Shown here: positions 1 to 64,000 of the stretch, piece by piece
Numbering within the stretch: the first letter of the stretch is position 1
How the letters are laid out: each line of letters opens with the position of its first letter
Notes under the pieces: model-generated
The model's database searches: none
Seen by the model: the letters and a program-made list of their open reading frames with translations, nothing else
Told to the model about the DNA's origin: nothing
Made by a program: the position numbers and the translations under genes
From: Clostridia bacterium
GTDB lineage: Bacteria; Bacillota; Clostridia; Oscillospirales; CAG-272
Direction: 5' to 3'
Length of the DNA: 64,000 nucleotides
Assembly: GCA_017451545.1 (NCBI GenBank)
Contig: JAFTOB010000160.1
Span: forward strand, 1-64,000

Positions 1-315
1 CTCGAATATGTAGTTGAAATTTTTGATATAGCAATACTTGGGATTCCCCTTGAAGGGCGGCGGATTCGATATGTCGCCGTGCTCGTTTATAAGCGAGCAC
101 CAATGTGCGCTTGAGGAAGAATTGTAATTTTCTTTTATGTATTTCGTTTTGTCAACGGGAACCTTTTCGCCGCATACCAGATCTATCGGGCAAAAATTCG
201 GATCGTACTCAAAAAGCATATCGATAAAATCAACGTCCTCGGACACGAAATAAACTATGGGCTTTTTGCCGAATATAAAAGACAGCTGCTGTTTTACCTG
301 CTTTAACTGTGACAT
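1..315 (-). CDS. Hypothetical protein, N-terminal part only (gene runs off the left edge of the window)
   Basis: ATG at 313-315 on the minus strand. The frame is open to position 1 (MSQLKQVKQQLSFIFGKKPIVYFVSEDV...). No clear RBS. Not listed in the ORF track because there is no stop codon inside the window. Confidence 0.3.
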   Translation of the reverse strand, partial: MSQLKQVKQQLSFIFGKKPIVYFVSEDVDFIDMLFEYDPNFCPIDLVCGEKVPVDKTKYIKENYNSSSSAHWCSLINEHGDISNPPPFKGNPKYCYIKNFNYIFE

Positions 316-366
316 AATTTTTGCGTAAGCTTTGATAGCTTTCCTTTCAAAATTTATTTGGCGCGC

Positions 367-1077
367 TTATTCCTCGGAATGTATGGGCGGCTGATCGAAG
401 TTCAAAAGCACCTCATCCACCAGCATAAGAAGCTGATCGGGCTCCATTTCCTTTGCGTAGCCGTTCTTCAAGAAGAAGCGGACGATCACATCGGTCATAT
501 TATTGCACTGGAGAGTGTATCCCGCCACGTTCAAAAGGTACTCTGCATCCTCTTCGTCGAGATGCAAATAAAATACCATCTCAAGAAGGCGTTTTTTCGT
601 CGGAATAAAGCCCTTCTTGTATCTGTGCCAATATCTGTGGTCAATGCCCATCAGATTGTAAAAATCAGATACCTTTGCGTATCCCGATTCGAGGATGAAC
701 ACCACCAGCGTTTCGTAAAAGGTCATATCCGAGAGAGCGGCATCGAGAGCGTCGCCCACCATATCTATAACGTCATCGGGATCAACGGTAGAAATGAATG
801 CCGTCCCTGCCCTGTTTTGCAGGGCGTCACGCTTGCTCATAAGAAGCTGAAGCTCCTTTGAATCCGCATCAAACAGACCGCAAATGGCACTCCATGTGTC
901 TCCCTGCGCGTAAAGCAATATTCGGTGAAGCAGTGCGCTGTCTGCGCGCGCGTAGGAATTGACGGCCAGGGCCGATGCTACCTTGTAGCCCACGCTCTCG
1001 TTTTCGTTGCCTGCAAACTCTGAATCAACGAAGACACGGACACTTTCGAGCAATAATTCTTTATCAATGGCAGGCAT
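367..1077 (-). CDS. Hypothetical protein
   Basis: 243-aa ORF in the track. GGGAGG sits 7 nt upstream of the internal ATG (MPAIDKE...), so the start was trimmed to 1077. No recognisable family. Confidence 0.5.
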   Translation of the reverse strand: MPAIDKELLLESVRVFVDSEFAGNENESVGYKVASALAVNSYARADSALLHRILLYAQGDTWSAICGLFDADSKELQLLMSKRDALQNRAGTAFISTVDPDDVIDMVGDALDAALSDMTFYETLVVFILESGYAKVSDFYNLMGIDHRYWHRYKKGFIPTKKRLLEMVFYLHLDEEDAEYLLNVAGYTLQCNNMTDVIVRFFLKNGYAKEMEPDQLLMLVDEVLLNFDQPPIHSEE

Positions 1078-1281
1078 ATGCATTCCTCCCGAATCCAAAT
1101 GTTTTTATTATGTATGCAAATGTATATCTATATTGTAAATTATATCATATGTTTTTCCAAAAATCAACATCTATATATGTTTTGGTGCAATTTTTTGTGG
1201 TTTTTTTGAATCTTAATTCATTTTTATGTCATAAATTTTTGCGGAAGGTTCGGCAGATCAATTACCCGCGCAAAAAACAAG

Positions 1282-1330
1282 ATAAGCTCAAGGGACACCA
1301 ACCATAAGCAGGTAGGTGTCCCTTGGATTT
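1282..1330 (-). terminator. Rho-independent terminator after the 1339..3021 gene
   Basis: 11-bp perfect stem (caagggacacc / ggtgtcccttg) followed by a T-run on the minus strand. Confidence 0.5.
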
Positions 1331-1338
1331 TTCGACAA

Positions 1339-3021
1339 TCATGCCTTTGTGATTTCAATTTTTACGTCAAGAGTATTTTGTGAAGTTGCGATAAATACGC
1401 GGTAATGTCCGTTTCGGTTGGCGGCGATTTTGTTAAGATCAACAATTTTTCCGTTCGTAGTATATCTGCATATAAAGCCCTCGTAGGATACGGTCAGCGA
1501 ATGCTCCCCAACCGTAATTTTGGGGGACACCTCTCCGTCAAAGCAAAAGGCGGGAAGCGCATATCCTATCTCGCCGTCGCCCTCGACGGTGATCGACACG
1601 CCGCTCTCGTTTACCGTGTAATGCTCGCGGATGGTTCGGTTATCGGAAAATTTACACAGCAGGGTGGCCGACGCGCTCTCATTATCCGCGCCGTACTCCG
1701 ACACCTCGTATTTTGTGTCCCCGTCGGCACCGAGCAGCCAGCCGTCTTTCTCTCGGACAGCAGAGCACAAAGAAAAAGCAAAGGGCTTTTCGGTATCTAC
1801 CGTATAATCCGGCTCGGCGGGACAGGGGCAGGACAGGCAGACCGTCGACGGCGCACCCTCTCTGTGAACTCTGCCGAGGCCGTTTGCATCGTAAGAGGGA
1901 TCGGCATCCAGGTCAAATTCTATCGCGTAGCCACCGCTCTTTAAAAAGAGCTTGTGGAAATATTCGGTGGTATGGAAAGCCGCCGGCTCGTGATCGAGCG
2001 ATACCTCCGTCGGGATCGAATCATCGTGCAAAAGATATGCCGCGTACAGAAAGGAAGCGACCGTTATCATATATTTATCAAAGTACCCATAACCCTCACA
2101 GCCGTATTTCGTTTCTATCGGGAATCTGTTTTTGACATGGTGTATCGGCTGCTTGCCGATCCAATATTCTATGACATTCAAGGCCCGGGTGATAGCAGCT
2201 TTGAAAGCCTTTACAAGCTCTGTATTTCCTTCCTTTGCATATCTTCTTGCCTCGTACTCAAAAAGCATCATCAACCACGCTTCGTTATTCAAAAACTGGT
2301 TGCTCCGTCCGCCGAAGGGGATCTCTCCGTTTGGCGATTGCATCTTCAGGGTCATTAATGCGGCTTTTTTCAGATATCCGTCGATCTGATCGCGGTATTT
2401 GCCATCATACCCGAAGTGCAAAAGCAAGCAGCACAGCCCTCGGGTAACGATGTCATACATTACCGGCTGGTGGTTCACCGCATTCTTATTGTCCCGATAC
2501 ATCCCGTTTTCGTCAAACCATTGCATTTGCTGCTCAAGCAGTGAATCAATAAGCTCTGATGACTCACAAAGTCCTGCATTCTGACGGAAAAGCTCGCTGA
2601 GCGAAAGGAAGAAAGCCCAGTTTCGTGCTCGGTTTGAGAGCGCTTTTTCATAAGAATTATAGCATTTTTCGGGTTCGATGGCGGCAAGATCGCGCTTCCA
2701 AGCCGCAATAACTTCGGCATCGACCACCCCTGCCGCCTCAAGCTCCGCGATACAGCTCAGAACCTCGCGCACCGAAAATTCGTTTGCTGCGTGGACGTAT
2801 GGACGAAGAAACATTTTACAGCACACGTCCATCATCTCTACGAAGATCGGCAGAAGATCCTTTCGTCTGCCGTGGGCGATAAGAATTCCGATATTTGACG
2901 TCAGACGGGGGAAGCCGTGCTCGGTGAGACCGTTGGTCTTTACGTCATTCAAATAGCGCAAAATATGTTCATCAGTATAAGCGGAAAGCGCTTTTTCCAT
3001 TAATTCGATATATCGTTCTTT
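1339..3021 (-). CDS. Large soluble protein of unknown function; possibly an alpha/alpha-toroid polysaccharide lyase or glycoside hydrolase-like enzyme
   Basis: 570-aa ORF. AAGGAG sits 6 nt upstream of the ATG at 3021 (MKERYIELMEK). It is the first gene of a co-directional catabolic cluster. The family assignment is a guess from composition and context only. Confidence 0.55.
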   Translation of the reverse strand, partial: KERYIELMEKALSAYTDEHILRYLNDVKTNGLTEHGFPRLTSNIGILIAHGRRKDLLPIFVEMMDVCCKMFLRPYVHAANEFSVREVLSCIAELEAAGVVDAEVIAAWKRDLAAIEPEKCYNSYEKALSNRARNWAFFLSLSELFRQNAGLCESSELIDSLLEQQMQWFDENGMYRDNKNAVNHQPVMYDIVTRGLCCLLLHFGYDGKYRDQIDGYLKKAALMTLKMQSPNGEIPFGGRSNQFLNNEAWLMMLFEYEARRYAKEGNTELVKAFKAAITRALNVIEYWIGKQPIHHVKNRFPIETKYGCEGYGYFDKYMITVASFLYAAYLLHDDSIPTEVSLDHEPAAFHTTEYFHKLFLKSGGYAIEFDLDADPSYDANGLGRVHREGAPSTVCLSCPCPAEPDYTVDTEKPFAFSLCSAVREKDGWLLGADGDTKYEVSEYGADNESASATLLCKFSDNRTIREHYTVNESGVSITVEGDGEIGYALPAFCFDGEVSPKITVGEHSLTVSYEGFICRYTTNGKIVDLNKIAANRNGHYRVFIATSQNTLDVKIEITKA

Positions 3022-3034
3022 CATGATGTTCTCC

Positions 3035-4036
3035 TTATGCCATGGTTTCAAGCATTTTTTCTGTTACTTCATAGTGGCAGGGTTCTCCGCTCAGATACGC
3101 CCGACATTCGTCAAGCATATATTCTCCCATACGCGCCACCTCGTCACCCGCGCTTCCTGCGATATGGGGTGTCAGCAGGCAGTTTGGCAGAGTATAGAAC
3201 GGGTGATCCTCCTCGGGAGGCTCGGGATAGGTGACGTCGAGGAGAGCCGTCAGGTCGGGGCGCTCACGCAGAACGCGAACCAGATCGTCCTCAACCACCT
3301 GCGCGCCGCGCCCCGTGTTGATAAACACGGCGTTTTCCCTCATACGGCTGAAATGACCGTAATTCAGCATTCCCTGCGTTTGCGCGTTGTTCGCCAGATG
3401 ATTTGACACGGCGAAGGCGCGCTCAAACAGCTCATCGAGCTCGCATTTTTCGACGCCAAGCTCGGCGGCCACATCATCGGGCAAAAAGGGATCGAATACG
3501 ATGACCTTCAAATTGTATTGCTTCAGCATTTGAATGACGAGTTTACCTATCATTCCCGCGCCGATGATGCCGACGGTCTCGCCGTAATTTCCGCGTATCT
3601 CCCCGAATTTGTCACGCGCGGCCGTATATTCGCCCTTTGAAAAGAGGCGCGAGGTGAGAAAATAGCCCTTATTGGCAAGTATTATCTGCGCCACGGTCAT
3701 CTCGGCAACGGGCACGGCGTTTGCCGCCCACGCGGAAAATACCCTCACTCCGCAATTCAGAAAAGGACGGGCAAATTTTTGAACCGTTCCCGCACCGTAA
3801 AAGACGCATTTAAGCGACGGAAAGCACGCTTTTATTTCTTCTTCGGTAAAGCTCGGCATTCCCCAAGTCGAGAAAATAAATTCCACCTCCGAGAACAGGG
3901 GCGGCTCGGATAGAACTTCGGCCTTGGTATATACTTTCTTTTCGATATTCGTAAAGGTCTGCAGCTCGCAAACCGTTTTTTCACCGTAAACCTTGAATAT
4001 CTTATCGTCCTTTTCACAAAGAAATATTGCTCTCAT
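3035..4036 (-). CDS. D-isomer-specific 2-hydroxyacid dehydrogenase, NAD-binding
   Basis: GxGxxG Rossmann motif (GIIGAGMIGK) and conserved 2-hydroxyacid dehydrogenase catalytic-domain signatures (ALLDVTYPEPP, LTPHIAG). Confidence 0.8.
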   Translation of the reverse strand: MRAIFLCEKDDKIFKVYGEKTVCELQTFTNIEKKVYTKAEVLSEPPLFSEVEFIFSTWGMPSFTEEEIKACFPSLKCVFYGAGTVQKFARPFLNCGVRVFSAWAANAVPVAEMTVAQIILANKGYFLTSRLFSKGEYTAARDKFGEIRGNYGETVGIIGAGMIGKLVIQMLKQYNLKVIVFDPFLPDDVAAELGVEKCELDELFERAFAVSNHLANNAQTQGMLNYGHFSRMRENAVFINTGRGAQVVEDDLVRVLRERPDLTALLDVTYPEPPEEDHPFYTLPNCLLTPHIAGSAGDEVARMGEYMLDECRAYLSGEPCHYEVTEKMLETMA

Positions 4037-4794
4037 ATGTTTTCTCCAATAATGTTTTTCAGCGCGGCGGCCTCGCCCGCAAGCTCCTCGAGCGTTCCGT
4101 TCGGCATAAATTCAAGCAAAAGCGTGCGAGGGGCAAAAAATGCCTTTATATATTCCCGCCACTCGCAGGCGGCATCGGCAAGCGGGAGCTTTCGGTCGCC
4201 CTTCCAATTGAACACGTGAACGCACTCGGCAAAGGGTGCGATCTTTTTTGCGTTTTCAACATTCTGCTCGGCGCTCTGCCACTGAAAAGGCTGCCAATAC
4301 ATACGGAAATTCGGAGAATTTACCGTCTCCATAAGGTGCACCGCATCGTCGGGATCCTCGGTAAAGGTTCCTCTGTGGCACTCCATACAAAGTGTCACGC
4401 CGTTATTTTCTGCGATATCAGCCGCCCTTCGGCAGACCTCGAAAAAACCGTTTTTCTCTGCGTCGGTCATATCCTTGCCGCTTTTTCTTCCGCACCAGAG
4501 GCGGAGAATATCCGTGCCGAGCAGCTTTGCGGCTTGGATATAGTCCTCCAGTTCTTCTGCGGGCGTTTCGCCCAAGCGGAAATACGTGCCGTACGACGAG
4601 CAGGCTATGCCGTATTCCGCTTGCAGTGCGGCGATCTCACGGAGTCTTTCCGCGCCGCGGCAGGGCGCGTGGATATCACTTCCCCACTCAATGCAGGAAA
4701 GCCCCGCCGCCCGTGCCGCTTCTATTATCGTTCTTGGGTCGAGCTGTCGAAATGATACCGACACCAAGCCCGGATTATATTTGCTTTCTTTCAT
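4033..4794 (-). CDS. Sugar phosphate isomerase/epimerase (xylose-isomerase-like TIM barrel)
   Basis: AGGAG sits 7 nt upstream of the ATG at 4794 (MKESKYNP). AP-endonuclease-2/xylose-isomerase-like composition. Overlaps neighbouring genes, which suggests an operon. Confidence 0.65.
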   Translation of the reverse strand: MKESKYNPGLVSVSFRQLDPRTIIEAARAAGLSCIEWGSDIHAPCRGAERLREIAALQAEYGIACSSYGTYFRLGETPAEELEDYIQAAKLLGTDILRLWCGRKSGKDMTDAEKNGFFEVCRRAADIAENNGVTLCMECHRGTFTEDPDDAVHLMETVNSPNFRMYWQPFQWQSAEQNVENAKKIAPFAECVHVFNWKGDRKLPLADAACEWREYIKAFFAPRTLLLEFMPNGTLEELAGEAAALKNIIGENI

Positions 4795-6583
4795 TGTCCA
4801 TCTCCTGCTTCTTTCTTGCCAGCAGCTTTTCAAACCATAGCTCGGGCTCGGGCATTTTTGATACCTTTTCGATATGAGAGGCTGCTCCTTTTGTGAGGGT
4901 TCGTGTCTCTCGCTTTGCCACGCAGCTTACGGGCTTTCTGTCAACGAAGGCCGAGCCGTGTGTGCCGATCTCCTCGGCCGAGCAAAGCATTGCCGACAGA
5001 GTCGAGCGTTGGGTCAATATCATATCGTAAAGCCGGAAAAGCTCTGCTGTCTGAGATTTGTCCTCGATCAGAACGGTCTCAAAGAACTCATCGTACAGAC
5101 GGTCTGCCTTTCCAAGCAAAGCTCTCATACCCTCGGTGCTTCTGTCAAAGTCGGCAACTCGGCTCATCTCGGTCTGAAGCTCGTTTCTCATCCTTGCAAT
5201 ATTTGACTTACCGTATCTTACGGCAGGTGGCGTATAGATAGGCTTGGATGACGAGCGATCCTGCCTTTTTGCAATATGCTCGGCCGCGCGCAGACTGCCC
5301 ACCTGGGTGGAATTGAGGGCACTGCCGCCGGGGCGGTAAACGCCGAAGGTGCCTGCCGCCTCGCCGGCAACGTAGAGCCCGTCAACGTCACTTTGCCAAT
5401 TTCCGTCCACCGCAACGCCGCCGTTGCAGTGCTGTGCGCAAACGGCGATCTCCAGGGGCTCTTCGTACAGGTTGATCCCGTGGTCGGCGTAAAGCTCGAC
5501 AGCTCCCCTGTTCATTTTCGCAAGTCGCTCGATTGGCGTGCCGAAGAGCGCCCCCGAATTTTTAAGATATTCGTATGCTTCGTCGGGGAGAAGGAGAACG
5601 TCGAAACCGTTTTCAAGCCCCCTCGGATTTTTGTTAAAGTCGAGATATACTTTATTGCCCCGTTTGATCTGCTCGGCAACGAGAATATCGACCGCGGATG
5701 AGCCTTCTGTTTTTCTCGTGTCAAAGGGCCACTGATAGCCCTTGAGAAAAATGAGACCCAGCGAATCCGCGCCCAGACTGTCGTACAGAAATTCCTTTTC
5801 GTTTCCGTCCCTGTCAACCGAAATATAGCGCGGAAGCACCTGCTGATAGGTGCCCGACAGATTCCAACGGAATTTTGTGCTGGCAATTCCGTACTGCCAC
5901 TCCTCCATATTTGAAAGTGTAGCTCCCGCATCGATGGCAAGCCCCGTCGCCCCGTGCTGACTTTCGGGGTAGACCGTGTTTTTGTAGACGCAGGCAGGGC
6001 CGCCCGTGCAAAGCACGATGTTTTGGCAAGCGATGACCGAGCTCTCACCCGTTACCGTGTTCGCGCAGGCCACACCAGTGACCGAGTTGTCCTCGGTTAT
6101 TATTTTTATAACCCGCTCAAAATCAATGATCTCAATGCCCTTGGCGATTACCGAGCGTTCAAGCGCCTCGGTCATATATTTTGAGGTCAAAGGACCGCAG
6201 GAGGTGGCGCGGGTGCGTGGATCGTGGTCGGTCTTATACCCCGCGTATTCGCCAAATTCGTTGGTCGGGAACGGAACTCCAAGCTCAACGAGGCGCATAA
6301 AGCAACGGGTGGAATAGGCCGCCTCGCACAGCGCGTGCTCACCCATAACTCCGCCGCCCGAATAAAGCGTTTCCGCCATCTCGCGCACACTGTCTCCGTC
6401 GCCTCCGCAGAGCGACAGCTTATAATAGGTCTGCTTGTCGCTGCCCGTGTTCCGCGACGTACCCATAAAACGCCCCTCGGTGACAATGGCAATATCACGG
6501 ACTCCGAGGTCATAGAGGCGGTCGGCGGCATTAAAGCCCGCGCACCCCGTGCCGATTATCAAGGTATGGTACTGCTTTTTCAT
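4775..6583 (-). CDS. FAD-dependent oxidoreductase (FAD_binding_2; fumarate reductase/succinate dehydrogenase flavoprotein-like)
   Basis: N-terminal dinucleotide-binding motif (MKKQYHTLIIGTGCAGFNAA). The start at 6583 overlaps the stop of the upstream SDR gene (ATGA). Confidence 0.75.
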   Translation of the reverse strand: MKKQYHTLIIGTGCAGFNAADRLYDLGVRDIAIVTEGRFMGTSRNTGSDKQTYYKLSLCGGDGDSVREMAETLYSGGGVMGEHALCEAAYSTRCFMRLVELGVPFPTNEFGEYAGYKTDHDPRTRATSCGPLTSKYMTEALERSVIAKGIEIIDFERVIKIITEDNSVTGVACANTVTGESSVIACQNIVLCTGGPACVYKNTVYPESQHGATGLAIDAGATLSNMEEWQYGIASTKFRWNLSGTYQQVLPRYISVDRDGNEKEFLYDSLGADSLGLIFLKGYQWPFDTRKTEGSSAVDILVAEQIKRGNKVYLDFNKNPRGLENGFDVLLLPDEAYEYLKNSGALFGTPIERLAKMNRGAVELYADHGINLYEEPLEIAVCAQHCNGGVAVDGNWQSDVDGLYVAGEAAGTFGVYRPGGSALNSTQVGSLRAAEHIAKRQDRSSSKPIYTPPAVRYGKSNIARMRNELQTEMSRVADFDRSTEGMRALLGKADRLYDEFFETVLIEDKSQTAELFRLYDMILTQRSTLSAMLCSAEEIGTHGSAFVDRKPVSCVAKRETRTLTKGAASHIEKVSKMPEPELWFEKLLARKKQEMDNERKQI

Positions 6584-7311
6584 AGCTTCCTGATGTGCAT
6601 TCCGCCGTCGAGTATCAAGGACTCGCCCGTCATATAGCCGAGCGTGCCGTCGCAAAGGGCGACAACGGCTTTTGCCACGTCCTCGGGCGTTCCCCATCTG
6701 CCGAGAGGCACAAGCCCACCTGCGATAAGATCATCGTACTTTTCTTTCACCGCTGAGGTCATTCCTGTGGCGATGATACCGGGGCAGATCTCGTTTACCG
6801 TGATCCCCTCGGCGGCAAGTCTGTCGGCAAAGAGCTTGGTGATCATAGAAACCCCCGCCTTTGAGATGCAATACTCTCCACGGCTCGTCGAGCTGGTGTA
6901 CGCCGAGCAGGAGGAAATATTGACGATTGAACCGCCATTCCCTTGCTTGACCATCCTGTTTGCCACCGCCTGTGTCAAAAAGAGAGTTCCCTTGGTGTTG
7001 ATTCCCATAACGTAGTCGTAGCTCTCCTCGGTCATCTCTAAAATGTCGTTACGCACACGCGGAGCAACACCCGCCACGTTGACGAGAACCGCGACATCTC
7101 CCTTTTCGACGGCGGCGCAGAACAGCTTTTCCCTGTCCTCGGCCGAGGAAATATCCCCCGAAACGTAAGTAATATCGAGTCCGTCAAAATCCGAGAGGTC
7201 GGGATGCTCGCTCCGCCCCATTCCCACGACGGCATATCCCTTTTCGGCAAGCATAAGCGCGCTCGCCTTTCCGATGCCGCCCGCAATTCCGGTTACTATC
7301 GCAATTTTCAT
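6580..7311 (-). CDS. Short-chain dehydrogenase/reductase (SDR) family oxidoreductase
   Basis: TGIAGGIGKA glycine-rich motif and a YxxxK active-site region (CISKAG). AAGGAG sits 7 nt upstream. Confidence 0.8.
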   Translation of the reverse strand: MKIAIVTGIAGGIGKASALMLAEKGYAVVGMGRSEHPDLSDFDGLDITYVSGDISSAEDREKLFCAAVEKGDVAVLVNVAGVAPRVRNDILEMTEESYDYVMGINTKGTLFLTQAVANRMVKQGNGGSIVNISSCSAYTSSTSRGEYCISKAGVSMITKLFADRLAAEGITVNEICPGIIATGMTSAVKEKYDDLIAGGLVPLGRWGTPEDVAKAVVALCDGTLGYMTGESLILDGGMHIRKL

Positions 7312-8504
7312 TTTTGTATCTCCTTATAAAGCTCTCTGTAATATTCGTTGAATACCGCGCAGCCCGAGACCCGTCCCGCGCGCATCAGCTCGGTGCACCT
7401 GGAGCAGGCGAGACAGCATTTTTTCGGGTCAAACGCGCCGCGCAGGTGATCTCTGTAAAACTCGGGATATGCCAGCCACATTCTGCCGTAACCGACCAGA
7501 TCACATACACCCTCGCAAAGCTGACGCTCCGATTGCTCGATCAGCTCGTCCCGATAATATGAAAGCCCCGAGCCGACCACCGTGAGCGTCGGGAATTTTT
7601 CTTTGATATGCTTTTCTATGTATTCAAAGCGCAGAAGCCCCTCCTCCGCCGTTTCGGGAGGCAGATAGCCACCCTTTCTGTACGGGCGGTTGACGTGGGG
7701 ATTGTAATAGGGGTTGCCGACGGTCACGTTCAGCATTTGCAAGCCCGCGGCTACGAGCTTTTCAATAAGCATATCGGGCTCGGTGAGATCAAGCTCATTC
7801 CGTTCGTTCGTTCCGAAGCCGTAGGGCTTTCGGACCATATCCGAAACGCTGAGGCGGGTTGTCAAAAGAATATTATCGGGAATCGCATTTTTCACCGCGC
7901 AAACACAGTCAAGATACAGCCGCGTCCGATTTTCAAAGCTACCGCCGTACCTTCCGCCGCGATCAAACGCCGACAAAAGCTCCTGAAAAAGATAGCCGTG
8001 GCAGGATTTTACGTCAACTCCGTCAAAGCCCGCCTCCACCGCAAGACGCGCGGACGACACGTATTTTTTGGGAAGCGTGTCGAGATACTCGTCGCTTACG
8101 ATATTTTCATCTGTTAAGGGCCGTCTTTCTTCGTACAGGGGATTGCGGTAGGCGATCATCGGCAGAATGCTCTGCCGCCCCGAATGTGTGAGCTGTAAAA
8201 TAAAGGTCGGAGATATTCCGCATTCTTCCTTTGCGATCCTTCGCATTTGGCTCAAAAGCGCCTTGAAATGCGGAAGGTTGTCCGCCGTCAGCATCATGTG
8301 CCGAGGATTCGTTCTTCCCTCGGGACAGACCGCGTTGGCCTCAAACCAAACCGTTCCCGCGCCGCTTCTTGCCGCCTTTAAGTATTTTTCGACGGTCAAC
8401 TCGCTCGGGCTGCCGTCCGTATTGCAGTCGCAGCCCTCCATCGGCTGCAGGACCGCGCGGTTGTCTATCTTCCGTTTTCCTATGTAAATTGAGCTTTCGA
8501 TCAT
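7308..8504 (-). CDS. Old-Yellow-Enzyme-family NADH:flavin oxidoreductase (FMN TIM barrel; 2,4-dienoyl-CoA-reductase-like N-terminal domain)
   Basis: OYE-like motifs (HSGRQ, GFDGVDVKSCHGYLFQELLS) and a C-terminal Cys cluster. Confidence 0.8.
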   Translation of the reverse strand: MIESSIYIGKRKIDNRAVLQPMEGCDCNTDGSPSELTVEKYLKAARSGAGTVWFEANAVCPEGRTNPRHMMLTADNLPHFKALLSQMRRIAKEECGISPTFILQLTHSGRQSILPMIAYRNPLYEERRPLTDENIVSDEYLDTLPKKYVSSARLAVEAGFDGVDVKSCHGYLFQELLSAFDRGGRYGGSFENRTRLYLDCVCAVKNAIPDNILLTTRLSVSDMVRKPYGFGTNERNELDLTEPDMLIEKLVAAGLQMLNVTVGNPYYNPHVNRPYRKGGYLPPETAEEGLLRFEYIEKHIKEKFPTLTVVGSGLSYYRDELIEQSERQLCEGVCDLVGYGRMWLAYPEFYRDHLRGAFDPKKCCLACSRCTELMRAGRVSGCAVFNEYYRELYKEIQK

Positions 8505-8637
8505 CCGATAATATCCCTTTCCGTATCATATGCTTTGATTATATCATTAAATAAAAGATATGTATATTATTATTTTTGCATTTAACATTGCTTTTCTTGC
8601 AAAAATATGGTATAATATACCCGAAGGCGGTGATTTT

Positions 8638-9387
8638 GTGACTTATGAATTTAATACAAAGGATTTTGAAATCGAATATATTGAAAGCGAGACCGCGCAT
8701 TCGGTTTTGTGGGAGCGCCATTGCCACGCGAAATACGAGATGATCGCGGTGGCCGAGGGCGATATTACCGTGACGCTTGAAGGGCAAAATTATCGCCTGC
8801 AGAAAAATCAGATCATCATTATTCCTCCGCTTCTCTATCATTCGGTCAGAGCAAACGGTGAGGGAAGCTATAAAAGAATTACGGCGCTGTTCTCTGCCGA
8901 TGCGATCCCCTGCGTTTTGCGCGAGGATTTTGCAAAGCAGGAAAGAAACACGGCCGTCCATACCTCCCGCATAGAAAAGATCAAAGAGATATGTCAAAAG
9001 GAAGATGCGGCGTTTTTCGCTCCGTTGCTTCAAAGTCTGATGACAGAGATATTTTACGATGCCTTCATGATGCCGCAGGATCGCACGAAAGCCGAGACCG
9101 ACGAGTTTTTGCGAAAGACCTTTGAGTATATCGATATGCACCTGCACGAAAAGATCCTGCTTGACGATCTTGCCAGGTATACTGCGAGATCAAAGTCCTC
9201 CTTTTGCCATCTGTTTGAGTCGAAAATGAATATTTCACCAAAGCAGTATATACTGCAAAAAAAGCTCGCTCTGGCGAGCAAGCTGATTGACGAGGGCGTA
9301 CCCCACACCGCGGCGGCAATGCAGGTGGGATACGAAAATTACAGCAATTTCTACCGACTGTACCGCAAAAATGCCGAAAAGCTCTGA
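8638..9387 (+). CDS. AraC-family transcriptional regulator with an N-terminal cupin sensor domain
   Basis: C-terminal AraC HTH (KQYILQKKLALASKLIDEGVPHTAAAMQVGYENYSNFYRLYRKN). It is divergent from the catabolic cluster. The start is taken as GTG 8638 after GAAGGCGG; the track's ATG at 8560 lies in AT-rich promoter DNA. Confidence 0.7.
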   Translation: MTYEFNTKDFEIEYIESETAHSVLWERHCHAKYEMIAVAEGDITVTLEGQNYRLQKNQIIIIPPLLYHSVRANGEGSYKRITALFSADAIPCVLREDFAKQERNTAVHTSRIEKIKEICQKEDAAFFAPLLQSLMTEIFYDAFMMPQDRTKAETDEFLRKTFEYIDMHLHEKILLDDLARYTARSKSSFCHLFESKMNISPKQYILQKKLALASKLIDEGVPHTAAAMQVGYENYSNFYRLYRKNAEKL

Positions 9388-9447
9388 TACCAAAAATTGT
9401 TTATTAAAAGTTTTTGCTTTTCTCTATAGAATTTTTGAGTACTATAA

Positions 9448-9483
9448 AGGAAACAAGCGCCCCTGCGGGGACGCTTGTTTCCT
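9448..9483. terminator. Strong hairpin between araC and the repeat region
   Basis: 13-bp perfect stem (aaggaaacaagcg...cgcttgtttcctt). Confidence 0.35.
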
Positions 9484-9484
9484 T

Positions 9485-9632
9485 ATTGCGAAAGCAGATA
9501 CAGCCTGCGGCTGATAAGATACACGCTTCGCGTGATGATATACGCCTTGCGGCGATGATATGCCATTGCTTTCGCAATGGATAAAAAATCGACAGGTCGA
9601 AACCTGTCGATTTTTGGTGCGGGTAAAAGGAC
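9485..9632. repeat. 148-bp direct repeat, copy A
   Basis: One mismatch against copy B at 9768..9915. Contains internal inverted repeats, a hairpin plus T-run (9588-9615), and then the last 18 nt of a tRNA-Leu 3' end (tggtgcgggtaaaaggac). Confidence 0.85.
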
Positions 9633-9767
9633 ATTTGAACTGCAGCGGCTCGCGCTGCGGCAAGAATGGTTTGGCTTTGTTTTTTTATTATCAATCACGG
9701 CGAAGCCGTGTATATCATCAAGACGGAGTCTTGCATATCATCAATTCCGAAGGAATTGCATATCATC

Positions 9768-9915
9768 ATTGCGAAAGCAGATACAGCCTGCGGCTGATGA
9801 GATACACGCTTCGCGTGATGATATACGCCTTGCGGCGATGATATGCCATTGCTTTCGCAATGGATAAAAAATCGACAGGTCGAAACCTGTCGATTTTTGG
9901 TGCGGGTAAAAGGAC
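9768..9915. repeat. 148-bp direct repeat, copy B
   Basis: Read directly from the sequence. Ends in the same terminator hairpin (9871-9898) and runs into the 54-nt tRNA-Leu 3' fragment. Confidence 0.85.
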
Positions 9916-9951
9916 TTGAACCTTCACCGAGTTGCCCCGACTAGAACCTGA
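9898..9951 (-). other. 54-nt duplicate of the tRNA-Leu(CAG) 3' half (anticodon loop to CCA); candidate att-type direct repeat
   Basis: Identical to 10812..10865 of the intact tRNA gene. The 5' half is absent and divergence starts inside the anticodon loop. Confidence 0.8.
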
Positions 9952-9976
9952 TGGTAACGTATCCTCGGTGAAAAGT

Positions 9977-10657
9977 TTAACCTTTACCGTACATATAATA
10001 TGGAGTGACTATTTCTCCTGTATATTTATCTATCCAATATTCCGTGTCATAAGCATAATAGTTATCAACAATTTTTTGAATAACTATAACATAAATATGA
10101 TCGGGAGCAGGCTCACTGACATCGAGTTCACCACGATAGGCATTTTTTCCATTATCAAGATCCGCATCTTTGCAATGATTTTCGACAATTTCTATCGCTT
10201 CCTCTACTGAAATACATTTATTCCCCGCTTCGCACGCAGGCGTTGTGATCTCCCCCGTAAAAGCATTGATCAATATCCGATCCATCGTTTGAACGTCGTA
10301 AGGCGTCGTGCCATCATCCCCATCTCTACCACCGTTTGATCTCCATTCAATCAAAAAATCCGCTGTATAATACTCCACGTCGGAACACGGCATATCGGTC
10401 AACACGATCTTTGCGTTCCAGATTGTTCCTGCACCGTAATCTTTGCTACCATCCTGACAGTCCCAATATGTGTTTGCCAAACTCCAAGCCTGCTCTTCCG
10501 TTACGGGATAGCAATTTGTCGACTTTAAGACATCACTTTCGTTGTTTTCCGTATCGCTATTCGTATGAGGCAATTCATTACCGTCATTTTGCACGGTGCA
10601 GGAGATCAGCGAAAGCATCATAATTAAGCAAAGCAAAATTGCAATATATTTCTTCAT
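9977..10657 (-). CDS. Lipoprotein of unknown function
   Basis: Signal peptide with lipobox (LSLISC). It lies between the tRNA-Leu 3' duplicate and the intact tRNA-Leu. Confidence 0.6.
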   Translation of the reverse strand: MKKYIAILLCLIMMLSLISCTVQNDGNELPHTNSDTENNESDVLKSTNCYPVTEEQAWSLANTYWDCQDGSKDYGAGTIWNAKIVLTDMPCSDVEYYTADFLIEWRSNGGRDGDDGTTPYDVQTMDRILINAFTGEITTPACEAGNKCISVEEAIEIVENHCKDADLDNGKNAYRGELDVSEPAPDHIYVIVIQKIVDNYYAYDTEYWIDKYTGEIVTPYYMYGKG

Positions 10658-10811
10658 TTAAACCTCCGAATTTTTAGTCTGTAAGGTCAGTATAACATAC
10701 CGAAAAAGGCGTGTCAATAAGGTGGGGAAAAGTTTTTTTATTTGGCACTTTTTGAGTTCAAAGTGGTGGAAAAACCTAAAAAAACAAAAAGGAGCAAAAG
10801 CTCCTTTTTGT

Positions 10812-10898
10812 TGGTGCGGGTAAAAGGACTTGAACCTTCACCGAGTTGCCCCGACTAGAACCTGAATCTAGCGCGTCTGCCAATTCCGCCATACCCGC
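10812..10898 (-). tRNA. tRNA-Leu (anticodon CAG)
   Basis: Folded by hand. Acceptor GCGGGTA/TACCCGC, D-arm with GG, anticodon stem CTAGA/TCTAG with loop TTCAGGT, long variable arm, T-loop TTCAAGT, encoded CCA. A terminator hairpin lies immediately downstream (10786-10810). Confidence 0.85.
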
Positions 10899-10927
10899 GA
10901 ACGAAGTGAAGCGAGTATGGCGGAATT
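10882..10927. repeat. 13-bp perfect inverted repeat pairing the tRNA-Leu 5' region with the upstream leader
   Basis: aattccgccatac ... gtatggcggaatt with a 20-nt loop. The left arm lies inside the tRNA 5' end. Confidence 0.5.
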
Positions 10928-11084
10928 TCAACTTCCGATGCTTCGCATCGGAACGTTGTCGCCATCACCCGCATCTGAAACGCGATCTCTCACGTCTCTA
11001 TATAAAGCAATGCTTGATCAGGGCCATTGCTTATTTTCAAAAACAAAGCAGCCGCTTTTGCGACTGCTTTGCTTTGGTGCGGGA

Positions 11085-11169
11085 AACGGGACTTGAACCC
11101 GTACGGTGAAATCCACACGCCCCTCAAACGTGCGCGTCTGCCAGTTCCGCCACTCCCGCGTGAGCCGCT
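11085..11169 (-). tRNA. tRNA-Leu (anticodon GAG)
   Basis: Folded by hand. Acceptor GCGGGAG, anticodon loop TTGAGGG, long variable arm, T-loop TTCAAGT, CCA encoded. A terminator hairpin with T-run lies downstream (11040-11084). Confidence 0.85.
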
Positions 11170-11190
11170 GCATTTGTTTGCAACGGTGAT

Positions 11191-11219
11191 ATTATACACC
11201 AACCCGACTTAAATGTCAA
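11191..11219 (-). promoter_or_regulatory. Consensus sigma-A promoter for tRNA-Leu(GAG)
   Basis: TTGACA-17 nt-TATAAT with an extended TG on the minus strand, about 24 nt upstream of the tRNA 5' end. Confidence 0.6.
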
Positions 11220-11354
11220 GCCCTTTTTTGAAATTTTTTCAAAAAAATTTTCGATTCGGGAAACCGCCCATAATATCGGTCAAATCCTGCCCTTTCTTTG
11301 GCAAAATGCCCAATACGTATGTCATAATTCCCTGCTCTTATCTGTATATGCCCT

Positions 11355-11981
11355 CTATTTCGCAAGGGTGGATTCGCTTGCGTGCTCCGGGTTGTGATAT
11401 CGCACTCTCGGCTTTTTTATGTCCTCATAAAATACTGCTGTCGCCGTCTCTATATACGGAACCACCCAGAAAAGCAAAATTCCGCAGCTAAGCACGCTCA
11501 AAAGTATCCATCCTATAAAGCTGAGCTGAAGCAAAAAGTATTTGAGCTTATACCCGTCCATAAGTCCTATGGATTCATCCCTTGCCTCGGATTGAGACAT
11601 TTTAGGATTATCGGCCAGCACGTACATACTCATAGCATACGAATAGCTTTTATATATACCCGGTATTATGAGAAGCAAGCTCCACAGTATCACAAAAAGG
11701 CTGTTCAGAAAATTCAGCAATATGGCATTCAGCATATTGCTAAAACCATCGTAAAGATTTCTGACTCTCATATTCTGACCTCGCACCACTCGCAGGCTGC
11801 ACATGGTCATACCCAAAACGAGGGGCGAGCCAACCACAAATCCCGGAATTTCAAGCAAGAAAATACCGACGATGGCGGCAGAAATCGTGATACCTATATT
11901 AGCCAGGGTTATAAGGCCGAAGGTCTTACGCTTCCCTTTCAGGGATGCCCAGGCCTGCTTTTTGATCTCTCTTATTGTCAT
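11355..11981 (-). CDS. DUF975-like polytopic membrane protein
   Basis: Multiple TM helices. The start is placed at the internal M (MTIREIKKQ). Confidence 0.5.
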   Translation of the reverse strand: MTIREIKKQAWASLKGKRKTFGLITLANIGITISAAIVGIFLLEIPGFVVGSPLVLGMTMCSLRVVRGQNMRVRNLYDGFSNMLNAILLNFLNSLFVILWSLLLIIPGIYKSYSYAMSMYVLADNPKMSQSEARDESIGLMDGYKLKYFLLQLSFIGWILLSVLSCGILLFWVVPYIETATAVFYEDIKKPRVRYHNPEHASESTLAK

Positions 11982-12087
11982 ACTAACACCTCCGTTTGGT
12001 ATATTATACCACTGATTGCAGATAAAATCAAGCAATTATCTCTTGCATATTGTCAAGTATTACTTGCTTTTTACTTTTTATTCCCTC

Positions 12088-12666
12088 TCAGCTTACGTTA
12101 AATCCTTTGAGCTCAAAAAACTTGGTATTGTAGATATATGCGGTGCCGTAGCTCTGCTTCGCCGTAACGTAATAGAAGGTATTCCCTGCCACGGAGGTGT
12201 TTTCAAGCCCCGTCGAGCTCATTCCGTAGGTCTTGCTCCAGCCGTAATGATATCCTTCGGGCATACGCCAGCTTGCGCCGGATTCAAAGTAAAACACCGT
12301 TACCGTGCGCGTGGTTCTCACTCTTCTTCTGCCTAAATGCGGCTCGTATATTTCCTCCTCCGCTATATGGCTTAAAACCTCCTCGGACACCGCGAGCTCG
12401 CCGTTTTTCAGCATATCGGTCATCTTGATTTTTTGGGCTTTTTCCTCCCGCTTTTCCGAAATAAACCTTACCGTATGATACACGGGCACGGTGAGTATAG
12501 CGATAGCGGGCCACGGGTTTTTCATAAGAATGCCCACAAGTATTGCCGCCAAAAGGAACGGGACAATATACACCAAGCGTTTTTCACTGCTTGTGTCTGA
12601 CTTGTACTCAAAAACCGAGACAAGATCATTTCTCATATTATCGACGGTCAAAAGCTCTTTTTTCAC
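12088..12666 (-). CDS. Small membrane protein, unknown function
   Basis: One or two TM helices near the N-terminus plus a soluble C-terminal domain. Member of a co-directional array downstream of the flotillin gene. Confidence 0.5.
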   Translation of the reverse strand: MKKELLTVDNMRNDLVSVFEYKSDTSSEKRLVYIVPFLLAAILVGILMKNPWPAIAILTVPVYHTVRFISEKREEKAQKIKMTDMLKNGELAVSEEVLSHIAEEEIYEPHLGRRRVRTTRTVTVFYFESGASWRMPEGYHYGWSKTYGMSSTGLENTSVAGNTFYYVTAKQSYGTAYIYNTKFFELKGFNVS

Positions 12667-13337
12667 AGCTCTTCCCCTTCCTTCAGATATTTCAAAAAGC
12701 CCTCGTTATCGTAGATGATGACGTTTTCAAGGACTCTGTCGCCGTTACCGAGGCCGCCCTCGCGGGTGTCCTTATTACGGATCTCCATCGGCATTTTCGA
12801 CAGCAGAATTATATTGACGTCGCGTGCGTCGGGAGCCTTCCACGGCATAAACAGGCTTCTTTTCTGCCTCCACGTGCGCGTGCCGAGGGAGACGTGGGCG
12901 CTATCCTTGCCGCTGCGAACCGAGGTGACCTTGGACACGTAGCGTTCCACCGTGTTTTCGTTCTCAAAATAGTAGCGCATATAGGTCTTGACGCCCCGCA
13001 GGATCACCAGATTATGGCGAACCTTTTTGCGGTAAAAGACCGCGTCGTACCTGCCCTTTATGCGGAGCAGGTTCGGAAGATATGCCACCTTTACGTGCTC
13101 GCAAAAGACCCCGTTCAGTTCCCTTTTGATTCGTGACATGAAGATTACTCGCTTGACGAGCAAAAATACCGCGACGGTCAGGGCGACGGCGATGAGCGCG
13201 ATAAGCAGGGGGACGTTTCTGATCGGCTTGCCTCCGTGCGGGGCGAAGAATATGAGCCCTATTATTACGGCCAGCGCGACTGCGGCGAGGGTCTTTATGA
13301 GGTCGAGTATTTTCTTTCTGCTTTTCATTTTCTTCAC
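12663..13337 (-). CDS. Small membrane protein, unknown function (possible distant paralog of 13876..14745)
   Basis: Basic N-terminus, two TM helices, and a roughly 150-aa C-terminal domain. Its stop overlaps the start of the downstream gene. Confidence 0.5.
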   Translation of the reverse strand: MKKMKSRKKILDLIKTLAAVALAVIIGLIFFAPHGGKPIRNVPLLIALIAVALTVAVFLLVKRVIFMSRIKRELNGVFCEHVKVAYLPNLLRIKGRYDAVFYRKKVRHNLVILRGVKTYMRYYFENENTVERYVSKVTSVRSGKDSAHVSLGTRTWRQKRSLFMPWKAPDARDVNIILLSKMPMEIRNKDTREGGLGNGDRVLENVIIYDNEGFLKYLKEGEEL

Positions 13338-13340
13338 CCG

Positions 13341-13859
13341 TTATTTGTTGTCAATCCGCCATTCGTACATTTTTGTGCTGTACACATTCAGCGGCAACTG
13401 TGCTCGCCTTGAAAAATTAAACTTTTTATCAAACCTGAGTATGTAAAACGTGTCGCCTATTTCGGTATAATCCAGAAGTTTCTTGCTGTGAAGCATATAT
13501 TCTCCATTCTTTTGAAAGCACAGAAGGTCAACCACCTGAATTTTTCCGCGGCGGCCTCGGAGAATCACATCCCGTCTGATATCGCAAAGTGTATCGACTT
13601 CCACAACGTACTTCCGCTTGGCAATCTTTACGTAGCAGTATACCAAGTAACCCGCAAAGGCAAGCAGCAGAGCCGCGGCCACGCAAATGGCAAGCTTGCG
13701 CGTTTCCCACCCGGCGATGGCGGCAGGAAGCATAATGACTGTAAGTATCGCAACGATTGCCGTCTGAATCTTCAAATCTTTTTTCAGAAAATCCGCAACA
13801 GCTTTGTGATCCAACGTTTTTTTCAGTTTGTCGGTATCGGTAAATCTGTAATTTCCCAT
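13341..13859 (-). CDS. Small membrane protein, possibly bacterial PH-domain (YdbS/YdbT-like) architecture
   Basis: Two TM helices followed by an approximately 90-aa beta-rich domain. The family call is tentative. Confidence 0.45.
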   Translation of the reverse strand: MGNYRFTDTDKLKKTLDHKAVADFLKKDLKIQTAIVAILTVIMLPAAIAGWETRKLAICVAAALLLAFAGYLVYCYVKIAKRKYVVEVDTLCDIRRDVILRGRRGKIQVVDLLCFQKNGEYMLHSKKLLDYTEIGDTFYILRFDKKFNFSRRAQLPLNVYSTKMYEWRIDNK

Positions 13860-13875
13860 TGTTCATCCAACTTTA

Positions 13876-14745
13876 TTATGTATTGGGTTTTTCAAGCTCC
13901 CTTTCCAAAAGGTCGACAAATCCCGTGCCGCTGTATGCGGCGTAGCCGAAGAACTCGGCGCCGCTTCCGCTTTCAAGCATTTTGCCTTCCTTTTCATCGA
14001 AGGCCTGCATTGAATATGGCGCGGGGTTCATCAGCAGAACCTTCACGTGCTTTTTCGAGCTGTAACGTCCGCCCTCGAAGGCGTAGCTCACGAATTTCAC
14101 TTTTTCGTGGCTGCCGAACATAAGCTTGAATCGATTTTTCAGCACGCCCGTAATGACCTGCGCCATATCGGGCTCTGTAAATCTTATGACCGCGAGGCGG
14201 CGCGGCGTGGGGAAAAACATCACGTCATAGACGGTGTTCCCTGCCTCCACGGTGAAGTCGCAAACGCCCGACGGGCGGCGCACGTTACGGTAGAGGCTAC
14301 GGTTGCGGTAGACCTTTATTTTGCGTTCCTTTGCCATTTTCTTCAGCCGCTTTACGAATTTTCGCCGTCTGAAATAAGGCTTTGAAAGAATCGAGACTAT
14401 GACGATGAAGGCGGCGGACAGAACGACGAAGCTGATCAGCGGCCCGCCGTAAAAGGCGAAGGCGACAAAAGAAATAACGAGGAAGGACAGATAGAGCGCG
14501 GCAAAGAAATATCCGAGTATTGCCACCGCCACGGTGCGGTAAATAACCGAGAAAAAGGACACTCTGCGCGAGCCGTAGCTGCGGTATTTTTCGCGGGCGT
14601 GGTATTCGTTCATTATGCGCTCGCGCTTTTCCTTGGCGGTCAGCTTGCGCTTGCCGTTGAACTCATACATTCCCTGCCCGCGCCCCACCTCGATAAAGGA
14701 GGAATGCATTCTGTCCCAATTACTTCCCATGTGATGTGCCGACAT
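13876..14745 (-). CDS. Membrane protein, unknown function
   Basis: Basic cytoplasmic N-terminal region, three hydrophobic helices and a C-terminal domain. Confidence 0.5.
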   Translation of the reverse strand: MSAHHMGSNWDRMHSSFIEVGRGQGMYEFNGKRKLTAKEKRERIMNEYHAREKYRSYGSRRVSFFSVIYRTVAVAILGYFFAALYLSFLVISFVAFAFYGGPLISFVVLSAAFIVIVSILSKPYFRRRKFVKRLKKMAKERKIKVYRNRSLYRNVRRPSGVCDFTVEAGNTVYDVMFFPTPRRLAVIRFTEPDMAQVITGVLKNRFKLMFGSHEKVKFVSYAFEGGRYSSKKHVKVLLMNPAPYSMQAFDEKEGKMLESGSGAEFFGYAAYSGTGFVDLLERELEKPNT

Positions 14746-14747
14746 AG

Positions 14748-15338
14748 TTATTTCCTTTCGTTAGTCAATCGGAGCGTGTGACCGCAAAGGTCGCACTTTT
14801 TGTTAGCTATGGGGTTTTCGGTGCCGCAGATGACGCAGATGATCTCCTGGCTTGCGGCGGTGGGTAGCACCTGCAGGTATTTTGTGCCCGCAAGGTGGAG
14901 GACGCGGTCGCCCTCGCGGTACTGCTCAAACTTTTGCGATCGGTTTGCGTCGCACTCGTGGACGGTACGGTTTATGACCTTGCCCGAATCGAGGCGAATA
15001 TAGAGAACTACGCTTTCTTTCGTATACATATCTCCGGTTTTGCCCGGCGATTTGCTGCGAAAGGCCGTGCTCAGCTCTCTGTCCACATTGACCACCGTGC
15101 CGATCCATGTCCTTCCCATCAGCGCAACGGGCAGGCCCGTGGCAGCGAAGGGGATCAGGAAGAGAAGGACGTATATGGTGGCCTGATTGCCCGCTCCGAA
15201 GCCGCCGAAGAGCATATCTCCCCACAGGAAGATAAAAAGCGCCACGGCAACGAGGAGGACGGCGAAGGGGATGAGCCGTCTCGCCGCCTTTTTGTTTTTA
15301 TATTCGCGGATATCTGCGGGGATCCTTATCTTTTCCAT
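14748..15338 (-). CDS. Membrane protein with a C-terminal zinc-ribbon (CxxC...CxxC); YdjG-like by analogy
   Basis: Two TM helices and CVICGTENPIANKKCDLCGH at the C-terminus. Confidence 0.55.
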   Translation of the reverse strand: MEKIRIPADIREYKNKKAARRLIPFAVLLVAVALFIFLWGDMLFGGFGAGNQATIYVLLFLIPFAATGLPVALMGRTWIGTVVNVDRELSTAFRSKSPGKTGDMYTKESVVLYIRLDSGKVINRTVHECDANRSQKFEQYREGDRVLHLAGTKYLQVLPTAASQEIICVICGTENPIANKKCDLCGHTLRLTNERK

Positions 15339-15339
15339 A

Positions 15340-15888
15340 TCAATCCTTTTCGACGTTGCGCTTTGCGAGCAAGAGGCAAAGCAGGGTCTCGCCTATGCGG
15401 ACGGCGCCCGCAAGGACGGTTCCGACGATCCAGCCGAGAAGGGGCATATTCATACCCGTAAGGAGGATCCAGCCGAGGTCGGTGAAATAGAAGGTTGCCG
15501 ACATTGCCGCCAGGGGCCACACGGCGCACATAAACACTATAGGGAGCTGGAAGGCGGCGAAGATGCCTGTCTCCCAGAGATTTTGCTTGAGAAAGTTTTC
15601 TTTGTAATATCCGATGACCGTGAAGCTCTCGTCCTTCATTGCCATTCGCAGATCGCGGCGGAAATCGTTGAAGGAGAACTCGATCTTGCTTTCAATAAAG
15701 AAGATTACGGCGTAAAGGATGATTCCGAAGACCGACCAGGTCAGATAGGCCTCGGTGTAAAATTCGTATTTGACCAGCGACATGATATAGCCCGCAAGCA
15801 TCATATCGAAGAGGAACATTCCCGCAACGTGGGCAAGTGCCACGATGCCGAACCATTTAACGAGCTTTCTGAAAAGTGCAGGAGTCAT
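15340..15888 (-). CDS. Polytopic membrane protein (YdjH-like by position)
   Basis: Four to five TM helices. Lies immediately downstream of the flotillin gene. Confidence 0.5.
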   Translation of the reverse strand: MTPALFRKLVKWFGIVALAHVAGMFLFDMMLAGYIMSLVKYEFYTEAYLTWSVFGIILYAVIFFIESKIEFSFNDFRRDLRMAMKDESFTVIGYYKENFLKQNLWETGIFAAFQLPIVFMCAVWPLAAMSATFYFTDLGWILLTGMNMPLLGWIVGTVLAGAVRIGETLLCLLLAKRNVEKD

Positions 15889-15904
15889 AGCTGTGTCCTT
15901 TCTT

Positions 15905-15932
15905 CCCGGGCAACGGCGAGCCGTTGCCCGGG
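15905..15932 (-). promoter_or_regulatory. 12-bp perfect-stem hairpin between the flotillin gene and downstream genes (no T-run)
   Basis: cccgggcaacgg-cgag-ccgttgcccggg. Possible mRNA stabiliser or processing site; it is not a canonical terminator. Confidence 0.35.
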
Positions 15933-15943
15933 GTATACGTGTG

Positions 15944-17365
15944 TCAGTTGTTCTCGGGGTTATTTCCCTTCTCCGTGCCGAGGTACTCGGGCAGCTTCAT
16001 ACCTGCCATATCAAAGACCTCATTCATCGGGGGGATGGACTTCATAATACCCGACAGGAAGTTGGCGGTGGTGCTTTTTCCGTTCTCGCCGTTGCCGTTG
16101 TCCCAGACTGTGATCTTGTCGATCTTCAGATTCTTGATGGCATCGACCTGAATTCTCTCGAGCTCCTCGAGCTTGTCGGCGATCATAAGCTTAACAGCAT
16201 CGTCGGATGCGCCGCCCGATGCCTTGATGATCTCGGCAAAGCCCTCTGCCTGCTTCAACAGCACCTCGCGCATACCGTCAGCCTCTGCGCGCATCTTCAT
16301 AAGAGTTGCGTCGGCCTCGCCTCGCGCCTGACGGCGGATCTCCTCGGCCTTTGCCTCGGCCTGAATCTCAAGCTCGCGCTTCTGGATCTCGGCCTTGACG
16401 ATGATATCCGCCTCGTACTTTGCGCGCTCAAGGCTTGCGCGGGCCTCCTCGGCCTTCTGCTGTGCGGCGTAGGATTCTTCAAGTGCCTTTGCGGCCTGAA
16501 TGTTCTCGGCGGCGGTTGCGCGCTTTAAGGATTCCGCCTCCTGCTCACGTCTGTAAGCCTCGGATGCGGCGATCTGTATCTTCGCCTGGTTCTCACCCTC
16601 GATAGCATCGGAGTTGGACTTGGAAACTCGGATACGCTGATCCATCTCTGCGGCGGCCTGACCGATGGCACCGTTTCTGTCTGCCTCGGCAACCGAAACG
16701 CGGGCATCGTTGATGGCGCGTGCGGCGGCTTCCTTACCGAGAGCGGCTATGTAGCCCGACTCGTCGTTGATATCGGTTACGTTAACGTTGATGAGGCGCA
16801 GACCGATCTTCTTCAGCTCGGTCTCCACGTTGCTCGAAACGGCATCGAGGAACTTATCACGGTCGGTGTTGATCTCCTCGATCTCCATTGTGGCGATGAC
16901 GAGACGGAGCTGACCGAAGATGATATCCTTTGCAAGATCCTGGATCTCGGTCATACGCAGGCCGAGCAGACGCTCTGCCGCGTTCTGCATTACGCCGCTC
17001 TCGGTGGAGATACCGACGGTGAAGCTGGAGGGTACGTCAATACGGATGTTCTGTCTCGACAGGGCGTTCTTCAGGTCAACGCTGATGGACATAGGTGTCA
17101 GATCCAGATACTCGTAGGACTGGACGATGGGCCAGACCAGTGCCGCGCCGCCGTGGATGCACTTTGCGGGGCGGGAGGTGCCGTCCTTGTTGTTGCCGAC
17201 CTTACCGTAGATGACCATGATCTTATCGGAGGGGCATTTCTTGTAGCGCGACACGATGGTCACGAAGAGCATGAAGACGATCAGAACGGCAACGCAGATG
17301 AGGACGATGAGTCCCACGCCGAGGCCGCTCGCATCGGCGTTGAGTAAACGTGTGAGGTTTGTCAT
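15944..17365 (-). CDS. Flotillin (SPFH domain plus flotillin coiled-coil region), FloT/YuaG-like
   Basis: N-terminal TM, SPFH core, and long EA-rich heptad repeats (AEAKAEEIRRQARGEAD...). Confidence 0.85.
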   Translation of the reverse strand: MTNLTRLLNADASGLGVGLIVLICVAVLIVFMLFVTIVSRYKKCPSDKIMVIYGKVGNNKDGTSRPAKCIHGGAALVWPIVQSYEYLDLTPMSISVDLKNALSRQNIRIDVPSSFTVGISTESGVMQNAAERLLGLRMTEIQDLAKDIIFGQLRLVIATMEIEEINTDRDKFLDAVSSNVETELKKIGLRLINVNVTDINDESGYIAALGKEAAARAINDARVSVAEADRNGAIGQAAAEMDQRIRVSKSNSDAIEGENQAKIQIAASEAYRREQEAESLKRATAAENIQAAKALEESYAAQQKAEEARASLERAKYEADIIVKAEIQKRELEIQAEAKAEEIRRQARGEADATLMKMRAEADGMREVLLKQAEGFAEIIKASGGASDDAVKLMIADKLEELERIQVDAIKNLKIDKITVWDNGNGENGKSTTANFLSGIMKSIPPMNEVFDMAGMKLPEYLGTEKGNNPENN

Positions 17366-17399
17366 AGTTGTTTTCCTTTCTTATATGGTTATTTTTGGG

Positions 17400-18014
17400 T
17401 TACTTACCGAGGGGTTCGACCACCAGAGCACCGTTCTCCGAGACCGCGACCACGCGGACGTATGCGCCCGTTGGGATGGGCTCGGCGGAGGTGGTGATGG
17501 CCGAGAGCTCCGTGAGCTGCTCCTGAACCGTGATGCTGACCTTGCCTGCCGACTTGCCTTCCGCGGGAATGGTCAGATACACCTGCGCCACCTTGCCGAT
17601 GGCGTTGCCCACGTCAAGATTTCCGCTTGACTGCAGGCGGGAGATGCCGCGCATTGCAAGCGCGACGAGGAAGAGGGCGAGAACGCCCAGCGCCAGCGAA
17701 ATGGCGGCGCCCACTGCCCAGTGGATATTGAGGGACGGGTCGAGAAAGACAAGTCCGCTCCAGCCCATTATGGACAGCATTGCAACGATGCCGCGCAGAG
17801 TGAAGAAGGACAGACCCGCATCGGGCAGGTCGCCGTCCACGTCATCGGCATCAAAATCACCGTCACCGTCGAGATCCGCATCGGCGTCGCTGTCGCCCAT
17901 ACCGAAAAGCATTGTCACGATAAGGACAACGAGCAGGACAGTGGCCGGCACGGCGATGCAGAGGAAGATCTGCTGACCGAGGATCAGGCTGTTCCAAAAT
18001 TCAATTAAAAACAT
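17400..18014 (-). CDS. NfeD-family membrane protein (YuaF/YqiJ-like flotillin partner)
   Basis: N-terminal TM helices, an acidic DxD-rich loop, and a C-terminal OB-fold-like beta domain. The nfeD-flotillin gene order is conserved. Confidence 0.7.
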   Translation of the reverse strand: MFLIEFWNSLILGQQIFLCIAVPATVLLVVLIVTMLFGMGDSDADADLDGDGDFDADDVDGDLPDAGLSFFTLRGIVAMLSIMGWSGLVFLDPSLNIHWAVGAAISLALGVLALFLVALAMRGISRLQSSGNLDVGNAIGKVAQVYLTIPAEGKSAGKVSITVQEQLTELSAITTSAEPIPTGAYVRVVAVSENGALVVEPLGK

Positions 18015-18026
18015 AGCTTCTCTCCT

Positions 18027-18611
18027 TTAACTGTTGATGATAAGCTCGAGCTTTTCGTCCGAGTAGCGTTTGATTATGGCGGAGTAGTAGGCGACGATGA
18101 TGATCTCGAGGGCGTTTGTGAGCCGCCGTCTCGCGCCGCCGATCTTTTCCTCATAATCGGCCGTTACGGTCTTGATGCAATCGCGCAGGCTCGAGACCTC
18201 GTAGCTCTTTTCGTCGCTCATTACCGTGTCAAGTATGCGGCAGATGTAATCGTATAGCACCGAATCGCGGATGATATCGTCCGATCGGTCGTCCACGCTT
18301 CCGTTGATGTAGCGGATCAGAAACGCGATCTTCTCCAAGTGCATACATCCGCGCAGCATATTAATGATAAGTATGTGCGCCACCTGATCGATATTGTACT
18401 TTTTGAGCTTTGAGTTTTCGACCCAGCCGCGTTTTGTCCAGTTTTGCAGGGTCGAGCCGTCGATTCCCGAGATCTCTCGGATCTGCGAGAGCATTACTCC
18501 GTCCGAAATATAAAATATTTTGGACAGGAATTCCAGACCCGTTGCGTTTCCCATATCGGCTCTTTTAAGTATTGTTCCCGGTATGTATTCTTCCCGAATC
18601 TGAAGGTTCAT
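18027..18611 (-). CDS. DUF1836-like protein with an N-terminal MerR-type HTH
   Basis: AGGAGAGG sits 7 nt upstream of the ATG at 18611. HTH segment SQIREISGIDGSTLQNWTKRGWV. Confidence 0.5.
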   Translation of the reverse strand: MNLQIREEYIPGTILKRADMGNATGLEFLSKIFYISDGVMLSQIREISGIDGSTLQNWTKRGWVENSKLKKYNIDQVAHILIINMLRGCMHLEKIAFLIRYINGSVDDRSDDIIRDSVLYDYICRILDTVMSDEKSYEVSSLRDCIKTVTADYEEKIGGARRRLTNALEIIIVAYYSAIIKRYSDEKLELIINS

Positions 18612-18772
18612 ATAATCACCTCTCCTTTCTATCTTGTCACACATATTATATCACACAGTCACTTGACCGTCAAGAGCAATTCGAAGATTTTGTATACATA
18701 CACAATTTTGATTTACAGTTTTGTATATACTGCACAATTCTCAGCCGTGCAAGCGGAGCATAAGATTAAACT

Positions 18773-19357
18773 ATGAAAGTAAAAATCAAATTTGCCCTGC
18801 TGTTGCCGCTTTTTGCGGCCTGTCTGTTTCTGTCGGGGCAACAGGTCTACACCCTCCTTGCCCTCTCGGCCGCCGCGATCCATGAGCTGGGCCATATTTT
18901 TGCGGCGCGGCTTCTCAAAATAAGGCTTGAGCTTTTCTCGCTGGATCTTTTGGGCGCGAGGCTGACCACCTCGGGGCGGCTTTGCTCCTACCGTGACGAG
19001 GCTCTTCTCTGCGCGGCGGGGCCTGCTACCAACGCCCTGACGGGGGCGGCGGCGTTAGTCGTTCTTCCCCACGTCGGAGCTTTGCGCGAGTATCTTCTGT
19101 TTTTCGCCGCCGCTTCGATTTCCCTCGGTGCGCTGAATCTTCTGCCCATACGCTCCTTCGACGGCGGGCGAATACTCCATTGCCTGCTCTGCCGCGCCAT
19201 CTCGCCGAGCCTTGCCGAGCCCATAATCACTTTTCTTTCATTTATATGTTGTTTTTCGCTTTGGTGCTTTTCGGTTTATCTTATGCTCCGCGCGGGGGCT
19301 TCCCTTTCGCTCTTTATCTTCTCCGTCTCGCTTTTTGCCCGACTTTTCTTGGCTTGA
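18773..19357 (+). CDS. M50-family site-2 metalloprotease (SpoIVFB-like)
   Basis: HELGH zinc motif within a TM helix and an LDG-type motif (FDGGRIL). Confidence 0.6.
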   Translation: MKVKIKFALLLPLFAACLFLSGQQVYTLLALSAAAIHELGHIFAARLLKIRLELFSLDLLGARLTTSGRLCSYRDEALLCAAGPATNALTGAAALVVLPHVGALREYLLFFAAASISLGALNLLPIRSFDGGRILHCLLCRAISPSLAEPIITFLSFICCFSLWCFSVYLMLRAGASLSLFIFSVSLFARLFLA

Positions 19358-19474
19358 GAAAACGGAAGATTTTGGGAGAAAAGCCGAGATTTTCGGAGTT
19401 TTTCGGCGATTTATTCAAAATAAGCAAGAATATTTGTGATTTATCGAGAATTTTCGCATTTTTTTGTAAAATCT

Positions 19475-19503
19475 ATTGCAATTTTGCTCAATATCTGTTA
19501 CAA
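19475..19503 (+). promoter_or_regulatory. Sigma-A promoter for potABCD
   Basis: TTGCAA-17 nt-TACAAT. A hairpin lies in the leader at 19546-19562. Confidence 0.45.
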
Positions 19504-19602
19504 TATGCGTTGGAATTGTAGGCAGATATTTTCTGCCGAAAAAGCAAGGATGCTCCTTGCCATTCCCCAAATATTTTTTTACTCAAGGAGTATTTATGCG
19601 GA

Positions 19603-20748
19603 ATGGAAAAGAAGAAGCTCATCGAACTGAAGAGTGTTACTAAGTCGTTTGACGGTGAGGCGGTGCTCCGCTCCATCGATCTCGACATCCACGACAGCGA
19701 ATTTGTCACCCTGCTCGGTCCCTCGGGATGCGGCAAAACTACAACTCTCCGTATTATCGGCGGTTTTGAAAGCCCCGATTCCGGAGACGTTTTCTTTGGC
19801 GGCGAAAGGATCAACGATATCCCGCCCCACAAGCGCCACGTTAACACCGTGTTCCAGCGCTATGCCCTCTTCCCCCATCTCAACGTTTTTGAGAATATCG
19901 CCTTCGGCCTTCGCGTGAAAAAGCCCGATTGCCCCAAGCCCTCAAAAGAGGAGATCGTGGAAAGAGTCACCGAAATGCTTACTCTCGTCAACCTCCGGGG
20001 CTTTGAGAGGCGCAACATCTCCACCCTTTCGGGCGGTCAGCAGCAGCGTGTTGCCATTGCGCGCGCTCTCATCAATAAGCCGAAGGTCCTTCTTCTGGAC
20101 GAGCCCCTCGGTGCTCTTGACCTTAAGCTCCGTAAGGATATGCAGCGCGAGCTGAAGTCCATCCAGAAACGCACGGGTATCACCTTTATTTACGTTACCC
20201 ACGATCAGGAGGAGGCGCTCACCATGTCCGACGTTGTGGTGGTCATGGCTGACGGTAAGATCCAGCAGATCGGCACTCCCGTTGACATTTATAACGAGCC
20301 CGAAAACGCTTTCGTGGCCGACTTCATCGGTGAAAGTAATATTATTGACGGAGTTATGGAGAAGGACTACACCGTCCGCTTCTCCGGCCACACCTTCAAC
20401 TGCCTCGATGCGGGATTTGATCCCCGCGAGCCCGTTGACGTTGTTATCCGTCCCGAGGACGTCGATATCGTTCCCTTGGAGCGCGCTATGCTGACCGGAA
20501 AGGTCACCTCCATCACCTTCAAGGGCGACTATTACGAGATCATTACTGACGTTTACGGCTTCAAATGGATGATCGAGACCTCCGACGCCGTCGAGGACGG
20601 CGCAACCGTCGGTCTTCACATTGAGCCCGACGCCATTCACGTTATGAAAAAATCCGAGTATTCGGGAAGATACGGCGATTACTCCACATACAGCGAAGAG
20701 GCCGAGCACCTCTCCGACGTGGAGGAAGAGGAGGTCACGGCGGAATGA
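19603..20748 (+). CDS. potA: Spermidine/putrescine ABC transporter ATP-binding protein
   Basis: Walker [10 protein letters not shown], signature [10 protein letters not shown], Walker B LLLDEP, and a C-terminal TOBE domain. Confidence 0.9.
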
Positions 20749-21566
20749 AGGGCAGGTCTGTTTTTCAGCGCATGGCCGCCGCGCCCCATATCGTATGGGC
20801 TGTTATGTTCATCGTCGCTCCCATGCTCTTTGTCATTTATTTCGCGTTTACCGATGAAAAGGGCGTTTTTTCCTGGTCTAATTTCGCATCTCTCGCGCAG
20901 TATTCAAACGTATTTATCCTCTCTATCGCCTTTGCGCTTATCGCAACGGTGATCTGCCTGCTCATCGGCTACCCGCTGGCCTACTTTATGTCAAAGGCCA
21001 AGCCAAAGACTCAGAAGGTCCTTCTGGTCCTGCTCATGCTCCCTATGTGGTGCAATCTGCTGATAAGAACCTATGCGCTGATGGCTCTGCTCGACAACGG
21101 CGGTCTGCTCAACTCCCTGCTTGAATCGCTGGGACTTGGCAAGCTCCACATCGTCGGCACAAATTTCGGCGTTATCCTCGGTATGGTCTACGACTTTTTG
21201 CCCTATATGGTCCTGCCCATCTTCACCACTATGACAAAGCTCGACCGCCGTTATATCGAAGCGTCTGCCGATCTCGGCTGCAACAGCTTCCAGACTATGA
21301 CCAAGGTGGTCTTCCCTCTCACCGTTTCGGGCATCATTTCTGGCATCACGATGGTCTTTGTGCCCTCCATCAGCACCTTCTACATTTCGCAGAAGCTGGG
21401 CGCGGGCAAGATCGATCTTGTGGGTGATACCATCGAGCGACTCTTCCAGAACCCCAGCACCTACAACGTGGGCGCCGCCATATCCCTCATTATGATGATC
21501 CTCATCATCGTTTCGGTGGGAATTATGAACAGGTTCTCGGACAATGACGGAGGTATCATCGTATGA
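20745..21566 (+). CDS. potB: Spermidine/putrescine ABC transporter permease
   Basis: Six-TM permease with an EAA-like loop. ATGA overlap with potA. Confidence 0.85.
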
Positions 21567-22366
21567 AGATCCTCTCAAAGTCCTACATATTTATCATTTT
21601 TGCCCTCCTCTATGCTCCCATCGTTCTGCTGATCGTCTTCTCCTTCAACGAGGCGGGAAGCCTGAACGAATTCACCGGCTTTTCGGGTGTGTGGTATAAG
21701 GAGCTTTTCAATGACGAGGAGGCCTTCAACGCCCTTAAAAACTCGCTCATTCTTGCGGTATCGTCATCATTGATCGCCACAGTTATCGGCACCTTCGGTG
21801 CCCTCGGCCTGCATCATATGCGCAAAAAGTACATCAAGGGTGCGGTCAATTCTGTGACCAATATCCCCATGATGAACCCCGATATCGTAACCGGCGTTTC
21901 CATGATGCTTCTCTTTGTTGCCGTGGCGGGCTTTTTGCACACGCAGTCCTTCCTCGGCTTCTGGACCATGCTCGTGGCGCACGTTACCTTCAACCTGCCC
22001 TACGTTCTGCTTTCGGTAATGCCCCGCTTCAATCAGCTTGACCGTTCTCTCTCCGAGGCAGCGCTTGATCTGGGCTGCACGCCCTCTCAGGCCTTCTTCA
22101 AGGTCGAGCTTCCGCAGATCGTTCCCGGCATCGTTTCGGGTCTTATGCTGGGCTTCACAATGTCGCTTGACGATTTCGTCATCAGCCACTTTGTCAGCTC
22201 CCCCGATTTTCAGACCCTTCCCCTTTACGTTTACAACCAAACGGCTCACAACGTAAAATTCAGTATGTACGCGCTCTGCGCGCTCATCGTCGCAATAATT
22301 CTCGCGGTTCTGCTCATTGTCAATTTTGCGGGCAGTCCCAAGAAGAAGGGAGCGGCAAAAAGATGA
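21563..22366 (+). CDS. potC: Spermidine/putrescine ABC transporter permease
   Basis: Permease with an EAA motif (SEAALDLGCTPSQAF). ATGA overlap. Confidence 0.85.
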   Translation: MKILSKSYIFIIFALLYAPIVLLIVFSFNEAGSLNEFTGFSGVWYKELFNDEEAFNALKNSLILAVSSSLIATVIGTFGALGLHHMRKKYIKGAVNSVTNIPMMNPDIVTGVSMMLLFVAVAGFLHTQSFLGFWTMLVAHVTFNLPYVLLSVMPRFNQLDRSLSEAALDLGCTPSQAFFKVELPQIVPGIVSGLMLGFTMSLDDFVISHFVSSPDFQTLPLYVYNQTAHNVKFSMYALCALIVAIILAVLLIVNFAGSPKKKGAAKR

Positions 22367-23625
22367 AGAAAACACGTTTTTTGAGCCTCTCTCTGGCTAT
22401 TTTGCTCGTTTCCCTGCTCGTCCTTCCCTGCCTTTCCTCCTGTGCCGAGGGCGAAGAGGACGGCGGTGTTACCACCCTTTACGTTTACAACTGGGGTGAG
22501 TACATCTCCGACGGCTCCGAGGGTACGGTAGACGTAAACGAAATGTTCGAGCAGTGGTACTACGACACCTACGGCAAGCGCGTGGTTGTCAACTATTCCA
22601 CCTACTCAAGCAACGAGAGTATGTATGCCAAAATCTCTTCGGGCGCGGCAAATTATGACGTTATCGTCCCCTCCGACTATATGATCGATAGACTGATCGA
22701 CGAAAAGCTCCTCGCCCCGCTGAACTATGACAACATACCGAACGCCAAGTACATCGTTCCCGAGTTTCAGAACTCCGACTACGATCCCGACCTCGATCAC
22801 GACGGCTACAACGATTATTCTGTTCCCTATATGTACGGAATGATCGGTATTATCTACAACACCGAAATGGTTGACGAGGAGGATATCGGCTCTTGGGAGC
22901 TTATGTGGAACGAAAAGTACAAGGGCAACATTCTGCAGTTCAACAATTCCCGCGACGCCTTCGGAACCGCACAGTATTACCTCGGCAACGACGTAAACTC
23001 CGATGACGAGGCCGAATGGCGCGAGGCACTTGACCTTCTCAAGCAGCAAAAGCCCATCCTTCAGGGCTACGTTATGGACGAAATATACAATAAGATGGAA
23101 AACGGCTCGGCCGCCATTGCCGCCTACTATGCCGGAGACTTTCTTGCTATGTATGAGAATAACGACAGCCTTGAGTTCTTCTACCCCAAGGAGGGCACCA
23201 ACATATACGTTGACGCTATGTGCGTTCCCGCGTCCAGCCAAAATAAGGAGCTGGCCGAGATCTACATCAACTTTATGCTTGGCGTGGACGAGGAATACGG
23301 TGCGCCCGCTATTGCTAACGCCGAATATACTTATTATGCCTCACCCAATGTGCTGGTTTGCAACGACGAGGGATATATTGAGTATATGAACGAGATAAAG
23401 GAAGGCGGATATGACCTGATGTACGGCACGGACGGCATCGAGACCTCCTCTTACAAGAATCTTACGGGCGACAAGCTCCTGCTTCTCAACCAGCTTTGGG
23501 AGGAGCTGAAGTCCGACGTTACGGTCAGCGGCGCTATCTATATTATCTGCGGAATTATCGTGGTCGTGGTGGGCGGAGCCTTGATCTTCCTCGCCGCGCG
23601 AAAACGTTACAGAAACAATTATTAA
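22363..23625 (+). CDS. potD: Polyamine-binding lipoprotein PotD with an extra C-terminal TM helix
   Basis: Lipobox LSSC and a PotD-like fold. Unusual hydrophobic C-terminus (AIYIICGIIVVVVGGALIFLAARKRYR). Confidence 0.8.
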   Translation: MKKTRFLSLSLAILLVSLLVLPCLSSCAEGEEDGGVTTLYVYNWGEYISDGSEGTVDVNEMFEQWYYDTYGKRVVVNYSTYSSNESMYAKISSGAANYDVIVPSDYMIDRLIDEKLLAPLNYDNIPNAKYIVPEFQNSDYDPDLDHDGYNDYSVPYMYGMIGIIYNTEMVDEEDIGSWELMWNEKYKGNILQFNNSRDAFGTAQYYLGNDVNSDDEAEWREALDLLKQQKPILQGYVMDEIYNKMENGSAAIAAYYAGDFLAMYENNDSLEFFYPKEGTNIYVDAMCVPASSQNKELAEIYINFMLGVDEEYGAPAIANAEYTYYASPNVLVCNDEGYIEYMNEIKEGGYDLMYGTDGIETSSYKNLTGDKLLLLNQLWEELKSDVTVSGAIYIICGIIVVVVGGALIFLAARKRYRNNY

Positions 23626-23629
23626 GACA

Positions 23630-23668
23630 TTATCCCCACGGATTTTCCGTGGGGATAATTTATATTTG
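23630..23668 (+). terminator. Rho-independent terminator after potD
   Basis: tccccacgga-ttttc-cgtgggga followed by an AT-rich run. Confidence 0.5.
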
Positions 23669-23676
23669 TCGAAAAT

Positions 23677-23705
23677 TTGACAAGCGCGGAGTTTTATGCT
23701 ATAAT
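23677..23705 (+). promoter_or_regulatory. Consensus sigma-A promoter for DUF47-pit
   Basis: TTGACA-17 nt-TATAAT. AAGGAGGA RBS before the ATG at 23735. Confidence 0.55.
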
Positions 23706-23734
23706 GAAAATATAATATTCAAGGAGGAATTTCA

Positions 23735-24382
23735 ATGTTCAAGAAAAACAGGACCCGTGCCCTGATCATGGATCAGATCAAGGACGTCGAAAACACTCTT
23801 GTGGCGTTCAAAAGCTTTTTGAAGGCCGCGACAGTTCCCGAAACAAGCATCGAGACTCTGAAGGCTCTGCTGAAGGGCGTAAATGACGGAGAGGACGCCG
23901 CAGACGCTTCCCTTCGCGCTATGATCGACTCGCTCAACGGCGGCGCATACCTGCCCTCGACCCGTGAAAATATTATTTCCATTGCCACAAGCTGCGATAA
24001 GATCGCCAACAAGTGCGAATCCGTGGCAACTATGATCGTTCTCTACCGCTTCACCTTCCCCCGCGAGTTTGCTGAGGATATAGACAAGATCTACGATGTG
24101 ACCGCCGAGCAGTTCGCTCTGCTTCAGGAGGCCATCGATATGCTCTTCTCTAGGATGAACGAGCTGCAGAAGGATACTACCGTCCTCGACAAGATCCGCT
24201 CTCTGGAATCGGTGATCGACAAGATCGAGCTCAAGCTGGGAGACACGGTCTTCGGCTCGGATGCAGAGCTGGCGGCGAAAATGCAGACCTTCGGGCTTAT
24301 CGAGCGCATCTGTGACATCTCGGACATTATTGAGGACATCGCGGACAAGATCCAGATCATTCTGATCGCGAGAAAGGCCTGA
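23735..24382 (+). CDS. DUF47-family protein (PhoU-like regulator associated with Pit transporters)
   Basis: Conserved pairing with a downstream Pit gene. All-helical acidic protein. Confidence 0.75.
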   Translation: MFKKNRTRALIMDQIKDVENTLVAFKSFLKAATVPETSIETLKALLKGVNDGEDAADASLRAMIDSLNGGAYLPSTRENIISIATSCDKIANKCESVATMIVLYRFTFPREFAEDIDKIYDVTAEQFALLQEAIDMLFSRMNELQKDTTVLDKIRSLESVIDKIELKLGDTVFGSDAELAAKMQTFGLIERICDISDIIEDIADKIQIILIARKA

Positions 24383-24385
24383 CAA

Positions 24386-25450
24386 ATGCCTTGGATATAT
24401 TTATTGCTTTCGGCCGGCCTGTTTATGGGCTGGTCCCTCGGAACCAACGATGCGGCTAACGCATTCGGCACCGCGGTGGCCACGCGAGTGGTCAAGTACA
24501 GAACGGCGATCATTATAATTGCCGTGATGATTCTGCTCGGCGCCGTGCTTTTCGGCCACGAGAGCATCGCGAAGCTTACAAGCATCGCCACAAACAACGG
24601 CGTGCTTGCCACCGAGGAGACGGTTGAAGCGGCCAAGGCCGCAGGTGAGCTTGAGGCTCTGAGGCTCAAATCCGCCCTCAAGGCATTTATTATTTTCGCC
24701 TGCGCGGGTCTGACCGTTTTCATTATGAGCTATCTCAAGTTCCCCGTTTCGGCCAACCAATCGGTCATAGGTGCCATTATCGGCTGGGGTATCTGCTACG
24801 CCGATTACTCGGATGCCGAGATCCTTCAGACCAACCTGGGCGAGATCGCCGAATTTGCCTCCACATGGCTCATAAACCCACTTGTGGCGGCGGTCATATC
24901 CTTTGTTTTAGTATTTCTGATCAAGAAATTCATTGAGCGTCATCTGACCTCAATGCGAAGCTACGATATCATCGTCAAGGTCGGCTACATAGCCGCGGGC
25001 GCCTTCTCGGCCTTCAGTATCGGACAGAACAGCTCGGCCAGCGTTACCGCATTTTACTACGATGCAGGCGGTGCGAATCTTTTGTCAAACGCAAGACTGA
25101 CCGCCATTATCGGCGGCGTGGCCATCGTTATCGGCGTTCTCACCTTTTCAAAGCGTGTTATGATGACGGTCGGCAGCTCCATTGCCGAGATCAGTCAGGT
25201 CGACGGCTTCGTGGTAATTCTGGCCAGCGCGCTGACCGTTCTGCTTATGAACAAGTGGTGGGGGCTTCCCGTTTCCACCTCCCAATCGGTGGTGGGCGCC
25301 GTTATCGGTGCCGGACTCGTCAGCGGAGTTAAGAAGGTCAACTTCGGCGTTCTGCGAAACATTGCCATCGCTTGGGTCAGCTCGCCCACGGTGGCGGGAT
25401 TGCTTGCCTTCCTCGTTGCTATTGCGACCAAAGGATATTTTGGTGCTTAA
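24386..25450 (+). CDS. pit: Inorganic phosphate transporter, PiT family
   Basis: GTNDAANAFGTAVATR signature, which is duplicated in the C-terminal half. Confidence 0.85.
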   Translation: MPWIYLLLSAGLFMGWSLGTNDAANAFGTAVATRVVKYRTAIIIIAVMILLGAVLFGHESIAKLTSIATNNGVLATEETVEAAKAAGELEALRLKSALKAFIIFACAGLTVFIMSYLKFPVSANQSVIGAIIGWGICYADYSDAEILQTNLGEIAEFASTWLINPLVAAVISFVLVFLIKKFIERHLTSMRSYDIIVKVGYIAAGAFSAFSIGQNSSASVTAFYYDAGGANLLSNARLTAIIGGVAIVIGVLTFSKRVMMTVGSSIAEISQVDGFVVILASALTVLLMNKWWGLPVSTSQSVVGAVIGAGLVSGVKKVNFGVLRNIAIAWVSSPTVAGLLAFLVAIATKGYFGA

Positions 25451-25461
25451 TAAAAAATTAC

Positions 25462-25495
25462 AGACCGCCCATCGGGCGGTCCGCTTTTTATTTAT
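25462..25495. terminator. Bidirectional terminator between pit and the convergent giant gene
   Basis: gaccgcccatcgggcggtc followed by TTTTT, with an A-run on the other side. Confidence 0.6.
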
Positions 25496-28400
25496 TTACG
25501 ACCTCTTTCGGGTGAACCTTCAACCACTATGGTCTGTCCGCCCGTGAGGACTATCATCTTGACCGCCGCCGCGCTGAAGCTCTGGGCTACAACGGTGAGG
25601 GGCTTGTCAAGGCTTCCGCGAGCGAGGATCTTGACGAATCCCGCGCTCTTGGCAATGAGCTTCTTTTCCTTGAGGGTGTTGAGCGTTACGATCTCTCCTG
25701 CCTCAAAATGACGGCCGATGGTATCGATATTGATCTCGGCGCGCTTCTTTCCGGTGTAGATCTCGCCGGTCTCAACGTCGGTCTGCTCGCAAAGTGCGGC
25801 CTCCTCGTCGGTCATCAGCTCCTCGGCCTCCTCGACGGTGACCGATTCCTTGACCTCGGGCAGGACGATGGGCGATACCCATTCAGTTACCTTTGTGGCA
25901 GGCTCAAGCCTTGCGCGCGGTGCTCTGCCCTCAAGCTGATCGGGCTGCTTTACCGCTACGAGAACGGGTGCGGGAGCGGGCTCCTCGACGGGTTCGGGAA
26001 CAGATTCTGGTTCGGGCTCGGTGATTATCTCGGGATCGAAGACCTCAAGATCGTCGTGGACTTCCTCGACTGCAGGCTCAGGCTCGACCTCTTCAAGTCT
26101 TGCGCGCTTTCTGTTGCGCTCGATCTTGAGGATAAGCCTTACTATCAACACGGCCATAAAGAGATCCGCCAGTGCAAGCACGATGAGAAGTATGCACGCC
26201 GCGATGGGAGAAATAACGGGCGGAGCGACGGCCGCAAGCGCCGTGACGGGCACGAAGGAGTAGGCGTGAGCCTTGGCCTTGCGGCCCACCTTGCTCAGAA
26301 CGAGCAGAGCGGCTCCCTCTGCCACGGCCAGCGCGGAAAGCGCGATGATGGCGGGCATAAGTGTGTTGACGCAGGCATTGTCTTCGGCGTTCTGAGCGTT
26401 CTCGCGGTGATCGCTCAGCTTTTTCGCGCCGTCACCGTGCGCGTCCGAAACGGCATCGATGCTTTCTGCCGCATCGATCTCGGCAAGGGCCGCGTCAAGC
26501 ATTGCTTGGTTATCGGCCTTCAGCTGTATCTGATCTTCAGCCTTGAGGAAGGCGAAGTCATCCACCAGCTTATCGGTCTTATTCTTCTCGGCCTTCAGCT
26601 TTCCTGTCGCAGATTCCTTTGCGGCGGCCAGGTTGTCGGCTTTTCCTTTTGTGAGCACAGCGTCAAGCGCGCCGTAGGCATCTGCCTTGGCGGCTCTTAT
26701 ATCCTCCATGCTTTCAGCCTTTGCAAGCTCGCCGATAAAGTCCTCGATAGCATCGGTAGCCTCCTTTTTCAGGAGCTCCTTTTCTGCCGACGTGAGGTAA
26801 TCGAGATTGCTTATCTCGTCCTCTACGTCATCGTATTTGTTACGAAGCTCGGCCTCGGCCTCGGCGGCTTGGGAGTGCTTGGCGATGGCGTTTCTGTCGT
26901 CTGCCTCCTTGCTTACGGTGTCAAGAGCAGTAAGGGCGGCATCCTTGGATTTATTTACGGTATCGGTACTGTCTGCGGCATCAACTGCGCTCTTTGCGTC
27001 TTCAAAGGCACGGTCGGCGCTGTTCTTGAGGTCGGCCTTTTCTTCCTTCGTCAGGTAGGCAAGACCGTCGATCTTTTCCTTGAGCTCGTTCTTTTCAGTC
27101 TCAAGCTCGGACACGGCGGCATCCTTCTGCGCCTTCTCGGCATCGGAATCCTGCTTGTCCGAGTTTGTCTCAAGCTCGGTTACGGCCGCTTCAAAGTCTG
27201 AAATTGCCTTCTCGAGCTCGTCGTAGGTCTCGGCATCGGCGACCGCTTTTTTCGCGTCCTCAAGCAGGCCGTCGGCATCGGACTTCAGTCCGTCCTTGGC
27301 CGTGGCATCGAGAAAGCCCAAAGACTCTACCTTTGCCTTCAGGTTATCCACCTTTTCGGTAGCATCGTTGACGTCAAATATTTTTGCAAGTGCGAAGACC
27401 GCATCGTCGGCCGCCTTATCTATCTCATCCGCATCGGTGAGGCCTGCGATCTTTTCCTTTGCATCGGCGACGGTCTTGTCGGCCTCGGCCCTTGCGCTTT
27501 CGCTCAGATCGTCGCGCTCGGAGGCCTTGGCATCGACCTCGGCGCAGGCGCGGGCGCGGTTGAGCTCAACCGTGGCATCGTCTGCCGCCTTGGTAATATT
27601 GGTTTCGTCGGAGGCCTTGACTATACCGTCGGACGCGCTGTCGGCAATGCCTTCAAGCTTTGTCTTATCGGCATCGGCAAAGGACTCGTAGCCATCCTCG
27701 GCTGTGATCTCGTCGTATCTGTCGAGAACACGGTCGACCTCCTCGGCCTTGTCTTCGATCCTATCGGCATCGGTCACAACGTCTGCAAGCTTATTGCAGT
27801 CATCTTCGGCATCAAGGGCATTCACCTGCGCGGTGAGCTCACCGAGATATTTCTCGCGAAGGGGCGTTGTATTGCCTACGATACCGCCGATCTTATCCGC
27901 GGTTATCTTCTTGTATTTTTCGGCCAGATCGTCGGGCACGCGCTCCTCGTTGAGAGCGGTCTTTGCCTCGTCGCTGAGGCCCGTGATTCCCTGCACCGCC
28001 GCAAGAATAGCCTCGCGGTCGTCCTCGGTAACTCCTGAGGGGGTCTTTTCGAGGATCTCGGCGTGGTCGGTAAGATAATCCTCTACCTCAGCCTCGACCT
28101 CAAGCTCGTAAAGCTTTTCACAGCCCTTATCATATGCCTCGGTGCAGCTATCGGCCGCGCCGTCGGTTGCCCTGTCTATCTTTTTGACGTTGTAGTCGGC
28201 CAACTCGTACTCGTCAAGCGCATCGTCCTTGAGCGTGCTGTCACCGACGTAGCCGTCGATGGCACTGACGGTATCGAGATATTTCTTGTAAAGATCGGCG
28301 CGCAGAGCGGCGCGGGCGATCTCGAAGTCAAGCTCATCCTGAGTGTTACAGCCGTCGATAATACCGCTGTCGGCGTTATATTCCCGCTCGAGGGCGATCA

Positions 28401-29481
28401 TAGTCTCATCGCCGCCGTAGGGACGGCTCGCTATATCCTTTGCGATAATATCCTTGGCACGGGCCCTTGCAAGCTCTATGTCGTGGTCCGCAAAAATCGG
28501 TACGGGCTCGACCTCCTTTCCGCTGTTGTTGGCCTCTGCCACAGCGGCAGAAACGGCGGTCTTCTGATCCGAAATATAGCTTCCCACGTAATCTCCGCCG
28601 TCGGCAAGGGTGTCAAGAAGTGCGCAGACCGCGGTCTTCAGCAGGTTATTGGCCTTGACGGCAGAATCGGTGGAGTCATCGTCTATGCTCGCTATTGCCG
28701 AGTCATAAATACTCTGAACGTTCTCGGGACGGTTGGTTTCGTCGGGATAGAGTATTCCGTAAACGTCCCCGAGCCCAGCCATCACCTTATCCTGCATACG
28801 CTGGATGTTTATTTTATTGATCAGCGAGTTGTAAAGGTTGCGGTATTCAATATCCGAGCTCTGAACGTTCTCCTCAGACGTAACGGCGCGACAGGCCGCA
28901 AGGCTTCCGCCCTCTTCAAGTGCCTTTTCAATGATGCCGTTTACTGCATCGGAGTCGCCCTCACGCCCAAGCGCAAGGATCATCTCCTTATATATGGCGG
29001 TGTACATACGGTCGCACATTCCGTTCTCGACTCCGAGAGTGAGCTCGTCGTGGACATTGGCATTTTCGATAGCCACACAGATATCGTTATACGCGTTATC
29101 AATGGCCGTGGCGGCATCGCCTGTGAAGTTATCCTTGAAGGTGTGGTATATCCACGTAACCTCGCCCGCCGCTCTGCCCTTCAGGCGCAGAAGCTCGATG
29201 GTGTCTATCTGCAGAACGCTGTCAAGCTGGAGCAGGTCTATTTTGGTTCGGTATCCGATAATACTGTTTCTCACGGCCTGCTTCTTGGTGGCATTTGATT
29301 CTATCGCATCGTAAGAGTCAGCAAGATTGCCGAGGTACGAGGTCGCGCTGTTGGCGGCGGCCACGTTCTGCGAGTATATGTCATCTGCGGCCGAGGCGGC
29401 AAATGAGAACACCGTGACGGCGAGAAGCACCGCGGAGATCATTATCAAGCCGTATTTCATTGTCCTTTTTCTGTTTGTCAT
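25492..29481 (-). CDS. Giant membrane protein: N-terminal signal, about 1000 aa of acidic Ala/Asp/Lys-rich repeats, two to three TM helices, and a C-terminal ribosomal uL15 (L15/L27A-family) globular-domain homolog
   Basis: The C-terminal 75 aa (GKKRAEINIDTIGRHFEAGEIVTLNTLKEKKLIAKSAGFVKILARGSLDKPLTVVAQSFSAAAVKMIVLTGGQTIVVEG) align with the uL15 C-terminal half (E. coli ...VVDLNTLKAANII...AKVILAGEVTTPVTV...AAGGKIE). AGGAG sits 7 nt before the ATG at 29481, and that ATG overlaps the dxs stop (ATGA). Confidence 0.8.
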   Translation of the reverse strand: MTNRKRTMKYGLIMISAVLLAVTVFSFAASAADDIYSQNVAAANSATSYLGNLADSYDAIESNATKKQAVRNSIIGYRTKIDLLQLDSVLQIDTIELLRLKGRAAGEVTWIYHTFKDNFTGDAATAIDNAYNDICVAIENANVHDELTLGVENGMCDRMYTAIYKEMILALGREGDSDAVNGIIEKALEEGGSLAACRAVTSEENVQSSDIEYRNLYNSLINKINIQRMQDKVMAGLGDVYGILYPDETNRPENVQSIYDSAIASIDDDSTDSAVKANNLLKTAVCALLDTLADGGDYVGSYISDQKTAVSAAVAEANNSGKEVEPVPIFADHDIELARARAKDIIAKDIASRPYGGDETMIALEREYNADSGIIDGCNTQDELDFEIARAALRADLYKKYLDTVSAIDGYVGDSTLKDDALDEYELADYNVKKIDRATDGAADSCTEAYDKGCEKLYELEVEAEVEDYLTDHAEILEKTPSGVTEDDREAILAAVQGITGLSDEAKTALNEERVPDDLAEKYKKITADKIGGIVGNTTPLREKYLGELTAQVNALDAEDDCNKLADVVTDADRIEDKAEEVDRVLDRYDEITAEDGYESFADADKTKLEGIADSASDGIVKASDETNITKAADDATVELNRARACAEVDAKASERDDLSESARAEADKTVADAKEKIAGLTDADEIDKAADDAVFALAKIFDVNDATEKVDNLKAKVESLGFLDATAKDGLKSDADGLLEDAKKAVADAETYDELEKAISDFEAAVTELETNSDKQDSDAEKAQKDAAVSELETEKNELKEKIDGLAYLTKEEKADLKNSADRAFEDAKSAVDAADSTDTVNKSKDAALTALDTVSKEADDRNAIAKHSQAAEAEAELRNKYDDVEDEISNLDYLTSAEKELLKKEATDAIEDFIGELAKAESMEDIRAAKADAYGALDAVLTKGKADNLAAAKESATGKLKAEKNKTDKLVDDFAFLKAEDQIQLKADNQAMLDAALAEIDAAESIDAVSDAHGDGAKKLSDHRENAQNAEDNACVNTLMPAIIALSALAVAEGAALLVLSKVGRKAKAHAYSFVPVTALAAVAPPVISPIAACILLIVLALADLFMAVLIVRLILKIERNRKRARLEEVEPEPAVEEVHDDLEVFDPEIITEPEPESVPEPVEEPAPAPVLVAVKQPDQLEGRAPRARLEPATKVTEWVSPIVLPEVKESVTVEEAEELMTDEEAALCEQTDVETGEIYTGKKRAEINIDTIGRHFEAGEIVTLNTLKEKKLIAKSAGFVKILARGSLDKPLTVVAQSFSAAAVKMIVLTGGQTIVVEGSPERGRK

Positions 29482-31358
29482 CTGTTATCTCCTGTGAGAG
29501 TTATTCTTTTTAAAATGTCATCGGCGGACAGACCTGCCGACTCGTATACCGTTTTGTCTTTTTCGCTTCTTATAAATGCGTTTTCAAGGGCCATTATCGA
29601 ATACTGCTTGCCCTCAAGGGAGCCGAGCTCACGCAGAGCCTCGGACAGGAGCATTCCCATACCGCCCGTTTTGATCTCTTCCTCGAGGAAGAGTATCTGT
29701 TTTGCGGACTTGACGGCTTCGGCAAGCCCTTCTGCGAGCTCGCGGTAGGGAGACAGCTTTTCGATGAGTACGATTCCGAGGCTTGTCCGTCCCTCGAGCA
29801 TCTTCTTTGCGCGGAGCGCCTCCCTGACGATAACGCCGTCGGTTATGACGAGCACCTCAGGCTTGTCCTCGGGGCCAAAATCGGTTTTGAAGCTCAGGCT
29901 GCCGACCTTTCCGTCGGGATAAAATACCTCTCCGATCTCCTCGCTCGGGCAGCCCTTGGGATAGCGGATGGCAGATGGGCCGCTGAGGGTCATTGCCTCC
30001 TCCATAGCCGCTTCAAGCGCGGCCGCCGTGGTTGGTGTGTAGATGGTCAGCCCGGGGATCTGAGAGAGGAAGGCCACGTCGAAGATGCCGTGGTGTGTGG
30101 GGCCGTCATCGGCATTTATGCCTGCTCGGTCGATACACATAATAACGGGGAGCTTTTGCAGTGCTATATCGTGAATTATGTTGTCATATGCTCTCTGGAG
30201 GAAGGTGGAATATACGGCAACCACGGGTCTCATTCCCTCGGCGGCGAGACCTGCCGCGAAGGTGAGTGCGTGCTCCTCGGCGATTCCCACGTCGAAAAAC
30301 CTATCCTTATGTGCGGCGGCGAAGATATCGAGCCCCGTACCCTGCGCCATGGCCGCCGTGATAGCACATATGCGACCGTCCGATTCGGCCATCGCCGTCA
30401 GCTTTTCACCGAATATCTGCGAAAAGCTTCTGTTTTGAGGCTTGCTTGCTGACTTTGACATAGAGTGGTAGGAATCCGGGTGGCTCTCGGCGGGCTCGTA
30501 GCCCTTGCCCTTCACGGTCTTGACGTGGATGAGCGTGCTCTGCTTTGCCGCCTTGGCTTCCTCAAGCAGGCGCTCGAGGGCTGCGGTATCGTGACCGTTG
30601 ACGGGACCGAGATAGTAAAGTCCCATATCCTCAAAGTAATTACTGCCGTACATAGCGTTTTTCAGCGACTTTTTACGCTTTTTGATAAAGTTGAAAAGTC
30701 CCTTGCCTATGAGGGGGATCCGTTTTATAAAATTACGTGTGGCGCGCTTGGTTTTGAGATAGCTCTTGCCCGCGCGAAGCTTTGCTATGTTTTTTGCGAA
30801 ATGGCCGATGTTTTTGGAGATCGACATTTCATTCTCATTGAGAATTATAATAAGGCGCAGGTTCTGCGCGCAATTATTCAGTGCCTCGTGGATCATTCCT
30901 CCCGTGAAGGCTCCGTCACCCACCACAGCCACGGTCACGGCATCCGAGCCGCAAAGCCGATCGGCCTCGGCAAATCCGATAGCCGCTGAAAGCGAGGTGG
31001 AGCTGTGCCCTGCGCCGAAGCAATCGTACTCGCTTTCGTCTCGGCTCGTAAAGCCCGCAAGGCCGCCTCCTGCGCGAAGGGTGTGAAAATTGTCCCGTCT
31101 TCCGGTGAGTATTTTATGTACGTAGCTCTGATGCCCGACGTCCCAGATAAGGTGGTCGCGTGGCAGGTCGAGAACTCTGTGCAATGCAACGGTAAGCTCT
31201 ACAACGCCGAGATTTGAAGAAAGGTGCCCGCCCGTTACACGGATGTTTTCAACCAAAAAATCGCGTATCTCATCGGTCAGCGCGGCGATCTCGGCTCTCG
31301 AGAGCCCTTTAAGATCCTCGGGGCGATCTATTCTGTTCAATATCTTATACTCGCCCAT
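29478..31358 (-). CDS. dxs: 1-deoxy-D-xylulose-5-phosphate synthase
   Basis: Thiamine-diphosphate motifs (GDGAFTGGM, HQSYVHKILTGRR) and transketolase-like C-terminal domains. GGAG sits 6 nt before the ATG at 31358. Confidence 0.9.
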   Translation of the reverse strand: MGEYKILNRIDRPEDLKGLSRAEIAALTDEIRDFLVENIRVTGGHLSSNLGVVELTVALHRVLDLPRDHLIWDVGHQSYVHKILTGRRDNFHTLRAGGGLAGFTSRDESEYDCFGAGHSSTSLSAAIGFAEADRLCGSDAVTVAVVGDGAFTGGMIHEALNNCAQNLRLIIILNENEMSISKNIGHFAKNIAKLRAGKSYLKTKRATRNFIKRIPLIGKGLFNFIKKRKKSLKNAMYGSNYFEDMGLYYLGPVNGHDTAALERLLEEAKAAKQSTLIHVKTVKGKGYEPAESHPDSYHSMSKSASKPQNRSFSQIFGEKLTAMAESDGRICAITAAMAQGTGLDIFAAAHKDRFFDVGIAEEHALTFAAGLAAEGMRPVVAVYSTFLQRAYDNIIHDIALQKLPVIMCIDRAGINADDGPTHHGIFDVAFLSQIPGLTIYTPTTAAALEAAMEEAMTLSGPSAIRYPKGCPSEEIGEVFYPDGKVGSLSFKTDFGPEDKPEVLVITDGVIVREALRAKKMLEGRTSLGIVLIEKLSPYRELAEGLAEAVKSAKQILFLEEEIKTGGMGMLLSEALRELGSLEGKQYSIMALENAFIRSEKDKTVYESAGLSADDILKRITLTGDNR

Positions 31359-31385
31359 AATAATCTCCATTTTATTAATAATATA

Positions 31386-31414
31386 ATTATACCACAAAAA
31401 GGGCGCGTAAACAA
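31386..31414 (-). promoter_or_regulatory. Putative dxs promoter
   Basis: TTGTTT-17 nt-(TG)gTATAAT on the minus strand. Confidence 0.35.
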
Positions 31415-31490
31415 TAGGAAAACGTCGATTTTCCAAAAAATTCTATATGATTTTTCGAAAATTTTTCAAAGTTTTTTTCAAAAAAGTGTT

Positions 31491-31519
31491 GACAAACGAA
31501 CGGGCGCGTGATATAATGT
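31491..31519 (+). promoter_or_regulatory. Consensus sigma-A promoter for ylxM-ffh-rpsP
   Basis: TTGACA-17 nt-TATAAT. Confidence 0.55.
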
Positions 31520-31575
31520 GTAAAGCATTTTGCTTTACAGCAAAAATCGCCTAAAATCATCGGACGGTGAGGCTT

Positions 31576-31917
31576 ATGTTTGAAAAAAATCTTGAGATGA
31601 GCTTCCTGCTCGATTTCTACGGCGACGTGCTGAGCGAGCGCAAAAGAAGCGTTATGACCATGTATTATAACGAGGATCTTTCCCTTTCCGAGATCGCCGA
31701 CGAGATCGGCATTTCCCGTCAGGGCGTTCGCGAGCTTATCAAAAAATCCGAGGACGAGCTGACCACCCTTGAGCAAAAGCTGGGGCTGGCTCAGAAGTCT
31801 GTCATCGCGCGTGAGTGCGCCGAGCGTCTTAAGGCTCTGCTCACCGACTGCGAGATCGACTCCCCCGTCAAAAGCGAGATGCTGGCGCTGGCAGAAGCGC
31901 TTGAGAACAACACCTGA
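31576..31917 (+). CDS. ylxM: YlxM/UPF0122 putative DNA-binding protein (sigma-70 region-4-like)
   Basis: Conserved position upstream of ffh. Motif SLSEIADEIGISRQGV. Confidence 0.7.
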   Translation: MFEKNLEMSFLLDFYGDVLSERKRSVMTMYYNEDLSLSEIADEIGISRQGVRELIKKSEDELTTLEQKLGLAQKSVIARECAERLKALLTDCEIDSPVKSEMLALAEALENNT

Positions 31918-31940
31918 AAAAACCGAAGGGAGGGAAAGTT

Positions 31941-33275
31941 GTGGCTTTCCAAAGCTTATCCGAAAAACTCAGCAATGCCTTTAAAAAGTTCCGTAACAAG
32001 GGCAAGCTGACCGAGGCCGACGTTAAGGAAGGTATGCGCGAGATCAAGCTGGCGCTCCTTGAGGCTGACGTTAACTTCAAGGTCGTGCGCGAGTTCGTCA
32101 AAACCGTTTCGGAGCGCGCCGTCGGCAGTGACGTGCTGGAATCCCTCGTTCCCGCTCAGCAGATAGTAAAGATAGTCAACGAGGAGCTTACCAATATTAT
32201 GGGCGGCTCCCAGAGCAAGCTTACCATCTCACCCAAGCCCCCCACAGTCGTTATGATGGTCGGCCTTCAGGGTGCGGGTAAGACCACTCACGCGGGCAAG
32301 CTCGCCGGAATGTACAAGAAGCAGGGCAAGCGTCCCCTTCTCGTGGCCTGCGACGTTTACCGCCCTGCCGCTATCAAGCAGCTCGAGGTCGTGGGCGCAC
32401 AGCTCGACATCCCCGTCTTCCAGATGGGCGACAAGGTCTCCCCTGTCAAGATCGCCGAGGAGGGTCTCAAATACGCCGTATCCAAAGGATACGACATGGT
32501 ATTTGTGGATACCGCGGGACGTCTTCATATCGACGAGGAGCTGATGGCCGAGCTTCAGGCCATTAAAGCCAAGGTCGAGCCCTCGGAGATCCTGCTCACC
32601 GTCGACTCCATGATCGGTCAGGACGCAGTCAACGTGGCGCAGACCTTCAACGATCTCCTTGATATAACCGGCGTGATCCTTACAAAGCTCGACGGTGACA
32701 CCCGTGGCGGTGCCGCGCTGTCGATCAAATATATCACAGGCAAGCCCATCAAGTTCGTGGGTATGGGCGAAAAGCTCGATGCGATCGAGCCCTTCCACCC
32801 CGACCGTATGGCAAGCCGAATCCTCGGAATGGGCGCCGTGCTCACCCTTATCGAAAAGGCAGAGCAAGCCTACGACGAGAAAAAGGCGGCCGAGCTTGAG
32901 CAAAAGCTCCGTCAGTCCACCTTCACCCTTGACGATTACCTTGACCAGTTCAAGCAGCTCAAGGATATGGGCAACCTCGACCAGCTTATGGGTATGGTTC
33001 CCGGCGTTAAGCCCGGCGCACTCAAGGAAGCGAAGATCGACGAAAAGGCGCTGGCGCGCACCGAGGCGATCATCCTCTCCATGACTCCCGCCGAGCGCAA
33101 CAAGCCCGAGCTTCTCAACGCATCCCGCAAAAAGAGGATCGCGGCAGGAAGCGGTACCTCGGTCGAGGAGGTCAACAAGCTGCTCAAGCAGTTTGACCAG
33201 ATCAAAACTCTTATGAAACAGTTTGCCGGCGGCGGAAAGCGCGGAAAGTTCGGCAAAATGAAGCTTCCCCTTTGA
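31941..33275 (+). CDS. ffh: Signal recognition particle protein Ffh
   Basis: NG domain GTPase motifs ([20 protein letters not shown]) and a Met-rich M domain. Confidence 0.95.
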
Positions 33276-33316
33276 CAAAATTAAAAAAATATAAATATTT
33301 TTGGAGGAAAACAAAA

Positions 33317-33562
33317 ATGGCAGTTAAAATCAGACTCAGAAGAATGGGCGCAAAGAAGGCTCCCTTCTACCGCGTTATCGTTGCAGACAGCCGCTCGCCC
33401 AGAAACGGCAGATTCATCGAGGAGATCGGTACTTACAATCCCCTGACCGAGCCTGCACAGGTCAACATCGACGCTGAGAAGGCAAAGAAGTGGATCGCCA
33501 ACGGCGCACAGCCCACCGAGACCGTCAAGTCCCTGCTCAAGAAGAACGGCATTATTGACTAA
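33317..33562 (+). CDS. rpsP: 30S ribosomal protein S16
   Basis: [34 protein letters not shown]. The track start at 33272 is an upstream in-frame TTG. Confidence 0.9.
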
Positions 33563-33578
33563 TTTTTGGTGAACCGTA

Positions 33579-33815
33579 ATGATCGATCTGAAAGAGACGT
33601 TAACGAACATCGCCAAAGCCCTCGTTGACTCGCCCGATGAGGTGGTAGTCACCGAGACCGTTGACGGAAAAAACGTCAACCTTGTCCTCAGCGTCGCTGC
33701 TGACGATATGGGTATGGTCATCGGACGCCACGGTAAGATCGCCAAAGCGATCAGAACCGTTATGAAGGCGGCAGCTAACTCTGCCGACAAGAGAGTCAAC
33801 GTCGAAATTAAGTAA
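33579..33815 (+). CDS. KH-domain RNA-binding protein (YlqC-like)
   Basis: GxxG KH motif (IGRHGKIAKAIR). Conserved position after rpsP. Confidence 0.8.
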   Translation: MIDLKETLTNIAKALVDSPDEVVVTETVDGKNVNLVLSVAADDMGMVIGRHGKIAKAIRTVMKAAANSADKRVNVEIK

Positions 33816-33821
33816 GACGGC

Positions 33822-33868
33822 AAAAAAGACGCAATACAGTATCTCTGCCTTGCGTCTTTTTTATTTTA
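33822..33868. terminator. Bidirectional terminator
   Basis: aaaagacgcaa...ttgcgtctttttt hairpin followed by a T-run. Confidence 0.55.
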
Positions 33869-35227
33869 TTTTCTTCTGAGCCTGATCAGATAACAGCTAA
33901 AATTGGGCAGTATCAGCTCTGGAACAAAGCGATCGCCGTAATACGTTGCTTTGCCGACAAGCTCCAGATTATGAGTATCATCGAGCAAATAGAACTCTGC
34001 CTGTGTTCCGTTCTCGCCGCCGAATCCCGAGAGATCAACGGAAAACGTTTGAGGCTCTGTGCTGTCATCATCATTAAAATGAGTCAGTATAACCGCCGCT
34101 TCATTCTCATTCCTTGCCGCGCAGATAAATCCGTTATTCTCCGCCGTAGCCTCAACACTTTCGCCGAGGCGATAAAGCTCGTTGAACATAGTAAAAGGAT
34201 AATATCCCTTGAGAACTCTGCCGATCACCGTGCAGTCAAACATTCCGTTCCAGAATTCGTTTGGACGGGCATCGTAATACATAAGCATATCAATGGAAGA
34301 ATATTGACAAGCGCACATTGTGGCAAGCGAGAAGGCTGCGCCCTTTATCTTTCCGCGCTGATCGTGGCTGTAAACGATATCGTCTCCGTGCCAACCGAGC
34401 ACGTAGTTCCATTCGTTTAGAATGCTCTCCGTGTCTTTAAAGCCGTATTTATCGAGAAGCTCGCGGGTCTTTATCGCCCTGGTAGTTATTCTTTCAACGT
34501 TATGAGCATAAACGTGCCATGAGAAGAAGTCAAGCGGTGCTTTGAGCTGAGACAGGAACATCTCCGCCCACTCATAATTGCCGGCCAGTGCGGGACCGCC
34601 TATCTTCAAATGGGGGAAGCATTTTTTCAGATGCGTTGCCACAACGTGATAAAACTCGAAAAACTGCTCGGGCGTGCCGCTCCACGTAGCGCTGACCTTA
34701 TCTTCCATACCGTAATAAAGATCGGGTTCGTTCCATATTTCCCAATAATCCATTTTGAAATTGAAGCCGTCAGCCCAGCCCTCGGTGTAATGGCGGATTA
34801 TATGCTCGCAGATGACCGCCCATTTATGAAAATCCTTCGGTGGATGGATGCCGTATTTTTTGATCTCGTGCTCTATTCTGTGTCCGAGGCGGTAAAACAC
34901 CTCCGTGTTTGCGAGATAGCAGCCCTGAACGTACTGATCGGTGAGCGCAAAATCATAATTTTCGGGATCTGTGGGATCGGCGTCAAAATTCGGGAAAATA
35001 TAATAAACGTCAACCGTATGCTCCTGACCGTAACGGTGATAGAACGACGAATCGTGGGTTCTCGCGTACGGAATACCCGCGTTTTTGAATTCATACAAAT
35101 TGTTGTTGAAGGGATGCAAGGTCCCGTTTTCAACGTCTTTGAGCTGAACCGACGGACCGTTATTTACCGCGTGCATTGGCTTGACCGCACCGAGAGTTTT
35201 TTCAAAGTTGACCTTTAAGTTTGGCAT
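33866..35227 (-). CDS. Clan GH-A glycoside hydrolase (GH39/GH30-like)
   Basis: WEIWNEPD catalytic acid/base motif and a TIM-barrel-like composition. No signal peptide. Confidence 0.65.
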   Translation of the reverse strand: MPNLKVNFEKTLGAVKPMHAVNNGPSVQLKDVENGTLHPFNNNLYEFKNAGIPYARTHDSSFYHRYGQEHTVDVYYIFPNFDADPTDPENYDFALTDQYVQGCYLANTEVFYRLGHRIEHEIKKYGIHPPKDFHKWAVICEHIIRHYTEGWADGFNFKMDYWEIWNEPDLYYGMEDKVSATWSGTPEQFFEFYHVVATHLKKCFPHLKIGGPALAGNYEWAEMFLSQLKAPLDFFSWHVYAHNVERITTRAIKTRELLDKYGFKDTESILNEWNYVLGWHGDDIVYSHDQRGKIKGAAFSLATMCACQYSSIDMLMYYDARPNEFWNGMFDCTVIGRVLKGYYPFTMFNELYRLGESVEATAENNGFICAARNENEAAVILTHFNDDDSTEPQTFSVDLSGFGGENGTQAEFYLLDDTHNLELVGKATYYGDRFVPELILPNFSCYLIRLRRK

Positions 35228-35359
35228 TTTTGTCCTCCGCTAATATTTTATTGAAACAATTATACCCCAATCACAGCTTTGTTGTCAAGAGCTTTAAAAA
35301 AGCAGAAAATTTTTCTGTAAAAAAAGCTCCGAGGCATTTTGCCTCGGAGCTTTTATGAA

Positions 35360-35638
35360 TTAGTCGGCGTAAACGCTGACCTGCTTCTTGTCCTTTGTCT
35401 TGTACTCAAACTTTACCTTGCCGTCGGTGAGAGCAAAGAGAGTGTAATCCTTGCCGCAGCCAACGTTCTGACCGGCAAGTATTGCGGAACCGCGCTGTCT
35501 GACAATGATATTGCCGGCAACAACGTGTGCGCCGTCTGCCTTCTTAACGCCGAGACGCTTGGATTCGCTGTCACGACCGTTCTTGGTAGAACCGACACCC
35601 TTTTTATGTGCAAAGAACTGTAAACCGATTCTCAACAT
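35360..35638 (-). CDS. rpmA: 50S ribosomal protein L27
   Basis: [32 protein letters not shown]. Confidence 0.9.
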
Positions 35639-35655
35639 CGTTTTTTCCTCCGTTA

Positions 35656-36024
35656 TTATTTGTTTGCGGCATAATCGCGATCGATGACTTCGACCGACAG
35701 ATTATCGTAATACTCCTCAAGCAGATCGTTCAGCTGATAATAATATCCGCAGAACAGACCGGAAACCGCGTAACGCTTTGCGTCATCGTCCTCATACTCG
35801 GCAAGTGCCGCGCGTGACATGACCTTTATGTTGGTTGCGCCTTCGTTTACGGTGTAATCCACGTCAGAGGCGTATGCTATCTCGATCGTGTTAACGATCA
35901 GCATGGTCATTGCCGAAAGCGCCGCGCACAGGATATCCTGCCCTTCATCGGCGTAACCGGTATGGCCTTCTTCCTCAAATCCGTAGAAGCTGCCGCCGCT
36001 TCTGAAAAATGTGATTTTTGTCAT
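35656..36024 (-). CDS. prp: Ribosomal-processing cysteine protease Prp (YsxB)
   Basis: Conserved position between rplU and rpmA. Catalytic His/Cys context ([18 protein letters not shown]). Confidence 0.8.
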
Positions 36025-36335
36025 TAGCCCTCGATAGCTGTGATCTGAACCTTAGTGTAAGGCTGTCTGTGACCGATCTTCTTCTTCTCGTTCTTCTTGG
36101 GCTTGTACTTCATAACGTAGATCTTCTTAGCCTTGCCGTTCTTGAGTACGTTTGCAGTAACCTTAGCACCCTCGACAACGGGAGCGCCAAACTTAACTGC
36201 GTCGCCTGCGGAGATAGCCATTACACGGTCAAATGTAACGACGTCGCCTTCTGCAGCTTCGAGCTTTTCGATGAAGATGATATCTCCCTCGTTAACCTTG
36301 TACTGCTTTCCGCCTGTTTCGATAATAGCAAACAC
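36024..36335 (-). CDS. rplU: 50S ribosomal protein L21
   Basis: [13 protein letters not shown]. The start is taken at GTG 36335, which has AGAGAGG 6 nt upstream. Confidence 0.9.
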
Positions 36336-36344
36336 GAAAAGCAC

Positions 36345-36453
36345 CTCTCTTTCTCATAGACTCGCTTAGTGGGCGGCGCCTAAAAAAGCGCACTTAAAAA
36401 GCCGACACATCATGCGGCAGTATATTATACCACGACTTTAGTTCGTTTGTCAA
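36345..36453 (-). promoter_or_regulatory. rplU promoter (TTGACA-18 nt-TATAAT) plus a structured 5' leader, a candidate L21-leader autoregulatory element
   Basis: -35 at 36448-36453 and -10 at 36424-36429 on the minus strand. GC-rich leader hairpins with U-runs (gcgcttttttaggcgccgcc). Confidence 0.4.
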
Positions 36454-36539
36454 TACTTTTTCGAAATTTATTTCGGATTTTATTGACTTTTTTCGCGATT
36501 TTTAATATAATTATAAAAAACGCGGCAGGAGGGCAAAAA

Positions 36540-37070
36540 ATGAAGGCAGAAACGCTTATTGCGGCTTATTCCGTCATCTCAAAGCGCAAGTACACGACGC
36601 GTGCAAAGCTTGCCGAGCTCTGCTCTTTTACCGTTATGACGGCCGGCAACGCCGCCCGTGAGCTTAAACGACTGGGGCTTATAAGCGAGCGGATTTTTCC
36701 CAGCGCGGGCAAGCTCAGTCCCCTGCCCCTTTGCTTTTCTTTGATCACGGCGGATAAAGGACGGATCTCTCTTTCAAGAATTAACGAGGCGATGAAGCCC
36801 GTGACGTCGAGAACGAAGATAAGAAATTACAGCTTCCACACGGTTGATGACGTGGCCATCTTGCTGAACCAATGCTACGAGCCCGACGGAATCTTCCCCG
36901 TTCTTTTTTGCCGAGGAATCCCCGAGCTCGAGCTGAAGATCTTCGGCGACCTGCTTCCGACGTATATCCCCGTGCCCGACGGCGTGACGAATCTTAAAGA
37001 ATTTATGATTTCTTGCCTTATAAAGCAAAAAATCGAGGAAAAAGCCCTTGCAAAAACGGACGAGATGTGA
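36540..37070 (+). CDS. Putative winged-helix (MarR/ROK-N-terminal-like) DNA-binding protein
   Basis: GGAGGG RBS before the ATG at 36540. Predicted HTH LAELCSFTVMTAGNAARELKRLGLI. Confidence 0.45.
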   Translation: MKAETLIAAYSVISKRKYTTRAKLAELCSFTVMTAGNAARELKRLGLISERIFPSAGKLSPLPLCFSLITADKGRISLSRINEAMKPVTSRTKIRNYSFHTVDDVAILLNQCYEPDGIFPVLFCRGIPELELKIFGDLLPTYIPVPDGVTNLKEFMISCLIKQKIEEKALAKTDEM

Positions 37071-37088
37071 TATAATATCTAACGGCGC

Positions 37089-37163
37089 GCCTGCATAGTT
37101 AAATGGATATAATAACCCCCTCCTAAGGGGTAGTTATGGGTTCGATTCCCGTTGCGGGTGCCA
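37089..37163 (+). tRNA. tRNA-Arg (anticodon CCT)
   Basis: Folded by hand. Acceptor GCCTGCA/TGCGGGT with G1-U72 and U4-G69 wobble pairs, U8, D-loop with GG, anticodon stem ACCCC/GGGGT with loop CTCCTAA, 4-nt variable loop, T-loop TTCGATT, discriminator G, CCA encoded. Confidence 0.65.
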
Positions 37164-37199
37164 AAAAGCCCAAGCACCGAAAGGTGCTTGGGCTTTTTG
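37164..37199 (+). terminator. Rho-independent terminator after tRNA-Arg
   Basis: aaaaagcccaagcacc-gaaa-ggtgcttgggcttttt. Confidence 0.7.
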
Positions 37200-37201
37200 A
37201 T

Positions 37202-37247
37202 ACTTGCACGGCAACACATCTTTGCGCGAAGCGCAAAATTGGGTTCG
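37202..37247. repeat. 46-bp direct repeat, copy 1 (contains palindrome ttgcgcgaagcgcaa)
   Basis: Identical to the copy at 37341..37386. Confidence 0.8.
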
Positions 37248-37317
37248 CATTTTCGACCAAGGACGGCGGTAGCTCGCTGACCGACGGCCGGGCGAAAATA
37301 TTGGCCGAAGGCCATGC

Positions 37318-37386
37318 TTCCCGTTGCGGGCTTTTTTGCCACTTGCACGGCAACACATCTTTGCGCGAAGCGCAAAATTGGGTTCG
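37318..37386. repeat. tRNA-Arg 3'-end remnant (ttcccgttgcggg) plus a T-run plus 46-bp direct repeat, copy 2
   Basis: Looks like a deleted derivative of the tRNA 3' end, terminator and repeat seen at 37146..37247. Confidence 0.7.
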
Positions 37387-37394
37387 TAATAACA

Positions 37395-37430
37395 ACGCAA
37401 GCTCCCCGACGCTGTCGGGGAGCTTGTGTT
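37395..37430. terminator. Bidirectional terminator (agctccccgac-gctg-tcggggagct plus a T-run)
   Basis: Lies immediately 3' of the convergent 37431..39218 ORF. Confidence 0.6.
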
Positions 37431-39218
37431 TTAAAAGATATCGTCTATTGCGTCGTCGGAGTCGACGGCGGTGAGGGTCACTTTAAGCGAATAGGTTCCG
37501 GCATTGGAAAGGCTTGAGGTATCAAGCTTTACCGTGTAGGCCACGTTCTCGTGGAGTGTGACCTCGCCCGTACCAACTTCGCTTCCGTCCGCTCTGTAGA
37601 CGGTTGCGGGGGTGTCTCCCTCAAACTTATAATCGCCTGCTACGTCAACCGTCAGCGTGTAGCTAATATAACCGGGGGTGATATCGATACTTCTGACGAT
37701 GATGCTGTTGTCGCCGACAGTCAGGACTCTCTCGATAGCTTTGACAGAGATCTTGAGAGAATAGCTGCCCTGCGCGATGATGCCGCTGAGCTTGACGGTG
37801 TACGTGCCCGCCGCCAGATCGAGCTCGCCGCTGCCGAGATTCTTGCCTGCGGCATCGTAAACAGCCAAGTTAAAGTTTGCACCGTTGAAGACATACGTAT
37901 CCGGAGTATCGACCTTGAAGATATATGAAATGGTTCCCGCAGTGACGTCAATGCTTCTGACGGTGATCGTATTAATGCCAACGTTTAACGTTCTGTTCAT
38001 CTTCTTTACCGAAATGCTCAGCGGATAGCTGCCGGCCTTGGTGATACCGCTGACTTTAACGGTATAAGTTCCCGCCTCAAGGTCGAGCTCGCCGTTTCCG
38101 AGGCTATTACCCAATGCGTCGTAAACAGCGACCGTAAGTCCTGTGCAGGAGAAGATATAGGTCTCGGCGGTGGTTGCCTTGAAGGTGTAAGACAGGGTGC
38201 CGGGAGTCACGTCAATGCTACGGACAAGGATGCTGTTGGAGCCGACCTTCAGGGTTCTGTCGATCTTCTTTACCGAAATGCTGAAGGGATATTCCCCTGC
38301 CTCGGTGATGCCGCTGACCTTGACGGTGTAAGTTCCCGCGGGAAGGTCGAGCTCGCCGCTGCCGAGGCTCTTGCCTGCGGCGTCATACACGAAAAGGTTC
38401 AGACCCGTGCAGGCAAAGACGTAGGTCTCCGCGGTGTCGGCCTTAAAGGTGTAGGTCAGAACGCCGGGTGCGACAACGTCGATCTCGCGGACCTTAACTG
38501 TATTAGAGCCGACCTTCAGGGTTCTGTCCATTTCCTTTACCGAAATATTCAGAGTATAGTTCCCTGCCTCGGTAACGTTTCCGAGGATAACGGTGTAAGT
38601 ACCGGCAGGGAGGTCGAGCTCGCCGCTGCCGAGGGCGTTACCGTCGGTGTCATAGACAGCAACCGTCAGGCCGTCTGCGGTGAAAACATAGGTTTCCGCG
38701 GCGGTCGCGGTGAAGGCGCATTTCACGGTTCCGTTTTCGATGTCCTTGACTTCAACGGCAAGAGTATTCTCGCCGACGGTGGCGGTGAAGACGGTCTGCT
38801 TTTCGGACGAAAGCCCGATCCAGATATCGTAAGTACCCGCGACAACTCCGTCGTTTATATCCAGCCTTACGGTATAAATACCGTTAGCAAGATCCATGAC
38901 GTTGCGTCCCTCAAGGGAGCCATCCGAGTTGTAAACGCTTGCGTTGAAGTAATTGCTGAAGAAGGTATACTCGCCTGCGGCGGTTACGGTGAACTGGAAT
39001 TCAACACTTCCGCCTGCGATATTTTCATCGGTCAGGGTAATATCATTGTAGCCGCCCTCAAGGCTCGGAAGCTCGGGAAGCTCCTCGGGAGGGGTATCCG
39101 AGACCTTTGTCAGCACGTACTCGGTTCCCGCGTGAATGAAAACGTCTGCGTTTCCGTTTTCATCGAGAACCAGAACGGCATCGGAGACATAAGTCGCGAC
39201 TCCGTTTATATATATCAC
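37431..39218 (-). pseudogene. C-terminal portion (595 aa) of the giant Ig-like-repeat lipoprotein, separated from 39446..44005 by a frame change
   Basis: Six tandem 90-aa repeats of about 90 aa each, of the same type as in the upstream giant ORF. There is no signal peptide. The GTG start has no RBS. The reading frame stays open upstream to 39497 and encodes protein-like sequence, overlapping the end of the upstream ORF. Confidence 0.5.
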
Positions 39219-39445
39219 CTTTTCTTCGATCTTTTGACCGTCCCTATAAAAAACAACTTTCCCATCGACTATCTCGTACTCAAATTTGCCTATTCTGCCG
39301 TTAGAATCCTCGACAGTGAGCTTGTTCTCGTATATGATGACCTCTACGCTCGTATTAAAATAGCTATTGGTTCCGTTATATTTGCCGATGAGGGAAGGTG
39401 TCTGTGATGGGGGGAGAGGATTATCGGGGTTATCCTCTCCCCCAC

Positions 39446-42400
39446 CTATTCCCCCTCCTGATCCCCGTCTCCTTCGGTAACGGTATATTCGGTACCGTTA
39501 TCGGTAAGGCCGACGAGCTTGCCGTCGGTGACGGTAAGGCCCATACCGGACATTGCGTTGCCTTCATCGTCAACTATGGTTGCAACACCGTCGATAAAGG
39601 TATATGCGTAGGAGTTGGTCATGGGGTCGCCGGTCAGGTGGTGAATAAAAGAAATCGTAACAGTAGTATCGTCGACGACAACGTTCTTCGTATTTCCACC
39701 GGAATCGGTGGCAACGTACGTGCCGGTGATGTCGATATTGGGGAGCTCGGGCTCGTCGCCACCGACGGTAACGACCCAGCCGTCCTCGCCAACCTCAAAC
39801 TTGACGGCGGTGATGACGGGGGCGTTTCCGGTTGCCTCCTCATGCTCCATAGCGGTGAGGTTGAGGATCAACGTACCGTTATTGTTATCCGTAACTGTAT
39901 AGGTGTAGTATGCCTTGCAAATAACGTTCCACTCTTCGTCCATCTCGATATAGCACACGTAATAGACATTCGTGAGCATATCCCGGGAAACTTCGATCGT
40001 AATACCGTTATCAAGCATATTGTAGGAATCAAGGATCCTTCCCCACTCTGCCTCGGTGAGTGCGCCTGCCTCAAAGGTCAAGGTAGCCTCAACGGTGGCG
40101 GGAGTCTCGGAGTAGAAATATACGATATAGGTTTTTCCTGCAACAACGGGAGCGGTTACCGTGGTCTCGCCCTCGGACAGCTCTACCTCTGCAAGAGTGA
40201 CAATAACGGTTCCGTTAACGGTGAGGGTCACGTGACCGGTCTCGGTTGCGGTGAACTCATAGTAGTAAGCGGACCAATCGGATGGGAGATTGGGCTTCAA
40301 GGTTGCGGGGAAGCTTTCGATCTTATCGGGATTATCGTAGGATCCTGCGGGAGCTGCAAACTCAACGGTAATGCTGTAATCACCTGCGGTTGCTGCACTT
40401 ACGGTTACGGTATAGGTGGTATAGCCGTCAAGAAGAGCGCCGTTCTCAACGGTATTTCCATCGGCGTCGGTGATAACAAAGGTCAGACCCTCGCCCTTGA
40501 CGGTGTAGTATCCCCTGTCATAAGTGAAAAGGAATACAACGGTAGATCCGTCGACCTTAACGTCTATGCTTCCGTAATTATCAAGGATCACAGGAGCGCC
40601 CACGGTGAGGGTGTACTCGCCTGCGGTCTCTGCGGTAACGGTTATCTTGTACTGAAGATAGGACTCGAGAGTGTACTCGCCGCCTGCGGGCTCGACAACG
40701 TTGCCTTCGCCGTCAGTGACAACGACGGTCAGGCCTGTACCGGTGAAGGTATACTTGCCGTTATTGTAGGGGGTGTATACGCAATCAATACCCTCTGCGG
40801 GTACGGTAACGGTATTCTCACCATCCTCAAGCACAACGGGTCTTTCGGCAGAGACGTTGACGACGTAGTCGCCTGCGGTCTCAGCACCGATAACCACGGT
40901 GTAAGAGCCCATATATGCGGCTTCAAGGTCAACGGTAACAGCACCGAAGCCCTGAACCATAGGCATACCCCAAGTGTCATAGATCGCAATGGATGCACCG
41001 TTTGCGGTGAAGGTGTAATTTGCGTTCTCGTAAACGTTGAGGTAGGTGGTTGTACCGTTTACGGTATCGGAAACGGTAATAGTATTCTCCCCTTCCTCGA
41101 GGTAAATGTCCTCGGGGATCTCGGGATCGTCGGGATCGTCGGGCTGATCGGATACACCCATAATGACGTAGGTGACCGTCCAGCTTCCCTTTGTTGCCGC
41201 GCTGATATGGAACTTATAGATCTCCCCTGCAGTAAGCTCGACCGCAAAGGTTCCTCCGTTCGGATCGTTGTTGAAGTCAACGTAAGGCATTGAAGAAAAT
41301 TCGGTTTCATATTTTACCGCATCCCAAGCACCGAGGCCTGCAGGCACGGTGAAAATATATTTGCCCGTCACGGTTGCGCTGATCTCAATGTAGTCATCCC
41401 AAGTGTACGTCTCGGTGATAGTTCCGCTCACAGAGCCGTTGCCAATCTCTACAAGCTCCTCGTCCTCTTCTTCCTCGGTGACTCTGGTCATATTCTGAGC
41501 CATGGGCATACCCGAGCAGAGGAAGGTGGGCGTTACGCCGTCGAGAGCCAGGCTGATAATGATATTGGCTTCACTTCCGTCGGCCTTAAGAACGGTAATG
41601 CCGCCCATAAGAGTTCCTGTGTAAGTATAGCTTCCGCTGTATGCTCCGTTATTATTGTCAACTATGGTGAGAGCACCGTTGTTAAACTCAAGAACGAACA
41701 TACCCGACAGAACGTTCCACTTACCGTTGAGCGCGGTCTCGATCTCGGGCTCCTCATCCTCGCCGCCGCTCTGGAGCGTGAGGGTATACTTGTTGCCGTT
41801 GTAATAGAAGAGCGAGGGATTGCCGTCTGCGCCAAGCTCAAGCTTTCCAAAGTACTGAGCCATGGGACCGTTGGGATCAATGGGGCCGTTGGCGTTGCTG
41901 AGAGTCACGACACCGTTATTGACGGTGAAGGTGTATTCGAATGCATACGTGCTGAATTTGAAAAGGACCGTTCCTGCAGCGGGGTTATATTCCAGCGTTC
42001 CGCTGTTTGCAGGGGAGCTTGCTGCGTAAATGTACGAGCCGTCGTCCTCCTTCATATCAGCGGCGGTAAAGGTGATCTCTGCGGGCTCGGTTCCGTTGTA
42101 TACAACGGTGAAGCCGTTTCCGTTTACAGAATAGTTATTCGCAGTGGTTCCGGAAACGTACACCTGTCCCTCGGGATCGGTGACGGTGACACCGTCGACA
42201 GTCCAGGTAATAGCGTAAGTGCAGATGCTTGCGGCACCGCTGGTTCCGAATCCGCTGAGGTGCACTGTGTACTCCTTGCCGGGCTTGAGAGTCACGGTGT
42301 TCTCACCGGGCTTGAAGGTAAGCTCGTAGGATACGGCTTTATAATCGACGCGAACGTTTCCGTCCTTGTCGGCCTTGAGGAGGAAGGCGCACTGGGAGTT

Positions 42401-44005
42401 TGCCTCAACGTAGACCTCCTGAACGGTTGCCCAAGTCTTGCCGCCGTCCACGCTGATCTGCACGCCGTTACCGACGGATATCTCGTAGAAGCTGCCGTTC
42501 TCGGAATTGTTGACAAAGTAGTTGGTGGCACCCGTGGTACTTGCATATCCCGCGTTGCCGCCGAGAGTCTCGTCGTAAAATATCTCCTTGCCGATATTTA
42601 CGACCTTGAGAGTATCCTGCAGGTCGGTCTCAGCGGATGCGCTGGTTCTGACGAAGAACAGGAAGGTCTCGTTTGCCTCAAGAGAGATCATATAGCTGTG
42701 ACCCTGGGGCATCATAAAGGTGTCTTCCCAAGTGCAGATGTTGGAATTCTCGTTTGCAAATTCAAAGAGATAATCGCTGTCCGCAGGAGCGGTGAAGCTG
42801 TATGCGGTATATTTGTTCATATCCACTGTCATTGCCGTGTCGCCGAGATTTACGACTATTCCCTCAAGGGGTTTGATGCTCCAATCGAAGTCAAAGGCTC
42901 CGACCGTAATATCGAGCAGCTTGATCTGAAGAGTGATCTCCTGATTGTCCTCGGTTGCGGTGATGTAGTGGGAGTTCTTAAGTGCATCGTCGATGGTGAT
43001 GTACTCGACTGAGGTGTAGAACTCGTAAAGGCCCTTGGTGGGCAGAGTAAACTTAACGTTTACCACGGTGTTCGAGGGGAACAGATAGCTTCCCTCGGTC
43101 TCGGTAAGCTCAACGGTGTCCTCGATCTTTACTACGTAGTAGAAATATCTGACGGTGGGATCCTCATCGTTGATAAGATCCTCGCTCATGGGGAAGATAC
43201 GGCTCTTGACGGTATACTCACCGGCCTTGTCAACCTCAAATACGTATTCCTTAGCAAAGCTTCCGCCCTCTACGTTGGGACCAAAGTTGATGTCCTCGTG
43301 ATCCGACGAGAAAACAAGGTACTTTCCGGCAGAAGGCAGATCGAGGGTAAGCGTGCCGTAGTAGTACTTCCACGTGGCGTACACGCCGCCGATCTCGCCC
43401 TCCTCATCCTCGAGGATGACCTCGGCATAAGCAACACGGGTGGCCTCAACGGTAACCTCGGTATCGGCAGAAATTTTCGACACGGTGAAGCTCCAGACAA
43501 ACTCGATGCCATCCTCCTCGGGCTCGCCGTCCTGCTCTGCCCCGTTTGCGGTGAGAGCAAATGCGGGTGAACCTGTAACGGTAAAGGTAACGTCCTCTCC
43601 GGGCTTTGCGGTCAGAGTACCTTCAACGGTAAAGCCCTCGGGAGCGGTGACTGTGACCTTGTAGGTCATTCTGTACTCGCAGGTATCGCAAAGTCCGTTG
43701 GCATCGTTATCCGCATGGGGTGCGAGGTCGGAGGTCTGCTCCTTGTGCTCGCAGCTCGCGGCGTGCCAGTGATTATTTTCATCCGTTGTCCAATTATTCT
43801 CAAAAGTATGGGTGTGATCGGGGTCGATGGGTGTTGTCGTTTCGTCCCCGCCGGGTATTGTGGTGGTGTCACCGCCCGGAGTGGTAGTGGTTGAATCGGG
43901 TGCCTTCGTTGTGGAGTCACCTTCTGCCGATCCGTCTCCGCCACAGCCTACCATAAGCAGGGCTACGATAAGAAGCGCAACCAGCAAATAGAAACTTTTC
44001 TTCAT
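39446..44005 (-). CDS. Giant surface lipoprotein (1519 aa) with many tandem beta-sandwich (Ig-like) repeat domains
   Basis: Lipobox LMVGC, a Thr/Pro-rich linker, a His/Cys-rich segment, then repeated roughly 90-100-aa units with motifs like TAGEYTLTV and AGDYVVNV. Confidence 0.8.
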   Translation of the reverse strand: MKKSFYLLVALLIVALLMVGCGGDGSAEGDSTTKAPDSTTTTPGGDTTTIPGGDETTTPIDPDHTHTFENNWTTDENNHWHAASCEHKEQTSDLAPHADNDANGLCDTCEYRMTYKVTVTAPEGFTVEGTLTAKPGEDVTFTVTGSPAFALTANGAEQDGEPEEDGIEFVWSFTVSKISADTEVTVEATRVAYAEVILEDEEGEIGGVYATWKYYYGTLTLDLPSAGKYLVFSSDHEDINFGPNVEGGSFAKEYVFEVDKAGEYTVKSRIFPMSEDLINDEDPTVRYFYYVVKIEDTVELTETEGSYLFPSNTVVNVKFTLPTKGLYEFYTSVEYITIDDALKNSHYITATEDNQEITLQIKLLDITVGAFDFDWSIKPLEGIVVNLGDTAMTVDMNKYTAYSFTAPADSDYLFEFANENSNICTWEDTFMMPQGHSYMISLEANETFLFFVRTSASAETDLQDTLKVVNIGKEIFYDETLGGNAGYASTTGATNYFVNNSENGSFYEISVGNGVQISVDGGKTWATVQEVYVEANSQCAFLLKADKDGNVRVDYKAVSYELTFKPGENTVTLKPGKEYTVHLSGFGTSGAASICTYAITWTVDGVTVTDPEGQVYVSGTTANNYSVNGNGFTVVYNGTEPAEITFTAADMKEDDGSYIYAASSPANSGTLEYNPAAGTVLFKFSTYAFEYTFTVNNGVVTLSNANGPIDPNGPMAQYFGKLELGADGNPSLFYYNGNKYTLTLQSGGEDEEPEIETALNGKWNVLSGMFVLEFNNGALTIVDNNNGAYSGSYTYTGTLMGGITVLKADGSEANIIISLALDGVTPTFLCSGMPMAQNMTRVTEEEEDEELVEIGNGSVSGTITETYTWDDYIEISATVTGKYIFTVPAGLGAWDAVKYETEFSSMPYVDFNNDPNGGTFAVELTAGEIYKFHISAATKGSWTVTYVIMGVSDQPDDPDDPEIPEDIYLEEGENTITVSDTVNGTTTYLNVYENANYTFTANGASIAIYDTWGMPMVQGFGAVTVDLEAAYMGSYTVVIGAETAGDYVVNVSAERPVVLEDGENTVTVPAEGIDCVYTPYNNGKYTFTGTGLTVVVTDGEGNVVEPAGGEYTLESYLQYKITVTAETAGEYTLTVGAPVILDNYGSIDVKVDGSTVVFLFTYDRGYYTVKGEGLTFVITDADGNTVENGALLDGYTTYTVTVSAATAGDYSITVEFAAPAGSYDNPDKIESFPATLKPNLPSDWSAYYYEFTATETGHVTLTVNGTVIVTLAEVELSEGETTVTAPVVAGKTYIVYFYSETPATVEATLTFEAGALTEAEWGRILDSYNMLDNGITIEVSRDMLTNVYYVCYIEMDEEWNVICKAYYTYTVTDNNNGTLILNLTAMEHEEATGNAPVITAVKFEVGEDGWVVTVGGDEPELPNIDITGTYVATDSGGNTKNVVVDDTTVTISFIHHLTGDPMTNSYAYTFIDGVATIVDDEGNAMSGMGLTVTDGKLVGLTDNGTEYTVTEGDGDQEGE

Positions 44006-44042
44006 AAAAGTCTCCTCCTTGAAAGATTATGAACCTAAAAGA

Positions 44043-45800
44043 TCATTCAGTGTAATATGCGCAGGCGAACAGCCACTGATCGTCCTGCATTGCGTCGACG
44101 TCGATAACGTCGTTCTCCTCGACCCAGCCCGCGCCGTCATTGAAATAGCGCTGTGCCTCGCTGAGTCTTTGCAAAAAGACGCGAAGCTCCTCGGTCAGAG
44201 GAAAATATCCGTCCCGATTGGCGAAATCGGCATAGCCGGGACCGCCGATAAGCTCCTTGCGGCAGGGCGTACAATCGCTGATACAGCCCTCGCAATCGGG
44301 TGGGCAGGCCAGACCGTATTTCCCGCCGCCGTGGCAGGGGCATTTATAGCTACAATAATACGGAGGCATATCTACGCTTCCGCTCCAGGTAGCAAGATCG
44401 TCGTAGCCCTCTAGGAAATGCTTGTAATTGTGGTCAAGGTATTCCCCGTTCTCCTCCACGCGGATGGTCAGGCTCTTATTGCCCGGATCCTCGATATGGG
44501 TCAGAGAAAGCTGCAGGAATCTGCAGGGAGTGGTAATGGCGGCGTAGACCGTGGGGCCGTAGCCGTCGGTTTCCGCGTATTTTTCCTCATCGTAGAGATG
44601 ATAGAAGCCGTCCTCGGGGTTCAGCTTGAACATTGAGCCGTCAAATATGTTCTTTCCTCCCACGCGGATCTCGGGGTAGGTCAGCCTTCCCTCTTCGTTG
44701 TAAAGATTTTTCAGATACAGGCGTATATGATAGTATTCGTCTTCGCCCATGACCTTGAAAAGTCTCTCGTTGGGGTTTGTGGGATCCTCGTTTTCGTAAT
44801 TTTTCAGATTCTCGTAAGTTGTCCGAAGCGGGGGATCGTTCGGTGCCGCGTAGCGGGAAAGTGCGGCCGAGTAATCCTCCCAGCTCATTGCAAGCAGCTT
44901 ATCGAGCTCTCGGTTTATTGTAGCATAAAGCTCGGTGGGGATCTCCATTGCCTTTTCGGTTCGCGGTCTGACGTACGAGCCGTTTCTCGAAATGGCAAAA
45001 TCCACATTGACGGGAGAAAACTCCGTCGCTTTGGTCTCGACGTGGACGGCGAAGGTATAAACGTTTCCGATCATATCGGCGTCGACGTTGATCTCGTAAC
45101 GGAAATTCTTCGTGTAGCCCTTGCTTGCGCCGCCGTCATCCAGCGTGCGGTCGAAGAACTTGCTTGCGAAGGTTCCGTTGTAAAGATCGGCCTTGGGATT
45201 GATCTCGCCTGCGGTGATATCCACCCAGGATTCGACCACATAGGTTCCCTCCTCCGAGGGTACGAACTGATAATACACTACCGTATTAGCCTTTTTGATA
45301 TCGGCGCGGAAGACGCCGATGTCCTCAAGCTCAAAGCAACGGTAAAGCGATTTGCCCGTTCCCTTCGTGGGCTCGGTAATATCGTAAAGATCAATGACCA
45401 CGTTCCTCTCGTCGGCGGTGGCCACGTAGATATTGGGGTTATAGATCAGGCCGTCGGGCACCGAGGAGAGAGTTACGTCATAGTTTCCGTCAAGATCGCC
45501 GACGGTAGCTATTCCCTGCTCGTTGAACTCGGCGTTGTAGAAGCTGTATCCGTCTGTCCAATGGGCGAAGACCTTATCCTTAGGAATATATGGGTCGCCG
45601 TTATATCGGAGCGACACGGTGTAGGCGTTTTCGTCGGGCACGCTGTCACTCGGCGGGGTTGCCGTGGTGCTCTCATCGGGAGCGGTGGTACCGTTCGGCT
45701 GTTTTATCGCCTCTGTATACTCACCGCAGCCGATCATTGCGCAGACCAGAAGGAGCAAAACGGTGGAGACAAATATTTTTTTCATCTTTCGGTTTTTCAC
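44043..45800 (-). CDS. Lipoprotein of unknown function with a Cys-rich C-terminal region
   Basis: Lipobox MIGCG. CPCHGGGKYGLACPPDCEGCISDCTPC cluster. Confidence 0.7.
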   Translation of the reverse strand: MKNRKMKKIFVSTVLLLLVCAMIGCGEYTEAIKQPNGTTAPDESTTATPPSDSVPDENAYTVSLRYNGDPYIPKDKVFAHWTDGYSFYNAEFNEQGIATVGDLDGNYDVTLSSVPDGLIYNPNIYVATADERNVVIDLYDITEPTKGTGKSLYRCFELEDIGVFRADIKKANTVVYYQFVPSEEGTYVVESWVDITAGEINPKADLYNGTFASKFFDRTLDDGGASKGYTKNFRYEINVDADMIGNVYTFAVHVETKATEFSPVNVDFAISRNGSYVRPRTEKAMEIPTELYATINRELDKLLAMSWEDYSAALSRYAAPNDPPLRTTYENLKNYENEDPTNPNERLFKVMGEDEYYHIRLYLKNLYNEEGRLTYPEIRVGGKNIFDGSMFKLNPEDGFYHLYDEEKYAETDGYGPTVYAAITTPCRFLQLSLTHIEDPGNKSLTIRVEENGEYLDHNYKHFLEGYDDLATWSGSVDMPPYYCSYKCPCHGGGKYGLACPPDCEGCISDCTPCRKELIGGPGYADFANRDGYFPLTEELRVFLQRLSEAQRYFNDGAGWVEENDVIDVDAMQDDQWLFACAYYTE

Positions 45801-45815
45801 GCCGTTTTACCTCCT

Positions 45816-48800
45816 TTATGACGTTTTGGTTTTTACAAACAGGCTCTTTATATCGACCCATTTGAGTTTTCTTATGATAATATCGATGACGTAGAGTGCT
45901 ACGGCGATGATCAGAAGCGGGACCGTGTAGTTCACCTTATAGGTCGAGATCTCCTTTTCGTCGTTCTCTATCTTGGGGACGCCGTTCTCGGTGATGGTAC
46001 CGTTGCCTCTTATTGCCTGGTTGAGATCAGAGGCGCTGAAGGTTGCAAAGCTGTCATACTCGGGGGAGTAGGACACGTTGAAGTAGGTATCCGACACGTA
46101 TTCGTGATCATCGTAAGAATAAGTGAAGGTTATCTTATATTTACCGAGATCGGGAGTCGCAAATTCGTAGTAGTAACCCGTGGAGTTAAAGAGGAGCTGA
46201 TCGGCAATAGTTTCGCCGTTCGGCAGAGTGATCTCCATATGCATCGTGGCGTAAGGATTGAGAACTGCGGGGATCACCTCGATGAAGGAGGACTCACCGT
46301 CATACTCAACGCTGACAGAATAAGGATCGTTGATCTTCTCCGACGGAGTGTTGACCTCAAGCACGTTCTCGAGGAAGTCCTGACCCGTGCTGTCCACCCA
46401 ATCGCGGGCCCATTCGCCCGAGATCGAGCTTGTGAAGGTCGAAACCTTACCGTTTCCGTAGCTCCAATAGACGTATATGGGGGGCTTGGCCACGCCCTCG
46501 CCCGTTCTGGTGTACTCGGTGGTGAGAACGGTGGTGGCGCTCGCCTTGGCGCTTGAATAAACGTAACCGTAAAGGTCGGGAAGGCGTTTGATGCCCTCAA
46601 GCACGTCGTCATGCTCCTTGCTGATATTGACGGGCGACTTTTCTTCAATGACAGTTTCCTTGAGCTGATCCATCATATCTGCCGACATTTCATACTGTAC
46701 CCATGCGTTTTCGTCATCGGTGCTCAACACGTATGTTCCGACGGCGGGCGAGACGAACCAATATTCTATTCCGCCCTTATCGATATCCTCTTTGGATACG
46801 GTTATTTTATTGTCGCCGTATGCCAGATAATTCTTCGTGGGGTTTGTGGGATCGCCTGCCGAATCCACCTGCTCGTCACCGATATAGGTGATGCTAAGCT
46901 CGATCTCGTCGGCATCCCCGTTGAACGTGGAGATATAAAGCTTGAGGATCTTTCCCTTATAAAGCTCAAGATAAACACTCTCGCCGCCACGCAGACCTGC
47001 CATGGTGTTCATATCGGTGAGGTTGCCGTCCTCCTTGATCTCATAGAACTTTCCGTTACCGTACTTGGCTATGGATTTCATCATGGACAGTCCCTCGTCG
47101 GTATTATCCGCAGGGGGACAAGGGTAAATGGCCGAAGTGTTGATCCCCTCGGCGCTCATATCCTTGACGACGTCGATGGCGTTGGGGGTCTCCTCGCCAA
47201 AGGCGCGACCGTCGGAGATCAGATAGACCTCGCGGCTGTCGAAGGGCTGATCCTTCATAAGCTCTGCGGCCTGGAAAAGTGCCGAGCCGAGGAAGGTTCC
47301 CTGAGTTGGGCGAATGGCGTTGATTCGATCCTCGATCTCCTGTCTGTAATCCCCTACCCTTACGGGCTTGTAGACCACCTTGACGTCTCCGGAGAAGGAA
47401 ATGACCGAGACGTAATCGTCTGCGTTCAGCGTGCCGAGGAACTCCACCGCCGCTTTTTTCAGAGTTATAAGTCTGGATGCCTGATCCATACTGAGCGAGC
47501 TGTCAAGCACTATGGCGTAAAGCTTCTCCTTCTGATCCGAGTTGCCGAATTTTACGGGAAGCATATCCTCAAGCTGCTTCAGCACCTCGTCGGTCTTATT
47601 CTGGATCTTGAGATCTCCCACCGTTACAAGGCTCTTGCCGAAGAGCGAGACCACCTTATCCACGTTACCGATGAATGCGGTGTAGTTATCAAGCTCGCGG
47701 ACGTCCTGATTCGAGATAATGATCTCATCGTACTCGCAAAGCGCCTCGACGGTTACGGGCAGCTTATCGAGCAGGCTTTCTTCATCGTATTTTCCCTCGG
47801 GCAGCTTGACCTTGGGATCGCTGATAAATGCATCGATCTTGGCGTTTGCGCCGTAGATTCTGTGTATCGCATCAAGATCCGAGGCCAGCGGTGTCACCAA
47901 CAGAACGCTGATATCGCCCGAAACACTTTGAGTGAAGCTATAGCTGTTGTTGTGGGGAGACACGTCATCCTTCGAGCTGATCTTGATCTCGTAATCAAAA
48001 TCGCCCTCGTCCCCCGTTTCGAGCTCCACGTTGACCACGTTGTAGCCACGCGAGAGCTGAACCGCCTGAGTGGACACGTTGACCGAATTTCGGTAGACCG
48101 AAAGGATAGTCTGCGCGTCGTAGGTGCTCTGAAGAAGCACGTTTGCCGTGGTTTCGTGGTTGAGGTAGGTGGATTTAGTGAAGTCCACGCCTGTTATCTG
48201 CACCTCAAGATCGTCTTCCTTGAGGTTGTTGTCCAGATAAATGGTATCAATATAAATATTCTGTGCGCGGAGGTTTTCGATGGAGGCTATAAGCTCCTTC
48301 GTGTCCTCGCTGTTCGTCTGTTTTCCGTCGGTTATAAGAACGATCCTCTTTATAACGTTGTCCTTAAAAAGACCCGCAGCGTAATCGAGAGCGGGGGCGA
48401 TATGAGTGGCTCCGCTGTCGACCTTTGCGTTCTTAACACTCTCAAGCTCCTCGCCCATTTCGGTAACGAGCTCATAATCCGCGCCGAAGCAGATGAGACC
48501 CACCTTTGAGTTCATGGGAAGATTTTCCTTCACCAGGGCATCTATATATTGATCAACCGTATCGAGATTCCGATTTGCGGAATAGGACACGTCGGCCACG
48601 ATATAAACGTTGGTCTCGGTTATGACCGTGGTGACCACGGTTCCCGCCAGCGCGAAGACGATGGCAACGATTATGACGAAATGGAGTATAAAGGATGCGA
48701 TGACATGGCCGTTTCTGTTATCCTTTCTTATAGCGATAAGGAAAGGGATAAGAACCGCTAAAACGAGGGGTATTGCGACGAGAAACAGATAGGGATTATC

Positions 48801-48818
48801 GAAGCTGATATTTTTCAT
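45816..48818 (-). CDS. Membrane protein with two von Willebrand factor A domains (BatB-like)
   Basis: N-terminal TM helices. Two VWA units (around ADVSYS...ITDG and around LDSSLSM...ISDG). C-terminal TM helix. The start is chosen at the internal M (MKNISFDNPYLF) and overlaps the upstream gene. Confidence 0.7.
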   Translation of the reverse strand: MKNISFDNPYLFLVAIPLVLAVLIPFLIAIRKDNRNGHVIASFILHFVIIVAIVFALAGTVVTTVITETNVYIVADVSYSANRNLDTVDQYIDALVKENLPMNSKVGLICFGADYELVTEMGEELESVKNAKVDSGATHIAPALDYAAGLFKDNVIKRIVLITDGKQTNSEDTKELIASIENLRAQNIYIDTIYLDNNLKEDDLEVQITGVDFTKSTYLNHETTANVLLQSTYDAQTILSVYRNSVNVSTQAVQLSRGYNVVNVELETGDEGDFDYEIKISSKDDVSPHNNSYSFTQSVSGDISVLLVTPLASDLDAIHRIYGANAKIDAFISDPKVKLPEGKYDEESLLDKLPVTVEALCEYDEIIISNQDVRELDNYTAFIGNVDKVVSLFGKSLVTVGDLKIQNKTDEVLKQLEDMLPVKFGNSDQKEKLYAIVLDSSLSMDQASRLITLKKAAVEFLGTLNADDYVSVISFSGDVKVVYKPVRVGDYRQEIEDRINAIRPTQGTFLGSALFQAAELMKDQPFDSREVYLISDGRAFGEETPNAIDVVKDMSAEGINTSAIYPCPPADNTDEGLSMMKSIAKYGNGKFYEIKEDGNLTDMNTMAGLRGGESVYLELYKGKILKLYISTFNGDADEIELSITYIGDEQVDSAGDPTNPTKNYLAYGDNKITVSKEDIDKGGIEYWFVSPAVGTYVLSTDDENAWVQYEMSADMMDQLKETVIEEKSPVNISKEHDDVLEGIKRLPDLYGYVYSSAKASATTVLTTEYTRTGEGVAKPPIYVYWSYGNGKVSTFTSSISGEWARDWVDSTGQDFLENVLEVNTPSEKINDPYSVSVEYDGESSFIEVIPAVLNPYATMHMEITLPNGETIADQLLFNSTGYYYEFATPDLGKYKITFTYSYDDHEYVSDTYFNVSYSPEYDSFATFSASDLNQAIRGNGTITENGVPKIENDEKEISTYKVNYTVPLLIIAVALYVIDIIIRKLKWVDIKSLFVKTKTS

Positions 48819-50646
48819 AGCAATACACCGCCCAATCTGCCGCAAAAATCACCGCCAAACAGATAAATACGATGAGCAGACTGTCATACGTACCGTCAAA
48901 TCCGCCGGGCTCGGCCGTTCCCGTGAGGCTGAAATCTTCAGCAGAGGCCTGCGGCAGGCGCTCGCTCTCGGGAAGCTCTGAATAAATTTTGAAAACTCTC
49001 GGGTTATCCGACACCGTAACGGTAACGGTGTAGGTTCCCACCTCGGTAAGCGTGTAATCGCTGATTGCGCCCGCAGTATCAAGATAGGATATCTTGCCGC
49101 CGGGGCTGTCAACTCTGATGCTGTCGCAGTTTGCGATAACGTTCACGCTCAGCTCGTCTCCGCAGTAGTAGGAGGACTTTTCAATGACCTCGGGGAAAGA
49201 ATATTCCATAAAGTTCTTAACAAGGGCAATGAAATCCACCAGCACGGGGAGGTTTGAATCCTGCAGGCTGAATGCGAATACCACTTCTCTGTTTCCGTAG
49301 GTATTGGTGCCCGTAAAGACCACGGGGTTACCCTGATAGGTGAACAGAGGGGTGAACTTTCGGTAAAGACCGCACTTCACGAACCGTGTGATATATATAT
49401 CCTTACCGCCCACTCCCGCAGTCAGCTTTCTGACCACCGAGGAACTGTCCTTCGACATGGTGACGGTGCTCGGATCCTCAAGAGTTACGTCTCCCTGCAC
49501 GCTGAAGCCCGAATTGTCCACGCTCGCAGAGGGATTGATGATCCATACGGCGCCATCCCGTGGCAGCTCCGAAGGATCGTAGGAATCGAAAATATAAAGT
49601 CCGTAGCCGCTCTGACCCGTATATTCATCGGGTAGCATTACGTCTATGTTGGAGTATCCCGTGGCCGACAGCGCGCTTCTTATAAAGAAGGGGTTGGGGC
49701 TGACCGCTAAGATCTTGTAGGAATCGTCGCCGCTCTTTACGTTGTACACGATGACCTCGTTATCAAGAGCGAGAGAATCGTCGGATTCCAATACGACCTT
49801 TATGGACTTATAGCTCTTGCACTGGCAAGCAAGCTCAAAGGGAGTGCTCTCCCCTGCCTTTACCTCGACGGTTTCGACGGCGTTCGCCTCGGCGGCGTCA
49901 TCCACGTAGAGCTTGACCGTAAAGGTGGCATCCGCGAGGTAGGAGATCGCATTGCCGCTGACATTCAGCCTTCCCGCCGAAAGCACGGGGATGATACTGT
50001 TGATGGCTGCGTTCTTCTCCTTGCCCGCCACGTTGATGACCTCAACGTTGCCGTGTGCGGCATATGCGGTATCGGTGACAAGGTAGGTCAGGATCGATGG
50101 GCTTTCGTTGAAATACTTCTGCGCCTCGCTGATCGCCTCTGCCGTATCGGTCTCGCAATGGGAGGGCTCTATCTCATCCAGCAGAACGAGCACCTTTTCC
50201 TTGTCGGTCTCGCCCTCGAAGACCACTCTCGTGCCGTCGCCGTAATAAACGAGCGAGAATCTGCTTCCGTCCACGGCGTCGCCGACAAGCTCGGATATTT
50301 TCTCCTTGCCCATCTCAAATCGGGTCTTCCCTTCCTCGGAGACCATATTCATACTGCCCGTGCCGTCAAGCACGAAGCAATATTCATTGGCCGCGTTGGG
50401 GATGGTGACGATGGGATGAGCTATGGCCAGCGAGATAAAGAGAACTGCCAGAAGCTGAAGGATGAGGCTGATAAGTCCCGTCATTCGGCTGATGGGGTTC
50501 TTTCTTTTGAGAAATTTTTCGCTGAGCGTCCACAGATAGGTGGATGCCACAAGCTGCTCCGTATATTTGCTTTTTATTATGTATATGATTATCAGGATCG
50601 GAATTCCGATAAGTCCCAACAATCCGAGTGGGTATAAGAAGGTCAC
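48796..50646 (-). CDS. BatA-like membrane protein with a VWA domain
   Basis: BatA N-terminal TM motif (MTFLYPLGLLGLIGIPILIIIY), VWA (LDGTGSM ... TDTA) and a C-terminal TM anchor. ATGA overlap with DUF58. Confidence 0.75.
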   Translation of the reverse strand: MTFLYPLGLLGLIGIPILIIIYIIKSKYTEQLVASTYLWTLSEKFLKRKNPISRMTGLISLILQLLAVLFISLAIAHPIVTIPNAANEYCFVLDGTGSMNMVSEEGKTRFEMGKEKISELVGDAVDGSRFSLVYYGDGTRVVFEGETDKEKVLVLLDEIEPSHCETDTAEAISEAQKYFNESPSILTYLVTDTAYAAHGNVEVINVAGKEKNAAINSIIPVLSAGRLNVSGNAISYLADATFTVKLYVDDAAEANAVETVEVKAGESTPFELACQCKSYKSIKVVLESDDSLALDNEVIVYNVKSGDDSYKILAVSPNPFFIRSALSATGYSNIDVMLPDEYTGQSGYGLYIFDSYDPSELPRDGAVWIINPSASVDNSGFSVQGDVTLEDPSTVTMSKDSSSVVRKLTAGVGGKDIYITRFVKCGLYRKFTPLFTYQGNPVVFTGTNTYGNREVVFAFSLQDSNLPVLVDFIALVKNFMEYSFPEVIEKSSYYCGDELSVNVIANCDSIRVDSPGGKISYLDTAGAISDYTLTEVGTYTVTVTVSDNPRVFKIYSELPESERLPQASAEDFSLTGTAEPGGFDGTYDSLLIVFICLAVIFAADWAVYCYEKYQLR

Positions 50647-51527
50647 TTCAATACCTCCATATCGGTCAGTTTTCCGAAGAAGATCTCGGCCATGGAGTCC
50701 TCCGCGTTTGTCAGCATATAAGCTGCGCCGCGGGCTTCACAATAATTTTTGATCCTGTCAACGGTGTACTGCAGCGCATCCTTATAGGCGCGCACGATCT
50801 CGCGATCGATCTTTTTTCTGTATGACTTTCGCGTATTTTCCGAATCGAAAAGGTGCATCTTTCCGCGAAGCTGGGGGTTCATCTCTTCCCTCGACAGCAC
50901 CTGAATGCAAAGAATATCCCTGCGCTTATCGGCCAGGTGGTCTATGGCGTCCTCGTAGTTGTTGTCGGTGAGGAAGTCGGAGATTATGACCGACATACCG
51001 TCGCCGTGACCCACGCGGGACTGAAGAATGGCGTCCGAAATAAAGCTGTCACCGTCAAACTCGATCTCGTTGAGCTTGCCGATGGAGCCGATATACGCCT
51101 CTTTGCCCACTATCCCGTTCAGCACGTCGATGACCTGACTGTCGCGGATGATAAAGATGGAAACCTTTTCCATTTCACAGATCGAGATATACGCCAACGT
51201 AGCGGCCAAGCGCAAGGCTTGCTCTGCCTTCTGTCCTCTGCCGTAATCCATGGAGCGGCTGGCGTCGATATAGATCCTCGTGTGCATCTGACGCTCGTCG
51301 AGATAAAGCTTTTCGTAAAGCTTATCGAAGCGCGCGTATGCGTTCCAGTCGATCTTCGTCACGTCATCGCCCGGCATATAGTCGCGGTAATCCACAAATT
51401 CGCAGGACGAGCCGTAGGTCTTACTCTTACGGTTGCCCCCGAACATACCGGCTATATTGTTTTTGAGCAGGGTCTGCAGAGTTTCGATCTGCTGCAAAAG
51501 CTCCTCATTTACCGTAAATTTTGCCAT
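50643..51527 (-). CDS. DUF58 domain protein (MoxR partner)
   Basis: Conserved DUF58 core (EFVDYRDYMPGDDVTKIDWNAYAR). Canonical position after MoxR. Confidence 0.85.
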   Translation of the reverse strand: MAKFTVNEELLQQIETLQTLLKNNIAGMFGGNRKSKTYGSSCEFVDYRDYMPGDDVTKIDWNAYARFDKLYEKLYLDERQMHTRIYIDASRSMDYGRGQKAEQALRLAATLAYISICEMEKVSIFIIRDSQVIDVLNGIVGKEAYIGSIGKLNEIEFDGDSFISDAILQSRVGHGDGMSVIISDFLTDNNYEDAIDHLADKRRDILCIQVLSREEMNPQLRGKMHLFDSENTRKSYRKKIDREIVRAYKDALQYTVDRIKNYCEARGAAYMLTNAEDSMAEIFFGKLTDMEVLK

Positions 51528-51533
51528 ATCAAC

Positions 51534-52523
51534 TTACTTTGAGAGCTTTTTGTTTTCTCTTACGAGCATACCGATAACGTCATCGGCGGTCAATCTCTCG
51601 TTAACTGCGGTGTAGTTTACCTTGATTCTGTGTCTGAGAACGGGGCAAGCCAGCGCGTCGATGTCGGCGTAGGAGACGTTGTAGTTGCCGTTTACAAGGG
51701 CGCGAACCTTGGCGCAGGTGATGAGGGCCTGAGCCGCACGGGGGGATGCGCCGTACTTTATGTACTTCTTTGCGGTGACAGAGGTATCGTCAAGCTCGGG
51801 GTGAGTGTTGGAGACGAGATTGATGGCGTAGTTCAGTACGTCACCAATTACCGGGACGGTGGCCGCAAGGGCTCTCATTTCCATGATCTCCTCGCCGTTG
51901 ACCGAAGCCTCGGCGGTCTCCTCCATGGTGATCTGGGTCATTCTGACGATATCTGCAAGCTCGGCCTTGTTCGGGAACTTCATAAGAAGCTTGAAGACGA
52001 AGCGGTCCATCTGAGCCTCGGGCAGCGGGTAGGTTCCGTCCTGCTCCACGGGGTTCTCGGTTGCGAGCACGAAGAAGGGCTCGTCGATCTTATATGTCTC
52101 GCCTGCCACGGTAACCTTGTGCTCCTGCATGACCTCAAGCATTGCGGACTGGGTCTTGGGGGTTGCACGGTTGATCTCGTCGGCAAGGACGAGGTTGGCG
52201 AAGATGGGGCCCTTGCGGAAGCTGGTGTTGAGCTTTCCGTTATCGTCCTTTTCGACGATATTGGTACCCGTAACGTCGGAAGGCATAAGGTCGGGGGTGA
52301 ACTGAATACGCGAGAAGGGGAGCTGGAGGGTCTTGGCCAGCGAACGGACCAGACGGGTCTTACCTACTCCGGGAACACCCTCAAGCAGAACGTTTCCGCC
52401 TGCGATGATCGCGATAATAACGTTATCGATTATTTCCTGCTGACCGACAACGTCGCGTGCCAGCTGCTCCTTGATTGCGGCGATCTTCTGGCTGAATGCC
52501 GCTACTCTTTCCATGTTTTCCAT
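51534..52523 (-). CDS. MoxR-family AAA+ ATPase
   Basis: Walker A GVPGVGKT, Walker B LADEINR, and the MoxR-specific insert. Confidence 0.9.
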   Translation of the reverse strand: MENMERVAAFSQKIAAIKEQLARDVVGQQEIIDNVIIAIIAGGNVLLEGVPGVGKTRLVRSLAKTLQLPFSRIQFTPDLMPSDVTGTNIVEKDDNGKLNTSFRKGPIFANLVLADEINRATPKTQSAMLEVMQEHKVTVAGETYKIDEPFFVLATENPVEQDGTYPLPEAQMDRFVFKLLMKFPNKAELADIVRMTQITMEETAEASVNGEEIMEMRALAATVPVIGDVLNYAINLVSNTHPELDDTSVTAKKYIKYGASPRAAQALITCAKVRALVNGNYNVSYADIDALACPVLRHRIKVNYTAVNERLTADDVIGMLVRENKKLSK

Positions 52524-52540
52524 AATATATCCTTCCTTTA

Positions 52541-54004
52541 TTATTCTTTATCTTCTGTTCCGCTGAAGAGCACGTCGAAATACGCGTCCAGCAGATCCTT
52601 AAATTCATCGGAGATCTGACCGCTGAGGACATCCTCCAGATATTTTCCGTGGTATGCTCCGAGGGACTCGCCGTAAAGGACGGTCTCCTTCTTCTCGGGA
52701 TCGTAAATATAGGACTCGTCGCTTCCGTATATGATGTTTCCGGTTCCTATACCGCCGTCAGAGACCACCTCGTCCTCATCGTCCTCGGGCTTGACGTTCT
52801 CGTCATTCTTGTCGCCTCCCACATTACCGTCGGAGGGCAGATTTGCGTTGAGATCGGGCAGCTCATCGGCCTTGATGCCGAAGAGCTCGGTGAGCTTTGC
52901 TATGACCTTATCCCTCATTTCAAGGTTGGTCTTCTGGTAGGACAGCGCGTCCACCAGATCGTCGCAGGCCGTGGCAAATGCGTTGTCGGTCTGCAGTCCG
53001 TCATTGCTCGAGTCGCCGTCGCTTCCCACAAGTCTCAGCGAGTCGGCAAAGTTATACAGCGCGATGTTGAGATATATCTCGTTGTCGGTCATCGCGCCCT
53101 CAAGAGCCAGCTCGATTCCCGCGGCGAAGGCTGTGGCAAGATCGGCCACGTCGCTCACCATAAAATTACTTACGTAAAGCACGTCCATTTTGTCGCGCAC
53201 CGACAAAGGATCGAGCAGCTCGATGATCTTTCCGAGCTTCTGCATCGAATCGTCCTCGCTCTCCAGCATCTTGCGGCTGATGGCAAGGTAAGTATTGGCA
53301 TTGTCGGAGATCAGGTCAACGTCCACGATGGCGGCTATAACCGTCTCCTTCATTTCGCTCTCGGTCTCCACCACCTTGGTCAGCGCGTAGAGCAGATCCT
53401 CAAGGGTATCGACCGTGCTGTCCTTGGCCTCCTGCTCCATTTCGGATTCCCTGACCTCACGGATCAGATCCTCAAGAGCGACCCTTTGATATTCCGAAAT
53501 TGCCCACGGGATCTCGATCTCTTCGTTTGAATCGTCGAGTGCCTCTGCCTTACCGGGGATGACGAAGGCCGTGACCAGCATTGCGGCCGCAAGCACGAAG
53601 GCAACAGTGATCGCCACGATTCCCCGCAGCCCGACGCCTCTCGTGGTAGCCGCGCTCAGGCGGTTGTCAGCATCCACTCTTTGAAGAGCGATCATAGGGC
53701 CGTTATGCTGCTTATAAGCCACCATCGTCTGTGCTCTTTCGCCGAAATTCAGGGCGCGGTCGATCTTTTTCGCCGCCCGCTTTTCGCTCGGCATAAGCAC
53801 GAGGACTACGATTCCCGCAACGGCCACGGCGGGCGCAACTGATGCGATCAGCATTATTATTTTATCAATTGTCAAGATCTCAAATTTTGAAAGAGTCGTA
53901 AGCACCGCCGCGATGACGCACCCGACGGCTACGCCGAGCAGCGATCCTCTGATCCACGCTCCGACGCACATTTTTCGTTTGAATTTTTTAAATCCTTCTC
54001 CCAT
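52541..54004 (-). CDS. Membrane protein, unknown function; first gene of the MoxR operon
   Basis: Three TM helices in the N-terminal third, then an acidic soluble region. Confidence 0.55.
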   Translation of the reverse strand: MGEGFKKFKRKMCVGAWIRGSLLGVAVGCVIAAVLTTLSKFEILTIDKIIMLIASVAPAVAVAGIVVLVLMPSEKRAAKKIDRALNFGERAQTMVAYKQHNGPMIALQRVDADNRLSAATTRGVGLRGIVAITVAFVLAAAMLVTAFVIPGKAEALDDSNEEIEIPWAISEYQRVALEDLIREVRESEMEQEAKDSTVDTLEDLLYALTKVVETESEMKETVIAAIVDVDLISDNANTYLAISRKMLESEDDSMQKLGKIIELLDPLSVRDKMDVLYVSNFMVSDVADLATAFAAGIELALEGAMTDNEIYLNIALYNFADSLRLVGSDGDSSNDGLQTDNAFATACDDLVDALSYQKTNLEMRDKVIAKLTELFGIKADELPDLNANLPSDGNVGGDKNDENVKPEDDEDEVVSDGGIGTGNIIYGSDESYIYDPEKKETVLYGESLGAYHGKYLEDVLSGQISDEFKDLLDAYFDVLFSGTEDKE

Positions 54005-54188
54005 ATTCAGTTCCTTTCTTTGGGATTTGGGTAACAGCTTAAATCAAGTTTTCCGTGCCTTTCTTCACCCTTTGACAAAACGGCACAATACGGACATTAT
54101 AATTAGAATTATTATATCAAAAAATCGCCTTTTTGTCAACAGTTTATATATATAAAGTAGGCTTTATGGAAAAAGTTAACATATAGAA

Positions 54189-54221
54189 AAGCCTCCCGAT
54201 CAGTTCGGGAGGCTGTTTTGG
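54189..54221. terminator. Hairpin overlapping the pnuC stop codon (gcctcccgatcagttcgggaggc plus a T-run)
   Basis: Perfect 9-bp stem. The T-run is on the plus side and an A-run is on the other side. Confidence 0.45.
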
Positions 54222-54898
54222 TCGTGCTTCATCCTTTGCCAGCTTACAAAGCCGTAAATATCGTTGAAGAAAAACATTATAAAGCAGGCAACCATTGGAA
54301 CGTAGGATATATCTGCCAGCGATGCCATGACCCAAAGGATGATAAGCACCACGTCGTTTGCCGCGTAGCCGATGGCGTAATAGGGGCTTCTGAAGACCAT
54401 CAGCATTGATGCAAGCCAGCTCGTAGCCACAGAAAGTGTGCTTACCTCAAGATTTGTGGTGCCCAGCGCGCCGAGAATAAAGTAAAATGCCACGGTGACG
54501 GCGATGCAGGTTGAAAATATTATGGCCGCCGAGCCGAGCTTGAGCTTTTTTGCCACCTCGACTTGGGAGCTCTGCTTGTACGGGTGGCGGATCCAGGAGA
54601 TCAGCGCCATAACCGCCGTCGGCGTGGTCATACAAAGATATGTTATCATTTCGCCGTAATATCCGAAAAAGAAGGATACGGTGCCGTAAAAGACCGAGAA
54701 GATTATGACCAATATCTGCCCGATGACCATTCCCTTCGCGAGAAAGATCAAGGCTGTCACGCCGAAAAGAGACGAGACGAGGGTCAGATAATCATTACTG
54801 TGAAATATGAAAAATGAAGCCGCCACAACCACGACCGAGACCAGCCACAGCGCGACCTCGAATTTTGTCAGCTCCTTGAATTGCTTGAAAAATTTCAT
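54200..54898 (-). CDS. pnuC: Nicotinamide riboside transporter PnuC-family membrane protein
   Basis: About 230 aa with seven or eight TM helices and a C-terminal motif NDIYGFVSWQRM resembling the PnuC signature. Family call is from memory only. Confidence 0.5.
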   Translation of the reverse strand: MKFFKQFKELTKFEVALWLVSVVVVAASFFIFHSNDYLTLVSSLFGVTALIFLAKGMVIGQILVIIFSVFYGTVSFFFGYYGEMITYLCMTTPTAVMALISWIRHPYKQSSQVEVAKKLKLGSAAIIFSTCIAVTVAFYFILGALGTTNLEVSTLSVATSWLASMLMVFRSPYYAIGYAANDVVLIILWVMASLADISYVPMVACFIMFFFNDIYGFVSWQRMKHDQNSLPN

Positions 54899-54933
54899 AC
54901 GTTCTCCTTTTGAAGATATAACTGTCGACCTTC

Positions 54934-55075
54934 AGCCGACGAGGGGTTTTTCGCCTTTTGTGATCGGATAAGCTCTCTCACCCACAAGACTTGCGAACGG
55001 AAAAAGCCCGTCCGCCACGCGGCATCGGTGTTCAGCCGACGAGGGCTTTTTCGCCTTTTGTGATCGGATGAGCTT
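54934..55075 (-). promoter_or_regulatory. Two 42-bp imperfect direct repeats exactly 100 bp apart in the pnuC 5' leader
   Basis: cagccgacgagggNtttttcgccttttgtgatcggatNagct at 54934..54975 and 55034..55075. Candidate tandem regulatory RNA element or operator. Confidence 0.35.
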
Positions 55076-55215
55076 CACCGTAAAACCTTATATTATATCA
55101 CAAATGCACCCAAACCCGCATCTTCTAAGACCTAACGACGCGATTTGAGTGCATTGCACACTACCCGGTGGCAGTTTTGTTATTTTCTTAATTTTATCAC
55201 AGATTCCCCGAAAAG

Positions 55216-55650
55216 TCAACCCTTGACATCAAATTTTCTCTGACACCTGGGGCAACAGGCCACGTGCGTGCCTCCTCGCTTGGGAAGGCGCAGAACGGCG
55301 TGGCAGGCGGGACATTTTCTGTAAACGTGGGTCTTTCTGTCCTTGAATTTATTCTTTTGCAACTTGAAAAAGCCCTTGATCCTTCTGAAAATGCCGAAAA
55401 CGAAATCGTTTTCCTTTCTTCTCGCCAAGCGGTTGTGCGAAAAAGCGCGGAACAGCATATATCCGACGGTCAGAATCTCCAGAATTATAAAAACGAACGA
55501 ATTCACAAAAAGATTTATAATTATGAAAAGCATAGCGACGCCGAAAAGGACGAAATAGAGCTTATCTATTCCGTACGATCCCGAAAAAGTTCTGTACAGC
55601 CATTGCTTGAATTTACCCATTTTAATTGATCCTTTCAAATTCTTCTGCAA
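55216..55650 (-). CDS. Membrane protein with a C-terminal zinc-ribbon
   Basis: Two TM helices followed by CPACH...CCPRC. Confidence 0.5.
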   Translation of the reverse strand: MQKNLKGSIKMGKFKQWLYRTFSGSYGIDKLYFVLFGVAMLFIIINLFVNSFVFIILEILTVGYMLFRAFSHNRLARRKENDFVFGIFRRIKGFFKLQKNKFKDRKTHVYRKCPACHAVLRLPKRGGTHVACCPRCQRKFDVKG

Positions 55651-55867
55651 TTATACTATATTTTGCCCGCTTTTGCAACAGCTTTGACCGCTTGTTTACA
55701 AAGAAGTGTAAAAAAGTTTGTTTTTGACACAAAAAACATAAAATCAGGACTGCCTAATTTGGATGTAGAAGGCGTGATCGGGTTCTCGTCGCTGTACTCG
55801 GTACTGCAGAGAGCCCGAGCGCGTCTAAAAAACGCACATAAAAAATGAAATCCGCAAGGATTTCTAC

Positions 55868-55910
55868 CTAAAGAACCGCTTATTCCATCGGTTTTGATAG
55901 AAAAAGCGGT
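55868..55910. terminator. Long-stem hairpin terminator
   Basis: aaagaaccgctt...aagcggttcttt with an AT-rich run. Confidence 0.45.
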
Positions 55911-55978
55911 TCTTTTTATTTGATTTGTGCGTTTTTGGTCTGCGCCAAAGTAGGCAGTCCTGCGAGTCAAATATTCTC

Positions 55979-56386
55979 TCAGATATACTTCTTAACGATA
56001 TCCGATGCCTCTTCGCTGGGAATGGAAGAGGTGATGATCATATTGACGTTGTGGTGCTGGAGAAGCTCGTCGAGCTCAAGCAGCATCTTCTCGAAGGAAG
56101 GAACGTCGTTGTTGCAGATCTTGAGTGCCGAGTCGATGAAGAGATCGGTCACGTCGTGATTGCTGGCCAGAATTCCCGAAACAAAGCCGTAGAGAGACTG
56201 TGCGTCGAAAATAAAGTAATCGTTTGTATTTATCAAGCGAGCCTGATACTTAATATCGAATCTGAGCTTTACACCGCGCTCAATGCAAACAACGTCGCCA
56301 TGAGACTCAGCGGTTGCCTTATTGACCATTTCGATCAGAGTTTTTGTTTTGCCGGTACCTTTAACACCGATAATCAGTTTTAACAT
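55979..56386 (-). CDS. Small P-loop NTPase (135 aa) of unknown function
   Basis: Walker A GVKGTGKT at residues 7-14 and a Walker-B-like hydrophobic strand ending in D (DLFID). Confidence 0.5.
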   Translation of the reverse strand: MLKLIIGVKGTGKTKTLIEMVNKATAESHGDVVCIERGVKLRFDIKYQARLINTNDYFIFDAQSLYGFVSGILASNHDVTDLFIDSALKICNNDVPSFEKMLLELDELLQHHNVNMIITSSIPSEEASDIVKKYI

Positions 56387-56469
56387 CTTTTTCCTCCTGT
56401 AACTGAAGTAATACTATTATACACTATGTTTTCAAAAAATGCAATACTATTTTTGTGCAAATTTTAAAA

Positions 56470-57807
56470 TTATTTCAGTCTTTTCTCAAGTTCTGCGCGT
56501 CTGTCCTCAAATCCGGGCTTTCCGAGGAGGGCAAACATATTCTTCTTGTAGGCCTCAACGCCGGGCTGGTCGAAGGGGTTAACGCCCAGCATATAACCGG
56601 AAATGGCGCAGGAGAGCCAGAAGAAGTAGATCATGTAACCGACGGAATATGCGGAGCGATCCTTGATATCAAGGACGATATTGGGGACGCCGCCGTCGTT
56701 ATGAGCGAGGACGGTTGCGGTTCTCGCGGTGCTGTTGACGTCATAAAGAGTCTTGCCCGAGAGGAAGTTCAGACCGTCGATGTTGTTCTCATCGTTGGGT
56801 ATAACTATCTCGCTGTCGGGCTGACCGATGGACATAACAGTCTCAAACAGGAAGCGCTGACCCTCCTGAATGTACTGTCCGAGGGAGTGGAGATCGGTGG
56901 AGAAAATGACCGAGGAGGGGTAAATTCCGCGGTTGTCCTTACCCTCGCTCTCGCCGAAGAGCTGCTTCCACCACTCGCTGAACATCTGCAGGTAGGGCTC
57001 GTAGCCGACGAGGATCTCAACGTTCTTGCCCTTACGGAGAAGAATGTTTCTGATTGCGGCGTACTTGTAGCTGTCGTTCTTGCTGATATCGGCAGAGGTA
57101 AGCTCGGTGCGAGCGGCCTCGGCACCTGCCATCAGCTCGTCGATATCGATGCCTGCAACGGCGATGGGAAGAAGACCGACGGCACTGAGGACGGAATATC
57201 TGCCGCCCATGTCATCCGGAACGACGAAGGTCTCGTAGCCCGACTTATCCGAGAAGCTGCGGAGAGTTCCCTTCTCCTTATCGGTGGTAACGAAGATATG
57301 CTTTGCCGCGCCATCCTTGCCGTACTTGCTCTCCAGCATATCGCGGAAGATACGGAAGGCAACTGCGGTCTCGGTGGTGGTTCCCGACTTGGAAATAACG
57401 TTGATGCAAACGTCCTTACCCTCGCAGATCTCAAGGAGCTCCTTCATATCCGAAGAGCTGAGGTTGCAGCCCGAGAAGTAAATGTCGGGGGTGTCCTTCT
57501 TGAGGTTGTTGTAGCGAGGAGACTTGAGAAATTCGATAACTGCGCGTGCGCCGAGGTAAGAGCCGCCGATACCGGTGACGATGAACACGTCACAGCTCTT
57601 CTGAATCTTCTTTGCCGCTTCCTTTATTCTTGCGAACTCCTCTTTGTCATAGTTGCAGGATGCGGTTCTCCAACCGAGAAAATCGTTTCCTGCGCCGGTC
57701 TTATTGACCAGCATTTCGTGTGCCGCGTTAACGAGCGGCTGAATGTTTGCATACTCGTTGCTTCCGATAAAATCGGAGAGATGCTTGTCGTTGAGTTTGA
57801 CTGCCAT
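56470..57807 (-). CDS. pgi: Glucose-6-phosphate isomerase
   Basis: PGI signatures ([21 protein letters not shown]). Confidence 0.9.
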
Positions 57808-57873
57808 AGTCTTTAAAATCCCCTTTCAGGATCCGAAACGTATTTTTCGGATCAATCCTTACTTTTTATACAT

Positions 57874-59040
57874 CTATCTCATAAACAATACGCCGAAGAC
57901 GCGGCCGAGCACGTCGAAAAATCCGATCTTTCCGACGCTTTCAGCGGCCTTTATCTGCGTTTCGCCTATTGTTTTGCCGTTCAGGCTGTAGCTGATACGG
58001 CCAACGGTATCGCCCTGCTTTACGGGCGCGGTCAGGCTGTCTTGAAGCTCGACCGATATTTTGACCCCGGACGCGCCGCCCTTTTCGATGACGGAGCAAA
58101 AATCCTCGGCCGTTATTTTACATACGTTGCTCTTGCCGCCCGCAACGCCGAGGGTCTCGGGCAAGGACGGTGAGTTTTTGTAAAGCGCGTAGCCCGCAAA
58201 GCCCCAATCAAGGAGAGCCTTTGCGGCGTTATTGCGCTCATCTCTGGTGGGTGAGTTCATAATAACGGCGATGAGCGAAAGTCCGTCCCGCTCGGCGGTT
58301 GCGCTGATGCAAAAGCCCGCCTTTGCCGTGGAGCCGGTCTTGAGACCCGTCGCGCCCTTATAAAATCTTACGAGGCGGTTTGTGTTCGTCAGTCCGAACT
58401 CGCCGTTTCTCACGGTATCCATCCATTTTGAGCTGTATTCCAGCACCTTTTCGTGCTTTATCAGCTCCCTCGACATTATGGCGATATCCCTCGCCGAGGT
58501 CACGTGGTTCTCAGCGGTATCGTCGAGGCCGTTTGTGTTCTCGAAATTTGTGTTTTTCATTCCGAGCTGTCGCGCCCTCTCGTTCATCCGCGCCACGAAG
58601 ACCTCCTCGCTGCCCGCTATATGCTCTGCAAGTGCCACGGCGCAATCGTTTGCGCTGGCGATGATCACGCTCTTGAGCATATCCTCAAGGGGCATCTGCT
58701 CGCCTTCCTTTAAAAAGATCTGCGAGCCGCCCATTGACGAGGCGTGGGTGCTTGCGGTAACGGTATCGTCGAGCTTCACGTTCCCTGCCTCCACCGCTTC
58801 CATAACCAGCAAAAGGGTCATGATCTTGGTGACCGAGGCGGGTGGGAGGGGCGCATCGGCGTTCTTTTCGTAAAGAACGGTGCCGGTGTTGGCCTCCATA
58901 AGTATTGCCGAGGTGCAATTAAGGTCAAGCGCGGGGGCATCCGTTTCCACCGACACCGCCCCTGCCGTAAAGGCGGGCGACAGCGCAAGGATCAGACAGA
59001 AAAACAATGCCCCTGCCCTTTTCAGTATTCTTTTTTTCAT
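57874..59040 (-). CDS. D-alanyl-D-alanine carboxypeptidase (S11 family, PBP5/DacB-like)
   Basis: Signal peptide, SVTK active-site motif, SAND and KTG motifs. Confidence 0.8.
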   Translation of the reverse strand: MKKRILKRAGALFFCLILALSPAFTAGAVSVETDAPALDLNCTSAILMEANTGTVLYEKNADAPLPPASVTKIMTLLLVMEAVEAGNVKLDDTVTASTHASSMGGSQIFLKEGEQMPLEDMLKSVIIASANDCAVALAEHIAGSEEVFVARMNERARQLGMKNTNFENTNGLDDTAENHVTSARDIAIMSRELIKHEKVLEYSSKWMDTVRNGEFGLTNTNRLVRFYKGATGLKTGSTAKAGFCISATAERDGLSLIAVIMNSPTRDERNNAAKALLDWGFAGYALYKNSPSLPETLGVAGGKSNVCKITAEDFCSVIEKGGASGVKISVELQDSLTAPVKQGDTVGRISYSLNGKTIGETQIKAAESVGKIGFFDVLGRVFGVLFMR

Positions 59041-59101
59041 ACGCGCATCCTTTCATGAAATCTTCATAAAAGATATATGCGCGCGTACGTGTCTAAATGA
59101 C

Positions 59102-60166
59102 TTAAATTACGCCGAACTCGTAGATGGTGGTGTACTTATACTCCTGACCGGGACGGAGGACGCAATCTGTGAAGTTATCGTGGTTGATAGCATCGGGCAT
59201 CTTCTGAGTCTCGAGGCAGAGAGCGTTCTGCAGGCCCTGAGGATAGTTGTTCTTGAAGGGGTACTTCTCGTTGTTGAGGAAGTTACCGGAGTAGAACTGT
59301 ACGCAGGGCTGGTTGGTGTACATCTTCATCTGTCTGCCGCTCTTCTCGTCGGTAAGGATACCGCGGAGAACGGGCTCCTCGGTCTCGCCGCCCTTGAAGT
59401 TGAAGCAGTGATCGAAGCCGCCTGCAAGGCCGAGATCGGTGTTGGTCAGGTCAAAGTCCTGTCCGATGGTCTTCTCGGTGGTGAAATCAAAGGGAGTGCC
59501 GGTGACCGATCTGATCTCGCCCGTGGGGATGAGCTTCTCATCGGTGGGGAGATAGCTGTCGGCATCGAGCCAGAGCTTATGATCGAAGATCTTGCCGGAG
59601 TTGTAGCCGCCAAGATTGAAGTATGCGTGGTTGGTGAGGTTAAGGATGGTGGGCTTGTCGCAAACTGCGTAGTAATCGATGACTACGGAGTTATTTGCGG
59701 TAAGGGTGTAGGTTACCTTAACGTCGAGCTTACCGGGGTAGCCCTCCTCGCCGTCGGGAGAGGTGAGAGTGAGGATGAGGCGGGGCTCATCGCCGTCCAC
59801 CATCTCGGCGTTCCAGATCTTGGCATTGAAGCCGCAGATACCGCCGTGAAGGCTGTTGACACCGTTATCGTTGACCGAAACCTTGTAGGTCTTGCCGTCG
59901 AGAGTGAACTTACTGCCGCCGATGCGGTTGCCGAAGCGACCGATGAGAGCGCCCTGATAGCCGTCGCCGTTGATGTAGCTGTCGAGCTGATCGTAGCCGC
60001 AGATAACGTCTGCGTTGTTGCCCTCTCTGTCGGGAACCTTGATCTGAACGAGTGCGCCGCCGAAGTCAATGATCTTGACCTTTGCGCCCGCCTCGTTGCG
60101 GAGTGTGTAAGCGGAGACCTTTCTGCCGTCCGCCAGAATTCCAAATGCTTTCTTTTCAATGCTCAT
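59102..60166 (-). CDS. galM: Aldose 1-epimerase (galactose mutarotase)
   Basis: Mutarotase motifs (NSLHGG, HAYFNL). Confidence 0.85.
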
Positions 60167-61175
60167 CTTTATATCCCTCCGGATTCATAGTTTGCCAACG
60201 ATCTGCGTCGCGGCACATTTCTTCAATTCCGTATTTTGCAGACCAGCCAAGAACCTTCTGTGCCTTTGCGGGGTCTGCGTAGCACTCGGCGATATCACCG
60301 GGGCGTCTGTCGACCACCTCGTACGCGATGGTCTTGCCCGTAATAGCCTCGTATGCCTTTACCATTTCAAGGACCGAATAGCCCTTGCCTGTTCCGATGT
60401 TAAAATACTCAATACCCTGCGACTTTGCCGAATACTCAAGTGCCTTGAGGTGAGCCTGAGCGAGGTCGACCACGTGGATGTAGTCGCGGACGCCGGTGCC
60501 GTCGGGCGTGGGGTAATCGTCTCCGAAAACGCGGAGTCTCTGCAGCTTGCCCGAGCCGACCTGAGTTATGTAGGGGAAGAGATTGTTCGGGATGCCCTTG
60601 GGGTCCTCACCGATAAGTCCGCTCGAATGTGCGCCGATGGGGTTGAAGTAGCGCAGGATCACGACGCTCCACTCGGGATCGGCCTTGACGACATCAGAGA
60701 GAATCCTCTCGGTCATCAGCTTGGTCTCGCCGTAAGGATTGGAGGTCTTGAGGGGGAAATCCTCTCTGATCGGAACCTCCTTGGGCTGACCGTAAACGGT
60801 GGCCGACGAGCTGAACACGATCTTCTTGACACCGTGACGGCTCATGGAATCGATGAGCTTGAGAGTACCCGTGATATTATTGGTATAATATCTGATGGGC
60901 TGATCGCAGGACTCGCCGACGGCCTTAAGGCCCGCGAAGTGGACGACTGCCTCAATCTCGTTCTCCTCAAAGATCTTATCGAGGGCTGCGGTATCAAGCA
61001 TATCTGCCTGATAGAAGCGGAAATCCTTGCCCGTGATCTTTTTCACTCTTCTGAGGGACTCTTCCTTACTGTTTATGAAGTTGTCCATTACGACGACTTC
61101 ATTTCCCTGCTCCAGAAGCTCGACAAGGGTGTGGGAACCGATAAATCCGGCACCACCGGTAACTAAAATCTTCAT
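60156..61175 (-). CDS. galE: UDP-glucose 4-epimerase
   Basis: [15 protein letters not shown] Rossmann motif, YxxxK, GalE-like throughout. Start taken at the internal ATG (MKIL). Confidence 0.9.
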
Positions 61176-61228
61176 ATTGCTCTCCATTCCGCCGCATATG
61201 CGGCGATACAAAAATTCACAAGTCTGAT

Positions 61229-62296
61229 TTATTTAAGCTTTTTAACTATTTCTTTGATCTCTTCGGCCTTGGCCTCCATATCGCGGACAAGACAGAACTG
61301 GTTTCTGGCGCGGTCCAGATTATGTCTCGCGTGCGCCACGCGGAAATACCTGTCACCGTCCAGATAGTCGGTGAGGAAGCGCATTCCCGTCTCAAAGGTG
61401 AGTATCTTTGCCGCATCTGGGAAGGCCTCAAGCTCATACTCACTGATCTCGGCACCGATACCCTCGGCAAAGCCCTCTGCGAAGGCCTCGAACATCTCGG
61501 TCTTGAAGTAGACCTTCGTAAGATCGGTCTCGTCCTCGGCCGCCGACGATGCTCCGAAGCGGATGGCATCACCGAAATCGAAGAGGAGCGAGCCCGGCAT
61601 TACCGTATCGAGGTCGAGCACGCAAATACCCTTTCCCGTCTCCTTGTCGGTGATAACGTTATTGAGCTTGGTATCATTATGGGTAACGCGGAGCGGGAAT
61701 TTGCCGCTCTTTATCCCTTCGGTAATTATGCCGCAGATGTTCTTTCTCGATCTGACGAATTCGATCTCCTCGGCAACTTCGACGGCGCGACCCACACGGT
61801 CATCGGCCACGGCGCGCTCGAAGGTCTCGAATCTCTTTTCGGTGTTATGGAAATCGGGGATGGTCTCGTAAAGCACCGAGGCATCGAAATCGGCAAGAAG
61901 CTGCTGGAAGGCACCGAAGGTGCGACCTGCCTCGCGCATTACGTCCGTCGACTCGCAGAACTGGTGGCACTCGCCCTCAACGAAGGCGTAGCAGCGCCAA
62001 TACTCTCCGTCCTCGTCGCAGAAGAAATAATTCTTTCCCGACTTGAGGAAATCGAGGGTACAACCGTCGGCTCCCTGAGCCTGCTTTTTTCTTATATGAT
62101 CGGTTACGGCAATGATATTCGCCATGACCTGCTCGGGCTTTTTGAACACGTTTTTGTTGATGCGCTGAAGGACGTATCTCTCGCTCTCCACGTCAACGAA
62201 ATACGTGCCGTTTATATGTCCTATGTTACATTCGCTTATGCTTTTGATATGCTTTCTGGGGATGAAATGATTCGCGATAGATTCTATCGTTCTCAT
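61229..62296 (-). CDS. Anomeric sugar kinase of the APH/choline-kinase fold (NahK/AmgK-like N-acetylhexosamine-1-kinase family)
   Basis: Brenner motif HNDTKLNNV, a DxD region, and the context with a nucleotidyltransferase and galE. Confidence 0.6.
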
Positions 62297-62300
62297 CGGG

Positions 62301-63206
62301 TCACCTCCAAAGGTTATTCGGATATTCTCCGTTTTCTATAAGCTTTCTGATAGCGGCGACAACGCGGGGCTTATCCTCGTGGTAGGTCACTCCGTACCAC
62401 TCTGCATCCGAGCGGTAAACGCGGACGGTGCACTGCCCTGCCTCGATCATCTCGAAGACGCTTCCGGGGAGGTAATACTCGCCCTTCTGCGAATCCTTAC
62501 CGCCGCCTGCGAGGAACTTTTCGAAGCCCTTCTCTATCAGCGGGAAAACGTCGGGAGTGAAACCGAAGCAGTTCATGGAGACGGTGGTGTCGTAGGGGAT
62601 GGGATGCCAGACCTCGTCCTCAAGGTACATACCCGTTCCGTCACCCTTGACGATCTTGGTTCTCTCAATGATGCCCTCAAGAAGACCGCTCTCGCCCACG
62701 AAGCACTGTCCGCGGGAGACCGAGCCGTTCTCGGTAAGGGTCTTTGCCAGCTCATAGCCCACCATACAGCAGGGGGCGACGCCGTTCTCGCTCTTTGCGA
62801 CCGAGAGGTGTGCGGCCAGCTTTTTATATGCGTCGTAGCCGTAGAAATCGTCGGCGTTGATGACTGCGAAGTTATCGGTAACCACGTTCTTTGCCGAAAG
62901 CAGGGCGTGTGCGGTTCCCCAAGGCTTTACTCTGCCTTCGGGCACGGTGTAGCCTGCGGGAAGGTCCTCAAGGCGCTGGAAAGCGTACTCGACCTTGACG
63001 TGCTTCTCGATACGGGAGCCGACGGTCTCGCGGAAAGCCTCCAGATTCTCCTCCTTGATGATGAAAACGACCTTATCAAAGCCTGCGCGTACCGCGTCAA
63101 ATATAGAAAAATCAATTATGAACTCACCGTTGTCGGTAATGGGGTCGATCTGTTTCATTCCCCCGTATCTCGAGCCCATTCCGGCTGCCAAAATAACAAG
63201 TGTCAT
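62301..63206 (-). CDS. Sugar-1-phosphate nucleotidyltransferase (MurU/GlmU-N-terminal-like)
   Basis: LAAGMGSRYGG nucleotide-binding motif. Confidence 0.65.
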   Translation of the reverse strand: MTLVILAAGMGSRYGGMKQIDPITDNGEFIIDFSIFDAVRAGFDKVVFIIKEENLEAFRETVGSRIEKHVKVEYAFQRLEDLPAGYTVPEGRVKPWGTAHALLSAKNVVTDNFAVINADDFYGYDAYKKLAAHLSVAKSENGVAPCCMVGYELAKTLTENGSVSRGQCFVGESGLLEGIIERTKIVKGDGTGMYLEDEVWHPIPYDTTVSMNCFGFTPDVFPLIEKGFEKFLAGGGKDSQKGEYYLPGSVFEMIEAGQCTVRVYRSDAEWYGVTYHEDKPRVVAAIRKLIENGEYPNNLWR

Positions 63207-63357
63207 AAGAAAATCTCCTTCTTGGTAGTGATATTACAGATAATAAAGTTCATATCAGCTTATTATATTACATTACCGGCAATTTTTTTCATTTTTTGCG
63301 CAGAATTTACATAAAATTTACACTTATAATTTTTTCAAAAAATTTTCGCGCAACCTA

Positions 63358-63386
63358 TTGACAAAGCATTTTCTGTGCTGTATACT
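63358..63386 (+). promoter_or_regulatory. Sigma-A promoter for the Crp/Fnr-family gene
   Basis: TTGACA-17 nt-TATACT. Confidence 0.45.
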
Positions 63387-63430
63387 GTGAGTGTCTCAAA
63401 TGATACACTTTTGAAGGGTGGTGAAATTGC

Positions 63431-64000
63431 TTGACCAACTCGGAATTTGAACGGATCGCAGAATCGAGGATCTTTTCGGGCTGTGACCGTGAGCTTTTGG
63501 CACAGGTTCTGAACGGCGAAGGGTGCGAGATAATCGACTACGCCCCGTCCGAATCGATTTGCGAGCCGCAAACTCTGCTGCGCAAGATCGGTATAATATT
63601 AAAAGGAAGCGCCATCGTGCTTTCGGCCGACAGTGACCGCAAGGTGCTTCTGCGGCGGTTTTCCCCCGGAGACATCTTCGGCGTATCGAGCGTTTTCTCG
63701 GATGAGAGCGAGTTCGTCAGCCGCATCAGCGCAAAAAGTGCCTGCACGGTCGCCTTCATCGATGCCCCTTCCCTTTCGCTGCTTCTTGAGAATGACAAAG
63801 CGGTGCTTTACAACTATATCGGCTTTCTTTCCGACCGCATCCGCTTTCTCAACCGGAAGATCAAGTTTTTCACCTCCGGCACCGCCGAGCGGCGACTTGC
63901 GCTTTACCTCGACTCCTTCCCCGAGGACAGCTTCAAGATCGACGAAAGCATGAGCGCCGTGGCCGATATGCTGGACATCGGGCGCGCCTCACTCTACCGC
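63431..64000 (+). CDS. Crp/Fnr-family transcriptional regulator (partial; runs off the right edge)
   Basis: TTG start 7 nt after GGGTGGTG. cNMP-binding-like beta-roll and the start of an HTH (MSAVADMLDIGRASLYR). No stop codon in the window. Confidence 0.55.
   Translation, partial: MTNSEFERIAESRIFSGCDRELLAQVLNGEGCEIIDYAPSESICEPQTLLRKIGIILKGSAIVLSADSDRKVLLRRFSPGDIFGVSSVFSDESEFVSRISAKSACTVAFIDAPSLSLLLENDKAVLYNYIGFLSDRIRFLNRKIKFFTSGTAERRLALYLDSFPEDSFKIDESMSAVADMLDIGRASLYR

What the first reader, a model, noticed from the sequence alone, without database searches (positions are those of the whole stretch)
9485..10898. tRNA-Leu(CAG) locus carries nested 3'-half duplications and two 148-bp direct repeats, consistent with a decayed integration site carrying a lipoprotein gene
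The intact tRNA-Leu(CAG) is at 10812..10898 on the minus strand. A perfect 54-nt copy of its 3' half, from the anticodon loop to CCA, sits 860 bp away at 9898..9951 in the same orientation and brackets a single lipoprotein gene. A third, shorter and degenerate 3'-end copy of 18 nt plus a similar extension is at 9615..9632. Each of the two upstream fragments is embedded at the end of a 148-bp unit that differs from the other by one nucleotide (9485..9632 and 9768..9915) and includes a terminator hairpin. Direct repeats of a tRNA 3' end are the classic scars of tyrosine-integrase-mediated insertion, but no integrase remains. The segments look like successive insertion and decay events, or tandem duplication of the attachment region.
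Basis: seen in the sequence. Interest (0 to 1): 0.6.

Follow-up and report, generated by a model that had tools for sequence, protein, structure and literature searches.

The report
Stacked insertion scars at a tRNA-Leu gene
The end of a leucine tRNA gene in an uncultured gut Clostridia bacterium is a repeatedly used landing site for mobile DNA: it now holds a one-gene lipoprotein mini-island with no integrase, and beside it a duplicated non-coding hairpin module related to the orphan Gut-1 RNA motif. This is an ordinary kind of locus with one small new twist.

Summary
tRNA-Leu(CAG) lies at 10812-10898(-). A perfect 55-nt copy of its 3' half lies at 9897-9951, an 18-nt copy of its 3' end at 9615-9632, and a 153-nt direct repeat at 9480-9632 and 9763-9915.

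- The same 860-bp lipoprotein cassette occurs in another metagenome with a Lagaffe-like prophage carrying a diversity-generating retroelement (DGR). The prophage starts exactly after the CCA of the distal tRNA copy.
- A related species has the tRNA followed directly by the terminator and hairpin array, with no cassette.
- A third species has a 2.6-kb island with the same ends between the same repeats.
- A 96%-identical cassette sits beside a different tRNA-Leu(CAG) in an unrelated gene neighbourhood.

The cassette is AT-rich and has no integrase within 6 kb on either side. It fits a cis-mobilizable remnant (CIME-like) in a tandem accretion site.

The 153-nt repeat consists of the tRNA 3' end, a bidirectional terminator, and one arm of a two-armed array of small hairpins with covarying stems. 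This array is a divergent relative of the Gut-1 motif (RF01706). True Gut-1 arrays sit in the same position beside tRNA fragments elsewhere. The most likely origin is tandem duplication of a 283-bp unit flanked by the tRNA-end core. Known kind, modest interest.

The parts
11075..11159 (-). tRNA-Leu(GAG), the upstream neighbour of the target tRNA. Context only.
   Evidence: ARAGORN; Rfam tRNA model, 45 bits. The same tRNA pair is present in L021, L022 and L023.
10812..10898 (-). Intact tRNA-Leu(CAG). This is the attachment-site (attB/attL) gene.
   Evidence: ARAGORN; Rfam tRNA model, 54.2 bits. The 3' half is identical in 10 species-level metagenome-assembled genomes (MAGs) of Oscillospiraceae and other Clostridia.
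10811..10865 (-). Proximal 55-nt core repeat (attL-type), running from the anticodon loop to CCA plus 1 nt, inside the intact tRNA.
   Evidence: Exact repeat of 9897-9951.
10783..10812 (-). Intrinsic terminator supplied by the cassette directly after the tRNA 3' end.
   Evidence: Terminator scan: 13 pairs followed by a T-run. Homologous sequence is present in L001, L003 and L021.
10689..10717 (-). Promoter of the lipoprotein gene: TTGACA, 17-nt spacer, TATACT, with an upstream TG (extended -10).
   Evidence: Promoter scan, 11 of 12 positions match. This arm is conserved in L001 (two copies), L021, and L196 to L201.
9977..10657 (-). Lipoprotein gene (226 aa), the cargo of the mini-island. The predicted protein has two PepSY/cystatin-like domains.
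9952..9976 (-). Right arm of the cassette, next to the distal core. It is conserved in related islands that carry other cargo.
   Evidence: 94% identical in L021. Also similar in L197.
9897..9951 (-). Distal 55-nt core repeat (attR-type): the displaced tRNA 3' half. It is used as an attachment site by a prophage in another strain.
   Evidence: Exact repeat. In L003 phage DNA starts right after its CCA, and the copy carries one mismatch.
9867..9898 (.). Bidirectional terminator hairpin t', in repeat copy 2.
   Evidence: Inverted repeat I15: perfect 14-nt arms between an A-run and a T-run. Compensatory changes occur in L193, L023 and L196.
9768..9863 (+). S' arm of the hairpin-array module, in repeat copy 2: the centre hairpin plus four hairpins joined by (G)ATGATAT linkers.
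   Evidence: Hairpin table. Rfam Gut-1 hit of 29 bits, below the gathering threshold of 50. Alignment with covarying stems.
9694..9767 (+). R arm of the module: three hairpins in the opposite orientation, with ATATCAT linkers and GAA/GGA loops.
   Evidence: (families D5, D6).
9633..9693 (-). Segment x: unique spacer between the R arm and the 18-nt core. It contains a degenerate T-loop-like TTCAAAT and an 8-bp hairpin.
   Evidence: Sequence; hairpin table. No exact match to the x/core junction in IMG/VR or JGI metagenomes.
9615..9632 (-). Outermost copy of the tRNA 3' end (18 nt exact), a short core of the T-loop type.
9584..9615 (.). Bidirectional terminator hairpin t, in repeat copy 1.
   Evidence: Inverted repeat I14.
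9485..9580 (+). S arm of the module, in repeat copy 1. The copy starts exactly at the centre of symmetry between the R and S arms.
   Evidence: Hairpin table. Rfam Gut-1 hit of 26 bits. One mismatch to copy 2, at 9516.
9447..9484 (+). 17-bp hairpin downstream of the AraC-family gene (8638-9387). It marks the left boundary of the repeat region.
   Evidence: Inverted repeat I7. Gene call and Pfam annotation from L002.

Best explanation
**What it is.** The 3' end of tRNA-Leu(CAG) is an attachment site (attB) that integrative elements have used repeatedly. The window shows a composite 'accretion' structure there.

**1. The lipoprotein cassette.**
- The 860-bp cassette (9952-10810) lies between two perfect 55-nt copies of the tRNA segment that runs from the anticodon loop to CCA. 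This is the signature of site-specific recombination with crossover in or near the anticodon loop.
- The cassette brings its own terminator for the rebuilt tRNA, its own promoter, and one cargo gene: a secreted lipoprotein predicted to have two PepSY-like domains.
- It carries no recombinase, so it is a remnant of the cis-mobilizable (CIME) type.
- Inferred: it could move only if an integrase supplied by a co-resident element acted on its two att sites.

**2. The distal 55-nt copy is still a usable attachment site.**
- In another strain, a Lagaffe-like prophage carrying a diversity-generating retroelement (DGR) is inserted exactly at its CCA end.
- This gives the order tRNA, cassette, att, prophage.

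**3. The 153-nt repeats.**
- Further out lies a non-coding module made of a bidirectional terminator and two oppositely oriented arrays of small GNRA/GNA-loop hairpins. It is a divergent relative of the Gut-1 motif.
- In the closest relative, this module is the ordinary downstream flank of the tRNA.
- In the window, a 283-bp unit (18-nt tRNA-end core, terminator, S arm, R arm, spacer x) is present about 1.5 times. That produces the 153-nt repeats.
- Inferred: the unit was duplicated in tandem through its flanking core repeats, either by unequal crossover or by an integrase. The outer copy was then truncated at the centre of symmetry of the module, next to the AraC hairpin.

**Shown versus inferred.**
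- Shown: the repeats, the polymorphism, the foreign composition, and the conservation of the module.
- Inferred: the type of recombinase, mobilisation in trans, and the order and mechanism of the 283-bp duplication.
For: **Repeats and anatomy:**

**Insertion polymorphism:**
- The identical lipoprotein occurs in three contexts.
- In L003 the cassette is 99.7% identical. Its distal core carries one mismatch 9 nt from the end, and holin, endolysin and DGR genes follow it. These genes are about 80% identical to Faecalibacterium phage FP_Lagaffe.
- The same phage arm abuts the CCA end of other tRNA-Leu genes in IMG/VR contigs L054 and L038.
- L023, the relative closest in the tRNA flank, has tRNA, terminator and hairpin array with no cassette.
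- L021 has a 2.6-kb island between the same 55-nt repeats, carrying a 571-aa lipoprotein and a membrane protein. Both of its arms are homologous to the window's.
- L197 has another element ending in the same right arm plus the tRNA 3' half.
- In L001/L004 the cassette is 96% identical, but it sits beside a tRNA-Leu(CAG) that is only 93% identical, in an unrelated gene neighbourhood.
- More distant lipoprotein homologues also lie just downstream of tRNA-Leu(CAG) or its fragments.

**Foreign composition:** the cassette is 39.8% GC against 51.6% for the window.

**No integrase:** no integrase family is annotated within 6 kb on either side.

**The module:**
- It is conserved, with compensatory stem changes, in L193, L023 and L196.
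- True Gut-1 arrays (78.9 and 50.8 bits) occupy the same position after a tRNA-Leu fragment and a terminator in L001.
- The same arrangement follows a tRNA-Arg fragment in L137, a tRNA fragment at a prophage contig end in L125, L234 and L270, and intact tRNAs in L124 and in one Gut-1 seed sequence.
- In L196 and L001 the module is likewise bracketed by repeats of the tRNA end.

**Literature:** the concept of accretion and CIMEs is described in PMC5704250 and PMC12084326.
Against: - No integrase was found for any of these elements. The far end of the L003 prophage could not be retrieved, so the recombinase type and the true extent of the phage core are unknown.
- The 55-nt core has no exact match in IMG/VR.
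- In L001 the cassette lacks a right att copy. It is also part of a larger local duplication that includes the 3' end of an AraC gene. So cassettes also spread by ordinary recombination, not only by site-specific insertion.
- The lipoprotein family is so consistently next to tRNA-Leu(CAG) that old vertical linkage cannot be fully excluded for the distant homologues.
- The tandem-duplication-plus-truncation model for the 153-nt repeat needs two events, and no intermediate was observed.
- The module nearest in sequence to the window's (L193) is not next to a tRNA.
- L002 may not be an assembly independent of the window.
Confidence: 0.75

Rival explanations
1. All the repeats arose from local, recombinase-independent duplication of the tRNA 3' region (replication slippage or unequal crossover). 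On this view the lipoprotein gene is an old resident neighbour of the tRNA, not imported DNA.
For: - The 153-nt repeat includes 135 nt beyond the tRNA end, which a simple att duplication does not produce.
- Lipoprotein homologues lie next to tRNA-Leu(CAG) in many Clostridia MAGs.
- L001 shows an ordinary segmental duplication of the cassette's left arm.
Against: - The 55-nt repeat ends exactly at the anticodon loop on one side and at CCA plus 1 nt on the other.
- The DNA between the repeats is unique, AT-rich, and absent in L023.
- In L021 it is replaced by a different island that has the same arms.
- It is 96-100% identical between hosts whose tRNA and flanks differ.
- A phage uses the distal copy as its insertion point.
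Confidence: 0.1
2. The hairpin-array module is itself the mobile entity. It would be either a miniature integrase-dependent element or the arm region of the attP site of a family of tRNA-targeting elements. The 283-bp unit was then inserted twice by site-specific recombination at the short T-loop-type core. The 153-nt repeat would therefore reflect two integrations, not a duplication.
For: - In the window, L196 and L001, the unit of terminator, S arm and R arm is bracketed by direct repeats of the tRNA 3' end. The outer copies carry a variant T-loop that is not the host tRNA's.
- The module always starts right at the CCA end.
- Modules with identical hairpins, such as cgaatgcgtcagcattcg, lie next to different tRNAs (Arg in L137, Gln in L124) or next to a protein-coding gene (L143).
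- The short conserved linkers occur as direct and inverted repeats, as the arm-type binding sites of integrases do.
Against: - In L270, L234 and L125 the module lies outside the prophage, after the displaced fragment, as a native flank would.
- Modules also occur with no tRNA or fragment nearby (L193, and 9 of 13 JGI loci).
- Covarying hairpin stems are not explained by protein arm sites.
- No integrase is linked to any module.
Confidence: 0.13
3. The repeats are an assembly artefact: collapsed or mis-joined repeats in a metagenome-assembled genome.
For: - Short-read contigs break at these repeats (L005, L006, L007, L009 and L011 all end in them).
- The perfect repeat length of 55 nt equals a k-mer size commonly used by assemblers.
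Against: - The same arrangement is 100% identical over 4 kb in an ENA scaffold.
- L003, L021 and L196 show equivalent repeat structures in other assemblies and other species.
- The two 153-nt copies differ at three positions and have distinct flanks.
Confidence: 0.02

Closest known systems
CIMEs (cis-mobilizable elements) and tandem accretion at tRNA attachment sites. Examples: ICESt1/ICESt3-related islands of Streptococcus thermophilus, and the composite structures of ICEs, IMEs and remnants in Faecalibacterium (PMC5704250, PMC12084326).
   Same: - An element that keeps attL and attR but has no integration or transfer genes.
- It lies at the 3' end of a tRNA gene.
- A second, functional element is inserted into the att site flanking the resident remnant (L003).
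- Remnants at a tRNA-Leu 3' end are reported in the related genus Faecalibacterium.
   Different: - At 860 bp with one gene, the remnant here is far smaller than described CIMEs.
- Its partner is a prophage, not a conjugative element.
- Derivation from an ICE or IME, and mobilisation, are untested.
Integration of temperate phages and islands into tRNA genes by tyrosine recombinases, with anticodon-loop or T-loop crossover positions.
   Same: - One repeat runs from the anticodon loop to the 3' end (55 nt), and another covers only the T-loop-to-end portion (18 nt).
- The element rebuilds the tRNA and supplies a terminator.
   Different: No integrase gene is present, so the recombinase family is only inferred. 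Close relatives of the phage (Lagaffe itself) use an IS30-type transposase instead.
Gut-1 RNA motif (Rfam RF01706; Weinberg et al. 2010, PMC2864571).
   Same: - Tandem short hairpins with covarying stems, joined by a conserved 7-nt linker.
- The window's linker, AUGAUAU, is one or two substitutions from the GUGAUAU and GUGAAAU linkers of seed members.
- True Gut-1 arrays occupy the equivalent position in L001.
   Different: - The window arrays score 26-29 bits against a gathering threshold of 50.
- They lie in the opposite orientation relative to the adjacent tRNA.
- They are one half of a two-armed module (R arm and S arm) with an attached bidirectional terminator. The Rfam model does not describe this arrangement.
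REP/BIME elements of enterobacteria. This is a functional analogy from my own knowledge.
   Same: - Clusters of small palindromic units in alternating orientation.
- They lie in intergenic regions at the 3' ends of transcription units, next to terminators.
   Different: REP units are copies of one sequence. Here the stems differ from unit to unit, and only the linkers and loop types are conserved. No RAYT-type transposase is linked.

Membership tests
Integrated element at a tRNA attachment site (site-specific recombination scar) | Direct repeats consisting of the 3' part of the tRNA, one copy inside an intact tRNA gene | tested here: met
   The 55-nt perfect repeat 10811-10865 / 9897-9951 runs from the anticodon loop to CCA plus 1 nt. 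The tRNA is intact.
Integrated element at a tRNA attachment site (site-specific recombination scar) | The DNA between the repeats is foreign and variably present among relatives | tested here: met
   GC is 39.8% against 51.6% for the window. The cassette is absent in L023, replaced by another island in L021, and 96-100% identical in other hosts and contexts.
Integrated element at a tRNA attachment site (site-specific recombination scar) | A cognate integrase gene inside or next to the element | tested here: not met
   No integrase family appears among the genes within 6 kb on either side (Pfam column of L002, which is identical to the window). None is present in L021, L196 or L197 either.
CIME (cis-mobilizable element) | Retains attL and attR but lacks recombination and transfer genes | tested here: met
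   Two perfect 55-nt cores flank a single lipoprotein gene.
CIME (cis-mobilizable element) | Found in tandem (accretion) with an element that shares its att site | tested here: met
   In L003 the order is tRNA end, cassette, core, then prophage (holin, endolysin, DGR). This is seen in another strain, not in the window.
CIME (cis-mobilizable element) | Derived from an ICE or IME by deletion, and excised or transferred in cis | not testable with these tools
   No conjugation genes or pseudogenes are present. Excision would need read-level or experimental data.
Gut-1 RNA (RF01706) | Match to the covariance model at or above the gathering score (50 bits) | tested here: not met
   The window scores 29.0 bits (9774-9849) and 26.0 bits (9491-9566). 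L001 scores 78.9 and 50.8 bits.
Gut-1 RNA (RF01706) | Tandem hairpins with covarying stems, separated by a conserved purine-rich 7-nt linker | tested here: met
   Hairpin table. Compensatory stem changes among the window, L193, L023 and L196. Seed members with GUGAUAU linkers.
   ARAGORN and the Rfam tRNA model find nothing at 9898-9990. Upstream of 9951, the sequence is the right arm of the cassette.
PepSY-domain protein (PF03413), for the cargo gene | Pfam match above the gathering threshold | tested here: inconclusive

The most novel reading that the evidence does not exclude
The orphan Gut-1 'RNA' motif may be only half of a roughly 200-bp element with two-fold (dyad) symmetry. The full element would be a bidirectional terminator plus two opposed arrays of GNRA/GNA-loop hairpins, whose linkers are reverse complements of each other in four sequence classes. 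It preferentially sits immediately after the CCA end of tRNA genes that serve as phage or island attachment sites. It can be bracketed and multiplied by repeats of the tRNA end. On this reading it is either a mobile, integrase-dependent non-coding cassette (or attP arm), or a bidirectional transcription insulator that integrative elements carry and exchange with their target sites.
Probability: 0.2. Interest if true: 0.6.

Novelty: new member of a known kind. Interest (0 to 1): 0.38.

Why it matters
The locus is a clean, small example of how tRNA attachment sites in uncultured gut Clostridia build up cargo:
- It holds a single-gene lipoprotein cassette that keeps both att sites.
- A prophage docks onto that cassette in another strain.
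- The cassette recurs across species.

It therefore marks tRNA-Leu(CAG) as an integration hot spot, and the PepSY-like lipoprotein family as typical cargo next to att sites in this group.

The side result may be more useful. It gives the 15-year-old orphan Gut-1 motif a host group (Oscillospiraceae and related Clostridia), a fuller architecture, and a preferred genomic position. That makes its function testable.

Tried and rejected
- **Exact-pattern scans.** The 55-nt core, the phage-type core variant and the x/core junction gave no hits in IMG/VR. The junction gave none in JGI metagenomes either.
- **Search for the integrase.** The second att copy of the related prophage contig was not found. 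Most holin relatives carry an IS30-type transposase, as Lagaffe does, not a tRNA-site module. The far end of the L003 contig could not be fetched.
- **AraC orthologue loci.** I fetched L187 to L193 hoping for an empty site. Synteny ends at the AraC stop codon, so they say nothing about the history of the repeats, apart from the module in L193.
- **Lipoprotein function.** tblastn of the lipoprotein against the phage collection found no match. Foldseek against PDB found nothing significant.
- **Raw 3x GTGAAAT pattern.** Most matches in the metagenome and viral collections were unrelated tandem repeats and had to be filtered for distinct hairpin spacers.
- **Rejected readings:**
  - A second tRNA gene.
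  - The short ORFs overlapping 9404-9927, because they run through the hairpin arrays on both strands.
  - A simple tandem duplication of x, R, S and t, because x and R occur only once.
Full report

Yes.
- ARAGORN and the Rfam tRNA model place tRNA-Leu(CAG) at 10812-10898 and tRNA-Leu(GAG) at 11075-11159, both on the minus strand.
- An exact copy of the 3' half of tRNA-Leu(CAG) lies at 9898-9951. Counting one extra base, the perfect repeat is 55 nt (9897-9951 = 10811-10865).
- An exact 18-nt copy of the 3' end lies at 9615-9632, followed by a degenerate T-loop-like stretch.
- The two 148-nt units differ only at position 9516. The repeat extends to 153 nt (9480-9632 and 9763-9915) with two more mismatches at its edge.
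- Each unit carries a perfect hairpin with 14-nt arms between an A-run and a T-run, so it could terminate in both directions.
- Between the 55-nt repeats lies a single 226-aa ORF. It has a signal peptide and lipobox and a near-consensus promoter.
- The 54-nt copy is not part of a second tRNA.
- Repeats of this length cannot arise by chance in 64 kb.
- An ENA metagenome scaffold shows the identical arrangement over 4 kb.

**2. Evidence for integration and polymorphism**

The exact lipoprotein sequence occurs in three kinds of context.

(a) L002 matches the window.

(b) L003 comes from another sample.
- It carries the cassette at 99.7% identity.
- Immediately after the CCA of the distal core, host sequence is replaced by phage genes: a holin-like protein, a CHAP/lysozyme endolysin, and a diversity-generating retroelement (DGR; reverse transcriptase, Avd and a target protein).
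- These genes are about 80% identical at the DNA level to Faecalibacterium phage FP_Lagaffe.
- The core next to the phage has one mismatch 9 nt from its end. This is expected if the phage supplied that part after a crossover further upstream.
- The same phage arm (GAAGGCGCGAATTTGAACAC...GGATCC) abuts the CCA end of other tRNA-Leu genes in IMG/VR contigs L054 and L038. This phage lineage therefore targets tRNA-Leu 3' ends.

(c) L001/L004 hold the cassette at 96% identity. It sits beside a tRNA-Leu(CAG) that is only 93% identical, in an unrelated neighbourhood (rpmE and nagA).

The 54-nt pattern occurs in ten species-level MAGs, all Oscillospiraceae, Ruminococcus or other Clostridia. Two are informative.
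- L023 has the tRNA pair followed directly by a terminator and hairpin array, with no cassette.
- L021 has a 2.6-kb island between the same two cores. It encodes a 571-aa lipoprotein and a membrane protein, and both of its arms are homologous to the window's.

L197 has yet another element ending in the same right arm plus the tRNA 3' half.

The cassette is AT-rich: 39.8% GC against 51.6% for the window. No integrase family is annotated within 6 kb on either side.

**3. The cargo**

- The lipoprotein family is small: 50 cluster representatives, all from uncultured Clostridia, mostly on contigs of 1-3 kb.
- More distant members again lie just downstream of tRNA-Leu(CAG) or its fragments (L196 to L198, L200, L201).
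- An AlphaFold2 model (mean pLDDT 77) shows two alpha/beta domains.
- Pfam PepSY is just below threshold.
- Function remains unknown. An envelope-protective or immunity-type role would be typical for genes next to att sites, but this is speculation.

**4. What the 153-nt repeat is made of**

- Each copy contains the 18-nt tRNA end, the bidirectional terminator, and four hairpins with different stems joined by (G)ATGATAT linkers. I call this the S arm.
- Between the copies lie three more hairpins in the opposite orientation, with ATATCAT linkers. I call this the R arm. A unique 61-nt spacer, x, also lies there.
- Every hairpin has a GNA or GNRA loop on one strand: the plus strand for R and the minus strand for S.
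- Rfam gives sub-threshold hits to Gut-1 RNA (29 and 26 bits; gathering threshold 50).
- The R-S-terminator module is conserved, with compensatory stem changes, in L193, L023 and L196.
- In L001, true Gut-1 arrays (78.9 and 50.8 bits) form the same two-armed structure right after a tRNA-Leu fragment and terminator.

The same arrangement recurs at other tRNAs:
- after a tRNA-Arg fragment in L137;
- after a tRNA fragment at the end of prophage contigs in L125, L234 and L270;
- after an intact tRNA-Gln in L124;
- in one sequence of the original Gut-1 seed alignment (an intact tRNA, then a terminator, then the array).

Four of 13 bona fide Gut-1 loci from JGI metagenomes have a tRNA gene within about 250 nt. 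I estimate that a few per cent would be expected by chance; this is a rough figure from small numbers.

The published description of Gut-1 gives no context or function.

**5. Linkers**

Across four linker classes, the S and R linkers are always reverse complements of each other:
- GTGAAAT and ATTTCAC;
- GTGATAT and ATATCAC;
- ATGATAT and ATATCAT;
- ATGCCAT and ATGGCAT.

Minimum-free-energy folds of either strand pair the linkers into a ladder of branched helices (z-scores -6.6 to -8.9). This fits long-range pairing. It fits equally well one duplex motif read in two orientations, and I could not separate the two.

**6. History of the 283-bp periodicity**

- In L023 the order R, S, terminator, tRNA is contiguous and single-copy. 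The right-hand copy in the window (R, S', t', tRNA end) therefore looks like the ordinary flank.
- The extra material is S, t, the 18-nt core and x.
- The left copy begins exactly at the centre of symmetry between R and S (TTGCGAAAGCA), directly after the AraC hairpin.
- In L196 and L001 the module is also bracketed by repeats of the tRNA end, whose outer copies carry a variant T-loop.
- The simplest account is as follows. A unit flanked by the short core (core, t, S, R, x) was duplicated in tandem, by unequal exchange between cores or by an integrase. The outer copy then lost R, x and its core by a deletion ending at the palindromic centre. This is inference, and no intermediate was found.
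- The rival reading, that the module itself is a miniature integrase-dependent element or an attP arm, is not excluded. It is weakened by modules that lie outside prophages as native flank and by modules with no tRNA nearby.

**7. Comparison with known systems**

- The cassette matches the definition of a cis-mobilizable remnant in a tandem accretion structure at a tRNA 3' end. Such structures are described for streptococcal ICEs and IMEs, and for Faecalibacterium, where remnants at a tRNA-Leu 3' end are reported.
- It differs in being very small and in being paired with a prophage.
- It fails the integrase criterion for an autonomous element.
- The window arrays fail the Gut-1 gathering score but share the defining architecture of Gut-1.

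**8. Verdict**

It is a new member of a well-known kind of locus. The modest added value is a direct demonstration of insertion polymorphism, plus the link between tRNA attachment-site flanks and the orphan Gut-1 hairpin arrays.

Noticed in passing
L001:5539-5724, L137:3660-3840, L125:5900-6110; window 9485-9863: Gut-1 RNA (RF01706) occurs as two opposed arrays attached to a bidirectional terminator. The Rfam model covers only one arm. The linkers of the two arms are reverse complements of each other in four sequence classes, and predicted folds pair them.
   Followed up: partly
L137:3870-3889 and 4066-4085; L125 about 6075-6106; L270 about 450-480: Other tRNAs (Arg-CCG, and an unidentified one next to a Met/Thr/Gln tRNA cluster) also have a duplicated 3'-end fragment followed by a terminator and a Gut-1 array. 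In IMG/VR contigs L234 and L270 this sits at the edge of a predicted prophage.
   Followed up: partly
L001:12420-12681 versus L001:5790-6010: Four features occur twice, 6.6 kb apart, in the same genome: the 3' end of an AraC gene, a degenerate tRNA-like fragment, a terminator, and the lipoprotein promoter with its signal-peptide region. The second copy leads into a different 330-aa lipoprotein. So the cassette arm also spreads by ordinary duplication.
   Followed up: partly
L003:1838-6869: The prophage next to the cassette carries a diversity-generating retroelement (reverse transcriptase, Avd, and an FGE-sulfatase/C-type-lectin-fold target) next to its lysis genes, as in Faecalibacterium phage Lagaffe.
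   Followed up: no
L029, L030, L031, L035, L039, L044, L047, L055 (2-3 kb downstream of the holin): Most relatives of this phage carry an IS30-family transposase after the lysis module, as Lagaffe does. The L003, L054, L038 and L053 lineage instead abuts tRNA-Leu genes. This suggests the integration module was swapped within one phage group.
   Followed up: partly
L054:7754-7961: Two nearly identical full-length tRNA-Leu(CAG) genes lie in tandem next to the prophage end. This may be another product of recombination at the attachment site.
   Followed up: no
L200:4332-5921, L201:3657-5246: In another Clostridia MAG, the lipoprotein homologue downstream of tRNA-Leu(CAG) is followed by a 529-aa TIR-domain protein and an HTH_3 protein. 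This looks like a defence-type island at the same tRNA.
   Followed up: no
L124:1253-1378: One Gut-1 array has a roughly 50-nt insertion inside its first hairpin. The insertion contains a GGGGTCCCCG palindrome that also occurs in the segment between the tRNA and its fragment in L137.
   Followed up: no
window 12088-15888: A run of six or seven small ORFs on the same strand has no Pfam family. They lie between the DUF975 gene and a Band_7 gene, and the run is conserved in L002 and L011. From their sequences they appear to encode membrane proteins; I did not test this.
   Followed up: no
L187:2541-4971, L189:5963-6956: In sister species, the AraC gene is followed by small HTH_3 and YAcAr-family genes instead of the tRNA locus. 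This looks like a different mobile-element remnant at that boundary.
   Followed up: no

Follow-up and report, generated by a model that had tools for sequence, protein, structure and literature searches.

We analysed a 64,000-nucleotide stretch of DNA (the window) and identified, on its minus strand, seven co-directional genes that encode, in order, a membrane protein with three predicted TM segments (g1), a MoxR-type AAA+ ATPase (g2), a DUF58 protein (g3), a BatA-type VWA protein (g4), a double-VWA protein (g5), a lipoprotein (g6) and a second, large lipoprotein (g7). The six junctions between g1 and g7 measure 17, 6, -4, -23, 15 and 37 nt. An initial annotation of this DNA had described a tight operon of eight genes, with all gaps at 37 nt or less or overlapping. 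The tight co-directional arrangement and the six g1-g7 junctions hold, but the eighth ORF (37431-39218) is separated from the seventh by 227 nt at its first possible start and, as described below, a single frameshifted gene accounts for both the 1519-aa and the 595-aa ORF. A sigma-70-type promoter-like sequence, TTGACA-17-TATAAT with an extended TG (54139-54111, minus strand), precedes the g1 ATG by 107 nt; as a consensus match it agrees at 12/12 positions, and it is the sole perfect match within 36800-54800. At the other end, 5 nt past the last stop codon, a hairpin with a 13-bp stem and 9 G-C pairs (37426-37398, minus strand) is, again by consensus match, the strongest terminator-like site of the region. 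A sequence scan detected no comparable minus-strand terminator inside the unit, and the stretch between VWA and lipoprotein genes showed none of the separate promoters or terminators that had been named as evidence against a single operon.

Membrane proteins and the MoxR module

The product of g1 (52541-54004; 487 aa) is predicted to cross the membrane three times, in line with its first description as a membrane protein, and has a basic cytoplasmic loop of ~58 aa at residues 71-128 and an acidic C-terminal part of ~340 aa, the latter predicted to lie outside. It gave no match in a Pfam, NCBIfam or PDB profile search; its identity to homologues is 23-35% across species and 85% to the protein of a close relative strain (locus L032). 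For the next four genes, profile matches bore out the domains initially assigned. Gene g2 (51534-52523) encodes a cytoplasmic protein with AAA_3 and AAA_lid_2 domains, the AAA_3 match (PF07726) reaching 5.6e-62 and 207.9 bits (cutoff, 27), and its product is 70-78% identical in other loci. The g3 product (50643-51527) matches DUF58 (PF01882) at 2.9e-27, is VWA-like and lacks a TM segment; its DxSxS motif reads DASRS, at residue 88. A public gene caller places the g3 start at 51497, which gives a protein of 284 aa.

The g4 protein (48796-50646; 616 aa) combines an N-terminal double-TM domain (TM segments at residues 6-24 and 58-76), a VWA domain with the motif DGTGS at residue 94, and a C-terminal TM anchor. 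It matches PF07584 at 2.4e-11 and VWA_2 at 2.7e-12, and falls slightly under the cutoff for TIGR02226. Gene g5 overlaps g4 by 23 nt when read from the ATG at 48818 (45816-48818; 1000 aa); in the numbering of the longer 1009-aa ORF, which begins with a TTG at 48845 (45816-48845), its product has two N-terminal TM segments, a first VWA domain (DVSYS at residue 85), a second VWA domain (DSSLS at residue 448), a C-terminal TM segment and a weak GATase1-like match. The DxSxS/DxTxS motifs are thus intact in all four VWA-type domains. From the TM segments and their flanking charges, by the positive-inside rule, the bulk of g4 is predicted to be extracytoplasmic, as are all three VWA domains of g4 and g5, which would place them beside the lipoproteins. 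This topology also draws on an experiment with BB0173, a Borrelia homologue of g4, whose VWA domain is periplasmic (PMC5700661).

The two lipoprotein genes

Gene g6 (44043-45800) encodes a 585-aa protein whose signal ends ...AMIGC, with the lipobox cysteine at Cys25. This cysteine is invariant in 41/41 aligned homologues, and the protein is, by its signal and lipobox, a predicted lipoprotein; with 13 Cys in total, it agrees with its first description as a Cys-rich lipoprotein. Homologues in the cassette are ~470-660 aa long. Three parts can be distinguished: a CnaB/transthyretin-like (pilin-like) sandwich, a collagen-binding-domain-like sandwich, and a C-terminal domain of ~300 aa that contains a Cys-rich insert (10 Cys within ~45 residues) and ends in an invariant motif (consensus QWLFACGYY; QWLFACAYY in the window). 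The insert is absent from several family members (P0056, P0033, P0113, P0120), so the family does not depend on it. The AF2 model of g6 has a pLDDT of 87.5, and its confidently modelled C-terminal domain has no counterpart among solved structures. No Pfam family covers g6; at E <= 1e-30 the family comprises at least 363 cluster representatives, and a search of genome contigs returned a match to the signal peptide only.

Gene g7 begins with a 1519-aa ORF (39446-44005) whose signal ends ...LMVGC, with the lipobox at Cys21, consistent with its earlier designation as a lipoprotein. A 46-aa His/Cys motif (HxHxF..W..D..HW..C..H.D..C..C) occurs once, at residues 64-109, and is present in 1-7 copies in g7-like proteins; residues ~64-840 are conserved within the cassette. 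The 1519-aa protein has no significant Pfam match and no PDB sequence match. Among the matches listed in a homologue search with it, seven proteins fall within the E-value threshold, one of them being the query's own cluster.

Three very large lipoproteins had been proposed for this locus; we find two lipoprotein genes, the supposed third being the frameshifted tail of the second. In an acidic/Gly linker at 39462-39441 on the minus strand (cag gag ggg gaa TAG gtg ggg ga), the 1519-aa ORF reaches its stop codon and the -1 frame continues as GGIGGGEDNPDNPLPPSQTPSLIGKYNG...; the frame of the 595-aa ORF is open upstream, past that stop codon. In L032 a single 1765-aa ORF spans both parts, and we therefore conclude that the locus holds seven genes, the last of them frameshifted, and not eight. 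The window's linker has 29 extra nt relative to L032, which reads through in one frame. The segment initially taken as an eighth gene (37431-39445) thus encodes, in the -1 frame, the last ~670 aa of g7, and its product shows 84% identity to L032 residues 1112-1765. We rejected a separate gene starting from GTG 39218, which would have no Shine-Dalgarno sequence and no signal peptide, has an open frame upstream and is part of a single ORF in the relative. The contig of another close relative (L028) stops before this junction and so lies outside the comparison. The frameshift site has no canonical -1 slippery heptamer, just a run of five G; the window strain may make a truncated 1519-aa form, or a full form of ~2190 aa via rare -1 slippage at this run.

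The C-terminal segment carries beta-sandwich-type repeats of ~88 aa, including a 264-nt tandem repeat at 37990-38634, and matches many beta-sandwich families in Pfam, mostly below cutoff, with no single stretch significant alone. Of the "Ig-repeat" label given to this protein, the repeats stand; for the 1519-aa protein, assignment to an Ig-like family has no match above threshold in its favour. The large lipoprotein differs between the window and L032 by an insertion or deletion of ~470 aa, and is very variable in length and repeats among loci.

Conservation of the cassette and its known relatives

Synteny in relatives had been suggested as a check on the link between the MoxR/DUF58/VWA genes and the lipoproteins, and the gene order proved to be kept in divergent loci with unrelated flanks. 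Using the g6 lipoprotein as query, we collected unrelated metagenomic loci. In all of those with upstream room (20/20), the double-VWA gene lies directly 5' of the g6 homologue; the complete order from g1 to g6 is present in 7/7 loci with sufficient upstream DNA, and g1 heads the cassette in every locus with enough of it. A large lipobox protein is encoded 3' of g6 in 17/17 loci with downstream room, and 18/20 proteins following g6 in related loci carry a simple lipobox pattern. We also performed the reverse test, selecting loci via g5 homologues alone: g6-like and g7-like genes lie downstream in 3/3, so that no g5-type module without g6 was found among them. The homology of g7-like genes in the fetched loci was established by tblastn and blastp. 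In the six other loci with called gene coordinates, g5 and g6 overlap or lie at most 14 nt apart, and flanking genes vary between loci. Tight junctions and conserved order thus uphold the operonic link that was initially proposed, and indicate that uncultured gut Clostridia pass the cassette on as one block. Identity to L032 is 96-99% for MoxR and DUF58, 90-94% for the VWA proteins and g6, and 78-85% for g1 and the two parts of g7, a gradient that we count in favour of the predicted surface exposure.

The cassette shares with the Bat operons of Bacteroides, Borrelia (bb0170-bb0176) and Leptospira (bat) an AAA_3 MoxR gene, an adjacent DUF58 gene, a BatA-type gene and a further gene for a VWA membrane protein, all co-directional, with VWA domains that face away from the cytoplasm (a prediction in the window). 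It differs in lacking BatC/BatE TPR or SH3 proteins and BatD, for none of which there is a match in the eight window ORFs or in precomputed Pfam lists for the cassette genes of related loci. Unlike BatB, its second VWA protein has two VWA domains; a 3-TM protein of no known family comes first and two Pfam-less lipoprotein families come last; and its hosts are uncultured Clostridia (Bacillota) rather than Bacteroidota or Spirochaetota.

A comparison outside the Bat operons is provided by MoxR-VWA pairs with known clients, such as RavA-ViaA, CbbQ-CbbO, NorQ-NorD and CoxD-CoxE, in which an AAA+ MoxR ATPase and a VWA/MIDAS adaptor engage a dedicated client complex. There the adaptor is cytoplasmic and the clients are cytoplasmic or membrane enzymes, whereas the cassette has three VWA domains, in g4 and g5, with a predicted extracytoplasmic position, and lipoproteins as candidate clients. 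In Bifidobacterium, the PFNA cluster (pkb2-fn3-aaa_atp(MoxR)-duf58-tgm) likewise places MoxR and DUF58 in an operon with a large secreted beta-sandwich surface protein, and a chaperone role of MoxR for this FN3 protein has been suggested (PMC8430577). Only MoxR and DUF58 of its five core genes are found in the cassette, which by profile searches has no Ser/Thr kinase, transglutaminase or FN3 match; conversely, the three VWA-bearing membrane domains are absent from PFNA, and the surface proteins lie downstream in the cassette but upstream in PFNA. Mycobacteria also have MoxR, DUF58 and VWA membrane protein genes beside genes for exported envelope proteins: ripAB adjoins moxR1-DUF58-VWA, and MoxR1 is reportedly required for the transport of RipA (PMC12067865, citing Bhuwan et al. 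2016). The mycobacterial clients are Tat-exported NlpC/P60 peptidases encoded upstream, whereas the cassette's partners are Sec-type lipoproteins with binding-type sandwiches and no peptidase domain, encoded downstream. Given PFNA (PMC8430577) and ripAB (PMC12067865), the initial view that such a link is not a described arrangement was too strong in general; for the particular Clostridia cassette, our literature search found no paper describing it.

Proposed function and alternative explanations

We propose that g1-g7 form one seven-gene operon, a Gram-positive-type variant of Bat-like (MoxR-proper subfamily) envelope systems, and give this reading, jointly with the mechanism that follows, a probability of about 0.5. 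The g4 and g5 proteins would expose their VWA domains, and g1 its acidic domain, on the outer face of the membrane, to which the two lipoproteins would also be tethered. The extracytoplasmic VWA domains would dock and organise both of these binding-module lipoproteins into a surface complex that is probably adhesin-like or ligand-capturing. In the cytoplasm, a MoxR hexamer, with DUF58 as its VWA-like adaptor, would drive ATP-dependent assembly or remodelling of the membrane-embedded part, its action being routed via the loops and tails that g1, g4 and g5 have in the cytoplasm. The predicted topology agrees better with docking at the extracytoplasmic VWA domains than with direct folding of the lipoproteins by MoxR; the latter is unlikely to occur after export, because both MoxR and DUF58 are cytoplasmic and the signals of the two lipoproteins are of the Sec type, with no twin arginine.

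To our knowledge, MoxR-proper/Bat-like operons are widespread and their targets mostly unknown. The strict and tight linkage of such a module to two lipoprotein families, which are predicted to share the membrane face of its VWA domains, thus offers concrete candidate clients, and our analysis delineates three uncharacterised protein families (g1, g6 and g7). Because the cassette occurs in Clostridia that are abundant in gut and rumen and known from metagenomes alone, its products may matter for the surface biology of these hosts. A bolder version, which we consider improbable, is that the cassette encodes a self-contained surface machine specific to Clostridia, in which the work of MoxR-DUF58 is sent across the membrane via the three-TM VWA proteins, switching or assembling an external MIDAS-lipoprotein complex as a bacterial counterpart of integrin-style inside-out control. 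If so, g6 and g7 would be the first clients to be defined for a Bat-like MoxR system, and g6 would have a new fold in its C-terminal domain.

The His/Cys-rich motifs of both lipoproteins could instead indicate a role in metal or redox chemistry, not in binding. MoxR relatives elsewhere act on metal centres, and we regard as possible but doubtful a Bat-like system for aerotolerance or envelope stress, in which the lipoproteins are redox or metal components on the outer face of the membrane in a strict anaerobe and the MoxR module loads them or maintains the state of their metals or thiols. Such a role is consistent with the Cys-rich insert of g6 and the repeated motif of g7-like proteins, and with the genes adjoining the cassette in two loci (rubrerythrin and Fur in L004, a flavodiiron/rubredoxin-type protein in L006), but most loci have no neighbouring oxidative-stress genes and the insert is dispensable. 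Roles in aerotolerance or oxidative defence have been proposed for the Bacteroides Bat operon and its Leptospira homologues, but no specific function of the spirochaete homologues is reported to have been shown experimentally (PMC3557215).

It is distinctly unlikely that MoxR-DUF58 acts as a cytoplasmic chaperone for both lipoproteins before their export, as MoxR1 is reported to do for the exported RipA hydrolase of Mycobacterium tuberculosis. The window cassette does resemble the ripAB neighbourhood. However, RipA is a substrate of the Tat pathway, which carries folded proteins, whereas g6 (MKNRKMKKIFVS...) and g7 (MKKSFYLL...) have Sec-type lipoprotein signals with no twin arginine, and so would cross the membrane unfolded; this reading also leaves the outward-facing VWA domains of the membrane proteins unexplained.

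That the lipoprotein genes are passengers, sharing the transcript of a Bat-like module with no functional link to it, is very improbable. Surface-protein genes are commonly found in variable regions, and the large lipoprotein does vary in length and repeats, but the reading is largely refuted by synteny: g6 follows the double-VWA gene in 20/20 loci with room and in 3/3 of the reverse test, at junctions of 15 nt or less or overlapping, amid unrelated flanks. Finally, it is scarcely credible that this locus encodes a conflict or anti-phage system like the MoxR-vWA systems described by Kaur et al. 2020: the bpMoxR profile matches g2 at 3.3e-15, but AAA_3 matches it far better, a profile search of the cassette ORFs found no beta-propeller of the MoxR-vWA-beta-propeller ternary system and no effector domain, a PADLOC scan gave marginal P-loop matches only, and the window cassette is set among housekeeping genes.

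Gene content and boundaries of the cassette

The window matches an 86-kb metagenome scaffold (ENA ERZ28654584, XIEF21-1_SAMN15829954 scaffold_629). An ORF listing recovered, with unchanged coordinates, all eight co-directional minus-strand ORFs (g1 to g8) that the initial annotation had read as an eight-gene operon. Family scans identified g2 (51534-52523, -) as a MoxR-type AAA+ ATPase (AAA_3, 5.6e-62; AAA_lid_2), g3 (50643-51527, -) as a DUF58 protein (2.9e-27), g4 (48796-50646, -) as a BatA N-terminal domain joined to VWA_2, and g5 (45816-48845, -) as a double-VWA protein that also gave a weak GATase1-like match. The same scans gave no match above threshold for g1, a membrane protein, or for the lipoproteins g6 and g7; g8 (37431-39218, -) matched many beta-sandwich families, mostly below cutoff, with no single significant stretch. 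NCBI annotates g6 as a hypothetical protein of 585 aa. A word-indexed search found 123 g6-type homologues, none with a Pfam domain, and an exhaustive profile search found 923 cluster representatives at E <= 1e-3, of which 363 pass E <= 1e-30.

Only one site in the region matches the sigma-70-type consensus perfectly (TTGACA-17-TATAAT with TG; 54139-54111). It lies just 5' of g1, and the upstream gene, pnuC, is closed by a bidirectional hairpin at 54190-54214. The strongest terminator-like hairpin (37426-37398) lies 5 nucleotides past the final stop codon. A terminator between the VWA and lipoprotein genes would speak against a joint operon; a consensus scan of the region detected no minus-strand terminator of comparable strength inside it. 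These consensus matches appear to fit one transcription unit. The window has three tRNA genes (10815-10898, -; 11078-11159, -; 37089-37160, +), the last about 240 nt past the operon terminator on the opposite strand.

A frameshift in the seventh gene

Neighbouring genes from g1 to g7 are separated by 17, 6, -4, -23, 15 and 37 nt, in that order. The g7-g8 junction had been misread as equally tight: 227 nt separate the g7 stop from the earliest g8 start codon. A Shine-Dalgarno sequence is present for g1, g2, g4, g6 and g7 and absent before the g8 GTG, and the g8 product lacks a signal peptide. The reading frame of g8, which is -1 relative to g7 and overlaps it at a five-G run, is open 5'-ward through the g7 TAG (...GGIGGGEDNPDNPLPPSQTPSLIGKYNGTNSYF...EEKVIYINGVATY), and its stretch upstream of the GTG looks like normal coding sequence. 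In L032, a locus from a closely related strain in another sample that is likewise flanked by pnuC and rplU, the equivalent of g7 and g8 is one unbroken ORF of 1765 aa. Its residues 1-955 correspond to g7 1-950 (78% identity), 1008-1097 to g7 1424-1513 (66%), and 1112-1765 to the extended g8 (84%), with the linker in frame (TEYTVSEEDEPPADPPLPPTTESNIVGKYTG); the linker in the window is longer by 29 nucleotides. Hence, we rejected g8 as a separate gene and conclude that the operon has seven genes, the seventh being frameshifted and about 2190 aa long. The frameshift is probably real in that population, since a second assembly (run SRR12529366, probably the same sample) carries the identical window sequence. 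The g8 ORF matches only the repeat region of g7 and contains a tandem repeat of 264 nt.

Identity between the window and L032 is 96-99% for MoxR and DUF58, 90-94% for g4, g5 and g6, 85% for g1 and 78-84% for g7/g8. Residues 951-1423 of g7 are an insertion or deletion of ~470 aa relative to L032 (window 41157-39449, -; L032 17680-17837). Because this difference is of the same repeat type, it indicates that repeat modules of the large lipoprotein are gained or lost rapidly between strains. Evolution is fastest in the parts predicted to face outward, as expected of exposed proteins.

A conserved gene order and its known relatives

We assembled three divergent g6 homologue contexts, one at 70% identity and 19 loci from a metagenome scan with the g6 family alignment, and probed all of them with the window proteins by tblastn. 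The double-VWA gene directly precedes the g6 homologue in all 20 distinct loci with upstream room, and the order g1, MoxR, DUF58, BatA-VWA, double-VWA, g6 is complete in all seven with enough DNA. Identities to the window are 23-33% for g1, 70-78% for MoxR, 56-73% for DUF58, 43-51% for g4, 38-51% for g5 and 27-44% for g6. A big ORF (about 820-1520 aa when complete) follows g6 in 17 of 17 loci with downstream room; a majority of these ORFs have a simple lipobox pattern, and a majority are relatives of g7. In the six other loci for which gene coordinates were called, g5 and g6 overlap or lie no more than 14 nt apart. In a reverse test, three of three loci chosen through g5 homologues, blind to g6, had the same seven-gene order. 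Flanks vary by locus (for example, Fur and rubrerythrin, an ECF transporter, LRR proteins, a sigma factor, galT). Since gene order is constant while flanks differ, and the reverse test agrees, the cassette behaves as a unit. Thus, the proposed operonic link is supported as real and conserved, and the module-plus-lipoprotein synteny recurs in related loci: one conserved, tightly packed seven-gene unit links a Bat-like MoxR module with two lipoprotein families.

Several related cassettes carry an extra gene past the large lipoprotein that the window lacks. In L006 (14888-15931), L017 (4905-5846), L026 (14642-15622) and L027 (3319-4251) it encodes a lipobox protein of ~310-350 aa, three of them of one family; in L029 (16382-17410) and L031 (17057-18403) the product has a weak CarboxypepD_reg match.

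With the MoxR-proper/Bat-like neighbourhood the cassette shares an AAA_3 MoxR, DUF58, a BatA domain with VWA and another VWA membrane protein, and by the criteria tested the module would be assigned to that group; unlike Bat, it has no BatC/D/E-type proteins in family scans. The initial annotation called the arrangement undescribed. The general idea of a MoxR-DUF58 operon joined to exported or surface proteins is not new, because PFNA in bifidobacteria unites MoxR-DUF58 with a surface protein (PMC8430577) and, in mycobacteria, ripAB adjoins moxR1 (PMC12067865). Only MoxR and DUF58 are common to these systems and the cassette, which adds three families without any model, and full-text searches found no description of this cassette. 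A PADLOC scan matched it to no known defence system. For a Bat-like MoxR system, the cassette thus puts names to candidate clients, and it brings in three families that are uncharacterised and come from uncultured hosts.

Topology, structure and possible function

Hydropathy and flanking charges predict that g4 and g5 run N-out, TM, basic loop inside, TM, bulk outside, TM, C-in, and that g1 has three TM segments, a basic loop of ~58 aa inside and an acidic domain of ~340 aa outside. This predicted topology agrees with that measured for BB0173, a BatA-like Borrelia protein with a periplasm-facing VWA domain (PMC5700661). The first MIDAS motif is kept in all four VWA-type domains (DASRS, DGTGS, DVSYS, DSSLS). 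MoxR and DUF58 should be cytoplasmic, because they have no real TM segment, the single weak hydropathy peak of MoxR lying at its P-loop region. The window g5 (45816-48818, -) exceeds its ~870-aa homologues by about 130 aa, and the best local alignments among the matches listed span about 60% of it. Because a 'GIEYWFVSPAVGTYVLSTDD' module in its extra stretch (residues ~620-720) resembles, by eye, the g6/g7/g8 sandwich modules, this membrane protein and the lipoproteins may have exchanged modules.

The AlphaFold model of whole g6 is confident (pLDDT 87.5), and its modelled domains 1 and 2 resemble pilin/CnaB or transthyretin-like sandwiches. Invariant positions lie mostly in the last 300 residues (Y400, D555, G556, G558, W576, L577, C580), H401 is kept in >=90% of sequences, and the C-terminal domain modelled alone reaches pLDDT 93.8 and pTM 0.91.

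We infer that the VWA domains lie on the outer face of the membrane together with the lipoproteins. There, the MIDAS-bearing g4/g5 ectodomains and the g1 ectodomain would dock and organise binding-module lipoproteins into a surface complex, and cytoplasmic MoxR and its VWA-like partner DUF58 may use ATP to assemble or remodel the membrane part.

A serious competing explanation is a redox or metal role. The MoxR family is tied to metal-centre assembly, and the lipoproteins carry His/Cys motifs. The start of g7 has a 46-aa motif (HTHTFENNWTTDENNHWHAASCEHKEQTSDLAPHADNDANGLCDTC; residues 64-109, window 43678-43815, -; consensus HxHxF..W..D..HW..C.[CH]...H.D.D..G.CD.C) with no Pfam match, probably a small metal-binding module. 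By a loose pattern, one to seven copies occur at the N-termini of many g7-like proteins; the motif is also in loci L006, L010, L014, L016, L018, L019 and L025 and proteins P0122-P0126. The Cys-rich g6 insert, however, is dispensable in several family members. A third argument for this role is that oxidative-stress genes adjoin the cassette in two loci, L004 (216-1284, rubrerythrin and a Fur-family regulator) and L006 (1-709, a flavodiiron/rubredoxin-type protein), and in none of the others, which hints weakly at a connection with oxygen tolerance. MoxR is unlikely to fold the lipoproteins directly, because g6 and g7 have Sec-type lipoprotein signals with no twin arginine, and the mycobacterial MoxR1-RipA precedent involves export via Tat (PMC12067865).

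Elsewhere in the window, a 1329-aa ORF (25492-29481, -) that shares 4 nt with the end of dxs (29478-31436) has a DUF1542 repeat (residues 786-857, 1.9e-8) and a C-terminal ribosomal L15/L27A-type domain (residues 1249-1316, 3.6e-13, above gathering score); a ribosomal-protein domain is odd in this position of a giant protein and may reflect a fusion or an ORF that was called too long.

Follow-up and report, generated by a model that had tools for sequence, protein, structure and literature searches.

The minus strand of the window (the whole 64-kb stretch of DNA analysed, from an uncultured gut Clostridia bacterium) carries two overlapping reading frames at the end of a predicted operon, here ORF A and ORF B (Table 1), which the public annotation lists as two hypothetical proteins, IJX46_09750 and IJX46_09745. 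Are these two genes, or one gene with a change of frame, and what kind of event would such a change reflect? A sequence-only reading had proposed that a single frame change at a homopolymer divides what is really one giant lipoprotein gene, the cause being sequencing error, a recent pseudogenising mutation or slipped-strand phase variation. The split gene is supported here by coding signal, by the orthologue fragment L006, by synteny and by start signals. We assign 44005–37431 (−) to one lipoprotein gene encoding about 2191 aa and split by a frameshift, which probably reflects a genuine, recent mutation prevailing in the population sampled.

The protein of ORF A is an exact match to IJX46_09750, and the ORF ends at 39446 as claimed, with a TAG. 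Among the stop codons, TAG is the one used least in the window (4 of the 59 ORFs passing the coding-score cut, a tally that includes antisense shadow ORFs); the stop of the repaired gene is TAA. Frame B is free of stops from 39497 to the TAA at 37433–37431, confirming the reported overlap with the end of ORF A, and its earliest ATG, GTG or TTG is GTG 39218, giving 595 aa. As the other two same-strand frames contain about one stop per 27 codons across the gene, the 93 stop-free codons ahead of GTG 39218 have a chance probability of roughly 0.03. Between about 39490 and 39460 the codon-usage log-likelihood shifts out of frame A and directly into frame B, no non-coding gap intervening, and the coding signal is as high over ORF B as over ORF A. 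The frame of ORF B encodes one beta-rich linker domain followed by an array of Ig-like repeats. That both ORFs share a repeat type, as had been claimed, follows from the match between residues 149–402 of ORF B and residues 972–1214 of ORF A (36% identity, E 7e-15). Conceptual repair by inserting one G in the G5 run results in a single ORF of 2191 aa with the linker ...TEGDGDQEGGIGGGEDNP..., in agreement with the roughly 2190 aa predicted for a one-base indel.

Start signals were found for ORF A and are missing for ORF B. The ATG of ORF A is preceded by the ribosome binding site aaggaggag, and AGGAGG-type sites occur ahead of ORF A and its neighbours. Positions 43943–44005 (−) encode a predicted bacterial lipoprotein signal peptide with a lipobox Cys, MKKSFYLLVALLIVALLMVGC; a PROSITE-type lipobox regular expression matches residues 1–21 of ORF A, and the N-termini of the relatives P0002, P0003, P0004 and P0010 read LVAC, IASC, LAAC and LASC, respectively. 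Upstream of GTG 39218 (...gatcgaagaaaag), no Shine–Dalgarno sequence was detected, and ORF B has no signal peptide, both as the sequence-only reading had it. The surroundings of this codon read ..EEKVIYINGVATY.. in the window and ..EQKLIYINGIATY.. in L006, and homology extends at least 73 residues further upstream. In a library of 1.84 billion proteins, the pre-GTG stretch, described earlier as protein-like, indeed has a homologue (52% identity, E 4.9e-22). When the pre-GTG segment was scored with an HMM derived from seven beta-rich linker domain copies, it reached 15.8 bits, compared to 9.8 bits for the best of 1000 shuffles; this lends weak support and was superseded by the L006 match. Pairwise BLASTP of the segment against ORF A and P0002–P0004 gave marginal matches (E 0.01). 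A single-sequence AlphaFold model of the residues encoded by 39449–39099 is all-beta, at low confidence (mean pLDDT 53.9), and does not count towards the evidence.

The relatives place the gene in a recurrent context. Upstream, Pfam matches above gathering scores were obtained for AAA_3/bpMoxR, DUF58, BatA and VWA in canonical order, and these MoxR AAA+, DUF58, BatA and VWA genes form one co-directional cluster of the Bat-like type. The giant lipoprotein gene is predicted to close this MoxR-DUF58-BatA/VWA-VWA operon. The same operon with identical gene order is found in L004, L008 and L009, where the final ORF is uninterrupted (1304, 2376 or 2571 aa) and followed by unrelated genes. L006 (sample SAMN15871219) is the sole close orthologue fragment (45–48% identity), and that it is itself interrupted weighs against the split-gene reading. 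On its contig the reading frame is unchanged between nt 3 and 4115, and it aligns with the repaired 2191-aa protein in a single BLASTP HSP across the junction (45% identity over 636 residues, E 1e-149), which is the decisive evidence. The uninterrupted frame that the sequence-only reading had suggested looking for in related strains is seen in these relatives, as continuity across the junction in L006 and as single ORFs in the three syntenic loci. Taken together, the seamless switch of frame, the continuity in L006, the three syntenic single ORFs and the position of GTG 39218 inside a domain and behind no ribosome binding site argue for one split gene.

L006 also carries two in-frame stops of its own, a TAG and a TGA (positions 2649–2651 and 3075–3077 of L006), near the equivalent region. 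Together with the frameshift in the window they occupy a span of roughly 150 codons at the boundary before the C-terminal Ig-repeat array. L007, whose sample (behind ERZ27256817) also holds this species, ends short of the junction and may carry a 1-nt deletion. Based on the nonsense codons of L006 and the possible deletion in L007, genes of this giant-lipoprotein family do get disrupted. Word-indexed protein searches used as queries the repaired protein of 2191 aa, ORF B extended upstream, and a profile of two sequences; they retrieved only the two ORFs of the window and three distant relatives. Scans of GTDB species genomes and of JGI metagenomes gave no match, so that no second strain spanning the junction was found, which also weighs against the reading.

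Table 1. Features of the split lipoprotein gene and its surroundings, in window coordinates
Feature	Position	Strand	Remark
Upstream genes of the same predicted operon	44043..54004	−	In order: 487-aa unknown, MoxR AAA+ ATPase, DUF58, BatA/VWA, double-VWA (1009 aa), 585-aa unknown
ORF A	44005..39446	−	First 1519 codons of the lipoprotein gene, up to the premature TAG
Both frames open	39449..39497	−	Net −1 nt lesion must fall inside
G4 run	39463..39466	−	Alternative candidate site, at the edge of the 12-nt repeat
G5 run (coding strand)	39451..39455	−	Candidate site of the sequence-only reading
G-rich tandem repeat	39438..39466	−	12-nt period, 2.4 copies: GGGGATCAGGAG / GGGGAATAGGTG / GGGGAGAGG
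Premature TAG in frame A	39446..39448	−	Result of the frame change
ORF B	37431..39449	−	Whole continuation of the gene in frame B, 672 codons + TAA; the 595-aa ORF B is its part from GTG 39218
Strong hairpin	39406..39446	−	15 bp, one bulge, 10-nt loop, −25.7 kcal/mol
GTG annotated as start of ORF B (IJX46_09745)	39216..39218	−	Internal Val codon within a conserved domain
Intrinsic-terminator-like hairpin	37398..37426	−	Directly after the TAA of the full-length gene; marks the operon end

The position of the lesion can be narrowed further. Because homology to L006 keeps frame A through ...TEYTVTEG, the lesion interval shrinks to about 39449–39472, and the lesion itself is best described as a net −1 nt change somewhere within it, as judged from the alignment. 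The G5 run is one candidate, not a proven site. The G4 run also lies in the interval, where by our reading an extra G would give the linker ...TEGDGGSGGGIGGGEDNP.... A further G5 run lies at 39439–39443. The second run named earlier is located at 39409–39414 rather than at 39410–39415; on the coding strand it is a C6 run, and since it lies downstream of the TAG it was excluded as the lesion site. The 12-nt repeat codes for a Gly-rich linker and is missing in L006, relative to which the linker of the window is a net 20 nt longer. The hairpin begins at the last base of the TAG, pairs the G-rich repeat with the C-rich NPLPPS codons and ranks in the top 0.2% of 50-nt windows on the minus strand. 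Compared with shuffles, the z-scores for folding (−1.63 and −0.91) do not stand out. In L006 the hairpin is not conserved. It should be noted that a G-rich, tandemly repeated site beside a very strong hairpin can provoke systematic sequencing or assembly problems. A G-quadruplex was considered and rejected by inspection, with no canonical motif and only three runs of at least three G within reach.

Among the alternatives to a real mutation, a sequencing or assembly artefact survives best, although we consider it unlikely. Here, the cells would hold an intact 2191-aa gene, and the consensus would have dropped one base of a G run. The lesion adjoins the hairpin and sits within the G-rich 12-nt repeat, with its G4 and G5 runs, which is in line with such a loss, and so is the otherwise perfectly intact frame of ORF B (689 codons without any further stop). 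Against it stands the fact that the assemblies agree. No base differs from the window along the 16.6 kb of the ENA scaffold or the 9.6 kb of the Logan contig, both of which cross the site, and the NCBI MAG holds both ORFs as identical proteins, albeit all of these assemblies appear to derive from one sample (SAMN15829954 / SRR12529366), which the artefact reading can claim for itself. Illumina PCR-free platforms rarely yield consensus indels. This appears to be the platform used (Illumina NovaSeq, PCR-free 150-bp reads), if XIEF21 designates Xie et al. 2021 (PMC8199421), and it counts against an artefact. Moreover, no hint of a frameshift was seen in the other ORFs scanned. Ten were examined, eight of them with Pfam matches whose domains are all complete and unsplit, and the overlapping same-strand pair 6580–7311 / 4775–6697 is among the ORFs with unsplit domains; in the same ten-ORF scan, the pair 15187–16047 / 15845–16528 and one further ORF gave no Pfam match. 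As three assemblies of one sample agree, an assembly or sequencing error is less likely than a mutation that is real and recent. Of the three causes offered originally, the pseudogenising mutation is accordingly ranked first and sequencing error behind it.

The third of these causes, slipped-strand phase variation, is improbable. In that case the length of a G run would switch the C-terminal Ig-repeat array on and off, as may be imagined for a surface protein with a frame change at or near G runs and with a downstream frame as fully intact as in a reversible OFF state. The runs in question are, however, just 4–5 bases long, whereas contingency tracts usually comprise 7–8 or more G/C. Phase variation is disfavoured because G/C runs of five or more are commonplace in the window (46 in 64 kb, none longer than 6). 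In addition, length changes of the 12-nt repeat would stay in frame, and a G tract is absent from the corresponding place in L006. We regard it as similarly improbable that the interruption is something other than an accident, be it a recurrent, selected truncation or switch-off of the Ig-repeat array in gut Clostridia, or recoding, by hairpin-aided −1 frameshifting or stop read-through, that would yield short and long isoforms.

Programmed −1 ribosomal frameshifting in particular is very unlikely. It would take place on G_GGG_G, aided by the hairpin and an upstream AGGAGG, and produce isoforms of 1519 and 2191 aa. The shift needed is indeed −1, a tRNA-Gly could re-pair on GGG after the slip, an SD-like AGGAGG is located at 39459–39454, and the hairpin just 3′ of the shift window is among the strongest of the window and one of few that are intragenic. 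However, a canonical X_XXY_YYZ heptamer is absent, and on G_GGG_GAA the A-site tRNA would not re-pair canonically. In dnaX-type signals the spacer to the hairpin measures 5–9 nt and the SD-like element lies 10–14 nt upstream, whereas the spacer here is 2–4 nt and the SD-like element abuts the site. Neither frameshift nor hairpin is kept in L006, and the z-scores against shuffles argue in the same direction. Read-through or reassignment of the TAG was likewise rejected, as it would continue in frame A and not in the frame that is homologous downstream; in the window, TAG and TGA both serve as stops.

The least probable reading, for which we see hardly any chance, is that of two genuine genes, with ORF B translated alone from GTG 39218 or from ATA 39449 behind an AGGAGG 4 nt ahead of it; the separate proteins in the public annotation fit this reading, but the GTG has no ribosome binding site and cuts a conserved domain, neither start supplies a signal peptide for the Ig-repeat protein, and relatives have a single ORF at the equivalent position. 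Initiation at ATA 39449 was rejected since ATA is a very poor start codon, no signal peptide would result and relatives are continuous there.

Returning to the preferred reading, a real and recent frameshift, the consequences can be sketched as follows. The G-rich, tandemly repeated linker-coding stretch 39449–39472 lacks one base for the frame to be kept (net −1 nt; +20 nt compared to the orthologue), and ribosomes starting from ATG 44005 would run into the TAG. The 1519-aa lipoprotein released would end at a domain boundary and probably stay anchored through its N-terminal lipid. The remaining 672 codons, i.e. the beta-rich domain and the Ig-like repeat array, would be left untranslated because there is no start upstream of GTG 39218, no ribosome binding site and no signal peptide. 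The lesion would thus qualify as a truncating or pseudogenising frameshift of an ordinary, gene-disrupting kind, presumably present in the cells and not just in the reads. Its presumed recency is in line with the absence of any further stop from the 689 codons of the frame of ORF B.

The main value of this result lies in annotation: the entries IJX46_09750 and IJX46_09745 belong together as a single gene that needs marking as frameshifted, and the 595-aa protein is unsuitable for propagation as a family seed. Moreover, the data suggest that, in ruminant-gut Clostridia, the C-terminal Ig-repeat array can be lost from the giant domain-mosaic lipoprotein that closes a conserved MoxR-DUF58-BatA/VWA operon. 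The occurrence of lesions in two lineages hints that this array may be dispensable or counter-selected. The association of operon and giant lipoprotein is possibly the more interesting lead.

Compared to known systems, the locus shares AAA_3/bpMoxR, DUF58, BatA and VWA in canonical order with Bat-type operons (Bacteroides aerotolerance operon). It differs in that the operons of the window, L004, L008 and L009 end with a giant domain-mosaic lipoprotein of 1300–2600 aa, which to our knowledge is not part of described Bat operons. With dnaX-type −1 frameshifting it has in common the −1 shift needed, the strong downstream hairpin and the nearby SD-like AGGAGG, whereas it lacks the slippery heptamer and the right spacings, and L006 does not share the arrangement. 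The poly-G/C contingency loci of Campylobacter, Neisseria and Haemophilus resemble it insofar as the frame of a surface protein is set by the length of a G/C run, but the tract of 4–5 bases is ordinary for this genome and missing in L006. The premature-stop alleles of inlA in Listeria monocytogenes are comparable in that a single lesion, sometimes at a short homopolymer, cuts the gene of a large, repeat-containing surface protein, resulting in a shorter product while the downstream coding sequence is intact but untranslated. Unlike in inlA, the anchor is an N-terminal lipid here, so that the truncated product would stay attached to the cell instead of being released.

The giant lipoprotein gene is present in the window as two overlapping reading frames on the minus strand: ORF A, which is preceded by a good ribosome-binding site (RBS) and whose product starts with a lipoprotein signal (MKKSFYLLVALLIVALLMVGC), and ORF B in the second frame, frame B. 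Both frames are open over 39497-39449, and passage from A to B requires a -1 shift, i.e. DNA that is one base short. A stop and start scan agreed with the sequence-only reading that frame B extends this far upstream and that GTG 39218 is its first start, as no other ATG, GTG or TTG was found in the 93 frame-B codons upstream of it. Likewise, addition of one G to the G5 run at 39451-39455 in silico resulted in a single ORF of 2191 aa, where a fusion of roughly 2190 aa had been proposed, and ORF B indeed consists of a repeat type shared with residues 972-1214 of ORF A (36% identity, E 7e-15).

Features of the lipoprotein gene and of related contigs (window positions unless a contig is named)
Feature	Position	Strand	Detail
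ORF A	ATG 44005 to TAG 39448-39446	minus	1519 aa
Frame B, stop-free stretch	39497 to TAA 37433-37431	minus	stop scan
ORF B	first ATG/GTG/TTG: GTG 39218	minus	595 aa
Conserved seven-gene operon, first six genes	44043-54004	minus	also in L004, L008, L009
G-rich tandem repeat	39438-39466	minus	12-nt period, 2.4 copies, no indel between copies
Hairpin	39446-39432 with 39421-39406	minus	15 bp, -25.7 kcal/mol
L006 TAG	L006 2649-2651		aligned with Tyr-1468 of ORF A; single change TAY>TAG suffices
L006 TGA	L006 3075-3077		aligned with Gly of DENGNAD; single change GGA>TGA suffices
L007 against window	L007:1-844 = 38173-37328; L007:787-1987 = 37247-36047		

The stretch from TAG 39446 to GTG 39218 is coding. 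Codon usage was scored as a log-likelihood, with 21 other genes of the window as training set. The score was strongly positive for frame A to about 39520, crossed over at 39490-39460 and was then strongly positive for frame B; the scan revealed no non-coding interval between the frames. When the frame-B product (window:37434-39449) was compared exhaustively by phmmer with 1.84 billion representative proteins, it matched P0007, a fragment of 132 aa (52% identity, E 4.9e-22), over query residues 5-97, mostly before the GTG (residue 78). Codon usage and this match together bear out the protein-like character ascribed to the region. P0007 is encoded on L006, a 4116-nt contig of another metagenome (TONG22-1_SAMN15871219) that holds one reading frame over its whole length (frame 3, nt 3-4115). 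A single BLASTP HSP (636 residues, 45% identity, E 1e-149) aligned its translation with the repaired window protein from residue 1346 to residue 1964, crossing both the frame change and GTG 39218 without a break. In the single frame of L006, VDEDGNPLESVSMTVEEGTLVAITVDGVEFSAFE…LPPVDSSSMVGKYNGYNSYFN are the counterparts of the ORF A terminus (VDDEGNAMSGMGLTVTDGKLVGLTDNGTEYTVTE) and of the first part of frame B (…LPPSQTPSLIGKYNGTNSYFN…). With this contig and the seamless switch in coding signal, the proposal of one gene split by one frame change proved right in substance.

The lipoprotein gene closes a conserved operon of seven genes (unknown, MoxR AAA+, DUF58, BatA/VWA, double-VWA, unknown, giant lipoprotein). 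In the contigs L004, L008 and L009 of more distant relatives the same order recurs, with unknown proteins of ~470-580 and ~520-610 aa flanking the MoxR, DUF58, BatA/VWA and double-VWA (~908 aa) genes, and each operon ends in one uninterrupted giant ORF (1304, 2376 or 2571 aa), past which the genes are unrelated. In one of these products, P0010 (2376 aa), beta-rich linker domain and Ig-like repeat follow each other in one chain as they do here. These relatives confirm a single-gene architecture; the suggested orthologue comparison thus gave, here and in L006, the opposite of a gene pair whose second member has a proper start. ORF A holds one copy of a His/Cys-rich motif (HTHTFENNWTTDENNHWHAASCEH…HADNDANGLCDTCEY; 43673-43822, minus strand, ORF A residues ~62-111) without Pfam match, which forms several tandem copies at the N-termini of P0002, P0004 and P0010 and might serve as an extracellular module that binds metal.

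Homology to L006 shows frame A to be valid through …TEYTVTEG (~39470) and frame B from …EDNPDNPLPP (~39437). Together with the TAG at 39448, these limits place the lesion in 39449-39472. Of the two runs proposed earlier, the G5 run stands as one candidate site, equally plausible with a G4 run at 39463-39466, and the other (39409-39414, not 39410-39415) was rejected as it lies downstream of the TAG. The site falls in the G-rich tandem repeat, which frame B reads as a Gly-rich linker (GSGGGIGGGED). L006 lacks this repeat; between conserved anchors the window differs by +23 and -3 nt, net +20 nt, one base short of seven codons, and the indels may have had a more complicated history. The repeat is also one arm of a hairpin, absent from L006, whose other arm is formed by the C-rich NPLPPS codons. 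Ranked among the 50-nt windows of the minus strand, this hairpin falls within the top 0.2% (28/12,790), the others as strong being mostly intergenic and terminator-like, and one of such strength so close to the lesion (within ~10 nt) is improbable by chance (~0.01 by rough estimate). Most economically, the repeat and hairpin made the site indel-prone, either in vivo or, with lower probability, during sequencing. Both the most stable hairpin of the window (37156-37205; -32.5 kcal/mol minus strand, -34.9 plus strand) and a further one of its strongest (37386-37435; ~-29 and -32 kcal/mol), terminator-like and following the TAA of the lipoprotein gene, fall within the short intergenic stretch past that gene.

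L006 is the only close orthologue (a fragment, 45-48% aa identity), and its frame contains two in-frame stops, the TAG ~50 codons before and the TGA ~100 codons after the window's frameshift. Their placement suggests that this part of the gene was disrupted independently in a second lineage. Between them, the two lineages thus have three lesions within ~150 codons of a ~2190-codon gene; the probability of such clustering, a few percent by rough estimate given that L006 covers 1371 codons, is suggestive only. L007, a 2-kb contig of a third assembly (ERZ27256817) 99% identical to the window, carries a 1-nt deletion in the frame of ORF B (GGG>GG, window 37936-37934). As all its differences in the ORF B region fall in the contig's first 240 nt, inside the repeat array, this deletion may be a contig-end artefact. 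L007 also lacks ~138 nt of the window's intergenic region, and a ~58-nt overlap matches both 37385-37328 and 37247-37190.

We favour a real mutation as the probable cause of the frame change. An 86-kb ENA scaffold (ERZ28654584, XIEF21-1_SAMN15829954_METAG-scaffold_629) matched the window base for base over 16.6 kb, as did all 9.6 kb of a Logan contig of run SRR12529366, including 467 nt past the end of ORF A, and NCBI holds identical proteins; these assemblies appear to stem from one sample. By its name, the ENA record points to Xie et al. 2021 (PMC8199421), a ruminant gut study with 150-bp PCR-free Illumina NovaSeq libraries assembled by MEGAHIT and IDBA-UD, so that the platform would be Illumina PCR-free. 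Moreover, none of the 10 other ORFs scanned with Pfam gave a sign of frameshift (domains complete where matched; 3/10 without match), and the same gene is independently damaged in relatives. The mutation would be recent, as 689 stop-free frame-B codons retain an undiminished coding signal. A sequencing or assembly artefact, which the G-rich, repeated, hairpin-adjoining context could invite, is rather unlikely in view of the matching assemblies. Phase variation by G-run slippage is improbable, since G/C runs of at least 5 are commonplace (46 in 64 kb, none above 6) and the corresponding site in L006 lacks such a tract. Programmed -1 frameshifting is more doubtful yet: the hairpin and a nearby AGGAGG are suggestive, but an X_XXY_YYZ heptamer is absent, the spacings are wrong, shuffle z-scores are weak (-1.63 and -0.91) and L006 does not conserve the arrangement. 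Two real genes are hardly credible, as GTG 39218 lacks an RBS, as remarked before, and cuts a conserved domain, and a start at ATA 39449 behind the AGGAGG would yield a product without signal peptide.

The sequence as it stands would encode a 1519-aa lipoprotein ending in the linker after a complete domain, without one beta-rich domain and the Ig-like array of about six units; anchored by its N-terminal lipid, it should still be displayed. A 631-aa ORF antisense to ORF A (39398-41293, plus strand), like similar long ORFs opposite other genes, has a lower coding score than the sense genes and thus looks like a codon-bias shadow rather than a gene. Elsewhere, a predicted 1329-aa membrane protein (25492-29481, minus strand) combines a long Asp/Ala/Lys-rich helical region (DUF1542 match) with a match to ribosomal protein uL15 (PF00828, E 3.6e-13, residues 1249-1316) at the end of its C-terminal tail, past TM-helix-like hydrophobic segments, an unusual fusion.

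In summary, this is an ordinary frameshift-split gene, publicly annotated as two hypothetical proteins ('MAG: hypothetical protein IJX46_09750' and 'IJX46_09745', 'Clostridia bacterium'). We know of no described role for a giant lipoprotein in Bat-type operons. The terminal lipoproteins of relatives differ greatly in length and domain content (1304-2571 aa), and only two points go beyond the routine: the recurrence of lesions and the conservation of an operon that ends in a giant mosaic lipoprotein.
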